A stretch of 64,000 nucleotides of DNA from Gnetum montanum (lineage: Eukaryota; Plantae; Gnetophyta): assembly GCA_015680685.1 (NCBI GenBank), contig MNCI01003167.1, positions 169,536 through 233,535 on the forward strand, read 5' to 3'. The position numbers were made by a program, and so were the translations under genes. This document shows positions 1-64,000 of the stretch, one piece after another. The stretch's first letter is position 1; every line of letters starts with the position of its first letter. Below the pieces are notes generated by a model. It made no database searches and was not told the DNA's origin. It saw nothing but the letters and a program-made list of their open reading frames with translations.

Positions 1-1120
1 AGAAACATAGAAAGAAGGTGAGGACTTCTTTTTAGGTACCTCTTAATACATAGATTCTCCTCTTTCTTTGATGGGGAGAACTTTACCCAATGGTTATATT
101 CATCTATGGATAACCTTGGTGGTGGAAAGAATGGATTTTAAGATGGGGAACCTCAAAAGATGGTAACCACAACCATTCATCCAAAGGCAAAGACAATGAC
201 AAGTATCATGAGAGAGATAGACATGGTGACCAAGGTAGAAACCAAAGAAGAGGAGATAGTAGGCATCATTTTGGTGCTAATTCTCCTTCCTCTGGACCTT
301 CATCATCATCCTCATTATCTTCCTCATCCAACTCCAATAGATGAAGTAGGGGCCAGGGCCATGAAAAGAGTAATAGATATCTTGATGGAGATGAATATAA
401 AGATTAGGATGATCACAAATCCCACTAGGAAAATAAGAACTAAAGTCATGAACAATATCAAGGGGATGAACATCATAGAGAACAAAATCACAACAGGACT
501 CATCATAGGCATCATGACCATGATAGGGATCATAGAGACCACTATGACTACAATGAGCCTAAGTTAGCCATAAGAAATATGTTGAATATTTCAAAATCCA
601 TTAGAATTTTCACCAGGCACTTGAAGGATAGCTACATTAAATGGCCATATATGAAAAATATTCCCAAGTTTGAGGAGGATATAATTCAAATCTACAAAAT
701 CATTTAGAATGAAAAGAAATAGTTGAAACTATTGCTAAGGATACTAATAAAGGAAGCATAAATCTAGTATTGATCCTTGGAATCAAAATCTATTTAGTGA
801 TGGAGTATGATGCTAGAGTTTTTTAATGAAAAATACCAAACGTACTCTAGAGTGTCCAATCTAAAGAGGAAAATCCAAGGATGAAAATAAAGCACTCATG
901 AGTCCTTGGATGTAGCCATGAGTAAGTACTATTCTTTGTTGCATTGATGCCTAGGCCCTAGATACTCCCAATGGGATTAGCTATGCCATATCATAGATGG
1001 GTTTAAAATTGAAACAAGTAGAAACCTTGGGGTCTATGCCCCAAGGAAGATTTTTTTCTAAGGGTCCATCAAATTCAAAGGATCATTAAGTGAGTGGAAA
1101 AAGAGGAAGAAGAGTTGAAA
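1..1120 (+). pseudogene. gag: gag of element A (S/H/D/R-rich N-terminal extension plus retrotransposon gag core), disrupted
   Basis: 579 onward reads MLNISKSIRIFTRHLKDSYIKWPYMKNIPKFEED, homologous to element C gag MLDIIEAIRIPTRNLKDNMIKHLDINNIPRFEGD. It has several stops and frameshifts. Confidence 0.75.
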
Positions 1121-2199
1121 AAATGAGAAAGTGTAGAAGAATATAATAAATGCCTCTTAATTTGTAAGAGGGAGGTCCACTTATGTGAGAATGAGAAGGA
1201 GGCACTGCTTGATGTAGTGGTGCAATAGAATACCTTGGTAATCTACAAATTTGTTACTAAAACATTAGTTAAGATTGATAAGATATGGGACTCCTCGGAT
1301 GAGAAGTTTCAAACTAATCTAAAGATTGTAGAGGAACATAGAAATCAAGGAGGTAGTGGCCGTGAACAAAGAAAGAAGGAGGATGAATGAGAATATTTCA
1401 AAGATAAGGATGAAGCTATAGTGGTAGAGGAGGTTGTAGATTTAGAATCTAATAATGATGGATATGACAACTATCAATACAACAACCCAAGGGATGTTGC
1501 CTTGTATTATCACACTTACAAGAATATGGAATGTATGCTTTAAATCATAGATTGCTAAAATGATAAGCACTTAGGAGGTTGCCTTATCTACAAGAAAACT
1601 ATTCACAACAATTTCACCAATAAGCTTACTATATGAGTGGAGTGTAATCTCAACCTAAAGAATAGTACTAGCAGTGGTAACACCCACAATCATGGGGGAT
1701 GCCACCTTTAAGATAGCAGTATTCTTGTTACCAACCTAATCCTTATTGGTACTATGTTTAGTAGCTAGTCCCTCCATGTCACTCTTCTAGTCACTCTTTC
1801 TTTCCATACCACTATTACCTTTTGAAGTATTATAAAGTGGTTTCTTCAAGAGGAGAGTCTTGATTCCTTTTCTATCCTCCTCAACATCCATCCACTCCTA
1901 CACCATCATCATCAAATCCTCTACCACCTGCTCCATCCATGCAAGGTAAAATACCTGCCTAGCCATAGTAAAGAAATGCTACAAGGGTAGTAAACTTATA
2001 GCTAGCTCCTTAGTTGAGTGGTCCTAAATTCAAGCCTTACAAGAGGTCCTTTTTTAGAACCAACAATCCCAAAAAGCCCTCACAAATACATGTGGCTATT
2101 AACCTTTCTATTTCAACCTTTGAAAGTCCCATCAAGTAGCTTTCAAATGAAAGTACTCCCCAATTTCAAACTGTCATGTTGAGCCATGCAATCACATAT

Positions 2200-2620
2200 T
2201 GGATCAAAGCTGACCATCATCCTAAAAAGAGATATAATATTTGGCAGTCCTCTTATTTACTTGTAGATCACTGAAAATGAATCATGTAAGGCTCTTTTGG
2301 ATTCAAGTTATATATTTAACTTAATTTCTCAAGATATGTACAAAGCCTGGAACCTACCTCTCTTGAAAAAAGAGCAACATTAGACTACAGTTGGCAAACT
2401 AATCCATCAATGTCCCTTTGGAATAGGTCAAATACATCATGACCGTGATTTGTAGAAGGTCTTATCCTACCAATTTACTAGTGATACATGTGGAGAATTA
2501 TAAAGGGGACTTTTCTATCATCATGGGAAGAGCATGGCTAAGCACTATCGATGCAAGGTTGGGGATTCAAGACCTTTCCTTGGAGATTTTTGGGAAAAAT
2601 GAATTAAGAAAGATTAGGAA
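2200..2620 (+). pseudogene. Aspartic protease of element A, disrupted
   Basis: ALLDSS at about 2290 and ORF 2439-2783 with IIMGRAWL; collinear with the protease ORF 9645-10211 of element C. Confidence 0.8.
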
Positions 2621-3049
2621 GAAAAGAGTTCCATGCATCATGTATAGTGACACAAGATTCCATTGCATGCAAAGACTATGGACCATCAAAGACACAATAC
2701 TTTCAACATGCATTCAGTGTGTAGAGTTAACAAAGATTGAAGGGTGCCTTTATGTAGTAGCTACTATGTGGAAAGGTACCTAGTGGTTAATAATAGATAA
2801 TGAGACATGATCAACAATATACATGGAACTAGCTAAGAGCCTTACTACTAATATGTTAAAAGAATGAACAATTTGAAGTAACTTCATCACCAACTCTATG
2901 ATGTGTAAAGTGAAATCGATTGAGGAGAGTTGGAGATCTCTGAAAATTTTAAGTAAGAGCACCTTGAGTTAAAGGCTCTATTGACAAGAATAGAATATGC
3001 ATTTCTAAATAATTGCAAGCCACTAATTTTCAATGCTACACTTGCTCTT

Positions 3050-4440
3050 GCACAAGAAAAGAAATTTTTAAAAGATATGAACAAATGGCTAATAGCCTTC
3101 ACTTGGTCATATCATGAGTTAACTAAAATTGATTCTAGGATATGCCAACACAAAATCTATATAGACTCCGCTATCAAACTAAAGAGGTAGTTGCAAAGAT
3201 GCTTGAACTTGAAACTCAAGAAAATTGTTAAAGAGGAGATTGAAAAACTCCTCAAGGCTGGTTTCATTTACCCCATTATAGATAACGAGTGGGTTAGCCC
3301 ACTTCTTATTCTACCTAAGAAAGGAGGAAAGTGAAGAGTCTATATAGACTTTTAGTTGTTGAATATGACAACTTACAAAGATAATTTTCCATTGCTATTT
3401 GTGGAACAAGTGCTAGACACCATTGTGGGGCATTTCTACTACAACTTTCTGGATAGCTATAGTGTTTATAACCAAATCCAGATTACACTAGAGGACTAGC
3501 CCAAGATAACATTCACAAGTCTCTAGGGAAATTTTGCATACAAAAAGATGCCCTTTAGCCTATGCAATGCTCTTGTTACATTTCAAAATTTGGCCTTAAG
3601 AATCTTCTAATAGAAAATTAGTAGCAAGTTAGAAGTGTTCATGGATGACTTCTTTAGCTATGAAGCTACATTTGAACAAACCTTGGACTACCTTGAGTAT
3701 GTTCTTCAACAATGTCTAGAGACAAACCTAAGGCTCAATTAAAAGAAAATCTACCTAATGCTCCAAGAGGGCATTCTCTTGGAGCATAGGATTTTGAACA
3801 AAGAGATCAAGGTTGAATTAGAAAAAATAAGGGTCATCCAAAGAGTAACCAAACAACTAGAAACCATGAAAGATGTGAGGTCCCTTCTTGACTACATTGG
3901 TTACCATAGGTACTTCATTAAAAACTTCTCAAAGATTACCAAGCTATTTGTGGAGCTTAAAAAGAAAGATGCACTATTTATCTGGACCAAGGAATATGAG
4001 AATGCATTCTAGTAGTTAAAGTAAAAACTCATAGAAACTCCAATTCTAGAGGTACTAGATTTCTCTAGGATATTTCAAATCATGAAGGATGCATTAAATT
4101 ATTCTTTGGGGTCATGCTTACATAGATGAACAATTGAAAACAACCATATTAAATTCACAATGTAAGAAGAAGCATTATGGATACACAACTCAACTACACC
4201 ATCATTGAAAAAGATCCTATGATAGTGGTGTACATGTTAGAAAAATTTAGGCACTATGTAGTTGGATATAAAGTTTTTATGCACAAAAATCATAGTGACA
4301 TTCGATTCTTAATGAAAAATCCAATGGTGAGCTCCATATATTATACAATGACTAGTGATCTTCCAAGATTTTGATTTAACAATGGTTGACCAAAAGGGGA
4401 CTGAGAATGTGGTGGTTGATCGCTTGTCTTAGTTAAGATG
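3050..4440 (+). pseudogene. pol: Reverse transcriptase and RNase H of element A, disrupted
   Basis: Motifs IAFTWSYHEL, WVSPLLILPKKGGK, FLDSYSVYNQI, YKKMPFSLCNA, EVFMDDF and NYTIIEKDPMIVVYMLEKFRHY; many in-frame stops. Confidence 0.92.
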
Positions 4441-4599
4441 GAATAGCGAAAAGGATGAGAGTCCATTGTCTAATTAATTTTTTGATGCACTCCTTTTTGC
4501 TGGTGGTGTTATTCTCAAAATTCCAAAGAAACAAACTAGTACAAGTACATCCTTTCGTATTTACTTACATAGGAGATGCCACTGGAGTGGAACCATAAG

Positions 4600-5450
4600 A
4601 AGAAATAACAGTTTCTTTATTAGGCCAAACACTTTATGAAAATAAATGGTAATCTCTATAAGAGATGCATGGATGGCCTAGTACCATGGTGTTTCCCCAA
4701 TGTAAACCAACTTTGAGTCCTCTAAGATGCCTAGGAAAGCCCTTGTGGGGGCTACTATACTAGGAGGAGGATGGCCATTAAGATCCTCATGATAGGATAT
4801 TATTGGCCTACAATCTTTATGGATGTTCATTACTTCTTTCATTGTTATGACAGATACCAACATGATGGAGGGATGATTTCATGCATGGAAAGGTCTCAAT
4901 AATGAATCCAAGCACTGGTGCCTTTTGGTCTTTGGGGGATTGATTTCATGGTGATCATCAAACTTATTTCAAATGAAAATCCTGCATCATCATGGTTGTT
5001 GATTACAATACCAAATGGGCTAAATCTATGGCTATCATCAACTATTCATCTTCTATGGTAGCTTAGTTTATACAAAAAAATATTGTAAATATGTTTTGTG
5101 TGCCATAGGTACTAATTTTAAATAATAAAACATACTTTACTGGTGCCACTTTTCAAAAGCTCATGCAATTCTTAAGGGTTTAACATAAATTAACAACTCC
5201 ATATCACCCCAAGCCAAAGGTCAAGCTAAGGTTACTAATAGGAAAATTATCAAAATACTAACAAACAACATCATGAACTTAGAATAAAAAAGTAAAGTTT
5301 TAAGTAGGAGATAAGGTGCTCTACTGGAAGTCCATGCATGTATCTCAACATACCAAATTTCAAATGCTATGGGAGTGCCCTTACATTATATATGAAACTT
5401 TCTCATCTAGGCCCATGATTATGTACCATCCTAATACCATATAACAACTT
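4600..5450 (+). pseudogene. Integrase of element A, disrupted and partly deleted
   Basis: PFGLWGIDFM, VVDYNTKWAKS and TPYHP...GQA motifs. Confidence 0.85.
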
Positions 5451-6455
5451 AAATCTTTCTTGGAAACAAGAATAACCAATGGAAATATTGTCTCAATTGA
5501 TGGCTAATCACACTCAATCTTTTGAATCTCTCCCTTCCAACCTAGTTATGGTAGAGATGGTCATCCATGCTAACATCCTACAAGTGACTCCTCAATTTTT
5601 AATTTTTTTTATTTTACATCATTTTTTATTTTCTTGAACATTTTATACTTTCTTTTATATTTTTCTTTATTTGAATTTTTGTACATGTCTTTTTCTTCTT
5701 TATCGCCATTAGGACTTTGGTGTTGAACACAACTACTGATTAATGGTGGTGAATTAAATTATAGTGCTCAAATTGATTGCTTGATGACTAGATTTCATCA
5801 TTGAATTTTGACATTGATTAATGAAACATTGGCTTTTCATGATATCAAGTAGTGACCTCATGTCATCCATCCATTCCATGAAAATCATATGGTTTTTTTT
5901 ATTTTTGTTTTAGTGTTGGAAGCATGAGGTTCTTTCTAATAATAACTTTGAAAGAACTTGTGACCTTGGTGCTCTCTAGCCTTAGAATGAATCAAGTGGA
6001 ATTGGCAAGGATGTGGGTTTAAGGAAATTCGTCACCTTTTATATCTAGAAACTATCTAGAGTTTTGTGAATATTCTCATCAATTTCTCACCATTATTAAT
6101 GTTGATCAATAATAGGAAGCAATTTCTTTTCATGTTTTCATTCCCATGAAAAAAAACCATGGGACTTGAAGGCACATCCCTTAGACAAAATAATGGGCTA
6201 CAAGCACTAGTTATGGGGCTAGAAAGACATGTTACCCATAACTAAAGGAATCCCTCTAACTAAGGCCCTCTTTACTTCTTGCTTCTCTTTTCTTCTCTAT
6301 TTTGAATGGTAGGTGATCTTTGGAGGTATCCATGCACTCTAGGAGGTCGAATGATCTCAAAGTACCAATGGAAAGTTACTGGAAGTGGATGGTCTTGATT
6401 CCAACTAAGGATGTGATGTTCTCAACATCACCTTACTCACAAACTTCACATTGAT

Positions 6456-7412
6456 TGATGAGTGGTGAGGTACCCCTACACTCAACAAAACGAAACGAGC
6501 GTAGCACGTGCGATACGGTCGAACTCTGCAGACTAAATGCCTAAAAGTCGCAAGGAACACTTGGGGTTAATTAATCGTTGTCTTCCTAGACTTACTTGTT
6601 GTTGTCACGGTGTATGGTTAAGTAAGTCCGAGGTATATGATTTTTTTGGTCTTTTCTGATTTATCTCCTATGCTAAGGGGTGAATGGTTGAGAGACTAAA
6701 ACTAACTCTAACTACAACGTAAGTCCTAGAGTTAGCATCTATTCCCACTTGCCGTATACACCCTGAACTGTGCAACTGTGGCTACCAAACGCTAATCATT
6801 ACTGGGATTACCACACGTAACGCACGTGCTCGAAGCGGTCATATTGAGGCACCTGACTAGGCTATGTGTGACAAGTAGCCAATTCCTTGATTAGCCGTAC
6901 ACATCTGTAGATACTCGTAATCAAGTCATACTTGTCCCATGTTCTAGGAGATAAGGGTGAGAGAATCTAATCGCGATGAGTAGCCGATTCCTTGGCTAGT
7001 CGTACACATTTGTCAATGCTTGTAACCAAGTCGTACTCATGCCATGTTACTAGGAAAGGAATAAATAACATTAAATAAACCTATCCGTGTCCTGCAAGGT
7101 TTATCCACAAAGCTTGTCTTTATTTCCGTACACAACTTACGTTTAGGTACAAAGCTGCTCGAATAAAGAACCGTTCACTTGGGGGACTCCTACTGTGGGG
7201 ACATGGAAAATATTCTATCTCTGGGATGATCAATCTTCTAGAGCTTTGCTACTTTACACCTAGGATGTGAAATGAGGGAAATATCGCCTCTTATTTATAG
7301 ATTTGGTGGGGGACCAAAATATTGCATACGCAATATTGCAGGGGATGCGATATCGTGGCGACCATGATATCGCGTATGTGATATAGTGGCTTGTGCATAT
7401 CACGTCTCATCA
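6456..7412 (-). repeat. 3' LTR of element C
   Basis: Direct repeat of 12804-13764 (roughly 90% identical by eye), 7-bp terminal inverted repeat, minus-strand TATA at about 7292-7300. Confidence 0.95.
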
Positions 7413-7425
7413 TACCCCCATGACT
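7413..7425 (-). promoter_or_regulatory. Polypurine tract of element C
   Basis: Minus-strand AGTCATGGGGGTA directly abuts the TGATGAG start of the 3' LTR. Confidence 0.8.
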
Positions 7426-9644
7426 GAATAAAAAATCGTCCTCAAGTTCCTTACAATAATATCAGGTAGGTATGGGATTATTGAGGAGAATGGAACTAAT
7501 GGAATGACATGTGAACGGATCATTATTACAAGACTTGACAAAATTGGTGTTCATGACAACAAGGGTGAACACCTTATTACAATGACATCAGGCCACATTT
7601 GGTAGCTGAGAGAAAAGAGGAGAGAGAAGAGAAGAGAAGAAGAGATAAGAGTCTTGCTGCTGCCAATGCCTAGATTGCGCCTTCCATTGTCTATCCGTAA
7701 GCGTGCCCTCAATCTTGCTCCTTGCATAGCTGCTTCAACACCGCTCCATTCCAAGTGCTTTCTCCAGATCCGGTTCATGGTTGTATGATTGCCATTTGCA
7801 CATACAACACAAGGATATATTAGCAAGGGTAATTTAATCATTAAGTAATTAATACCTTGCTTCGGTGTAAGTCCATTGGCTAGGTTGTGTTATGGCTGAT
7901 ATGGACCTGGGAAGATGTAGATGATGATGACTACTGAAGGTGTAGGGGTTAGGAAGAGAAACGAAAAAATTCAGGGCTCAGGAGAAAAATCGAAAAATCA
8001 GGCCCCGTACCCCCATGACTAATTATGAACCTCCGGTAGCGAAAGAATGGAGAAAGAAAAGGAGTAAGGTAAAGAGATAAAAATGGATAACTATGGCATC
8101 AATGAAGTGGATGTCAAGATGGAAATGAACAAAAATTAAAATTAATTGCAAAATGTTAAGGAAAAGAAGTTAACTAATGTTCCAAATAGGAATGTCAGTG
8201 GGTCCTCCCCAAAGAAGGCTCATGCTATTAATGCCCTGATAGACCCACATTCAAAGAGTCCATAGGCTCTTGGAATGTCCTTTGAAACAAGAGTTAAATT
8301 CTTAACCGAAAGAATTTACCAAAAAGAAAACAATGCATCAACCAAAATATATACACTAATGATACAATTGGTAATGAGGTGAATAATGGAGAGAAGGATG
8401 GAGAGAAGAGAAGTGGAATGGAATCCCAAGAACAAGGTGGTGTACAGCCTCTTATGTGTTTGATGATTAATGTGACTTGGAAAATCGCATTCCAACTCCG
8501 GGCTCAAACCAACCACTTCCAGTGACTTTGCATCAATGCATTCGGTTAAACCATCCACTTGGATAATGAGGATGCATCTTCAAAGAGCCACCACCATTCC
8601 GAAAAAACAAAGAAGAGAACGGGAAGTGAGAAGGGCCTTAGTTAGAGGGAGCACTTTGGTTCCATAACCAGTGCTTGCAGCCCAAAGTTATTCCATCTAA
8701 GGGGTGTGCTTTGAATCCTCACTTTGGTTTTTTTTTCCTTTCTTTTTTTTCTCTCTTTTTTTTTGTATTTTTGTGTTTTGTGTTTTTATGCGTGGGGACC
8801 ACACCATGCAAATACTTCTCATTTTTATTGTCTCAGCTTCTAGCAATTGGGTAACATCGGAACGGTAAGAAAACTCAAGAAGAAAACATCCAAGCACCTA
8901 AGAGAATGGCCAACACAAAAGCACCAAGTTCCCTTGAAGTAACACCCTTTGCAATCCTTGAGTCCTTCCTTAGTTTGAGAAATACCTAGTCACCGATTCG
9001 TTAAAATTCTTATTAGAAGGGAATTGTACACTTCCAAGCCAAGAGAAATCGTAGAAATTGATGGATGGATGGATGAAGTGATCTCATTGCCTGCCATATC
9101 AAAAGAAACATACCTTAGTATCAACATTGTAACTTAAAGGTAAAAACCAAACATTAGCAATTAATATGGAAACAGTTCATCCCATCGGCCTGAACACTTA
9201 TTTGGTGACGAACTTACATGGTGGATGACACACATGCACATGCACAAAAAAAATAGAAAAAGTATAACAATGGTGTAAAAATAAAAACAAGAAAAGTTAA
9301 AGAAAGTGTAAAACAAAAATAGAAAAAGTTAAAGAAATTTGTAAAACAAAAACATGTAAAACAAAAACGTTCTAAAACAAAAATGTGTAAAACAAAAACT
9401 TAAAAGAACTGAGGGCCCCATATGGTTAGCATAGGTGGCCATCTCCCCCATGACTGAGTTGTAAGGGAGAGATCCGAAATAATGAGCATCTATTTGAATT
9501 TCTAAGAAGTTCCCAACTTCTCCCAATTGATGATCTTAAGTTGAGGGGTGGAAGTTGGCGATGCTCATGTTCCAATGTGTCTATGCCACAGTTGTTGGCA
9601 TGAGTTGTCTCCTCAGTTGGTTCCATGCATATTTTCTTGCTCCT

Positions 9645-10211
9645 TCAAGTGGCTATCAACCATGGGATGTCTACTACTAGTTGCATGGTTGCTACATATA
9701 GGCATCTTTGTTTTTCACTCTCAAGGGCACACCTCTCACATGGAGACATATCCTCCATGTCATCACCTGATGAATCATTGTATGTGATGCATTGAACTTC
9801 CTTCTTCTCGATCTTTCTGTAAATGTTTATCTTAGAAATTTGCAAGGAAAGATCATGAATTCCTAGGTATGCATCTACAGTACTTAGCCATGGTCTTTCC
9901 ATTATAATGGGGAAGCCCCCTTCATTGCTAACCTCAATCACCAGGAAATCAGCTAGGTATGACCACCCACAGATAGTGGTGATAATGTCCTCCACCAATC
10001 CTAAGGAAATGGTAATGGACTGGTCAGCCAGCTCCAGTTGTATGTTGCTCTTCTTAAGTTGTGGTAGGTTCCAGGCGTGATACATCTTTTGTGAAATTAG
10101 GTTGACTCCAAAAATTGAGTCAAGAAGAGCTCGATGTGGTGCATTTTCGGCGATTTGTAAATGAATTAGGGGGTTCCCAGGGTCAGGTAGTTTCCTAGGA
10201 AGGTAGCCCAC
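9645..10211 (-). CDS. Retrotransposon aspartic protease domain (element C), open for 188 codons
   Basis: LPRKLPDPGNP...ALLDSIFGVNLI...LELADQS...DFLVIE...IIMERPWL is typical of Athila-type proteases. Confidence 0.85.
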   Translation of the reverse strand: MGYLPRKLPDPGNPLIHLQIAENAPHRALLDSIFGVNLISQKMYHAWNLPQLKKSNIQLELADQSITISLGLVEDIITTICGWSYLADFLVIEVSNEGGFPIIMERPWLSTVDAYLGIHDLSLQISKINIYRKIEKKEVQCITYNDSSGDDMEDMSPCERCALESEKQRCLYVATMQLVVDIPWLIAT

Positions 10212-11103
10212 CTTTATCTAGTTAGTTACGGTACGTGTCAACATAACTGTTTGCGTACTTAGTTGTTGGACTGAAGGGTTCTCTGAAGCGTTAGTGGTTA
10301 GAGGCCTATACATGTGCCCAACCACTTGTTGTTGCAAGAGTTTGTCTGGACTCCTAGTTTTGAAGAAGGGTCTCTTCTTTGTACAGTTGTCAGAACTAGC
10401 AACCGGTTGGATATTTACATGCTGAATATTTACAGCTTTTGCGGCATTACATTGCTATGGTTGAGTAGATAATTCCCCTTGCATTGTTGGAATACGTTTT
10501 ATGGGAACTACAAGTGGAAGAGGTGTGGATGGAGTTAGAGGATGGATTGACTGTGAGATATCTCCCGGAGGAGAAGGAATCCTCCTAAAGCACTCCCGAA
10601 CTTGGTAGTGACATTGGGGGGTAGTGTGACCCATAGAGTCACCTAGAGAAACTAGCTGCTGCACATAATAACTGTAAGGATCGGGCTGCTGATAAGGGTA
10701 TTGATGTGTTGGTGGTGGCATCCCCCATGACTGTGGGTATTACCACTGCTGATGTTGTCCAATAGGCTGTGGAGGTATTCCACTTGGGTAATATGTCAAG
10801 GGTTGGTAGAAATGCCTTGGGTTACCTTGTGGGTAAGGTAACCTTCGGGGTGTTTGCCTTTGATTAAGTCTTGGATTTAACGCATACATCCCAGACTCCT
10901 ACAGATGTGAGATAATTGGGCAACATCCCTTAGGATGGTTATAGTAATAGACCTCACATCCACCATCATNNNNNNNNNNNNNNNNNNNNNNNNNNNNNNN
11001 NNNNNNNNNNNNNNNNNNNNNNNNNNNNNNNNNNNNNNNNNNNNNNNNNNNNNNNNNNNNNNNNNNNNNNNNNNNNNNNNNNNNNNNNNNNNNNNNNNNN
11101 NNN

Positions 11104-12662
11104 TTCCAACAAACTTTCAACTTTATGGGCTCTTAGTTGGGAAAGTCTCCCTTGGGCGTTAGTCCCAAGAGTTCTTCTTGTTTCATTCCTTAGCCCATCC
11201 ATGATGTGGTGAAGTTGATCCCGCTTAGCATACCCATGGCCCAAGAAATGATGTAGAAGTGTATAGTAATGGGCCATGGAAGCATCCAAGGGTTCATAAG
11301 CACCTTGTTTCTAGCCTTGGATCTACTTACGCAAATTGGACACTCTAGAGTACGTTTGATATTTGTTGTTAAACAGTTCAAGTACTCCACCTCTTGATGG
11401 TTTCTGGTTCTAAGGACCGGTACCAGCTCTCTACTTCATTAGTGAGTGTCCTTGGGAACAACTTAAGCTTCTACCACTCATTATCAATATTTTGCAAGGC
11501 ACAGGCATCATGGAATACCTATAAATGATGTTGAGGATCAGCGTTGTATCCCCCTTCAAAACGTGGGATATTATTTATGTCCAAATGCTTGATCATGTTG
11601 TCCTTTAAGTTCCTTGTGGGGATCCTAATTGCCTCTATGATATCTAGCATGCTTCGGGTTGCGAGTAAGGGTTCATCATGATCATCTCTATCATGACATC
11701 TGTGATGTCTTCATGGTGGTTCCCTACTCTCCCTACGTCCTTGCCCTTGTCCTAACTCTCGACCTTCCTGTCGAGGTCTTTCATCTTCCTTATGTTTACC
11801 CTCTCCATTGTGCTCACAATGGTTGTGCCCAGATGTGGAAGGAGAGTGTGAATGGTGAGATGAAGGAGAAGAGGAAGCGGATCCATTACCATGGCGATGT
11901 TTCTTACCTTCTCTTCNNNNNNNNNNNNNNNNNNNNNNNNNNNNNNNNNNNNNNNNNNNNNNNNNNNNNNNNNNNNNNNNNNNNNNNNNNNNNNNNNNNN
12001 NNNNNNNNNNNNNNNNNNNNNNNNNNNNNNNNNNNNNNNNNNNNNNNNNNNNNNNNNNNNNNNNNNNNNNNNNNNNNNNNNNNNNNNNNNNNNTCCTTAG
12101 TGTGAGTGGTTGTTCTTGCCATGAACAGTTGGTGCTCATGGGGATTAGAGCCCATAGCATGTACAGTTGATCGAAGGTTCTGATGCCTAACCTATTCACC
12201 ATTGTGAGGAGGAGGAACATCATTTTCTAAGAAACCCATTGTGAGGGGTTCCTCATCTCCTATTTCACTAAGGACATGGGGGACTTTGCCCTTTAACAAT
12301 GAGTGTTGGCTCTCCTGACTTAAGTCCTGAATACGTTGAGCATCTGTGGGATGATAATCCCTTGTGTCAAAGTCATCCATAACCTATTCTGCAAATAGAT
12401 CTTGCATGCCAATCTGTGCTAGGGCACAGAAAAGCATGTTAGGGACTAATAGATCTGGGGGTAACACAATGTTACCTTGCAAATCTCTCCACCGTAGTTG
12501 TTTGTCTTGATGGAGAATAAAAGTAAAATCAGACACATACTCATCGGGATGAGTATATGTCACCTTAGATTGCTGAGGACTTGACTGATTTTGGTTATGT
12601 GTATGTCGCTGAATGTCTTTCATGTTATCCCTAGGTGAGTGAACCTTATGAGAAGAAGCCAT
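11104..12662 (-). pseudogene. gag: gag of element C with long N-terminal extension, disrupted and gapped
   Basis: Starts MASSHK at 12662. The core reads IPRFEGD...KLKLFPRTLTNEVESWYRSL. It has frameshifts, stops and an N gap. Confidence 0.8.
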
Positions 12663-12784
12663 TTTATTGGTCTACTATTCACCATTATATATGTTCTTAT
12701 TTAACTAATTAACCCAAAGGCTCATTAAGGCTCACAACTATGTGAAAGATTTCCTAATGTTCTAATTGGTGTACAAACACTTAG

Positions 12785-12802
12785 TCCCCAACAACAGTGC
12801 CA
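12785..12802 (-). promoter_or_regulatory. Primer-binding site (tRNA-Asp type) of element C
   Basis: Minus-strand TGGCACTGTTGTTGGGGA lies 1 nt from the LTR. It differs only by transitions from the Athila PBS TGGCGCCGTTGCCGGGGA. Confidence 0.85.
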
Positions 12803-12803
12803 A

Positions 12804-13764
12804 TGATGAGTGGCGAGGTACCCCTACACTCAACCATACGTAATGAGCATAGCACGCATGATCTAGTCGAACTCCATAGACTAAATGCCTAAACACCACA
12901 AGGAACACTTGGGGTTAATTAATTGTTGTCTTCCTAGACTTACTTGTTGTTGTCACGGTGTATGGTTAAGTAAGTCTGAGGTATATGATTTTTTTGGTCT
13001 TTTCTGGTTTATCTCCTATGCTAAGGGGTGAAGGGTTGAGAAACTAAAACTAACTCTAACTACAGTGCTAAGTCCTAGCATCAGCATCCATTCCCGCTTG
13101 CTGTACACACCCTAAACTGTGCAACTGTGGCTACCAAATGCTAATCGTTACTGGGATTACCACACGTAATGCACGTGCTCAAAGCGGTCGTACTGAGGTA
13201 CCTAACTAGGCAAAGTGTGACAAGTAGGTGATTCCTTGACTAGCCATACACATCCGTAGATGCTTGTAATCAATTCGTACTTGTTCCACGTTCTAGGAGA
13301 TAAGGGTGAGAGAATCTAATCACGATGAGTAGCCGATTCCTTGGCTAGCCGTACACATTCGTCAATGCTTGTAACCAAGTCGTACTCATGCCGCGTTACT
13401 AGGAAAGTAATAAATAACATTAAATAAACCTATCCATGTACTACAAGGTTTATCCACAAAGCTCATCTTTATTTCCATACACAACTTGCGTTCAGGTACA
13501 AAGCTACTCGAATAAAGAATCATTCACTTGGGGGACTCCTACTGCGGGCACATGGAAAATATTCTATCTCTGGGATGATCAATCTGCCAGAGCTTCGCTA
13601 CTTTACACCTAGGATGTGAAATGAGGGAAGTGCCGCCTCTTATTTATAGATTTGGTGGCGGACCACGATATCACGTACACGATATGGCAGGGGACAACGC
13701 AATATCGTGTACGTGATATCGCAGGGGGTGCGATATCGCAGCTTGTGCATATCACGTCTCATCA
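12804..13764 (-). repeat. 5' LTR of element C
   Basis: Partner of 6456-7412; followed on the minus strand by the PBS. Confidence 0.95.
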
Positions 13765-14240
13765 TTGTTTAAGGGCATAATCCTACTATGGGGAAGATCC
13801 ACTTGCATAATCTTTGTCCTAGATAGTTAAATTTCCTATCCCTTCATCATTTTTCTTTCAAATCCATTATTTTCTACCATAAAAATCTAGTTTTTACACT
13901 CGAAATTCAAACTCCATCTAAATATCCTTTTCCAAAGAGATTTAGAGACCTCTCTAATGATTTTTCCTTACTCTAGTCTTTTTTTTCTTTCTTTGGACTT
14001 CAATTTCATTGAAAACCTTTTTTTCCATCTTCATTGACGCATAGTTAAAATACTATAAATATGCATCGACCCTTAGCCAAATTTTCACATTTACATTCCA
14101 AATGCTAAGGAAGTTTTGAATATTTATAAGCCTATATCACCTTCTAAGTGCGATAACTTGCTAACCACTTGTCCAATTTATTCCATTATTTGATCCTTAA
14201 GCTATAGGATATGAGCTTTATGTCATGGGGGCCATAAACT

Positions 14241-15809
14241 TGTTGCAACTAAAAACCTCAGTTGCTGAAAAAATCAAAGATCCGTAGTGTAGTAGTTCAT
14301 CAACCCGCAAATCCCTAGGGCCTTTGTGGAAAAAATGGGATACAAGATGCCTAACTGCTCTGGTAGACCAACCAAGGACTTACAAAATTCAAAGTGTGGT
14401 GAACAAAATGCAAAACCGATAGTAGATCTAAATAATGCACAGATAATAAACAAATGTATTTTGTACAAAAAATTCAAAACTTAAAAATTTATTGAAAGGA
14501 AAAGTAAAGAATAAGTTAGAGAAAATGTATACAAATGGTACCTAAATTAGTAGCCAAAGGTGGATTCACTGGTACAAGATTTTAAAGCCCATTGAAGCCA
14601 ATGCAATCCACTTCATGATCCAGGTGCTAAGCCACTCTTGATACTTTTGAACCTTTCTCAACTACAACCTCAAATCTGCAATGTTGGTTGTGGTGGGGGT
14701 TGAGAAATGTGAAAAAATATAAGCTATCCAAATGCTCTATGTTGAGAGTTGGGAATGCCAAGGATGTAGTGTGGAGCTTGAAAATTTACAAACCCCAAAG
14801 GTTATTATGAGGCGACAAGGTCACAGGGTGTCTATGCTGGGTTCAAGAGAATACAAGTCTGGAAACTTATTAAAAAACTCTTGAGTACCTAAGAATGCCA
14901 AAGTGTAGAACTATGAATAATTTTGTGTGCAAAATTTTGTGTATGATAATGGTCTTGAATTGCAAAAAGGTATGGAATCTTGAAAAAATTGCTAAACTAC
15001 CAAAGTGTGTGTAACTATCCAAGTGTTGAATCTGTAAATGGTGTTTGAGGTTGGACTATTTATAGGTTCTTTGGGACATGAATAGAGCTGAAAATGGCTA
15101 TAAATTATCTATAAAATGGGTCCAAATTGGCTGCCAAATTCAGGTGAGAGTGGTGCCTAGATTTGAGGGGTTACTATAAATAGTAAGTTCTTCCCCAATG
15201 GCCTTTCCATTTACTATAAATAGTAACCAGGGCACACCTTCCATGCTAGAGATGAATTGTCCATGTTGAGCTCTCCACCATGCTTATTGAGGTAGTTGGT
15301 CAACATTGTAGGGCATGGAGTGTTGAAATCTAATTACTGTGGCTTCCATGTTGGGGGATGAAATTTTCAATGTTAGAGGTGAAGACGGACACTAGGAAGA
15401 AACTTCCACATTGAGGGGGGGAGGTTTCCAGGCTGTGCATGTGGTCTTTATACTAAAGAAAAAAGGTTTCGAAAACCCCAATCCTTTCACACTAGGGGTA
15501 GGTGAGATTTACCCCTCTGCATGTGTTTCTTGCAAAGAAAAGTGTATAGCCCCCATAAAACCCATCAAATTGCCATTTTTGGCATTTCGAAAGGCATTTT
15601 TCATCTTTCCAATCCCAAATATAAATACTAGATGAATTGTTTCACTTGGGGTATGAGGCTTTACTTATAAATAATTTTAGCCCCAAAAGTGTAAAGTATG
15701 TGAAATTTCCCACTATGAACTACATTTTTTAGTTTTACCTTGGGTTTCATGGGAATGAAAGCTATGTGATGAAGATTGGCCTTAACATGAAAATTTTCAT
15801 GGTGTTTCA
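14241..15809 (-). repeat. 3' LTR of element B
   Basis: Collinear with 31426-33000 from TGTTGCAACTAAAAA to GGTGTTTCA, roughly 80% identical by eye. Confidence 0.93.
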
Positions 15810-16069
15810 ATGGTTCCTATTTGTTGGTGTTTAGATGATTGACTTGAGAGGCACCAAAAAAGAATACAAAACACCATTGTATATTATAACAATATAATGC
15901 ATACAAGCCACATGAGAATCAGGCTATCTAGGTCACCAAAGTTGTTAGTTTAAGGCTATGGTAGGCCATGGTACCAATTTAAGGCTCTAGCAAGCCATGT
16001 TACCAGTTTAAGGTTGTAGCAGACTATTGAAAGTAGGTTTGCTTATTAGCAATTATTGGCTACATGTAG

Positions 16070-17200
16070 TATGGCTTTAGATAGGAATGATTAACTAGAC
16101 TGATCATCTTATTTTCATCCATGTCAACTATTTTGAATTCTCCACTTCCATAGGATCTAATGACAAGGAAGGACCCTTCCTAATTGGCTGAGAATTTGTT
16201 TACATGCTCGCAGAAACTTTGAAGACCAGGTTACCATCCTTGATCTTGCGCATGTTCATATGGTGATGCTACCACTTCTGCCTCTCTTGATAGTGCTCAA
16301 TGTAAGAAAGTGATTTCATATACTACTCCTCCATCAAATCCAAGGCTATTGTCCATAATTCCTTATTCTTCTCATCGTTGATGAAGTTAGTCAAGGTTAT
16401 GTCAAGTGAGGGCATCTACAATTCAAAAGGTAAAACAACTTTAGATCTATAAACTAGGCTATAAGTGGTTATACTAGTTTCCATGCAATAGGTTGTTTTG
16501 TATGCCCATAGTTCATGAACAAGACACTCATGCCACTTGTGTTTGTTGTTGTTGAGGATCTTTTTAAGTAAGTTGATGATGGCTTTGTTGCTTACTTCTG
16601 CTTCTTCATTGGCTTGAGCGTAATAGGGTGATGAGAAAGAATGCTTAATACCTAGGTTGTGACAATATTCTTTCATTTCATGGCCACTAAATTGTCATCC
16701 ATTGTCTATAAATATGATCATGGGTATGCCAAAATTGGCTATGATGTTATCTAAGATGAATTTGTAGACTTGTTTAGATGTAGTCTTCCATAGGGAAATA
16801 GCCTCAATCTAGTTTGTAAAGTATTTGGTTGTCGTGATGATGAAGCTATGCCCTATAGAAAACTTAGGTGTTATGGGTCCAATGATATCCAACCCCCACT
16901 ATTAAAATGACCATGTTATTTAAATGGTATGAAATTTAGTTGGTGATACATGTATAAGGTCACTATATCATTGGCATGTGTCACACCACTTAACCTTTGT
17001 AGGTAGTCATTTTCCATATGGGGCTAATAGTAGCCTATCCATCTAATTTTAGTGGCCATAGCTCTTGATCCTATATGTCCTCCATAAACACCTTCATGAA
17101 CCTTCTCTAAGACTATTCTAGCATCAATTTTACCTAAGAATATTAGGATTTTTCCATCCTAGGATCATCAACATAATGTGTTATCACCTATGATAACATA
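16070..17200 (-). pseudogene. Integrase of element B, disrupted
   Basis: WGLDIIGPI, TKYFTN, FSSPYYAQAN, ELWAYKTT and FSAN*EGSF (GPY/F-like) motifs; ORF 16416-16676. Confidence 0.92.
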
Positions 17201-17429
17201 GTGCTTTAATTGCTTGCATATAGCATCCTTCTATGTAGTGGTTAGGCCTTGTGGAAATTATCCATGCATAAGGAAAAACTTGATATTATCATAGAACTCC
17301 TTGTGAGGAGTAGTATGAATTACAACCACAAAGGTATCCTCAATGTTTTGTGTGATAGGAGTAGCATAGTCTATGGTTAAGGTGGGCAACTTGCTAAACA
17401 CATCTAGTGTCACACTAAGGGCTAATGTT

Positions 17430-17780
17430 ACAATTGAATTGGCTATGGAATTTTCATTTTGAGGTATGTGTTGGATATTAAGGTCTATTAATTATTGTAA
17501 CAATTTCTTCCCTTGTAAGTGTGTGGCTTTGCATGCATAGACTTTGATTACTTGGTTAACCATGAGTTGTGAATCACCTTTGATCATTAAATGTCTAATT
17601 TCTAGGTTACATGAAACCATCATCCCTCTAATCAAACCATTATACTCTGCTATGTTGTTGGTATATAAAAATCCAAAATGATAGGCAAAGGGTTAGATCT
17701 CACTAGATGGGAATGTTACGATGGTAGTGGCACTAGCCCCATGGGTAGTTGAAGCTCCATCAAAGTGTATGACTACCTCA
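17430..17780 (-). pseudogene. Additional archaeal-type RNase H (aRH) of element B
   Basis: IHFDGAS...GASA, TNNIAEYNGLIRG, KGDSQLMVNQV and HIPQNENSIANS motifs, located between RH and INT. Confidence 0.88.
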
Positions 17781-17859
17781 TAACCCTTGGGTACTTGGGT
17801 AACTACATTAATATGTTCATTAAGAAATTTATGATCTATGGTTGCTTGGTCATTAATTG

Positions 17860-19473
17860 GTAAAACTATGAGCTATATGGCTATACCTTGATCTTTTGTT
17901 GAGGATTGAAAGACATAATGGAGAACAAACTCCATGATTATGGCTTTCCATTGGGCTATATAGCTACTTTCATAGATGTTGGTCATTATGGCTCTGGGTA
18001 TGTTGTCCTTGCAAATCATGTTGACTTGGCTTCTAAAGAGGTAGTGTCTCCACTTCCTCAATGAGAAGACTAGTGTTGGAAAACTAATGCATGGCTAATG
18101 TAGTATACATGCATTTTTGCTCCATCATCACATTTTTGATAGAGTAGAAAAGTAATGGATGTATTAAAGATGGCAAGATAAATATAAAATGGTTTACCCT
18201 CTTATGGGGGATAGACTGTTGGTTGTTGTATCAATTCCTACTTAAGGTTTTCAAAGGCCTCTTGGCATTGAGCTATCCACTCATAATGAACTCCTTTCTT
18301 AAGTAAGTGTTGCATGGGCTGTAACGTATCTATAAACCTATGAATAAACTATAATTTTCATTATAATCCCTAAAGCTCTTTAAGGTTGGTAGGTTCTGCT
18401 AATCTGGATATGGCCTTAACCTTATCAAAATCAACATGTATCCCTACTTCAAAGACTACAAAGCTAAGCATCTTACCAATCTTGACACCAAAGACACACT
18501 TCTTAGGATTGAGCCTAGGCTTGTACTTGAGGCATGATTTAAGCACAAGGTCTAGGCCATTAGCATGGTCATTGACTATTTTAGACTTAATGGCTATGTC
18601 ATATATGTAATCATTAAGTAAACCTAGCATGTAATCACTAAAGATATAGGTCATGACTCTTTGGTATGTTGCCCTAACATTCCTAAGGCTAAAGAAAATG
18701 ATGGTCTAATAAAAGGTACCTCATGGAATCATAAAAGTTATGCTATGTTGGTGCTCTAGGTTGATCCTAATTTGGTTATATCTTGAGAATCCATCCATAA
18801 AGGACAACAAGGCATGTTTGGTTTTAGTATCGATAAGTTGATCAACACTAGACAAAGGGAAGTCATCCTTGATAATTGCTTTATTTAGGTCTTGAAAATC
18901 AATGTCAATATGGATTCTCCCATTTTTCTTAGGGACTATTGCTATGTTGGATACCCATTCTGTGTAGTCAATAGTCCTAATGAAATGAGCTTAGTAATGC
19001 TTTGATATTTCATCATGAACTACCAAGGCCAAATTAGGTCTAATTTTGTGCAGTTTTTTCTTAATTGGTCTAATGCTAGGATCTAGTATGATGTTGTACT
19101 AGAATAAACATGGATTTAGACTTGACATATCTTCATATGGCCAAGCAAAGGCCTTAATGTTTCTTTGTAAAACCTTGGTATTGTCTTAAGCATATTGAGG
19201 TTCTAGTGAGGAACTTAATTTAAGGGTTTTCTCCATACTATTGTGTGTTGTGACAAGAACTTCAACTAGAGAGTCTTCAATTATATCACCTACCTCTAAG
19301 TCAATGGTTTTTCCTATGTTTTTAGGCCATTCTAGAGGTTTCTCTATTGAGGCTATGTGGTCTATAAGACCCTTAAGCTGAAGATCTAGGCAATTAGGGT
19401 CAATACTCTATTCAACATCACTATGAGGTCCATGTAGATACAAATGTAAATTGATCTGCTTTCAAGTATTCAT
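17860..19473 (-). pseudogene. pol: Reverse transcriptase and RNase H of element B, disrupted
   Basis: AFAWPYEDM, WVSNIAIVPKKNG, LSFMDGFSRYNQI, LNPKKCVFGV and KWRHYLF motifs; in-frame ATG at 19473. Confidence 0.92.
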
Positions 19474-21504
19474 ACTTTGATCCTGCATGTCAACCAAAGT
19501 CATATTAAGTGGAACATGGGTAAAAGTGAATAAATAATGCTAAAATGCTATAAAATTATGCAAATACATACAAATCTAAGGCAAACAAGGTCATCCAAGG
19601 TCATCAATAGGGTGACAACAAGCAAACAAAGTGCAATAAGGGCTAAATAAAGCTCAAACCAAGGTTAAACAAAGTAAAGTATAAGGATCATGACTACAAA
19701 TGATCAATAAAGGCCATGATGTTGCTAGTCTTAGTCTTTATTAGTCCTTGATATCATTTTAGACTCTTGGTTGACTATGATGCTAGTTTTAGGCCTTAGC
19801 TGGCCATGGTCACATGATGTTAAATGGTAGTTAGAGAAGGTCAAACCCCATTATTTGATACCATTCAAAGGCCAAAAAATGGTAAATAAAGCTATAATAA
19901 GTTAAATAAAGAACACATAAGACTGTATAAAGGCCATAAAATGTCAATAATGCAACACAGGTCGAAAAGCAAGCCAAAACACTATATAATAAGGCAAAAC
20001 TAAAGTAAAATAGGCTATATATGGTAAAATTTGGCTAATATAGGTAAAAAATGATTACGTTTTGCTAGTTTTAGGCCTTAGTAGGATATGTTTTAAGGCT
20101 ATAAGGATATTAGGTGAGTTTAAACATTAATTAAGGCTATTTCTGAGCTATTTGGACCCAAAAATCAAGTGTTTCAAGGCTTCCACAATGGGCTTAGTGT
20201 GGAAACAAGGATCCTTAGTGTAGAAACTAAGTAAAATAGATTTTGGGGTTCGTAGAGGTCCAAAATTAAGGTTGTAAGCCCTTCCCATAGTAGTGTAAGA
20301 TCATATCCATCAAAATTGGGCATTCTGAAGGTCTGTAAAGGCTAAAAAGTAGGTAATGAAGACTTCCCCCCTTGTTTCTACATTGGATAGCATGGAAGAG
20401 AGGGGTTCTAGCATGGAAAAACAAGATTCAAGTCAAAATGGGATCAAACATGGTCAAAAAGGTAGGCATGATCTAGCTCTGGAGGTTGTGTGTCCTTTGG
20501 ATTTGTTTTGAGGTTGTTTGAGGCAATTTTGTGTGTCAAAACATGTCAAAATGGATTTCCTCTCTTTTTCCATGCTAAGCATAGTATCCTCAACACAGAA
20601 AAATAGGGGGATAATTGATTTTGTAAATTAAAAGTAATTTAGAAACACTTTGACCAAGTTTATAGGATGCTAAAGCTGTAGACTTTAATTCTATAAGTTT
20701 ATGGCTAATTTTGAGCATGTTTGAAAGCTATTTAAGGGTACTTAAGGTCTTCCCCTTGTTTCTAGGCTAGGGAAGTTACCAACATAGAAGATTGGGGGAA
20801 ATGAGTTTTGGAGGTTGAAATAAGGTCAAACAAGCAAAATATTAAGGTTATGAAGTCCTAGGCTACTCCAGTGCGGCTATTTGGCTTCTGGGAGTGTCAA
20901 CTTATCACCAGAATTAGAAAAGTAGTTTTTCCCCTTTGTTTCCATGCTAGGGAAGTTACTCCAGCATGGAAGAAGTAAGAATCCCATATCTAGGCTAAGT
21001 TATATCATAATCAAATATGCATGTTACCTTCTAGAGTTACCAAGGCCAAGGGCTATGTCTCCTTGTCAAAATTTGATAGTTCTGAGTACTCCCAAGTGGG
21101 TTTTGAGCTTCTCTCCTTTTTTCTAGATCAGGACAAGGGAGATTAATATGGAAAACTAGGGGGAACCATATTTTGGCCATTTGGGATTAGTTTTGTAAGG
21201 TTTGAGGGCTCCAATGGTTGCTTCCTAAGTTCTAGAATGGATGTAAGGTTGTTTGACCTCATTTTGAGGTATTTAGGAGCTCCAAACAAGTTTCCCTCTG
21301 AGTTTCCATGCTATGAAGCATGGAGGAAGTGATCACCAACATGGAAGAATTCTAAATGCTAGATCTTAAATAATTTTTACCTGAATCAACCATGCATGTT
21401 AGCCTCTAAGGCTATCAAGGTCAAGGGCTAGGGTTTGGAGTTAAGACCAATCAGTTTGAAAGTCTTTGGAACACAACAAAATTTGGGTCTCAACATCTCC
21501 ACTG

Positions 21505-22010
21505 AAAATTTGGCTAAGTGTCAAAAAAATGGCACTTTGCCCAAATTTTTCTAAGTGTTAAGTGTAGTCAACTCCAACTGCCAGATTTGCAAAATTTTTC
21601 TAAGTGTTAAAATGATGGCACTTTCTACAAATTTGTCTAAATGTCAAAACTTGGAAAATTTTTCTAAGTGTTGGTGGTACGCTCCCTAGCGTAGCTAGTG
21701 TAGCATGCATCAAGGCTTGTTTTGCAAAATTTTCTGTGTCAACAATGGTTGCAAGAAAATTTTTCTAAGTGTTCTGCCATACATTCACTTTACCTACCAT
21801 GCTATAGAGCATAGCCAACATAACACAATTTTTAGTGGCTATTTTTGCCTAAGTGTTAAGCAAGAAGCTATCAAGCTAGCTCAACATGGAAGAGGCATTT
21901 GATAGATTTTCTAAGTCCTAAAGCCACCCCTCCTACTACACTCTAGAGAATAGCTAGTGTAACAAGAACAAGGATTACAATCTTTAGCAGATTCTTCTAA
22001 GTGTCCATGC
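21505..22010. repeat. Cluster of AAAATTTTTCTAAGTGT-type direct repeats
   Basis: About eight copies of a CTAAGT(G) core, for example at 21514, 21551, 21600, 21664, 21764, 21849, 21911 and 21997. Confidence 0.75.
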
Positions 22011-22278
22011 TATGTCCTATCCCTACGGGGTGTCTCATGTCCTTCACGTAACACAAGATAAGCATAGTAGCTAGGATCCCATGTCCCACACATAACATGG
22101 AATGAGCATAGTAGCTAGCATCCCATGTCCCACACATAACACGGGACAAGAGTAGCAACTAGAGTTAGAAATTTTTTTAAACTTTTTCTAGTCACCTCTA
22201 GACCTAGAAAATTTTCTAAATTTTTCTTGTGGTCCCACCTACCACACTACCACATGGCACACGATCCACATTTTGAGC

Positions 22279-22300
22279 TAACCCTAGCCCTATAAATACC
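22279..22300 (+). promoter_or_regulatory. Putative TATA box with telo-box-like motif inside the element B spacer
   Basis: TAACCCTAGCCCTATAAATACC; motif match only. Confidence 0.5.
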
Positions 22301-24630
22301 CCTGCACCATAATGTTTCAAGGGGGTTGGCTTCCATTTTTTATCGGTTGGTAGTTGGCACTTTCATTTTGTCATTTGGCATCTTAGCACTTAACTCCATG
22401 GGCAAAAAAGACCCAAAGCACACCACACTAGCAAAGAGATAGAGTTACACATCATGGTCCACTATGGCCCCATTGTAGCCTTGTAGAACACCACATGGTA
22501 CACCATAGCGACTAACCTGATAGGCACAGTTCATCATGGTGAGTGCCAGACTACATGGCCCAACACCACCGAGACTATGACTATGCTTTCATTATGCTTG
22601 TTGTACACTGTGTACCTTCTAAGACCATTTGGAGTTAGCTATGCTCCCATTTGGTCTGGTGTTCCATTTCTCTCTCCTATTTCTAGCATTTTATTACATT
22701 TTTCTTACATAGTTTAGTGCTTTTTCACACATCATCATGTTGAAATACGCTTGTGTGGTAGTATTTGTGGGTTGAAACTCTCGTTTTGGTTGAAACCCTT
22801 AGCTACACTTGCCTCCATTCTATGGCTATTCTCTACACTTAGCACTATGAAGCACCACCTTGACACTTAGCACCATTTTGCGTTATTTGCATTTGCATTT
22901 TGGCTAACCACACCATCCACTGATTGCATCCACCACCCTGGATGCAATTGGTAGAATTCCTATTTAATTGACATGATTATTTAGGGTTCTCTATCTCTAT
23001 TTCTAGCAAGGCCCTTGCATGGAGGTGGGGTTAACACTACACATCTGTTGACACCTCAGTGATTCCAATTATCAATGTTTTCAATTGTTACAATCTTCTA
23101 GGTGGTTTTTGAGCTTTACCCTCTTTTTTTCATGATGAGGATGCTATGCCTATCATGGAAAACTAGAGGAAAATATATTTTTACCTTTTTGCATCATTTT
23201 TGGCCATGCATGTAGCACTTCGAGGTTGATAATGATGATTATCAATGCTTGGTATTAACATTTTTTTGTTTTGAAGGTTGCCAAGTGGTTTTTGAGCTTT
23301 TCTACATTTTTGCACATTTGGGCTTCCATGATGATCATGGAAAATCTATGAGAAATATTTTTTGGCTTCTAAGGATTAATTTAAATAGGTCCAAAGGTCT
23401 TAAGGTGTTTAGATGAGGTTCTAGGACACTTATAGGGTTTTTTCCTGTTCATTCGAGGTCTCTAAAGTCTATTTTGGAGTCGTCTAAAAGTTTCCCCCTT
23501 TTTTCCATGGTGGGACATGTGGAAAAATTAAGGGACCTTGATTTTTATATTTCTCCATCATTTTGGGCTATGCATGTAGGCTTCTATGGTTGCTAGCGTC
23601 GATTGCTAATACCTAATGTCCAAACATGGTTGTTTCAAGGGTCTTTTGAGTAGTTTTTAAGCTTCCTACATTTTTTCCACACTAGGGATTCTGTGTCTAG
23701 GGGTCAATGGGCATTAAGAAATAATTACTAGGTAATTAATTTAGGTTATTTTTGGCTTTCCCCCATCTATCCACACTAAGGATGAGAGGCTCAACATGAA
23801 AGAAGCCTTCCTCAGCATGGAAAACACCAAATCCCCAATTTTGACCAGTTTTGACTAGGTTTGGTGGGGTTTTGAGGCTACCAGAGATGCTTGGAGGGGT
23901 TATAGGTTACGTGGGGTCCATTTTAGGGTCAAACATGGGCTAGATGGGTTTTGTAAGGTAATAATTGGTGTTACAACCCATCTTCCATGTTGGGCACTTT
24001 TGCCTAGCATGGAAACCCATGGTATCTACCTTCATTCATGTCTCACCCACTTTTGGGAAATCGAGGTTGAAAAAGGCAAGTTTGGCTTACTAAAAATAGT
24101 AAACTATTTGTAATTCCAATGATTTTTGGGAATATGAGGCATGTTTCCCTACTGAGCATGCTACCCTTAGTGTGGATGCATGGGATATAAGGTTGCCATA
24201 AAGTTTGAAGTGTCAAATTAGAAAAAAGCTCAACATTGATGTAAACTTTGGTCAAAATAGAAGGTGAAGGGTGGGGCCTATAATCAAAAAAATTAAAATT
24301 TTGAATAGTAAAGTTTTTTTCACCCAAAACCAATGTGAAATAGACTTTTCCCCCTTTACACTTTAATGCACTTGAAGTTATGGTGCACCGAATTAGTCGC
24401 TGGGGTTTCAAGATGTGCATTTAGGTTTTAGATGAGTTTTAGATGTCAAATTTTGAAATTTTTAATCATAAATATCATTCTACATCACCAATTCATTATA
24501 GGACAGCGATGGTAGATATTTTGTTTTAGAGGATACCAATATTTGGCATGGAAGCCTTCCATATCACCTACAGCTACCGTAGAACTCCTATCTTTTCTTA
24601 ATCTTCATCATCCTCAACGTTGAGCTTGCC

Positions 24631-27011
24631 ATGTTACCCAAGAAGTGAAGGGAAAATAGTAAAAATCATATGATCCAAAGGATGGATGAGTGTTCTAGGA
24701 AGTTGTTAGAGGTTCCTAGGCCTATCTCCATCTAGGCCTCATCTATCACTACTACAAGGTAGGCAGTTCAACCTATTTTTGCCTTTATTTTCTATAGTTT
24801 TTCTAGTTTTTTTTTGTTTCCCATGTGTTAAAGCCATTTTTTTCTAGATCTACTCTAGTGTAGGGATTAAAATGAAATTATAATGAAATCCAAACTCCTA
24901 TTTTCATAGCTTCCATGCAAATCTATAGTCATTTCATTGGTTTAGCTTTTGTAGATTTGATTTTGAAAATAAGGCTTATTGTTTCATGCTTTTTCCCAAA
25001 ATTTTTGGGTGTGGCCATTTTTTTAGATCTAGGCCTTATGATTTGTTAAAATTAACTTTTAAGAAAATTTTATAGCATTATTTTGGTGTAAATGTTAATT
25101 GGTTTTAGTGGTTTTGGCTACTTCGACTGTTTCCATGGCTATATGAAATCTAGGTTTTGAGGTTTTGACATGAAAAAAGCAAGCAATGTTGTGTATCTTT
25201 TCTTGGGAGAATGGCTACAAATTTTTGAAATTGATGGTCATGAGTTCTTATCCATTCATTTAGTATTTCTAAAATATATGGTCTTGTTTAATTTGAATTC
25301 ATTAGGATGAAGTTATGGTTGTTTCTCTAACATTGCATAGTTAGGTTTCTCATGTCATTTTTTGTAATTTCATGGAAGCTTGTGAATTTTTTATAAGATA
25401 ATAGAAACTTTTTTGTCTATTTTATTGTTATTTATGTCTTGGAATTTGTTTTTTCTTTCCAATGGAGGTCGAATCACTCTTATTGGTCTTCAAATGAATT
25501 TTCTACAAATTTTTTACTAAGCATGTGTAATAAGGATGTTTGTGCCATTTTTTGATTATTGTCCAAATTGACAAATTAACACTACATAAATGAAAAACAC
25601 TTTAAATTTATTCTAAGCATGGATATGTAGGGCTCGGTTTAAGCTTTCAAATGGTGATGGAATAACTCTATTTGGAGCTCAAATGAATTTTTGAAAAGGT
25701 TTTTACCAACACTGCATGAAGAGAGGTTAATTGTCATGGCTATGATTTTGGATAAACTTTGGTTATATTTTATGTAGATATGGTTATACATTTTTATTTA
25801 TAATGATCATGGCTATAATTTTCATAATTTTAGAATTCTTTTCATGGTGGAATCATTGAAATTCAAGAATAAACAAATTTTTAATGAATTTTTTGGCTAT
25901 GGCTATGTGAATAATGTAAAATTATGGTCATAGCACACTGCCCATTTGGAAATGGAAGTGGTTGATATGTATAACTTATGCTTTTCTTTTTTCAACATGT
26001 AAACCTAATGCTTAATTTTTTTTTAAGAAAATTAAAATCTTTTTCTACCTTTACCAAGCATTTACTATGGCTACATGGTTTTTAATAAGTTTATGATGCT
26101 TTTCCTAAATTTGTGCATAGTTTAGATTTTTTTCCCAAATTTATCCATCATTGGCATAATTTAGATGTTTTTTCTAAACTTATGCTTGTTTTTTTTCTAA
26201 ATTTGTACATATTTTAGATGTTTTTTTTTCCAAATTTATGCATGATTTGCATAATTTAGATGTTTTTATAAACATGTTTTCTTTTTTTCTAAATTTATGC
26301 ATAGCTTAGATGTTTTTTTTTAAATTTATGCATTCTTTGCATAATTTAAATGTTTGTTCTAAACTTATGCATAACTTAGAATAAGGTTTAATTCTAGCTA
26401 TAATGCTTTAGATATGATATTATTGTTATGGTAATAATGCTTTTATGTAATTTTCTTAAGTAATTTAGATAAACACCTAAGAGCATTTTATAGAGACTAA
26501 TTTAACCTTTGACTTAGGATGTTTTTTCTAAATTTGATAAGACATTCCAATTGGTCATAATATAAGGTTATGCAAGGTTGTAATAGTTTTTTCTTATAAA
26601 TTCCTTAAGGTAATTTAGATAAATACTTGAGAGCTTTACAGAGGATAATTTTTCCTCTGATTAGATGTTTTTTCTAAATTTGTTAATAAATTCCAATTAG
26701 ACACAATGTGTTTTTTTTTTTTTTGGCTTCATGTAGTGTTTTTTTTAGGCCTGTCCTCATCATCATAGATTTGATGGGTATCCTGTGCTACATTGGTCAT
26801 CCCAAGACCAATTCCCCATAGGTTTGATGCATTTAATGTTTTAATTTTTATTTTAAGATCATGGTTTTGGCTATGGGTTACTAACTAGCTATATGTTGTT
26901 GCATTTCAGGCCTCAAAAGACATTAGTAGCCTAAGCAATCAAGATGTAAATGATCCACCATTTCCTCCTCTAAATTCCACTCAGTAGCCTCCATCAAGTC
27001 AGCTTGTTTGA
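24631..27011 (+). pseudogene. Putative three-exon antisense mini-gene inside element B (exons 24631-24758, 26749-26821, 26910-27011)
   Basis: GCCATG start; splice signals AAG|GTAGGC, TTTTTTTTAG|G, TAG|GTTTGA, TACTAAC branch point and TTTCAG|G; T-rich introns. The joined frame is 100 codons with four TAG/TGA stops. Confidence 0.5.
26080..26380. repeat. ~30-bp AT-rich minisatellite (TTTAGATGTTTTTTCTAAATTTATGCATA-like)
   Basis: Multiple degenerate tandem units are visible; related units occur at about 26515 and 26660. Confidence 0.7.
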
Positions 27012-27244
27012 CTATCTATTTTTATTTTCATGTTGATAGCTATGATTAGCCAAGACTATGATATAGATGGTTGTTATTCTTTGATATTTTTTTCACATAG
27101 TATGACCATGGTTATTTATGGATATGGATACTTTAAATTTAAATATTTGGTTATGACTTTTGGCTATATATCATGTTGTAGTAAATGTTGTAAAAGTTGA
27201 GAATAACTATGTTGACTAAAAAGAACAAGTATAATGATAAAGAT

Positions 27245-27550
27245 GCTCACCAGTTTTAGGCCATAGCAGCTGTAGGTTACATTGTCTTGCCAGTTTAAGG
27301 CCATGATGGACCATAATGCTAGTTTAACGTCTTAGTAGATGGAAATGTCAATTTAAGGTTGTAGAAGATCATGATGTCAATTTAAAGCCTTAGGGGGTCA
27401 TGATGCATTGAGGTTATTTTTGCCAATTTAGGGCCATAATAGGCCATGTTGCATTGTTTTGGTAGACGTTGCTACTTTAAGGTCATGGTAGGCTGTCATG
27501 CCATTTTAAGCTCTTAGTAGACCATAATGCCAATTTAATGTCTTAACAAA
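27245..27550. repeat. ~30-bp tandem repeats (GCCAGTTTAAGGCCATGGTAGGCCATGAT-like)
   Basis: About 8-9 degenerate units; the same family occurs at 15940-16025 and 19710-20100. Confidence 0.7.
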
Positions 27551-27749
27551 TGGGCTATGAAAAAAACTTATATTTATAAAGAATTTTTTATGTTTCTAAC
27601 ATAAGTAAAAATAAAGAAGGTTGTAGCAAATAGGTAAAAATGCAAATAAAATTAGGCTACATGCATAAAAAGTAAAATAAAAAATGCATAAAAAGATATA
27701 ATAAACTACAAAAAGAAAGTAAGGCTACATGGCTATTGGTGCATTTGGT

Positions 27750-30700
27750 CATAGGAGCATGGGAAGGTTTAAGTAAAAATCACTTGCATAGATTCTTCCT
27801 AATCTTTGCAAGATTAGGGAGTGAGTAAGGCCTACTATACACAAGCTTATATTTTCCATCTACTTCACTTAAGATGTTAAAAGGAATTCATTCTATAATG
27901 CATCCTATTGCTTATCATTATCATCATAGGCTTTCTTGGGTTTTTGCTCTTCATGCCTAGGGGCTTCTTCTTGAAGCACCATTTTGGAACCTTAATCTAT
28001 GTCTATGTTGTTGATAGCTATAGGAACTGTGTTATCACCATGAATGATGATTTTCCCTCCCTCGTAAGGAAGGAGAATTCCTTGATGGATGGGAAAGGAC
28101 ATGACTTGTAATTAATCCAACTAAGGTCTTCCTAGGATCAGGTTAAATCTTTGTGTCTCCTCCTCCACCAAGAAGTTGGCAGTTGTGGGGAATTTCTCCC
28201 CATCTAGAAAATCCAAGGAGATAGGTTCCTTGATGAAAAATCTTAATCCATTAAAGGACTTAAGAGCTATGATAGTTGTAGGTTGTATTTGCTTAGTTAA
28301 GCCCAAGCATTCAATAATGGTGCATGCAATGACATTGGTTGTGGCTCCATCATTAGCATGCACATGATGTATTTTAAATTTTCCTATGCATACATTTATG
28401 AATAAAGGGGTTGTATTTGCTTCACCATTTTGGGGATTAACCTTAACTTCTCTATCATGAGTTACAAGGTGCATTGACTTTGCCTCCTTTGGTGAGGGAG
28501 GAATCATCATTGCATGGATGGATTTCTTATTAATAGGGATATACTCACTAATGAGGATGGAGGTCAACATTTTGACTATCACCTCATGATGTATGGAAAA
28601 AGTGATGATTAGGTCATATAAGCTTAGAGTTATGTTGTTTTGCTTCAGGAATTGCCTAACTTGGTTCATTGAACTAAGGAAGTTTTTATCATTGGTCATG
28701 GGCTTGTTACCCTTGCTATGATCTACTTCCTTCATGCACCCCAAAATGCAAGCTTTAACTTTAGGCTATGGTTGTTGAGACTCTTCCTTTTTTTTTTGGT
28801 TGTAGATTTTTTGATCCTCCTATGGATTGGTGGTTGAAGGGGTTGGGGTAGAGGAGGTCATGGGTATAGCTGAAATGAGAGTGGTCTTTGGTGGGTCCAT
28901 TTACTTTCATTCCTTCATCTACTTATCTTCCTTCTTATTAGGCTTTTTCTTATACTTCTTCCTTTGTTTGGATGAATTTTTTGGTGGTTAGTCATTAGTT
29001 GTGAGGAAGAGGTAGTAGCATTAGCCACCACAGGGGGTCATTGTGTAGTTGTTTAGGCTATGGTTGATTGCATTATGTTCACATGGAAGACCTTGAGGAC
29101 AAAAGCTTCCTTGGAAGACATTCATGATGGTACTCTTATGATGAAGGGAAATCTTAAGCTATGGGAGGTGAAGAAGTCCTTTCATTAAAGAAGGATACTT
29201 GAATCATGAATGGTTCTGTTGTAGGTCTTTGATTGTCATTAATGTTAAATGCTGAAATAACATAGGAGCTATCCTTAGCATTCAATGGATCTTTGTAGAC
29301 TTGCATTGACAATTTTTATGTTCAAACTGGATTGGAAGCATCTAAGACTAGCTCTTCCTTATCTATCATCCTTCAATGCAAGGCAGAAGTTTGTGTCGTG
29401 ATCAAGTAGTTGATGATAACTGTAGAAGTAGTCTATTTGAACTATCTAGATAATTAGGGATCATCCTTCATTGCCCAAATGGGATCCTTGGCTATTTTGC
29501 ATAGCCTCTCATGTTTCTTTCAAGTGGCCTTAGTCATTTGTTTGTGTTTTATGCAACCACTTTTTAATAGTTTGTCTAACAACTCTAATTGTTTCATAGG
29601 TAAGGTAGTGTGTTCGGACCTATCCTTTCTTTTGAATTTAGGTCTGGTTATTGTTGATGTAGTGGCCTTAGAGGTTGATGATTGGTTATTGCAGTTATTA
29701 GTAAGGGCCTTGGGTGGATTGGCCTTTGGCCCTTGGTTTATTTTCTTTGTTTCTTTAGTCACAATTGCTATGGCCATGTTGTTTTGTTTGATCTTTTCTT
29801 TGTCTCTCTATGTATGTTGATTTTTATATGTTATGTAGGTTGAATCATGACTAGCCTCCACCTCATCCTCTATATTTTTACTTTGTGAGAACGCATGGCT
29901 AAGAAACCACAAATCAAGGTAGTAGAGCTTGGACTTGATAAATTCATTCACTACTCCCTTAAATATGGCTAACAAGTGGGCTTCAACTATAGGCTCTGGC
30001 ATTTCATTCAGTAGTTCATTCCATCACTAGATGAACTTTTGTATTGGTTCTAAGTACCCCTACATAACCTTCATGAGTTGGCCAAGTATGGTGTTGGGCT
30101 TCAAGTTATACTTGAAGTGGTTTCCAAACTAGGAAAACAAGTCCACCAAAAAGGATATGGATCCCCTAGGTAATGCATGATACCAATCTAGTGCTTTTCC
30201 AGTTAAAGACATAGGAAAAATACTCATGATGGTTTGAGGCCATGGCTACAAGAGTAAGCATTTAGATCAAAAAGTAATAAGGTGAGCATTAGAATCACCT
30301 TGTCCACTATATTTGCTAAATTGGGGAATAGAGACACTAGGAGGAAGTGTCAAGGGTGGGACTATAGGACTTATGGGATCATCCTAGTGGAAGTCCATAA
30401 TCTTGATAGTTTGTGAAGTAGAGGCTTCAAGCCTTCTCAACTCCTTCGTTAGGTCCTAGATCATTTAGAAGGCTTGATCTACATCTTATGTTAGCCCTAT
30501 TGGTTGTGGGGTTTGTACATAGGGATATGGAATCTGTTGTGAGGTTTGTGGCCTTGCTATGGATTTCATGAAAGAAGGAAGAGGTTGCGTTATGATTGTG
30601 GCTTGTGGGCCAAACAAAGAAAAGGATGTTTCTACTAGTACCTAAGGTACAAATGGGACAAATGGGATGTGTGACCCCTAAGGTGCTTGGGGTCTCATGC

Positions 30701-31355
30701 TAGGCCTTGCATAGGTAGATGGTTGTATCGATTGAGGAATAGATGGATCATGGATCATAGTTTGTGCCATCAATTAAGGTTGATGCATGTCTATGATTGG
30801 TGTGGGGTTAGCTATACTAGGGTAGAAAGGAGTGGAAGATGGTGGCACCATGCCCTTGGAGAAAACAAAAGTGTTATAGGAGGAAGCTATGACCTTGAAA
30901 GACATTTGTTAGAATAGTTCTCCCAAGATGTTTTAAGGCTTAGATTCTATCGTAAATTCATTCTCCTCTTCTAGTTGTTCCTTAGAGCTATGTTTTTTAT
31001 CTTCTTCCTCCATCTCAATCAATTGGGCTAGTATATCAACATAGATATTAGATAGAGATATTTGGTCAAAATGGGAAGGGATGTACTCCTTACCATTATG
31101 GTGGATAAGTTTGAACTCTCTTTTCGATTTTTCTTCCAAATGTGAAATCAACATAACAACCTATATTTTGGTGCAAATGAAGTTATATTAGTCTTCATTT
31201 ATGATTGCAAAATCAGGATTCTTCAATTTGATCCTTAAATATTTCCTACATTCAATGATAGTAGGGTCTTTGAGGTCATATACCCTCATGGCTTGTTGGC
31301 TAGGACCTTCACCAATGAAGGTGAGAGGCAACTTGGTAGATTGCTAGAAAGACAT
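27750..31355 (-). pseudogene. gag: gag-protease of element B, disrupted
   Basis: IPQFSKYSGQGDSNAHL, FPMSLTGKALDWY, Tat-type knuckle YSYHQLLDHDTNFC, and protease ORF 28121-28744 (VHANDGATTNVI...FNLILGRP). Plausible ATG at 31355. Confidence 0.88.
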
Positions 31356-31425
31356 GGCTATAATGTTGAGAATGGCTTAAAATAAGGCTATAAATGATTA
31401 CATAAAGGAAATTCCCACTAAAAAT

Positions 31426-33000
31426 TGTTGCAACTAAAAACCTTAGTTGCTAGAAAAATCAAAAATCCTTACTGTAGTAGTTCCTCACCTCATGAATACC
31501 TAGGACCTTTGTGGAATAAATGGGATTTGGGATGCCTTTGCTAGTCCAACAAATCAACTTGGGACTTATGGAATGCAAAGTGTGGTGAACGAAATGCAAA
31601 AATGATAGTAGATGTGAATAATTCATAGATAATAAAAAATCTATTTTGTATAAAAAATCCAGAACTTAAAACTTTATTGAGAGAAAAAATAAACAATAAG
31701 TTAGAGAGAATGTGTACAAATGGAGTTTGAATGAGCAGCCAAAGGAGGGTTCACTAGTGTAGGAGTTTAAAGCCCATTGAAGCTAATGCAATCTGGTCCA
31801 TAAACTCGGTGCTAAGACACTATTGATGCTTTTGAACCTTCTTCAACTACAATCTTAGATCTATAGTGTTGGCTATAATGGAAGTTGAGAAGTGTGAAAA
31901 AATATAAGCTTCCCAAATGCTCTATGTTGGAAGTTGGAAATCCCAGAAGTGTAGTGTGGAGCTTAAAAATTCACAAATTATGAGGCCATAAGGTCATAGC
32001 GTGTCTACATTGGGTTCAAGAGAATACAAGTGTTGAAACTTGTAAAAAAGCTCTTTAGTGCTTAAGAATACCCAAGTGTAGAACTATGAACAATTTTTTA
32101 TGCAAAAGTGTGTGTATCCCAATGTCTTAGATTGCAAAAAAGTATGGAATCTTGAGAAAATTGCTGAACTACCAAACTGTGTGTAACTTTCCAAGTGTTG
32201 AATCTATAAAAGGTGTTTGAGGTTGGCTTTTATAGGTTCTTTGAGCCATGAATGGGGTTGAAAAATGGCTATGATTTGGCTGCAAAATGGCTGTAAATTG
32301 GCTGCCAAATTTAGGTGAGATGGGTGCTGAAATTTGAGGGGTTATTATACATAATAAGTGCTTCCCCCCATGGCCATTCCATTTACCATAAATAGTAACC
32401 AAGGCACACTTTCCATGTTGGAGATGAATCTTCCACGCTAAGTTCTCCACCATGCTTGCTGAAGTGGTTGGTTAATGTTGAACTACATGAAGTGTTGGAA
32501 ACTAGCTATTGTGGCTTCCACGCTAGGGGATGTAATTTTCAACACTTGGGATGAAGAATCCATGCTAGGGGGAAACTTCCATGCTAAGCGGGGAAGGTTT
32601 CTAGGCTATGCATGTGGTATCCATGATAAAGGATGAAATTTTCCAAAATCCCCATCCTTCCACACTAAATATAGGTGATATTTACACCTACATGTGTTTC
32701 CACCATAGAAAAGAATATACTTCATATAAATCCCATTAAATTTCCTTTTTTGGCATTCCAAAAGGTGTTTTTTACCTCCCCAAGTACAACTATAGATACT
32801 AAGTAACTTTTTCCACTTATGGAATGAGGCTTTGACCACTTATGAGGTATTTGTTTTAGCCTCAAAAGTATAAAGTATGTGAGATTGCCCACTATGGATT
32901 ACAATTTTCACATTTACAATGAAGTTTTGCCTCAAGTTTCATGGGGTGAAAGCTATGTGATGGAGATTGACTATTACATGCAAATTTTTGTGGTGTTTCA
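31426..33000 (-). repeat. 5' LTR of element B
   Basis: Partner of 14241-15809, upstream of gag on the minus strand. No PBS is clearly recognisable. Confidence 0.93.
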
Positions 33001-33349
33001 AAACCTATGGTTTAGCATGGAAAATGTTTTTAAAATTTTTCTAACTCCCCAAGGTTTAACTAATAAAATATTATTAAAATCATCAATCTACAGTAAGTTA
33101 AACCTCATCAAAAAACTCAGGTAGATAAATGGATAAAAAATAAGAAAATAATCCATTTGCCATGATCAAAACTAGCTTAAGTGTAACTTGCCCAAATGAG
33201 AAAAGGTATTAAAGGCATTAATTATTAGACATAAAACACTGATCTTGGGTTATGTTTGTGATCATAGATGGCACCAAAGAGACCATAGGGCGAGGGAGAA
33301 GTAGTTAAGAGGAGGAAGGGGCCAATAGTCACTAATAGCCTGAGGAAGG

Positions 33350-36050
33350 TGAAGCAAAAACACATGAAATGGTACCTCTTCAAGAGAATCCTAAAGTGAA
33401 ATTTATTTTTCAGCATTACATAATGAAGATAGGCTAGTCGAGGCAAGATGAGGTGCCAAGGCCTAGGTCAAATCTAAAGGTCACATTGATTTAGGCTTTC
33501 CTTGAGTGAATCCATTCTAAGGTGGCCTAGAGTTTGGTTCTTTAGAAACTTAACTTTGGCACCTTCTTGGACTTGGTAGTAGAGGAGGTCAAGACATAAC
33601 TACAAGGGTCCTCTATGTGGCCCATCCTCACTTCTAGTAGGGAGTGGTACATGGGGGAAACCTATCTTCTTTGGAATAATTAAAAAGTAGATACTATCAT
33701 CAAAATCAAATACATTAGCATCTCTTATTNGAAAGTAGATACTATCATCAAAATCAAATACATTAGCATCTCTTATTCCATTGAGGTCATTGCAAAGGTC
33801 CTTGGACTACTTGATATTGGGGTAACATTGATAGAGGTCCCCACACAAGTAGGTCTAGAAGTAAAGAAGAAGTGGGTTGAACGATGCTATGGGGTAAGTT
33901 GTAGGAAGTATGACATAGTAACTAAGATGAAAAGATTCTATTTCAAATTGTGGCCTACCACCTAAATCCAACAATAAGGCCTAGAAAAGTCACTACTTTT
34001 TCCACTTTTGTGGGCACCACTATAAGTGGTAAATTTCCTATCAACCTCCCTTAGCACATCTTCTTAGAGATTGAGAAGCATTTTAAAGAAAATGAGCAAG
34101 GAAGAAATTCCCCTTGCCATTCCTGATCAAAAAGCTTTGTAGAAGTGAAGGCATAGATCATTATGCTAATGATACCATACGTCATTTTTATACCACCTCA
34201 TAGTAGGAGATGATGAAGGATAAAGCACCTGCTAAGCTACTTGAAGTGAAGTGGCCACCACCACCACCTACCAAAGAGACAATACCAGAGGCTTGTGCCA
34301 CTATTAGGTGCATGAGAAAACTATCTAGATAACTAATCTAGAAATAGTAAGGCAAGGTAGATGGTTTGAAACCATTGGTTTACCAACCAATGTTGAGCCA
34401 TCTTAATGAAGTCACCAAAATAATAAGCTAGCTAAAAGGAGCTACTCCACTATTTTCCACCCAAAGAATGCAGGAGCCTATGAGATAAAAGTAGAGCACT
34501 TGAGAGGGCATAGTGTCCATTCCTAGGCCACAAGAGTTCCCAAATTTTTTTTGGAACACCAATATTTTCTCGATGCACTTGGAGGAGGGCAAAGGGACTA
34601 TTGTCCTAGTGGTGTAGCACCATAGGAAGGAAACAACAATGGCGGTATTGGCCAAAGCACTAAACATTCCTACAGTAGCTATGCTAGACATTAGTGCACT
34701 CAAGGATGTGCATGCTTTTGCAGGAGTAACAAGCAAGAGTCTAAGCATAGCCCATCATGAGGAAGTATTGGATTAACTAGGAAGAACGGGATGATCACTT
34801 TTGGAGATCTTTGATCTTGTGAAGGAAATCATTGTAACCCAATTGGAGTTGCTAGAAATAAATTGCAAGATCATCATAAAAAATTTCCAACTCAAGGAAA
34901 CCACTAACAAGAAGCAATAGTTGGCTATCAAAGTTGCAAAGTTGAGAGCCTGATTAGTTGATACTATCAATCTCAGCCAAGTTGTCACAAGGGCTGAAGC
35001 TTTCCTACAACTTCAAGATCAATTAAAAGAGGTTGAGAATGCCAAAGAGATGATGATCTTTGACATGTCCTTATTAGAACCTCTTTTCACCCACACTAGT
35101 GAGGACTTAGCACAAGTCCACAAGAAAAACCTCACCTTAACTAAATACAATCATCTCTTGTGCAATGTTGAGAAACAAAAAGACTAGATGGTCAAATTTG
35201 TTAGAAAATAGTAAGAGCAACTTGCTAAAGTGAACATGGACTTAAGGAGGTTGGCAGAAAATAGTAGAAATCTATCAATGGAGGAAGTTGAAAATGCCCA
35301 TTGAGGTAGCCACCTGGAAAAATAAGGTCTTAAAGTTAGAACATGTAAAAAATCACTATAGAGACTAGGTAGGACTCCTCAAGGTGGTGAATGAGAAGTA
35401 GATCCAATTGGCTAAGGTGAAAATAAATAATATCCTCCAACATCTCCAACAAAGAGGTGATGTATGCTAGTCAATATTTGATCGTCTAAATGCCTACAAC
35501 AAAGTGAAGATTCACCTAAAGGAGTTGCAGATTAAAGAAATGACAGAGTATATAGAACTTGCCAACCTCCACTAAATAAACTTGGCAATGCTACTAGTAA
35601 GGCCAAGGTTAGTGTTAAAAAAGCAAATGGCCAACTCATACCTCCTCTATGAGGCTAAGTTTAAGCACCATAAGGATACTAAGTAAAAGCTAAAAATAGC
35701 TAATGCTAAGCTTCAAGTTCTCTATAGTTAATTCACTCGCCAATGATTAGTTGCTAAGAACCTAGCCAAGAGGATGAATGACTATCATGAGCTGTAGAAC
35801 CTTATAAAGATGTTTGATGTATAACATAAATAATTCATAGCATGATTTGTCAATGTGAAGAAGATATTTCCTACAATGCACTTTTCATGGAACATCCCTG
35901 TACCAGCCCACATTGGTGAAGCCACATGAACTATGTATGATCCACGAAGTAAGGAGGAGAAGATGAAAGCATTGTTAGATGCCTTTTGTCTTCCATCAGA
36001 AGAAGCTACTATAGTAGGATAGCCATAGCCTTAACATTAGCCACCACCAC
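33350..36050 (+). pseudogene. 3' accessory (env-position) ORF of element A, disrupted; N-terminal domain plus a coiled-coil-like C-terminal half
   Basis: EWYMGETYLLWNN...IKIKYISISYSIEVIAKVLGL, with homologous copies at about 53600 and 55500. It lies between INT and the PPT. Confidence 0.65.
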
Positions 36051-36278
36051 CATGAACCTTGTAGGTTGGTGAAGGTCCTTCAGCATCCCAAGATCCTTCA
36101 CCTCCTAGCACTATTTGATCTTCTCTTCATCTTTGGTAATTAAAGGATTGCTATGGGTCATTTTTGTTAGGGTGTCCAATTTTGTTATCCAAGGCATCCA
36201 TTTTTGTCATTGTTGTAATTTTATACAATTTGACAATTAGGGTTAGTCAGTTAGAGTTTTCACTTAGTTGTGGGGGTA

Positions 36279-37057
36279 TGATGAACTTTTGATAGGTTGC
36301 ATTGATGGACATGCATTGATGTAGCCTTGTCAAAAAATGGTTAGATGCATCAATGTAGATGTGTTAACATAGATGCATTGACATAGTGTCTAGCCTTGCC
36401 TATATAAATGTGTGTATCCACTACATTTATGGCACACAAAATCAATAGTGTAGCCAAACTCTTGTAGTTTCTTCTCATCAAAGTTAGAATATTTTTTGAG
36501 TGCATGCAATAGGACTTCAAGGATTGTATGGATCCTTATTCAAACATCAATGTACCTAAGCACTTTGATGTGCCAACAATAAAGATGAGATTCTTAAAAT
36601 TCCTTGTATAATGTAATAATAATTTAATATTTCCATTCATGCACTTTGTTACTTATGCATTTTACATTGATGTCCTTAGTTAATTAATATATTTAATAAT
36701 AATAATAGATAAGTACAACTACCTTGAACATATTGTTAATGCTTGGTAATCCTAGCGGTGTTATCACTTGATCCGCTGAGTAGCCCAATGCTTGGTAACC
36801 CAATAGCATTCATAATGAGTTTGGGATGTGCACAAAAGGTGGGCCTAGATTCTTATGTTAGGATAATTAGATTAAATCATTAGATAGTTAATTTTAAATA
36901 AATTACATTTATTTTACAATTAAATTAAATCAAATAAAATATAAGATATAAATAAAAATCTTGTCCCTTAACTTACACTTAACTATACACTTGAACTTAC
37001 ACAAGTAATGCCAAGAATATAATGATCATGTCTCTAATTTACTATCTTTTCTCATCG
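36279..37057 (+). repeat. LTR of family A (preceded by a PPT, followed by a PBS-like site)
   Basis: TGGGGGTA|TGATGA start, TATATAAAT at about 36401, CTCATC(G) end; internal similarity to 58061-58936. Confidence 0.65.
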
Positions 37058-37093
37058 GTGCATTTAGGGACTAAGTTCATAGAATTTGATCAA

Positions 37094-37860
37094 ATGGCTA
37101 GTGCAACACTTGTGATTCTTATGGTTATGCATACAGACTACCTGTTGTTTATTAGTCATGACAAGGATTTTAATGAAGAAGATTAGAGTGCACCAATGCA
37201 AGCTAGAATTTTTTATGCTCACATTGATCCTTACTATCTTTATCTCACATTTATTTGTTACTAGAATAAATAACTCAGAGGAAGATATTTATAGGGAAAT
37301 ATTTTATTGCCACTAGAATGTTCAGCACCATTAATGCTTCAAGAAACTCTTATGAGGTCAAACCTTAATCATGTGCAAGAAGGTTAACACATCACCAAGG
37401 ACATGACCAAGCCATACCAACTAATGGAAGCTCAAGCAGGAAGGGATGCCATTATGGAGACAAGACATGAACATGATAATAAAAAGGAAACATCTTAAAT
37501 AGTTTTTCTAGAAGAAAAAGAAGATGTCATATTCCAAACTAAGAAGTTTTATCAAACTTATGGATCCCATTCCTAAACATTAATCATCTACATTGAAAAT
37601 CTTGTTAAGATCACATTGCATTTTGATCTTGTAAAAACCCATGGAAGAGATAAGAAAGACTTCAAACTTAGGATGAATTCAAGGCGTAAGAACTCCATTG
37701 ACTCTAAAAGGGGTAAATCAAGAAGTCATAGAAGGAGGACCAACCAACACTTTTCTTCAACTTCTTCATCTTCTTTCTTACATTTATTTACATATTGTGA
37801 CAAAAGAGAAGGAAAACTAAGGGATCTATTAGTGACCATTTAGGACTTGCAACATTTACT
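37094..37860 (+). pseudogene. N-terminal gag extension of a second family-A unit
   Basis: YAHIDPYYLYLTFICY*NK*LRGRYL*GNILLP aligns with element C YTHPDEYVSDFTFILHQDKQLRWRDLQGNIVLP; both begin MAS. Confidence 0.75.
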
Positions 37861-39169
37861 TTGGCCCTATGACTAGAATCACAAGAAACAAAGGTATTCC
37901 TTCAAACTTGAGTTTAGGTGCTTGCTAGTCTCTAAAAAGACCAAGGCCTAGGTATCTCCAAATATACTTAGTGGTAATAGAGTGAACTAAGCATAAATGT
38001 GTTTTTTTTGTTATGAATATTGAATTTCTTGGGTTTTTGTATGAAACTATAACTAGCTATTATAATAGAAATTTAGCTAACCTTGTTGATTACTATGAGT
38101 GATTAAAGATTTCTATTTTGTCAAGTTACTTAGTCTATACAGTCCCTATACTACATTTACTTAAAAAAAATAAAATTTTACCAAAATTATTAAGCACAAT
38201 TCTATATAAATCTGCTCCTAGTTTTCCTTATAGAGAAAGATCTATAAGAAAATAAGAAATAGAGCAAGATTAAATGGATTTCTAAAAAATGAAGAAGAGA
38301 GAAAGCATATTTGTGTGGAATCTCAAACATTTAAGCAAGATAAATTGAACATGAGGAAACACTTTGAAATAAATCTATTCCAGTTCAACCTAAAGTGTTA
38401 AAAATTGTCCAAATGCTTTGAGCTTATCAAGAAGTTTTATAAAAGACACTCCTAGTAAACTACCAAAATGCTTTGTAAAAGACAAAATACAAGCTATTAT
38501 ATAGCTAGTTAATAGTTGTCAGGGATTGCAATAATAGAGCTATTAGAAAGGATTTAATAATTTCAAGGTTGAACATGATGGAAAACTATAAAATTAAAGC
38601 TATTTCAAGTTAGCTTAAAATATCAAATATTTTCTAGATCCTCTATAATTAAACATATATTTTCATAGAGACATTACTATTAAATTTCTCAAGATGCTTT
38701 TCAAAAGAAAATTATAAGCTCTTACATGACAAACAAATAGAATTCTAGAATTGCATGAAAGTAGAGTTATAAGAGCAATCTAGAAATCCCCAAATTAAAT
38801 GCCAAATATAGTACTAACTAAACTCTTAACTAAGAAACTAAGACAAAATGAGAAGAGAACTTAGATGATTTTAAACAAAGAGGCTGAATTGAAAATGCAA
38901 ATCAGCAAGCCATTCTTACAAAAAATATTTAATATGTCTTCTTGATTTTCCATTCTCCTTTCATTCTACCCTTGAAGCTCTTTTTATAGTAGCTTCTTAG
39001 TAGTTACAACATCATCAAAAATTAAAATTAGTTTTTACAACCACTACGAGAATTTAGTTACAACTACCATAGAAATTAAATGCTATAGTTGCTAGGTGTC
39101 ATATTTAGTAGTTACAACATCATGAAAAATTGAAATTAGTTACAACCACTATGTGAGTTTAGTTACAAG

Positions 39170-40364
39170 TGCTAACCTTTTGGTATGTCAAAAATTTAGA
39201 AAATATGGAGATCAGGGATGTTTTGTGGTTGCTATGTCTATAAGACAAGAACTTGGATTAATATAAAAGGATATCTTGAAGAAGAAAGACATCATCAAGA
39301 TCTCAAGGAAGCATGTGGGAGTTTAAGAGCATGGAAAAGGAATGAAGATTTCAAAGTGCAAAGAGAACTAAAGAAAGACATCTCCAAGAAACAATAGACA
39401 TCTTGGCCAAAGAGAAGGAGAATTAGTGAAGACATCTTGAAAAAGTAACAAACATCTACTATTAAGTAAAGACATCTCCAAGAAATAGTACATGTCTTGG
39501 CTAATTTGAAGGTTACTTAGAAGAAGATTTTGTTTTTTTTTTGAAAAATAGTAGATGTCTCTTTGGTGAGAAAGATGTTTTCATAAAGACATCTCCACAA
39601 GGATGTCTTTCCTATGGAAAATATGTGTTTCTAGAATGAAGGTCTGATGTAGAAAGACATCTTAGTCTGGAAGAAGACATCTTCAGTGATCATTACATAG
39701 CCATTGCACAAATTTTGAGATGATTTCAAAAACATTAAGGCTATAAGAAGACTTCATTCTCTTGGGAAATGAGAAAGCATAATGTACTATCAATTTTCAT
39801 TATCAAGCAATCATTGTATACATCATTTTGTTATTAATGTTTCTTATTGTACTATCTTTTGTTTGTTGTAAGTGATCGAAGTGAGTTGTACCTCAAAATA
39901 GAAGGATTAGCAAATTTAGTTGCATTCTTTCCTTGTGATTTTTGTTCTCTTTTGTTGCACTATGGAGTTGATTTTTTTCTTGTTGGAGGGCATCTTTCTT
40001 GAGCTTATTGGGATCCTATGGGATTGAGTATTGGTGTAGTGCCACAACACACCAAAGAAAAGCTCAAGTTGTAAAAGTTTTTGGATCCTAGAAATCACAT
40101 TCTAAGATTGTTAATACTTGGTGGGGTTGAGTGGATTTGTTGCATTGAATCACTCTAGAGAGAAGCTTATGGCTTGTACAATGTGTGGTATCCTTCAAAC
40201 CATATTTTGAGAGTAATAAAGTTCATAGGTGTTCTAGTAAACTACCCTTTGAGTGTGGACTACCCAAGTTGGAGAACCATGCTAAAATTTGGTGTGTGCT
40301 TTGGCAATTAATTTTTATTTTGGGGAGCTTATTCATCCCCACCTTATAAGTTCAACAATCCTCA
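39170..40364 (+). repeat. 5' LTR of element D
   Basis: Collinear with 42790-43929; many AAGACATCT motifs; ATTCATCCCC near the 3' end. Confidence 0.9.
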
Positions 40365-40416
40365 AGTAGTATTGAAGCTTGGTATTCTTCTTTGTCATCA
40401 AATTCAAGAGTGAAAA

Positions 40417-42050
40417 ATGGAGAGGAAATCTTATACAAAGCCATAGATGTTCTATGGATTCAACTTCATCTATTGAAAGCTAGGATGCAAGGATTGTTTG
40501 AATATATGGAGTTTGAAGTTTGGGAGTCCATCCTTGAACACTACACTCTACCTATTAATAGCTCCATTGGAACCATCAAGCCAACAACAAATGGACATAA
40601 GAGGAGAAAGATAAGTTTATGTTTGACTCAAACGACAAAAATTTTTTATATTGCACTTTGAATAGATTTAATTTCAATAGAGTAGTTAGGTGTAAAATGG
40701 CCAAAGAAATTTGGCAAACATTAAAGGCTACTTATGAAGGAATCTATATAGTTAGACAATCAAAGTTTTTGGTTTTACAAAGTGAATATGATAAGCTAAA
40801 AATAAGAGAAGGTGAGAAAATAAAGAGTATTTTTCTAGAGAAAATGATCTTGTTGTGGCTATTAGAGGTACTAGCAAAGATCTACCAGAGAGTAATGTCA
40901 TCATTAAAATGATCAAAACACTTCAGCTAGAGTTTAGAAAAATGGTCATGACCATGGAGGAATTCAGATACTTCACAACTTTGAAATTTGAAGATCTTTA
41001 AAGTGCTTTCATTGCTTATCAAATAAATCTCATAAGTGAATGAGCTATCCAAGAAAAACCCATTGCTCTAAAGACTACCTACAAGGAGAAGGAGCTCAAT
41101 GAGAATGATGAGGGCAGACAACTTAAGATTTGCATTCTCTCAAGCAAGCTATAATGATTGATAGCAAGAAGAAGTAAGTAGTCAAATCAACAAAGATCCA
41201 ATTCGTTCAAAGCTAAAGAAAAAGGTAAAATTTTATAAAATTATAACCTTGATTTCTCTTCTATAGAATTTGGGGTTTGTGGTGGAAGAGGCCATATGGC
41301 CTCTGAATGTCCTAGTAATATTAGGGTATAGCAAAATGAAAGATCCAATGATGAGAAATTGAAAAATACCAACTTCTACATAAGCTAGGATGATGGAAAA
41401 CAAAGTTAAGAGGAATTAGATGAATCCACCAAAGATACTCAAGTCATATGTAATGATCTAATAGAGGAAGATTCACCCCAAGCTACTAATGATATACAAG
41501 GTAAAAATGATGAAAGGTATAATGAATTAGAAGAAGAGATTCTCATCCTTCATTACTTACTTAGATAGATAAAGAAATTTTTGAATAGAAAACTTGATGC
41601 AATTTCCACTAAATTAAAAGGAGAGATCTCAGACATAAAAGTTGATATTCATCAACTAACCCTTGTAATTAAGGATTATAGAAGCCTTCAAGAAATAAAT
41701 ACATGTGAATAGCCTAAGAATGAAGATTTAGAGAATGTATCACAAGAAGACTCTAGCTTAAAGGCAAGATCAACTAGGTTTGATAACCTCACTTGGAAGG
41801 AGAATACTCTACATATTTATAAAAATTATGGTAGTAATCAAAAGCTTTATTATTCTCTTGGTGATTAGAATAAGATTGATGCTTGGTCTCGTCAAAAATT
41901 CTTTGGTAGAGACTTTTTATAGACAACAACTAAAAATGAAAATAAGTGGAGAATTGAAAATTTTCTCAAAGAGACAGATGATGTGATAAGTGATCAAGGA
42001 TTCATTCATAAAGAACATGAAAAAATAGAATCTACATGTAAAAGATGTAA
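40417..42050 (+). pseudogene. gag: Copia gag (UBN2-type plus zinc knuckle) of element D, disrupted
   Basis: VWESILEHY, FNRVVRCKMAKEIWQTLKATYEG, and knuckle (F)GVCGGRGHMASEC at 41269-41310. Confidence 0.85.
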
Positions 42051-42789
42051 TTAAAGAGAATCAAAAGGTAAAGAGGTACTTCATAATAGAGGACCTCACC
42101 TCAAACTTCATTAGTCTTCATCCTCTCTATTGTAAGAAAGGTAAGTCAAGGTAAGTTTCTATCTCCTTGCTTGCAAAATTTTGTAAGTTTAAAATTATTT
42201 ATGATATGTGCATACTTTATTTTTAGGATGCTAACCCTAGATCAACACTTATTACAAATGATTTTTTGGTATTTTCCTTTGCTTGGTGTAATTGGATTTA
42301 TGAAATTTTATGGTGTGGCACTTGTAATGAATTTATTGTTTTCTTATCTTTCTATTTAAAACGGCTAAAACCTTTGCATGTATTTCTTAGCTTCAAATAA
42401 TAGTGATGAAGGGATTCTCTTTAACAAAAACTATCTTTATCAACCTAGTGAAATGAATAATATGTGCACTTTTCAAACTAGAGTATCTATATGTTATGCA
42501 CATGTCTACTATGAATCATTTTTATAGATGCTTGAACCAGTTGGCTTTGCTTCAAATCCATTCATGAGGAGTGTTTCATATGCAATGGCTTTCAATATCT
42601 ATTTGTTCTACAATGATATCTCATCTTAGAACTTTTTATTCCTTTCCTTTTTGTTCATGTCCAAAAAGGAGAGAGAAGTAAAGTATTTATGTATATTGAT
42701 GAAGTATATTGTGATTAGAGTTCTTATGTATATTGTGATTAGACTAATCCATTTTCTTAAGTTTTGGACATTACCAAAAAGGAGGAGAT

Positions 42790-43929
42790 TGTTGACCATT
42801 TGGTATGTCAAAAAATTATGAAAAATCGAGAACAAGGATGTTTGTATGGTTGCTATGTTTATAGGGAAAGAACTTAGATTAAAACAAAAGGAGAGCTCAA
42901 GGAAGAAAGACATCATTAATATCTCAAGGAAGCATGCAGGAGTTCAAGACCATGGACAAGGAACAAGGATTTCAAACTACAAAGAGAATTGAAGAAAGAC
43001 ATCTCTAAGAAACCGTAGATGTCTTAGCTAAAGAGAAGGAGAACTAGTGAAGACGTCTTGCAAAAACAATAGATGTCTACTATCAAGCAAAGATGTCCCC
43101 AAGAAATAGTAAACTTCTTGACTAAGTTAAAGTTTGCTCAGAAGAAGAAAATGTCTTCATAAAGACATCTCCACAAAGACCTTTTTCCTGTGGAAAAGAC
43201 ATCTTTCTAGAATGAAGGTCTAATGCAAAAATACATCTCAGTCTCAAAGAAGATGTCTCTAGTAATCATTAGATAGTTGTTGCATGATTTCCAAGGTGAT
43301 TTCAGAAACGTCTAGGTTATAAGAAGACTTAATTCTCTTGGAAAATGAAAAGGAATTATGTACTATCAATTGTCATTATCAAGAAATCATTGTATACATA
43401 ATTTTTTTATTGTTTCTCATTATATTATTTTTTATCTATTGTTAGTAATCGAAGTGAGATGTACCTTAAAGTACAAGGATCAATAAATTTAGTTGTTTTC
43501 TTTCCTTGTGATTGTTGTTCTCTTTTGTTTCCCTTTAGGGTTGATGTGCTTATTTCTAGAAGACATCTTGCTTGAGCTTATCCGAATCCTATAGGATTAA
43601 TTATTGGTGTAGCAACACAACACACTAGAGCAAAGCTTAAGTTGTAAAGGTTGTGTGGTCATGGGAACCACATTCTAAGATTTTTGGGACCTTGCAGGGT
43701 TAAGTGAATTCATTGTGTTGAATCAATCTAAAGTAGATCTTAGATCTTATACAAGGTGTGGTACACTTCAAACCACATTTTAAGAGAAGTTTGTAGGTGT
43801 ACTAGCAAACTACCCTCTAAGTGTGGACTACCCAAGTTGGGAAACTACATTAAAATTTGATGTGTGCTTTGGCTGATTAATTGTTTTTTGGGGAACTTCA
43901 TCCCCCCATTCTCAGTTTAGTTATCCTCA
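42790..43929 (+). repeat. 3' LTR of element D
   Basis: Begins TGTTGA directly after the PPT and ends TCCTCA. Confidence 0.9.
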
Positions 43930-44949
43930 ATAACTACCATAGAAATTAAATTCTATAGCTACTAAGTGTCTTGTTCATATAGAATGTTAGACAACTATCC
44001 TACAAATCCTCCACATTTTGAGCTCCTTCAATGATAACTTCATTTCCTTAAGAGAACATGGTTCATTGAGTTTAGTATTAAGGATATTTAATTTCTAACC
44101 ACTTAGTAACTTCCTATAACAACATGCTATATAACGATTTGATTCAATGCACCAAGCCTCATGTGCTCTTTAATGAGGTTAGAATGTGGCCTCATGAATG
44201 AGCTTCACATGCTAACGTAGTAAGGTGTTGAAGTGGTGATGATGACATTGTGTTGCACTAATGTGGCAAATCTAGTTCATCAAACTGAATTTTTAACTTC
44301 ACAAAATGGCTCTACATGCTAATGTGCCATAGTGCTAACATCACCATGATGTCACTAATGCTAATGTGACAAAGTAAGTTTATAGAGCCTAAAATTGCCC
44401 TGAAGAACTAGCTCTACATGTTAACATGGTTCTTTTTTGATGTCATTGATGATGTCATGTAGATATGGAAAAGGCAATGAAAATTATCTAGATGAAAAAT
44501 GATGTTTCATCTATATGCTAATGTGGCATTGCTAATGTCATGCTGACGTGGAGCCATGGAAGAGCTTGTTTGTAGAGGAGAAATTTGACCCTTCAAAATA
44601 ACTTAAAAAGCTAATGTGGTGGGAAGTTGAAGTGGCAAAGTCATCATGGCACTACTGAAGTCATGTTGATGTCATGCTAACGTGGACAAAAGATGACATG
44701 ATAGAGGCTAAAAAACTCATCTAGATAAAGAACGTTAACCTGAATCTAAATGTTCATGTGGCAACTTACCACATGATAGAGTGGGTCTATAGCAATGAAA
44801 ATCATTCTTATGAACAAGCTTGATAGCATGTTGATGTGGAGAGAATATAACATGGAAAGTTGATATATGGACAAGTTGATATGGCATCAAGAGATTAAGA
44901 TGAGCTTTTAAGCCCCTAAATGGATTAAGAGTTTTTTTAACAATAAGTG

Positions 44950-47460
44950 GTAAATATTGTTGTTGTGCTACAAATCCTTGTTTATAATAATATTACTCAC
45001 TTTAAAGATGTTACTTTTAAAAAACTAATGAGACATTTGGGAATAGAACATAAACTCACTACACCCTTCCACCCCAAAGCCAATGGTCACGTTATAGAAA
45101 CTAATAGAGAAATCACATGAATTCTTACTAGGACTATTAGTAGATATAGGTAATATTGAAGCATAAAACTCAATGATATCTTATGAACTTACCACTCCAC
45201 CTGAAATCTCCTTATAAGCTATTGCCTTTATGAACTATTGTATGATAAGATACAAAAACTTTATATTCAAACGAAACTATGTACACTCAACATAACTTGT
45301 GATCTTAACCTAAACATTAGCCTAGCATAGCAGGAATGACTTATGAATCCCAATGTGCTAGATGAAAAATGGAGAGTAGCCCTTATGATGAATGACATGC
45401 ACAAGGCCTACACTAAGCAACAACATTATGCTAGAATTAAATAAGTAGAATTTTAACTTGAAGATTAGATTCTTTATTAGAACCTTGGTCATGTACCTTA
45501 ACATACAAATTTCAAACACTACTGGAAGGACCTTACATTGTATATTCTACCTTCAAATCTAGCATCATGCAAATATACCACCCTGACTACCTGCAAATAT
45601 TTATATTAGTCAACATGCAATAAATCAAATCATTCAAGGAATCTGGGGTAGCCAAATATTCAGCAAATACCTCCACCACTATTAAAGCTTATTTCATCTT
45701 TCATATCTTTACCTTCCAATCTAGCTATGGGGAAGATACCCATCTAAATTAACAACTTATAAGGACTAATTTTATATCCTTTTATTTTATACTATTCTTT
45801 GAATATTTATTTTCTTATAATTTTTTTTGAGTCATCTTATGCTTTTTGTTTTATGTTTTATTATTCCTTTAAATCATTCCATGAATGTTTAATAAAAACT
45901 ACTACTTATGTATAAGGACCAAATTTATTATTTAGATTATGTCCTATGATATCAAGATATTAGGTAAATAATGATGTAAAAAGTAAGATCATGTTGCCCA
46001 TCACTCTAGTCACTATAAATAAGATATCTTATCATGAAATTAATGTGGCTATTCTTACATAAAACTAAAATTAACTCATGATCACTATACCTTAAAGAAA
46101 GAGGAAATGACCAAGAGGAAATGAAAAATGATATGGCATCAAGGAGATTTCCTTATTCTTTGGACTTCCTTTATGAGCCCTTCTACTTCATAAGCTTATA
46201 TCATTCCTCATGTTTTAATTTTGATGAAAGCATGTTCCTTAATAAAGTTGTTACCTTACTATGTCATTGGAAGGACATGTTACCCATTCCTAAAGATAGT
46301 CCTCCAGTAAGAATAATATAATAATTAATTAATTCACATAAGAAAAATATTCCTAGGATACTCTTGGAAAGACATGCACCAATGCCTAAAGACATCCCTC
46401 TAACTAATGACTTAGAGTCCTTAAACTTAATGTTCTAAGTAATTAACTAATTCGTTATTTTATTTCTTATTTTCTTTGTATTGTGATGGTGTTTTTATAT
46501 GGTTGTTGTTTGCCTAATGATGGAGGATCTGAAAAAATATGAAGTAGTTTCACTGGCAAAGGTATCAACTTGGTTTGAAACCTAGATGAATAGGTATGAT
46601 GGTTATTTTAATCATAGTCAATACAGGAATATATTATGAACATGGTAGGTATCTTATTTTCTGATCTTTGCAATCCATTCTTATTCAATCTCCTTCTCAC
46701 TATTATATATAATTATGTGCCTCATGATCTCTTTTGGTATAGTGTAGGGTTCTGATAGTAATAGTTATGTGAGTGTAAAATATAGAATTAATTGACATTG
46801 AATCTCCAACATCCACAAAAACCTTTTGTGAGATGGTTATACAAGGGCATTTAGGTATTAGCCTGCATTAGGGAGGGTCCAATTGTATAACTCTTAGAGA
46901 TCCTACCTATGACCCACCTCCACATGCCCAAGTTATTTAAGTTTAGTTCCATTGATTAATTACATCACCATTTTTCTCATTTTATCTATATTTCATGAAA
47001 TAAGAATTGATATCTCCAACTATTATAACTTATGATTTTTTAATTCACCTAACATGTCATTCACACCTAACCACAATGTCCTCATATGTTGATGATTTTT
47101 TGGCTCTTATTTGACCCCAAATTTACCTAGGAATCTACAAACAAATTAGTGAAAAACTCATATAAAATTATCCACTATAGCCTCATTGACATTGTTGCAT
47201 CAATGTAGCAAGCTATCTCAACAATTTCCTATTAATGCATTAGCATCAACATAATGTGAAAATTCTATAAATAGTTACAAATATTATCCATTTTTTTCTC
47301 ATTTCACTCATTTTGCAAAGGGAGTTTTTGCAACTTTATAAAGCCCATACCTTCCAATAGTAATATATTATGATCCAAAAACCTAATTAAAGCTATTGAA
47401 AAATTTGTGAACTCCTAGAGTTAAGCTCTATGTCATGAGGGGCAAGAAACATAATATTTC
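44950..47460 (+). mobile_element. Integrase C-terminal half and 3' region of a family-A element
   Basis: HKLTTPFHPKANGHVIETNREI at about 45050. It shares motifs with 5300-5580, 6220-6270 and 14210-14235. Confidence 0.75.
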
Positions 47461-48599
47461 AAATACTTCAAATACCCTAGATGTTGAAATACTAAGCTAG
47501 TAAACACTGGTGATGATTGAAGTAATGATAAAGTAAGAATAATTAGTATGCTAGAACCTCTAGGATTATAGTCTATAATTGCTTATGGGTGTTAACATAT
47601 AAAATGTTTTGAATTTAAGTCAATATTTAAGGATGCTTAGGGTTAATAATACCTAAAGATAATAACTAAGAAGTAATCATTCATGTGATTATAGATGACA
47701 AGCTAAGGAGGATGATAGCATATGAAATAGAGAATGGTTTGGAAGTAGTCCTTCCAAACAAAAACCATCCTGTTGAGATCAATCAATTCAAATATGCCAT
47801 ATTAGCATAGTACCTAGCCATTAGAGATTAAATTCAAATTCTAGCCACTACTAATATTTAGCAAACATAGAACATGTTAGACTATTTGGTGGTCCATCCT
47901 AACATACATTTTGGTGGAACTTATCAATTTTAGGATTAACATAGTAAGGGAGGTGGTGGAATTAACATCCATAATGATGATGAAAAGAACATCACCATGC
48001 TTCACTACCTATAGATCCTTTCCATCAGGTTGCCATGCTACTTCAATGTCCTATCTTATAATATGTAAATGTCATTAATTCTACCAACATGTTTTCCACA
48101 CACATTCCTTGAAATGTTAATCCTATAGCTTCTAATTTAGATAATATAAATTATATTTTTCCATTTGTAACTAACCTACCACTATTTTACACCCTCTTTC
48201 CAAGGATAATTAGAACCAATCCTACATCCCTTGCACTCATGCAAAATTCTAACTCACTGCTTAATCCTTTTCAATTCTTATCAACCATAATTCTTGTTCA
48301 AGATTCATAAGTTTTATTATCTTTCTCCTCATCCTTACACCATATTCCAAAATATAATATTTTATTATCAACTTATATGCCCATTATTACATCCACTTAA
48401 CTAGTCTTACTTGCCTACAACCTAGTTCCAAGAAATACTTTTATCCCATATATCCCTATAATCCCTCCTCAACCAATGTTGTTACTTTAGGATCTCTCTT
48501 TCACATTGCAATTAAATGAAGATAAAATACATAGGGAAATATTAATACATGAAGGCAATCCTATTATTTATATTGTTTATCTTCTTATTGACCTTATCA

Positions 48600-49100
48600 T
48601 CTCCTTGATTTTACCTGCCCAAGTTTCTAAGATAGTCTCATTAGCTAGCTTTACCAAGTATAATGGGGAAATAGATTCCACATACTATATTGTGACCTTT
48701 TGTAATGAGTACATGATATTGGCTAGCTATCCTCATATCATTTAAAGACATTTTCCTAACTCATTGACAAGCAAAGAGCTTGAATGGTATAGAGCCCTTC
48801 CTCATGGGTCCATCATCTCCTTGGAGTAGTCTTTTAGAGTCTTTGTGGAGAGTTTTAAATACAATATCAACAAGGGTGACACATTATAGAAACTATTTTT
48901 CATCAAGAAGGCACACACTAAGTCCATTTATAAGTTCATCTCTTAATGAACTTTAGTAATGATGAGATTATCCATCCCTTTACTAATCATTAACTATTGG
49001 ATATTCTTAAGACAGTTATTAATAATTACATCAAAGGTAAGTTGGTCTATCCTAGGTCACTTAGCCTCCATGATGCTTTAGAAAATCATATTAAGAAGAT
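48600..49100 (+). pseudogene. gag: Tat-type gag fragment related to element B gag
   Basis: FTKYNGEIDS...HFPNSLTSKELEWYRALPHGSI...FKYN. Confidence 0.8.
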
Positions 49101-52100
49101 TACTATTTAATGAAATAACTTAGAATGAATTAACTCCCACAACAAAACCAACAAGAGAACTAACAAAAGGATCTTGTAAAATGTAGGAAAAATAGTAGCT
49201 TTGATAAATCAAAATTTACTAGCATCCACATCCATTGCTAATTTCATATCTCCATTCTCAAATGGTGCCACTACATAATGAAGATTGTGTCTCTTTATAA
49301 CAAGTATTGTAATTATCATAACAAAACCAAAAAGGACATGTTATAATAAAGGGCATGCCTCTTGAGGTGACCTTTGGGGGTTTGAACTAACATACTTATA
49401 ACTAGGCATTAGAGGTCATATTAACATGGAGTTTCATACTAATCTTGAAGTCCTTGTCATCTTCCACCTAGACATGCTAGAGTAAAGTACACTAGGCTCC
49501 TAACCCATTACCATGGTTCAAACATCATCATAAAAAGTAGTTGATGAGTCTAATATTTTTAGCATTCCATTGTTATCCAATTCTTATGAATTCATAAATC
49601 CAACCTTCAGTGAACTAGATGTTGTAGAATTTGTAAGACTCCTACCAATTTCCAAGCTAAGAAATCAATCACTAACATGTTATGTGCCTAAGGATTACAT
49701 ATTTACCCTATTATCTTCACATTTTTAATAAATCTTCTAACTTTTTATTAATCAACTACATTTTCTCATTTTATTTTCTTTGCACTATTTTATCTTCCAT
49801 CATTTTTTTCTTAATTTACATCTATATCACTACCTTAAATATTATTTTCATCTAGTACTTTATTTTCTATCATTTTACATAAAATTGAAAATCATAAAAA
49901 CATAAAATGAAAAATTCCAAAAACATAGAAAACTAAAGAATTCATAAACATATAAACAAAAATATTTGTTATTTCAAGAGAGTTCAATGTACCCTAGTTC
50001 TCAATCTTCAAAATATTCATACATATACATATCAAACATAAACACATCATCTAGCAAAGATATTAAGAACAAAAACATAACCAATGTTCCAACATATCAA
50101 CCCCCTACTTTCATAGGCACCATATTTTTAGTTCTTATGATTCTCATCTACTATTCCTCTTTATTTACATTGCTCATTCATCATTCTATCCCACAAGTAT
50201 AATTATTTTGAATTCCCATGATCTCTATCTCTCCTTCCTCTTTCATTAAATCATTCATTCATCATTATTTTCCCATTCCTATGAGAAATTTATCCCTTAA
50301 TTAACCCTAAACCTAAGCATCATCATCTGGTTTATACTCAAGACGTTATCAACCTAACCACCATCATTATAAGCACTCCATCTATGCTTACCTAGAGACA
50401 TTTTAGCCAAGGATGCATTATTATCTACAATAATATCATCCATCATCATGTAATAGCTATGTCACCTCATCGCTAGTGAGGTCCCTTCATCATCCTCAAG
50501 AGCCTTGGCAATGAAGCATATTATTTAGGAGATTCATATGGGAATTAGTACCTAGATTGTTTGAATAGTGCATGCCTTAATAGGTATCATATTTGATGAA
50601 AAAAAAGACGGAGAAATAAAAAAAATATTAAGTTTACTCTAACCCTTACCTCTTACTTTACTTATATTTTACTGCATTTCTTTTGATTTCCTTCCTATCT
50701 AAATTTTCTCTCTCTCTCTTTCTTGCATCCCCTTCTCTATTTTTATTTTTTACTATAATTCTTCTATACCTATCTTATGCAACTTCCTCTATTTCCCCCA
50801 ATTTCTACTTATTCCATTCTAGTAACATTTATTCTTATCATCATACTATGATGAGGATGTTTATTAGTGATCTACCTCATGCAAAGATTAATAAGTATTT
50901 TTTCATTTTTGCTCTATATGAGATTGTGTTGAGTTTGAGTGGGATATGAAGCGAATATTTCAATTTACCAATTTTCAACATCTATATCATTATATTTTAA
51001 AATGTTGTCATGCCCCACTTCTAAGACATATTACCTTAATGTGATGTATAAGTGATGTCTCTTATTTCTTTCTCCACTTTATTATTTTTTTAATTCTATG
51101 ACTCGATGATTTATCCCATCTCTCTTGTGCTCATCTATTTCTTTCACTCTCCTTCCTATCTTTGTTCCTTCCTCCCATAAGCACATTAGTGAGGATTGAA
51201 TGATTCTATGATATTCTATTAAGGATGTGTTAATATTTTCGATGAGACAAGATATCCAACATCATTTTTAATCATCTCATGTGTAGGATTTAGTCATGCC
51301 CCCCTTTTGTAGCATAGCACTATCCTCATAATTTTTGTATTAGTGATATCCTAGAATTTTTTCCTCATTCTACTTCTTTTCTCTTCCTTTCTATTTTTAG
51401 TTACATCACCAAATAATCATCTAACCTTTTCTTGATGAATCATTCTTCAGTACTTTAGTAACATCCATTAAGAGAGGATGATGTTGGATCCACTTTATTG
51501 GTATTCTACCTTGTCAAAATAATTGATATTTCAATACCATATCAAATTAGAGCATTAAAAGTCCTTAAAAATAACACCATAATACACAATTTTGGTTTTT
51601 AAATTTCTCTAGAAACTATTCTAATTTATAACCTAGCTTATGAATGTTAGTTTTGATGACCCTTGTGAGTTTGGGAAGTGAAATTCTTAAGTTTTCTACA
51701 ACTAATGCCAACACTAAGTTAAGCATTAGATTCATTCCCTTAGCATCACCTTTACATCACCATTCTTAAGGTTTATTTTGATCTCTAGTTTCAACTTCAT
51801 TGGACCTTGGGTAACCAATATACATTAGTTTAGGGATGATGAGCATCATTTTTCAGGATCTTCAACAAGTTTCCTTAAGTCATGAGATGGGCACTTTTCT
51901 AAGAATGATTAGTTGATAGTAATGCCAGCACTAGTGTTAGTGTTAACATTACTAGTCGTTGTCTCAACCACAATACTCAATACCCATTTAAAAATCAACA
52001 TTTTGATCTCAATCTTGACCTCCCAGTTCCTTCAGTGACTAATTGATGTTATTACTAGGACTTCAAATAATAAATATTAGAAGTTTGGAGGTAGTTTAAA

Positions 52101-54532
52101 AGTTAGGGATGAATTCAAAACTAAGTGTTTCTAGGTGATGTTGATGCCAATGTTAGCCTCACTTTGGCAACATTAATAATAGGCAAGATCATAAACTTCA
52201 GCATTTGACATCATCCTTTAACTTCATGAGGTCCCTAATGTCTCATAGTCATCATCATAACATTATCTACATTAGCTTAGATATTAGAAATGATCTCTAG
52301 ATATTGAAATATCATCTTGAAGAACATTGAAAATTCTAACTCTAGAGTTGGTAATGCTGATGTCACATCACATGAACAACTTAGCTTTTCTGAGCTTCTA
52401 GTTTCTAAAGATAAACTCTAGTCAACTACACTTGAACTCAAGGTCAAGTTTAAAAATCCTAAACCTATAAATAATAGACCAAACCATTAATTTTAGATTG
52501 ATTTATAGAGATCCAAATCATAGTTTTGGATTTTGAGGAATCAAAAGCACAAGTGCCTGCTTTCCCAACATCTTCCATGTACTCCATGCCCATATAGCTT
52601 CTCTTGGTAGTTTATGAGCTTAGTCTAGCATTTTTAACCCCAATATTTTATGAGGTGATTTCGACACCAGTATTAGCATTAGCATCAATATTAGTTAATC
52701 AACATTCACATCACTTATACTAATGTTAGTTTTTTTAACTCGACTTTTGCTTGTTAAACATTTCACCAAAAAACATTTGTTTTGACTTTGAATTGATTTA
52801 AGATAATATCTATAACTTTTGCATCAATATCTACACTTATCAAAGGTTAAATATCATTATCAAAACCATTATTTGGCTTATAAATTCAACCTCTATTGTT
52901 GGTCTTATCTCTCATACGTTTTTTCACTACCCCTAGTAGTTTTAGTCCTCCATAGAATGTGATAGGATGGTAATACCAAAATACTTTTTTCCATATTACG
53001 CACCTTTTTATCATTTCCATTTTCTTTTAAGTCATCATAAGCATAATTCTAATACTTAGTTTTTATCTACATCAATTAAACATTACTAACTCTAGTACTT
53101 AGAATTTACATTTTTCATTGTCCCTCCTATTATTTCTAGTTCATGAATAGTAAACTAAGTCCATATTTTATTAGAATTTTTGTGCTCATTCATATCATAA
53201 TCATTAATTTATTTAGGATTATATTGATCTAAATATCATTTATGACCATGAGTTCGATAATTAGCATCTAATTTGTGGAGGTATTCTTGCAAGATTATAA
53301 AAGAATAATTTTGCAGGAATACTAAGCCCATTAGGAAAGAGCCTGAAGTGGAATTTTCTAGGTATATTCCAACTACATTGATGAGACAATCTACTCAAGA
53401 TGAAATTCATAGACCTAAAATAAGAATAGAAGTCACAATGACAAAGAGTTAGTTAGAAAAGATTAAAAAAAAAAAAAGAAAATCTAAAGTTTTATCTTAT
53501 AGGAATCAAGCTTTATATCCTTCATGAAGTTCACTCATCAAAAAGGTTCAAGATCAACTACAAGAATTACTGATGTGGCCAACTCTATTATCTAATTGAG
53601 AATGGTACTTAGGAAAAACATATCTCTTTTGGAACAATCACCAAAGAGATGTAATTGTAAAGATCAAAGATATTACCATCTCCTACATTGTGGAGGCCAT
53701 TGTTGATGCTTTGGGACTTTCCTACATTAGCACATAGTTTCTAGAAGTATCCATCCAATAATATCAAGAAAGTAAGAATAATTGGATGCAATGATGCTAT
53801 GGAGTCAACACAATGAAGTATAGTGAACTCATCCAAGTCAAAAATATCTACTTCAAAATAGTGTGATATCATCTCATTCCGATGCTACAACCTAGTAAAA
53901 TTACATCTTTCTCATCCAAGATTTTTGTAGTCCTTAGTAGTTGATATTTTCCTTTTTGCATAGTTTTCTAATCAAGCATGTAAATTTTCTTCCTATCCTT
54001 CTCATTCTCTTTGAAGTGCTTCTCAGTTTTGAGAAAGATGATTTTTTGTAGGTTGAGAAGGTAATAACACTTAAAGATAGTAACTAAGAATTAATGACTA
54101 ATCATTCATACAATTGTAGATGGCACCAAAAAGAGTTCTAGAGGTAGGTGATCATTTCCAAAGAGGGAAGAATGACTAAGAGGAGAACGGAAATAAATAT
54201 GAGGACAAATAGAACCAAGATAAAAAGTCACACATGTAACTAGGCCCATTAGAAAAGAATACAAATTAGAAAATGTCATGTAGATTTCCACTACAAAGAT
54301 AGGATATTGTAGGTAGTATGAAGCGGCTAGACCTAGGCTAAGCCTAGAAGTCACATTGATAAATCCTTCCTATAAAATATAGGAATGAAGAAAATCTAAA
54401 GTTTCATTGTATCAGAACCAAGCCTTGGATCTTTCATGGAGTTCATTTTCTGGGAGGTTCAAAATCAAATACAAGCAAAGAAATATGTCTTATTATGTCA
54501 ACTAAAGAAAATGATACTTTAGGAAAATGTAT

Positions 54533-55492
54533 TGATGAGTGGCGAGGTACCCCTACGCACAACCATAAGAATACGAGAATTTCACACATGATCTGGTTGA
54601 ATTCCACAGACTTAAGTGCTTATGCACCCTTGTGGAACAAGGACGAGTTGGTTGATCATTGTCTTCCCAAGTTTACCTATATGTCACAATTGTATGGTTA
54701 AGTAAGCTTTAGGCATATGATTTCTATAGCTTTTATGTTTTTATGTCCTACGCTAGTAGGGAAGGAGAGAGATAAATAAGTGACTAATTTAACTTAAGTA
54801 CTCATTACCTAAGTTCTAACTAATCCTAACACCAGCATTCGTTCCCACTTTCCATACACATCAAGAACCAGTGCAACACTATTGGGATTACCAAATGCTA
54901 ATTGTTACTGNTTGATGTGTATGGAAAGTGGGAATGAATGCTGGTGTTAGGATTAGTTAGNNNNNNNNNNNNNNNNNNNNNNNNNNNNNNNNNNNNNNNN
55001 NNNTGTAAAGTGCATAAAATAAATTCATAAGAAAATAAAATAAAAGAAATGCATAAGAAAATTCTCAAGCGCTGCAAGGATGAATCAAAGAGCTCATCTT
55101 TATTTCCGTACATAGGATGTGCTTAGGTACATAATGCTTTAATAAAGATCCATCCACACTTAGACCTCTTGCTATGGGCACATGGAAAATACTCTAACTT
55201 TCAAATAGACTACAAGAGTTTTGCTACTGAATTTCTAAAAGACTTCTTTCCAATTGTGCACCTGGGCATTGTATTTATAGGCTTGGGAAAAACTACTCTA
55301 ATAATTAGAGTAACCGCTCTAATAATTAGAATAACTACTAAAGTAACTGCTAGAGTAACCACTCTAATAATTAGAATAACTGCTAGAGTAACCGCTCTAA
55401 TAATTAGAGTAACTGCTAAAGTACTACTAGAGTAGCCACTCTAATAATTAGAATAACTACTAGAGTAACCACTAGAGTAACTGCTCTTATCA
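54533..55492 (-). mobile_element. Solo LTR related to element C LTRs
   Basis: Starts TGATGAGTGGCGAGGTACCCCTAC as in C, ends TTATCA, and has a perfect 5-bp TSD TGTAT (54528-54532 / 55493-55497). Confidence 0.92.
55292..55490. repeat. Palindromic tandem array (CTCTAATAATTAGA[G/A] and TAGAGTAAC units) in the U3 of the solo LTR
   Basis: Five CTCTAATAATTAGA copies interspersed with TAGAGTAAC units. Confidence 0.9.
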
Positions 55493-58060
55493 TGTATCTA
55501 TTTTGGAACAACTACCAAAGAGACACAACTCTGAAGATCAAATATATTATCCTCTCCTACTCTATGAAGGCCATTGTTGATGCCCTAGGACTTTCCAACA
55601 TTTGCACATAGGTTGCAAAAGTGTCTATCTAGTTAGACTAAGAAAGCAAGAGGAAGTGGATGTAGTGATGCTATGGAGTTAATAAGAAGGAGTATAGTGA
55701 GAGGATCTACTTTAAAATAGTATCATATCATCTCAATTTGATGGTATGACTCAATAAAATCTTATTATTCTTAGATAGGTCATGTGTAGTGCTTAGCAAT
55801 CAATTTCCTATTAACATTTCCAAACTCACCTTTCTTAAAATCAAAAAAATATTTAAAAATAATGAGAAGGGAAGGAAGATACTCCTATTTACATGCTTTA
55901 TTACAAAATCTTGCAAAAGGAAAGGAATAACCTACTAGACTAATGGCATACTCTAGAAAGCCACAATAGCCTCATGATAAGAAATAATAAAAGAAAAGCC
56001 ACTACTAAGGATCTAAGGAAAAAAATCATCTCTATCAACAAAGGAAACACTAGGTACTAGAGCAACAATATAAGTACTAAAAAGATGAAATCAAGTACAT
56101 ACTGAAGGATTCATGAATTATCATCTCACAGTGAACCACTTCAATGAAGTTGCTTAAATTGTGAGCTAGTAACAGGATGATCCTTTGATAAGAGGAAGTC
56201 AAGTCACTATCCAAGAAATCCCTATCATAGAGGAAGTTATAGTATTCTTTCCATTAGAAAGAATTCCAAAGATTTCAAGTAATATTGTAGCTTTCTTTAT
56301 GTTGGTAGAGAAGGAGGATGGAGCTACAATGATGATCATGCCATATAAAGAATAGGAGACAATTGCAAAGATGCTAGTGGATAGAATTGAAGAAGCTCTC
56401 AAGGTTCCCATAGCATGATTACTAGAATATATTGTAATGGTAGACATTTATATGTATACAAGAACTAGATCATGAAGGGAGAGTTAACATAATATGAAGA
56501 AGTGCTAAAAAGATTAGTATGCATTTGACCATCGATTCCAAATTTCTTTGATATCCTAAAAGACATAACATCTACCTAGTTTAAACTCATTGAAATAAGG
56601 GGAAATCTCATCATTATAGAAATGAAATTTTAAGAAGCTACTTTTATCAATAAATAATTAATTGAGGTTATACTATTAAAGGTCCACTTATTTGATCTTT
56701 CCCTTCATCAATCTAGTCTCATAAGTGATGAGGGCTTTGAGCAACTCAAGGCTAAACAACAAGAAGTTGAAATGGATAAGAAAAAATCCACTTGAAATGC
56801 ATCCTTAAGGGAGGTAATGCTTATTGAAACAAAAAAGGTTCTTGACATGATACACAAAGAGAATAAGAAGTTGGTTGAAGAAAATAGGAGATTGCTTGAG
56901 ATGAAAAATTAAAAAGAACAAATCAAAGAATACCTTAAGTGACAAAAGGAGCTACTAGTAAAAGTTAACATATATGTATGAAGATTGGAAGCTAAAATCA
57001 AAAATCTCTCCATGGAGGAGATGCAGGTCATCCACCAAAAATTTATAATTAAGGTTACTACTTAGAAAAATAAAGCTATAAAGTATTAAAAAAATTATAA
57101 ATCATTAAATTAAACATGTGAATATGTAAAAGTATATCAATGAAAAATAAATATAATTAGTGAAGAAGAAGATAAATGAATCCCTCAAATAGCTCCAAGG
57201 TGATGCATGGTAGCTAATCTTTGTTGCACTAAATGCCTACAATAAGATTGAAATCCACATGAAGAAGTTATAGATTGAGGGTGATGATAGAATATATGAA
57301 GCTATCCAATCTTTGTTATGCCAAACCTATAATGCTAGTTGCTGGGAGGCCAAGATCAAACTTGGAAAAATAATTGTCCATGTCATACTTATTATATAAG
57401 AATAAGTACAAGCTCTATAAGGAGGCACAAAAAAAGCTTGAAATAGCTAACAAGGAGTTTGAAATATTAAAAATATTATTTGAAGATTAAAGAATTGTTA
57501 CTAAAAATATAGCCTAAAAAATAACTGACTATCAAGAGATGAAAAACATGGTAAAGTCATTCAATGTTAAATGTAGATAAGTAGCAACATGATTTGTCAA
57601 TGTGCATGTGATGTTTCCAACTCTATCCTAGCCTTGGGAGGTACCTAAAACTACTAATATAGGTGAACTAATATAGAAAAATGATGATATTAGGATAAAG
57701 AAGAGAAGATGCAGACATTTCTTGATGTTTTTTTAGCTAAAGTTTGTAACAATAGTAGTTGTAGGATAGTTGTAACCACCACCAAGACATGAGAAGCCAC
57801 CACAAGAGCTGTAGGAGCAACCAACATGTAGTACCACCTAAGGCATATGACTAAGTACATTTTTGTACATATCTACACAAGAATTTTTATAATGTGTTCA
57901 ATTTTATAAAAGATTCAGAATTTATTAAACACTTGAATAAATTTTGTAATGTGAAACTTGAGTCAGTTAGAAAAATTTAGTTGAGTTACTCCCATACTAT
58001 TATAAAAAACTTAGTTTCAATGTAGTTAAATTGATGAATTTTCTATTAATATTGAGGGTA

Positions 58061-58936
58061 TGATAAGTCTTGGTTTTTTCAACTATGTCAAGTATCGACA
58101 CATCAACATTGACACATGATTAGCTTTATTAATGCAAAAACATTAATGCTAGAGTAATAAATGCCTACATAAATACACACATCCATCACATTTATGATAC
58201 CAATAGGTCAATAGTATAGTTGAATTCTTGCATTTTCTTCCTAGTTAGTATAATAGTTAGAATTTATCACTTAGTGCTCCTAGCATAAACTAAGTGGATT
58301 TTTCAGAGTCCTATTCAAGTAATTATGTACCTAAATTCATCTTCATAAAAAAATAATTCTTATATATGCATTGCAACACTTGGCACTAGTTTAATGTTAT
58401 CCATCATTGTAATTTAATCTTAATTACTTTATATTTTTTTATTTTATCAATGTGAGAATAAGTTTTTATTCATTCATGGTGATATAATGATTCTTGATTT
58501 TATCATATAGTAGCATCAATGCATGGTGAATTTTGCCAATGTAGTAGTGTTGATGCAAGAAAAATAAATACCTCTATAAATGTATGCACCCACTACATTT
58601 ATGATACCATTAGACTAATAACATACCTAAATTCTTGCAATTTCTTCCTGTAACTATTAGAATTTATTGTGAAGTGCTCATAGGGTAAACTAAGTGGATT
58701 ATCCAAAGTATTATTCAAGTGATTATATATCTAAATACATTTTCATGATGGAAATAAGATCAAGATTCATTTACCTTGATTGTGGTGCTTGACATTAATT
58801 TAGTATTATCCNAACTAGTGATCCTTCACCTAGCTATCTAAATAACTATAGTACCAATTCATGAAATTTTACTGGTTTGAATATGAATGCTTTTGATCTA
58901 TATGGTTAGGTATAGGGTCTACTCTACTTCTCGTCA
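58061..58936 (+). repeat. 3' LTR of a family-A element, with an internal ~410-bp-period duplication
   Basis: GAGGGTA|TGATAA start, similarity to 36390-36560, and an end TATAGGGTCTACTCTACTTCTCGTCA resembling the C LTR terminus. Confidence 0.6.
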
Positions 58937-61049
58937 CCTTTTTTGGCTTTTTTGATTATAGCTTTTCACCAGAATCAATAGTAACAAAGTTGCTAGAATA
59001 CACAAGAATTTATTACCATGACAAGCTGCTCAAAGAAGTATGATATTCTAAGATCTAAAGTTACTTAATATTTTCTATATATGGTGTTCTTAACATAGTG
59101 AATTCCTTGAACTAGAATCTTAAGCATGACATTAAAAAATCCTCTATTGAAGATACCAATGCTTGAAAATTGATAATGTAGTGAAGAACATCATGGTTTG
59201 AAATGCAAATTTTAGTATTCATGATTGAATAAATCATAAGGTACTAGAGTAGAGATAATGCCATGGAGTATAGTAAGAATGGATTCCACAAGGCAATCTC
59301 ACCAGATCAACAACAATGCTATGCATAAGCCTCATGTCTTCAGGTTTGGAATAATTAGTAAAAGAAAATAAAATGTGATATTAGATGCTCTTGAATTACA
59401 TGGGATTGACTCCATTCTTATCATAATTTATCTAGATCCCTAATTCTAGTGCTACACTTTCATAAAAAATGATGATATATTTTATATTTTATTTATCTTT
59501 AGTTGTTAACTAATTTTTCATGGAAAGAGGAATAATAAAAAAAGAATCATGGGTTTGAACTCTAGCTTGAGATACATAACTTTATAAAATAAACATTATG
59601 AGCTAGATACTAAAATTTTTGAATGTTAATTAACTTGTCCTAAAACCTATGTACCACATGGATGATATTGACACTAAGATCTAGCCTGCAAACTAGGACT
59701 ACATGCAAGTGTAATTACATTGTATGATACAAGGAAAATAGAAATAATATTAAAAACTATGAAATATAATAAAGATATGATGTGAAAATATGATATACAT
59801 TACAAAATTACAAAGTGTGTTATAATGCTCAATGATAATTAAAATAATCAAATAATCAAATCAAGTGTTTGATCCAGGATCACCCTCTCATACCACTATT
59901 ATGAGATCATTCATGCAATATGTAACTTCATAGATATTATCAAACATAATAGCCATTAGTGAAGAGGATATCCTAGATAAAGGGACTTATTCAAATCTTA
60001 ATGAAGAAGACACATTTCATCAAAGTTTTAGTATATTCATAGCCATTGAATTTTTTTTGGCTTTAATAAAATTAGAAGGGGTAGTGGGCAAAGAGTAAAT
60101 GGAAATAATAATATGAGAAGAAAAAATAAAAATATGGATAAGATATTTTTTTTTAAGGATAGAGTAAGGATTTCTATGAGACTCCATCACACTACTTGTG
60201 AACAAGGCCCTTTTAATTAAAGGAATCTTTGCTCATGATGCACTTCATCCTTAGGTAAGAATTCCAACATTAGTCTAGTTGATTAATTACATTTCCAATG
60301 AATAGGATATTTTTGAAAAATTTATCCATGATGCAATTCAACCTCTTTGTATGTACCTTTAATTCTAAACCAGGAAGCATCATAGTAGGTCACCTAGGTA
60401 GCTAAGGGCTCTCAAGTGAAGAGAAACTCACTTTGTCTTATTTCTCATGGGAAAATCATGGATCATCACACTTGGGGATAGTGCTTATGGAAGGAAAAAG
60501 ACATTTTCTAAGTTCACATAATAAGCATGACTAATTAGTCTCTTAACTTTACATATCCTCAATTCATATGACCATTATAACAACATGATGAGTTACCATA
60601 AACAGTATTCTTTATAATCCAAAATAACTAATAAACTATTACTTTTGAAATAGCTTGGATGAGATCATAGAATTATATATATATATTACTATTTATTCAA
60701 CAATAAGAAATAACATATTTTGGAGTGAGTGATACAAAATATCATCTACACATCAACACAAAATGATGTTATGATGACCTAGAGCCTAGCCACATAAATG
60801 ATCATATTGATTATAAAAATTATAATGAAATAGAAATATAAATTTAGTAGAAAGTATGTATAATATACCAAACCAAAATTTTCATAGCAATGACCATGGA
60901 AATGAATGAAAAATATGCACATGTAACTATATAGATATGAAATGCATTTAAGAAAAGAGAGAGAAGTACTTGGGGATCTTCTGGATATTTACAAGGGATA
61001 CTAGAAGAAAAATGTTTCAATTGGAAAGAATTAATATTTATATGTAATT

Positions 61050-63450
61050 TATTTGCTTATAGATATACAATCTTGTAAACATTAGGTCCAATAACATCTA
61101 TGCCATGATAGGGACTTGACCACATGGTAGAAAAATTATTTTGCAAGCTTGTTTGACCACATACTCTATCTTTGTTAAGAACTAGATCATCCTCCTTAAA
61201 AGCATTGGTTGTGAGTTTTTTGTTAAATAATATTTTAATAATTTATTAATGGTTGAACAGACTCTTAATTGCTTTTATTCTCTTGAGTTCTAAATTTCAA
61301 ATGTCACATGTTCATGAAATTAAATGCTCATCTACTAAAAAATAATTTAAGAAAAATAAATATGTTGAAATTTTTAGGTTTATTAGCAAAATAGGCTCTT
61401 GTCTATATACTAAACATAATAAATTATATGGTGTCATTTTAATTGACTCTTTATAATAAACTCTATTTGTCCATACCATACATTTTAAATGTTCATGTCA
61501 TGTATAAATATTTTGAGTTTTCATTCTCATAATTTTGTCTAATATATTCATGTTGGATGATTTTCCTAAATCAGTATCTTGGAAATAGTATTTGGTTACA
61601 AACTTAATAATAATATTATTCTCTCTAGTGAAATTTGTAAATTCTATAGAAACAAAAGTAGGTCCATTATCTACTACGAAAGCGTAAGGGTACTCATATC
61701 TAGAAATTATATTACTTTTCAAGAATTGGATAACTTCACAAGACATCATAGTTTTAGTAGCTTTAACTACTAACCAATGCATGCAATAGTCAATTTTTGT
61801 ATGAATGAATTTATGTTATGCATATGATGATGGATTAATTACCCCTATAAAGTATAAAGTCCATTACGCAGAGGGTCAGACTTCCATAATGGATTGTAGA
61901 TAAGTTAATCTTTTTGGGTCTTCTTCTTTAAATAATTAACATTGCATGAATTTTTAGCAAGGCCATAATTTTCTATCATCATCATAGGCTAATAATAATA
62001 ATAAGCTATTCTAATCTTATAAACTAGTATATCATATTCTATATGCTCTTCTTCATGTAATTACTTTAAAGTGCCATTATCTTAACATTGATCTAGATAT
62101 TGAAGATAAATTCCTTTGAAATTTTTCTGCAATAATTCTCCATTAATTACGTAAAATTTAGAATATTTCAATATAAAAAAGTTTTATATCTAGGTATGTG
62201 TAAAAGATAGTAATGAAAAATTAGATANTGTTTTATATCTAGGTATGTGTAAAAGATAGTAATGAAAAATTAGTTAAAACTTAATACCCCTATACTATGA
62301 ATCATGTATTTAGTTATAAAGAAATAGAATAATATCCTTCCCTTCTATAGATAAAAGATGTATTAACTCATATTTTAGGAGCTTATGAATTTCTAATGTT
62401 TAATATTTAGCTATTAATTCTCTAAGACCCATTTCTCTTACTAATTTAGCTACCTTCCATTGAATATCATATTCTTAAAGTTTCATGACCAACCTAGCAC
62501 AATTTTTCCTAGGGTCTTGAAATTTAGCTAATTCAATAATAGGTAAATCAAGAATGATAACAAAAAATTTATCATTTAATAAGTAATTGAACTTATTTAA
62601 GTATTTAATAACAACATATAATTGCTTTTTTATGAGTTAATATCTAGATGAAGTGGACATGAAAGCTATAGGTCTCTCACTTTGAACAACGATGTTGTTG
62701 ATTAAAATGGTCATAGAAATACCATCTCTATAGAAAACATATAATTAAAAATCAATTTCATACCATGGTGAAGCTAAAACAAGGACATCTATAATGGCTT
62801 CCTTAATAGCAAGAAAAGAAATTTCCCTTTTTGTTATTCAATGCATGTCACTATCCTTTTTTAGTATATGTTCAATGCTCTAACTAATTTATTGTACATA
62901 CGGATAAATTATCTAATGAAATTAATTTTCCCAAATAATACCCTTAAATTAGTCTTGGATAAATGTTAATGGACATCTAAGATAGCATTTACTCTTATAG
63001 GATTAATTATGATTACCTCCTTAGTAACTATATGATTGAGAAATTAATCACTTTGGACATCAAAAATTGATTTTTTAGCATTCAAAGTAATACCAAATCA
63101 TTTATTTTTTATTTAAATTTTTTTAAGATCTTAGATGGGTACCGTGATCTTTATAGAAAATAGTCAAGTTATGTAAATAAATAATAATTCCATTTGAAAG
63201 GTAGAACTAGCATTTATAAGGCCAAGGGACATTTTTGCAAATTGGAAAGTTCCCCATTTTATTATAAAGGCATCCTTATAGTGATCTATTTTGTCAACTA
63301 AAATTTGATTATATCCTAAATATTTGTCTAAATATAACTATAAGTGTACACCATTCATTATCATCATCATCCTAACCTTGTCCCAAAAAGTGGGATCAAC
63401 TACATTAGTTCTTTTTCACTATTTACCTTTATGAAGAGCTAGATATTTTT
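61050..63450 (-). pseudogene. pol: Highly decayed Ty3/gypsy pol (RT-RH-INT)
   Basis: INT ORF 61498-61782 (NIISRYEYPYAFVVDNGPTF), WTLYFIGVINPSS, RH motif PIAFMS at about 62660, and RT remnants at 62900-63330. Confidence 0.8.
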
Positions 63451-64000
63451 TTATTTGCAATTTCTTCAAATCATCTTTCATAGTTTCTTTCCATGTATTC
63501 TTTGGTCTTTCTTTCAATGGCTTTTTTGAAACAATGATGTAGTAGCCTTTTCTTATAGGTTCATTATTTGATCTTCTTTATACATGTTCAAACCATTCAA
63601 GCTAGCATTCTTGTAGCTTATCTAAAATAGAAGCCACTCCAAGTCTTTATTTGATGTATGTATTATTAGTTCACAATTTATAATAATTATTCTATAAGAA
63701 GAAGCTGATAGTCATCTTTAATACAAGAGGTATTTAGATTACAAAAATTGATACATATCGACATATTCATTTTCTAGCTACTACCAGATTTTATATTCAA
63801 TTGGAATACCTCATGTAATAAATGATTTATATTTTAGAAGTTTATTAATTTCTACTTTTATTAAGATTTTATCTTTGGGTTAACAAGTCAAAGTTTTTAC
63901 CTAATTGACTTTATTTAAAGTTTAAGAGATATAGTGTGTGTCATCATGATAAGGTTAAAAGTTTTAAGGTATTCATAACTCCAAGCTAAGACATCATTGA

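What the first reader, a model, noticed from the sequence alone, without database searches (positions are those of the whole stretch)
19473..27750. Tat retrotransposon with pol split in two: a separate RT-RH-aRH-INT reading frame apparently fed by an internal promoter and a 5'-UTR intron
Seen: protease (ending about 27750-28120) and RT (starting about 19470) are ~8.3 kb apart inside one TSD-bounded element, and I could not find a nested LTR pair in the spacer. On the minus strand there is a telo-box AAACCCTAG (21428-21436), a donor CAG|GTAAAA at 21380, a T-rich tract and an acceptor TGCAG|G at 19483. An ATG at 19473 then runs in frame to the RT FAWPYEDM motif with only three decay-type stops. 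Established: Ogre elements have a short intron between PR and RT that is spliced to restore gag-pol. Inference: this family may instead express RT-RH-aRH-INT as its own gene, a bipartite LTR retrotransposon that sets the Gag:Pol ratio transcriptionally.
Basis: partly seen in the sequence, partly recalled or inferred. Interest (0 to 1): 0.8.

Follow-up and report, generated by a model that had tools for sequence, protein, structure and literature searches.

The report
Split Tat retrotransposon, nested solo LTR
An old, broken plant retrotransposon has its protease and reverse-transcriptase genes about 8 kb apart, but the supposed internal promoter region is mostly the end-repeat of another retrotransposon that jumped in later, so the enzymes were more likely made by splicing out a very long intron than from a separate promoter.

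Summary
The split is real. An 18.8-kb Tat element (LTRs 80% alike, TSD 4/5) reads GAG-PR, an 8.3-kb gap, then RT-RH-aRH-INT, and the motifs are at the stated coordinates. The internal-promoter reading loses its main support: 21467-23092 is an antisense solo LTR of a related family (LTR-like ends, TATA box, TSD), and it covers the proposed start site and repeats. The telo-box and donor lie in a ~185/370-bp tandem array; the donor is in 1 of 5 aligned units. The rest of the gap looks like Tat-family DNA: 29-bp repeats shared with the 3' UTR, a motif shared with the LTR, a possible antisense intron-containing gene, and deep cover in DNA runs of four organisms. The RT groups with gymnosperm-type Tat outside Ogre/Retand; 22 of 23 related loci have PR only 0.7-1.4 kb from RT. 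RNA reads showed no 21380-19483 junction, at very low depth. Most likely an Ogre-like split with an unusually long intron holding accessory DNA. Whether sister copies carry the whole gap is not shown.

The parts
31426..33000 (-). 5' LTR, TG...CA, TATA box 814 bp before its end
33001..33005 (-). left target-site copy (GGTTT)
29300..31290 (-). gag, many stops; conserved core 30383-29865
   Evidence: Pfam Retrotrans_gag E 0.013; tblastn to related gags E 5e-15
27780..28900 (-). pre-PR region, protease (core 28690-28020) and frameshifted C-terminal tail ending near 27780
27250..27750 (-). U-rich tract and 29-bp tandem array after gag-PR, homologous to the blocks before RT and after INT
   Evidence: z 12-14 vs shuffles; U-rich part may be compositional
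24502..27010 (+). possible antisense intron-containing gene (candidate exons 24502/24530-24758, 26749-26821, from 26910; 88-nt intron 26822-26909 with TACTAAC); inferred, no homolog found
   Evidence: searches empty
26100..26370 (.). 92-bp AT-rich tandem repeat
23098..24100 (.). upstream half of a ~185/370-bp degenerate tandem array carrying the CTAGCATGGAA motif that also occurs in the LTR
21467..23092 (+). solo LTR of a related Tat family, antisense, 1626 bp, TG...CA, TATA box at 22290, TSD GTCTT (21462-21466) / ATCTT (23093-23097)
20300..21466 (.). downstream half of the same tandem array; holds the telo-box (21428-21436) and the donor-like site (21380)
19483..20100 (-). 29-bp units, U-rich tracts and acceptor TGCAG|G at 19483
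16060..19482 (-). pol exon: phase-0 start D-Q-S-M (ATG 19473), RT core 18936-18463, RH 18279-17927, aRH 17683-17426, INT core 16895-16620; stops and frameshifts throughout
15810..16060 (-). short 3' UTR with 29-bp array (15941-16021); polypurine tract not clear
14241..15809 (-). 3' LTR, TATA box CCTATAAATA near 15065
14236..14240 (-). right target-site copy (AGTTT)

Best explanation
This is a decayed Tat retrotransposon, likely of a gymnosperm host, whose gag-protease and RT-RH-aRH-integrase frames are separated by about 6.6 kb of likely family DNA plus a 1.6-kb solo LTR inserted later, and whose RT was most likely made by splicing an LTR-started RNA across this gap, as in Ogre. Shown: anatomy, solo LTR with TSD, tandem arrays, high-copy cover of every part of the gap, and a short PR-RT distance in relatives from other hosts. 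Inferred: unspliced RNA serves as genome and Gag-PR message; a minority is spliced from a now-decayed donor near the gag-PR end to the 19483 acceptor, in phase 0, giving Gag-PR-Pol. The gap is then a giant intron holding the accessory load (tandem arrays, possibly an antisense gene) that Ogre and Retand usually keep after the integrase.
For: Solo LTR: U5 match is the best outside the element's own LTRs in the window (score 81 vs background 36.7 +/- 6.6, 304 windows). Its start ties for the best non-self match to the LTR's first 19 bases (4 mismatches). TATA-to-end distance is 804 bp vs 814 and 829. Removing it plus one TSD restores an ungapped 375-bp array unit. Family DNA: the 29-bp unit occurs in one orientation after PR, before RT and after INT. 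CTAGCATGGAA (<=1 mismatch) occurs 8 times in 2170 bp of array, 4 times in the LTRs and once in 45.1 kb outside the element. 14 of 14 gap bins have summed contig depth 857-16302 in run X1, against 6214-17535 over the PR end and gag-PR and 6.1 for an identical contig; the profile is alike in three runs of other organisms (depth is not a copy number). No PR-side to RT-side joint among the 15 listed. Ogre-like: the two-ORF layout GAG-PROT:_:RT-RH-INT with partial splicing is described for Ogre (PMC6317226). The acceptor is 111 codons before FAW, against about 100 in Ogre-clade P0149.
Against: No donor scoring over 5.5 lies between 28393 and 27250, where an Ogre-type donor should be, while 21380 scores 8.6 (approximate matrix; about 10% decay per copy could have erased one). 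No splice joint of any kind in RNA (low depth). High depth cannot tell family-wide DNA from a stretch copied in from a related family. 4087 DNA joints were not shown, and depth dips to 14-37 at 27223 just past the post-PR array (similar dips occur in the LTR at 15387 and in INT at 16216). Ogre gaps average 274 bp, so a 6.6-kb intron is outside the described range. No contig spans the gap.
Confidence: 0.4

Rival explanations
1. Most of the family has a short Ogre-type intron of about 1 kb (U-rich tract, 29-bp repeats, acceptor). This copy or its sublineage gained about 7 kb of accessory DNA from a related Tat element, likely by recombination at the 29-bp repeats, and later the solo LTR. The mechanism is then plain Ogre splicing and the long gap is incidental.
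For: The U-rich-plus-29-bp block appears at both ends of the extra 7.2 kb (27789-27465 vs 20060-19718, z 12). Depth falls to 14-37 at 27223 in 4 of 4 runs. The gap already holds one proven later insertion. 4 RNA reads link the two 29-bp blocks (table 5c), though 2 of them go backwards and look like cross-matches.
Against: No such joint among the 15 best-supported DNA joints; the listed skips are array-unit changes inside the gap (19800-20062, 20752-20931, 23200-23570). Equal depth dips occur in LTR and INT. No convincing TIR- or TSD-bounded element was found for the extra DNA (one search gave only short chance-like pairs).
Confidence: 0.25
2. One reading: the tandem array is an internal, possibly bidirectional promoter. 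One way it drives a separate RT-RH-aRH-INT message with a 5'-UTR intron (21380 to 19483) and its own ATG; the other way it drives the antisense gene.
For: The array carries the same motif as the LTR U3 region. Telo core plus donor within 100 nt arose in 6 of 200 simulations (chosen after seeing it). No clear donor at the gag-PR end. ATG 9 nt after the acceptor with A at -3. An accessory gene with its own promoter is reported for Grande (title in a reference list only).
Against: The promoter-like repeats and proposed start site are inside a later solo LTR. No minus-strand CTATAWATA box in the gap. The donor is in 1 of 5 array units. No 21380-19483 joint and no start cluster near 21400-21500 in 4 RNA runs (weak). 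A separate Pol would need its own packaging route (inference).
Confidence: 0.17
3. Foamy-virus-like: an LTR-started RNA is spliced from a donor in the LTR leader straight to the 19483 acceptor, and Pol is translated alone from ATG 19473.
For: Donor-like sites exist near the end of the 5' LTR and start of gag (31488 score 8.4, 31093 score 8.2). ATG right after the acceptor; no donor at the PR end. Precedent in foamy viruses (PMC7828637 passages).
Against: Not reported for plant Ty3/gypsy elements in my searches. The phase-0 acceptor and Met codons fit Ogre-type fusion as well. Not tested in RNA: the lay ended at 31400 and left out the LTR.
Confidence: 0.13

Closest known systems
Ogre (REXdb Tat/Ogre; pea and Medicago Ogre)
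   Same: GAG-PROT separated from RT-RH-aRH-INT by non-coding DNA; aRH between RH and INT; 5-bp TSD; 18.8 kb is inside the 7.7-24.1 kb range (PMC6317226 passages and Additional file 5).
   Different: Gap 8.3 kb (6.6 kb without the solo LTR) against 274 bp on average. RT lies outside the angiosperm Ogre/Retand clade (98/96 support; AU p 0.012 against grouping with core Ogre; long branch). 3' UTR only about 250 bp. Splicing not shown.
Gymnosperm Tat with 'retroviral' structure #1 (clusters Tat J and K of Biryukov and Ustyantsev)
   Same: RT-RH-aRH-INT order, described for conifers II, Ginkgo and gnetophytes (PMC10508981 main text, PMC13468544 passages). Nearest RTs include a Cryptomeria cluster with the same order.
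   Different: In 22 of 23 related loci with a detectable PR the PR-RT distance is 739-1401 bp, and in L001, L002 and L009 both lie in one frame. Here it is 8892 bp on the same anchors. Best RT identity is only about 50%.
Retand (Tat)
   Same: A long accessory region with tandem arrays and antisense ORFs (PMC11963269 abstract and passages).
   Different: In Retand it lies between pol and the 3' LTR (2.9-6.6 kb) and the ORFs mostly carry TRP28. Here the region lies between PR and RT, and no domain was found.
Foamy viruses (Spumaretrovirinae)
   Same: Pol made apart from Gag from a spliced mRNA (PMC7828637 passages): the analogue of the two separate-Pol rivals.
   Different: There Pol includes PR. 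Here PR stays with Gag, and separate expression is untested.

Membership tests
Ty3/gypsy Tat clade | aRH domain in the polyprotein | tested here: met
   RVT_3 E 4e-9 at 17683-17426, between RH and INT
Ty3/gypsy Tat clade | RT phylogeny inside Tat, apart from Athila | tested here: met
   In a 25-row seed-plant clade (100/96), apart from Pinus-type and aRH-before-RT rows; group labels are mine, from host names and domain order, not REXdb
Ogre | aRH between RH and INT | tested here: met
Ogre | [quoted passage not shown] | tested here: met
   other copies bridge both borders
Ogre | RT clusters with angiosperm Ogre | tested here: not met
   Outside the 16-row Ogre/Retand clade (98/96); AU p 0.012; long end branch 1.34 makes the exact place unsure (same side)
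Ogre | separating region is a spliced intron of a few hundred bp | tested here: inconclusive
   Length not met (8.3 kb); no joint in RNA at depth 1-2
Ogre | 5-bp TSD | tested here: met
   GGTTT/AGTTT, one mismatch at the base next to the terminal CA
Ogre | tRNA-Arg primer binding site | not testable with these tools
   The site after the 5' LTR is decayed and no host tRNA set was at hand
Gymnosperm Tat structure #1 (Tat J/K) | RT-RH-aRH-INT order with RT among gymnosperm elements | tested here: inconclusive
   Order met. RT grouped with the Cryptomeria-containing set at 95/84 but sat in an open fork beside it. No named Tat J/K reference sequences were available
Gymnosperm Tat structure #1 (Tat J/K) | PR encoded next to RT in pol | tested here: not met
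   8892 bp vs 739-1401 bp in 22 of 23 related loci
Solo LTR (21467-23092) | TG...CA ends, flanking TSD, homology to an LTR, TATA box, no partner LTR | tested here: met
   no second copy in the window
Element with a separately promoted pol gene | transcript start upstream of RT inside the element and a 21380-19483 joint | tested here: inconclusive
   None seen in 4 RNA runs of 3 samples; 197-1806 reads laid, mostly under 90% alike

The most novel reading that the evidence does not exclude
A high-copy gymnosperm Tat family is a three-gene element: gag-PR from the LTR, and a central tandem-array promoter that fires both ways, into an intron-containing antisense gene and into a stand-alone RT-RH-aRH-INT gene. 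That would be a plant LTR retrotransposon that makes Pol with no Gag fusion.
Probability: 0.15. Interest if true: 0.8.

Novelty: new variant of a known kind. Interest (0 to 1): 0.4.

Why it matters
If the long gap is family-wide, the Ogre-style split of gag-PR from RT also exists in a Tat lineage outside angiosperm Ogre, and the accessory region can sit inside pol instead of after it. That bears on how often the split arose and how long a retained intron a retroelement genome tolerates. Such elements would also be mis-annotated as two fragments. If Pol has its own transcript, it would be a new way for a plant retroelement to set the Gag:Pol ratio and would need a new packaging route. As it stands the mechanism is untested and this copy is dead.

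Tried and rejected
No genome is held for the window, so full-length sister copies could not be collected. Run search: no RNA holder listed. RNA lay (about 26% of three bulk runs, 2% of one other; two runs are one sample): 2 joints listed, both at a poly-T/tandem spot near 26700; no evidence either way on splicing. A sense or antisense coding domain in 21400-24700 (plus frames, Pfam) and in the candidate exons (Pfam, PDB, homolog search, fetched loci): nothing significant. The Atlas look-up of the exon was not run, so language-model look-alikes are untested. My first idea that the TATA box at 22290 was the element's own divergent promoter was dropped once it proved to be inside the solo LTR. 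A nested LTR pair or TIR transposon in the gap: only short chance-like pairs; 24100-27250 shows no match to five LTRs of the window (z <= 2.2). Related loci lacking PR upstream (L023, L026, L032/38, L033, L040) show truncation or other repeats upstream, not this layout (output partly cut); L050-L057 are distant and were not resolved. Earlier scan notes: five look-ups, nothing. The Ogre splicing paper (PMC2596294) is not held; it is cited second-hand. Literature searches showed no description of a kilobase-scale PR-RT gap or an internal pol promoter in Tat. The library lacks most subscription papers, and REXdb Additional file 1 (too large) and the supplement of PMC10508981 were not read; either may bear on this.
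Full report
Anatomy. The element lies on the minus strand between LTRs at 33000-31426 and 15809-14241 (80.5% identical over 1550 columns, K2P 0.23), with a 4-of-5 TSD. It is old and dead: CpG observed/expected is 0.11 and CHG 0.28, and all frames carry stops and shifts. Read with X at stops, it gives GAG (weak Pfam hit; tblastn E 5e-15 to related gags), a Tat-type protease, and after the gap RVT_1, RT_RNaseH, RVT_3 (aRH) and rve.

How special the motifs are. In 200 Markov simulations of the gap, the donor and acceptor words occur at chance rates; the telo core followed by a donor arose in 6 of 200 (pattern chosen after seeing it). With an approximate, recalled splice matrix the 19483 site is the best of 10 listed minus-strand acceptors, 21380 is a good donor (8.6), and no donor over 5.5 lies between 28393 and 27250. 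The exon after the acceptor starts in phase 0 (D-Q-S-M), 111 codons before FAW. Ogre-clade protein P0149 has an F-rich run that I read as a translated intron end, then Met at codons 4 and 7, about 100 residues before FAW. So the ATG does not single out a separate gene.

The plus strand at 21467-23092 is a solo LTR of a related family. Its last 220 bp align with the end of the element's LTR (55%, z 6.3), the best match outside the element's own LTRs among 304 background windows (81 vs 36.7 +/- 6.6). Its start ties for the best non-self match to the LTR's first 19 bases; a longer 300-bp alignment of the 5' parts is not significant. It is 1626 bp (element LTRs about 1570), has CTATAAATA 804 bp before its end (814 and 829 in the element), and is flanked by GTCTT/ATCTT. 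Both TSDs mismatch at the G next to the terminal CA, a CHG site, which fits deamination (inference). Leaving out the solo LTR and one TSD restores an ungapped unit of a ~185/370-bp array that runs from about 20300 to 24100. The repeats at 21500-21800 and the proposed start near 21500 are thus part of a later insertion. The telo-box and donor sit in the array; of 5 aligned units the telo core is in 2 and the donor in 1.

The rest of the gap. A 29-bp unit occurs in one orientation after PR, before RT and after INT. CTAGCATGGAA with up to one mismatch occurs 8 times in the 2170-bp array, 4 times in the LTRs, twice in pol, and once in 45.1 kb outside the element. On the plus strand 24502-27010 has strong splice-like sites, including an 88-nt GT-AG intron with TACTAAC and a stop-free 73-nt exon. 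This suggests an antisense accessory gene, but the main candidate frame has 7 stops in 86 codons (3 and 4 in the other frames) and no homolog was found. It stays a lead.

Other copies. Contigs of four DNA runs from four organisms, laid at 80% likeness, cover every bin. In X1 the 14 gap bins have summed depth 857-16302, the 7 bins from the PR end through gag 6214-17535, and the pol bins 13821-59417; an identical contig has depth 6.1. The highest gap bin is the solo LTR, and AT-rich repeats inflate others. Depth is not a copy number. Contigs about 83% alike bridge 27688-28051 (depth 94.5) and 19306-19600, so other copies share both borders of the split. The 15 listed joints are mostly array-unit skips; none joins the PR side to the RT side; 4087 were not shown. 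One joint, 15913-27287, has only 18-21 letters on one side and fits cross-matching between the homologous 29-bp blocks. Depth dips at 27223, 25432 and 19735, and equally in the LTR (15387) and INT (16216). No piece spans the gap, so family-wide linkage is likely but not shown.

RNA. Four raw-read runs of three samples gave 279, 218, 197 and 1806 reads, mostly under 90% alike. No 21380-19483 joint, no other splice joint and no start cluster near 21400-21500 were listed. Depth near the acceptor was about 1-2 per direction per run, so this is a weak test, and the LTR was outside the laid stretch.

Lineage. No close protein exists in the collections (best about 50%). The nearest RTs include a Cryptomeria cluster that also has RT-RH-aRH. 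The RT grouped with these at 95/84 in a 73-row tree (15 rows left out for short cover). In a 33-row RT-RH tree it sat in an open fork beside them, outside angiosperm Ogre/Retand (98/96), and grouping with core Ogre was rejected (AU p 0.012; long branch). This domain order is already described for gymnosperm Tat (PMC10508981, whole main text; PMC13468544 passages), so it is not new. A gymnosperm host is an inference from the tree and the CHG loss. Of 66 related loci from metagenome contigs I measured 39; PR was found upstream in 23, at 739-1401 bp in 22 and 2862 bp in one (four pairs are near-duplicates). In L001, L002 and L009 PR and RT share one frame. The split and the long gap are therefore derived in this family.

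Mechanism. [quoted passage not shown] Retand keeps arrays and antisense ORFs after pol (PMC11963269 passages). The simplest reading is an Ogre-like split with the accessory region inside a very long intron (0.40), or a short intron that grew in this sublineage (0.25). An internal promoter in the array (0.17) or a foamy-virus-like leader splice (0.13; PMC7828637 passages) remain open, mainly because no donor survives at the gag-PR end.

Verdict. A real and unusual layout, a new variant of Tat organisation. The headline claim of an internally promoted pol gene rests partly on a misread solo LTR and has no direct support. Interest 0.4.

Noticed in passing
window 6456-13765: Younger LTR pair (88%, about 960 bp) with a 5.4-kb interior holding gag-like and PR-like frames on the minus strand and no RT hit: a likely gag-PR-only non-autonomous element, with patchy similarity to the element at 1-6400. 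Two short N runs lie inside it.
   Followed up: partly
window 1-5600: Decayed Athila-like gag-PR-RT-RH-INT on the plus strand.
   Followed up: partly
window 39175-43930: LTR-like pair (76%) around about 2.4 kb with a gag-like fragment (40350-40912) that looks copia-type from recall; no pol seen.
   Followed up: no
window 60900-64000: Another decayed RT and integrase on the minus strand, running off the window end; best RT hit is P0053, which has aRH before RT.
   Followed up: partly
window 27021-27093: Local RNA peak in 4 of 4 runs (11, 11, 13 and 45 reads at 27038; 41 vs 4 by direction in X12), at the 3' end of the candidate antisense gene; could also be a host transcript carrying this fragment.
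   Followed up: no
window 21505-21627: Strand-biased reads in run X12 (up to 52 vs 1) from divergent copies of the solo LTR's repeat region.
   Followed up: no
window 33002-33060: The left flank of the element carries two motifs also seen in the gap (22 bp match to 22169-22190 in the solo LTR; CTAGCATGGAA-like site at 33012); the joined flanks do not align with the solo LTR overall (z 1.7).
   Followed up: partly
L013, L014: Related Tat loci in which gag is followed by RT with no PR detected, probably internal deletions.
   Followed up: no
L050, L052: CpG-rich distant RT loci with no gag or PR detected in 7-10 kb upstream by my queries; not resolved.
   Followed up: no
window 55287-55487 and 33684-33777: 12/45/77-bp tandem array, and an exact 48-bp duplication around a single N that may be an assembly artefact.
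   Followed up: no
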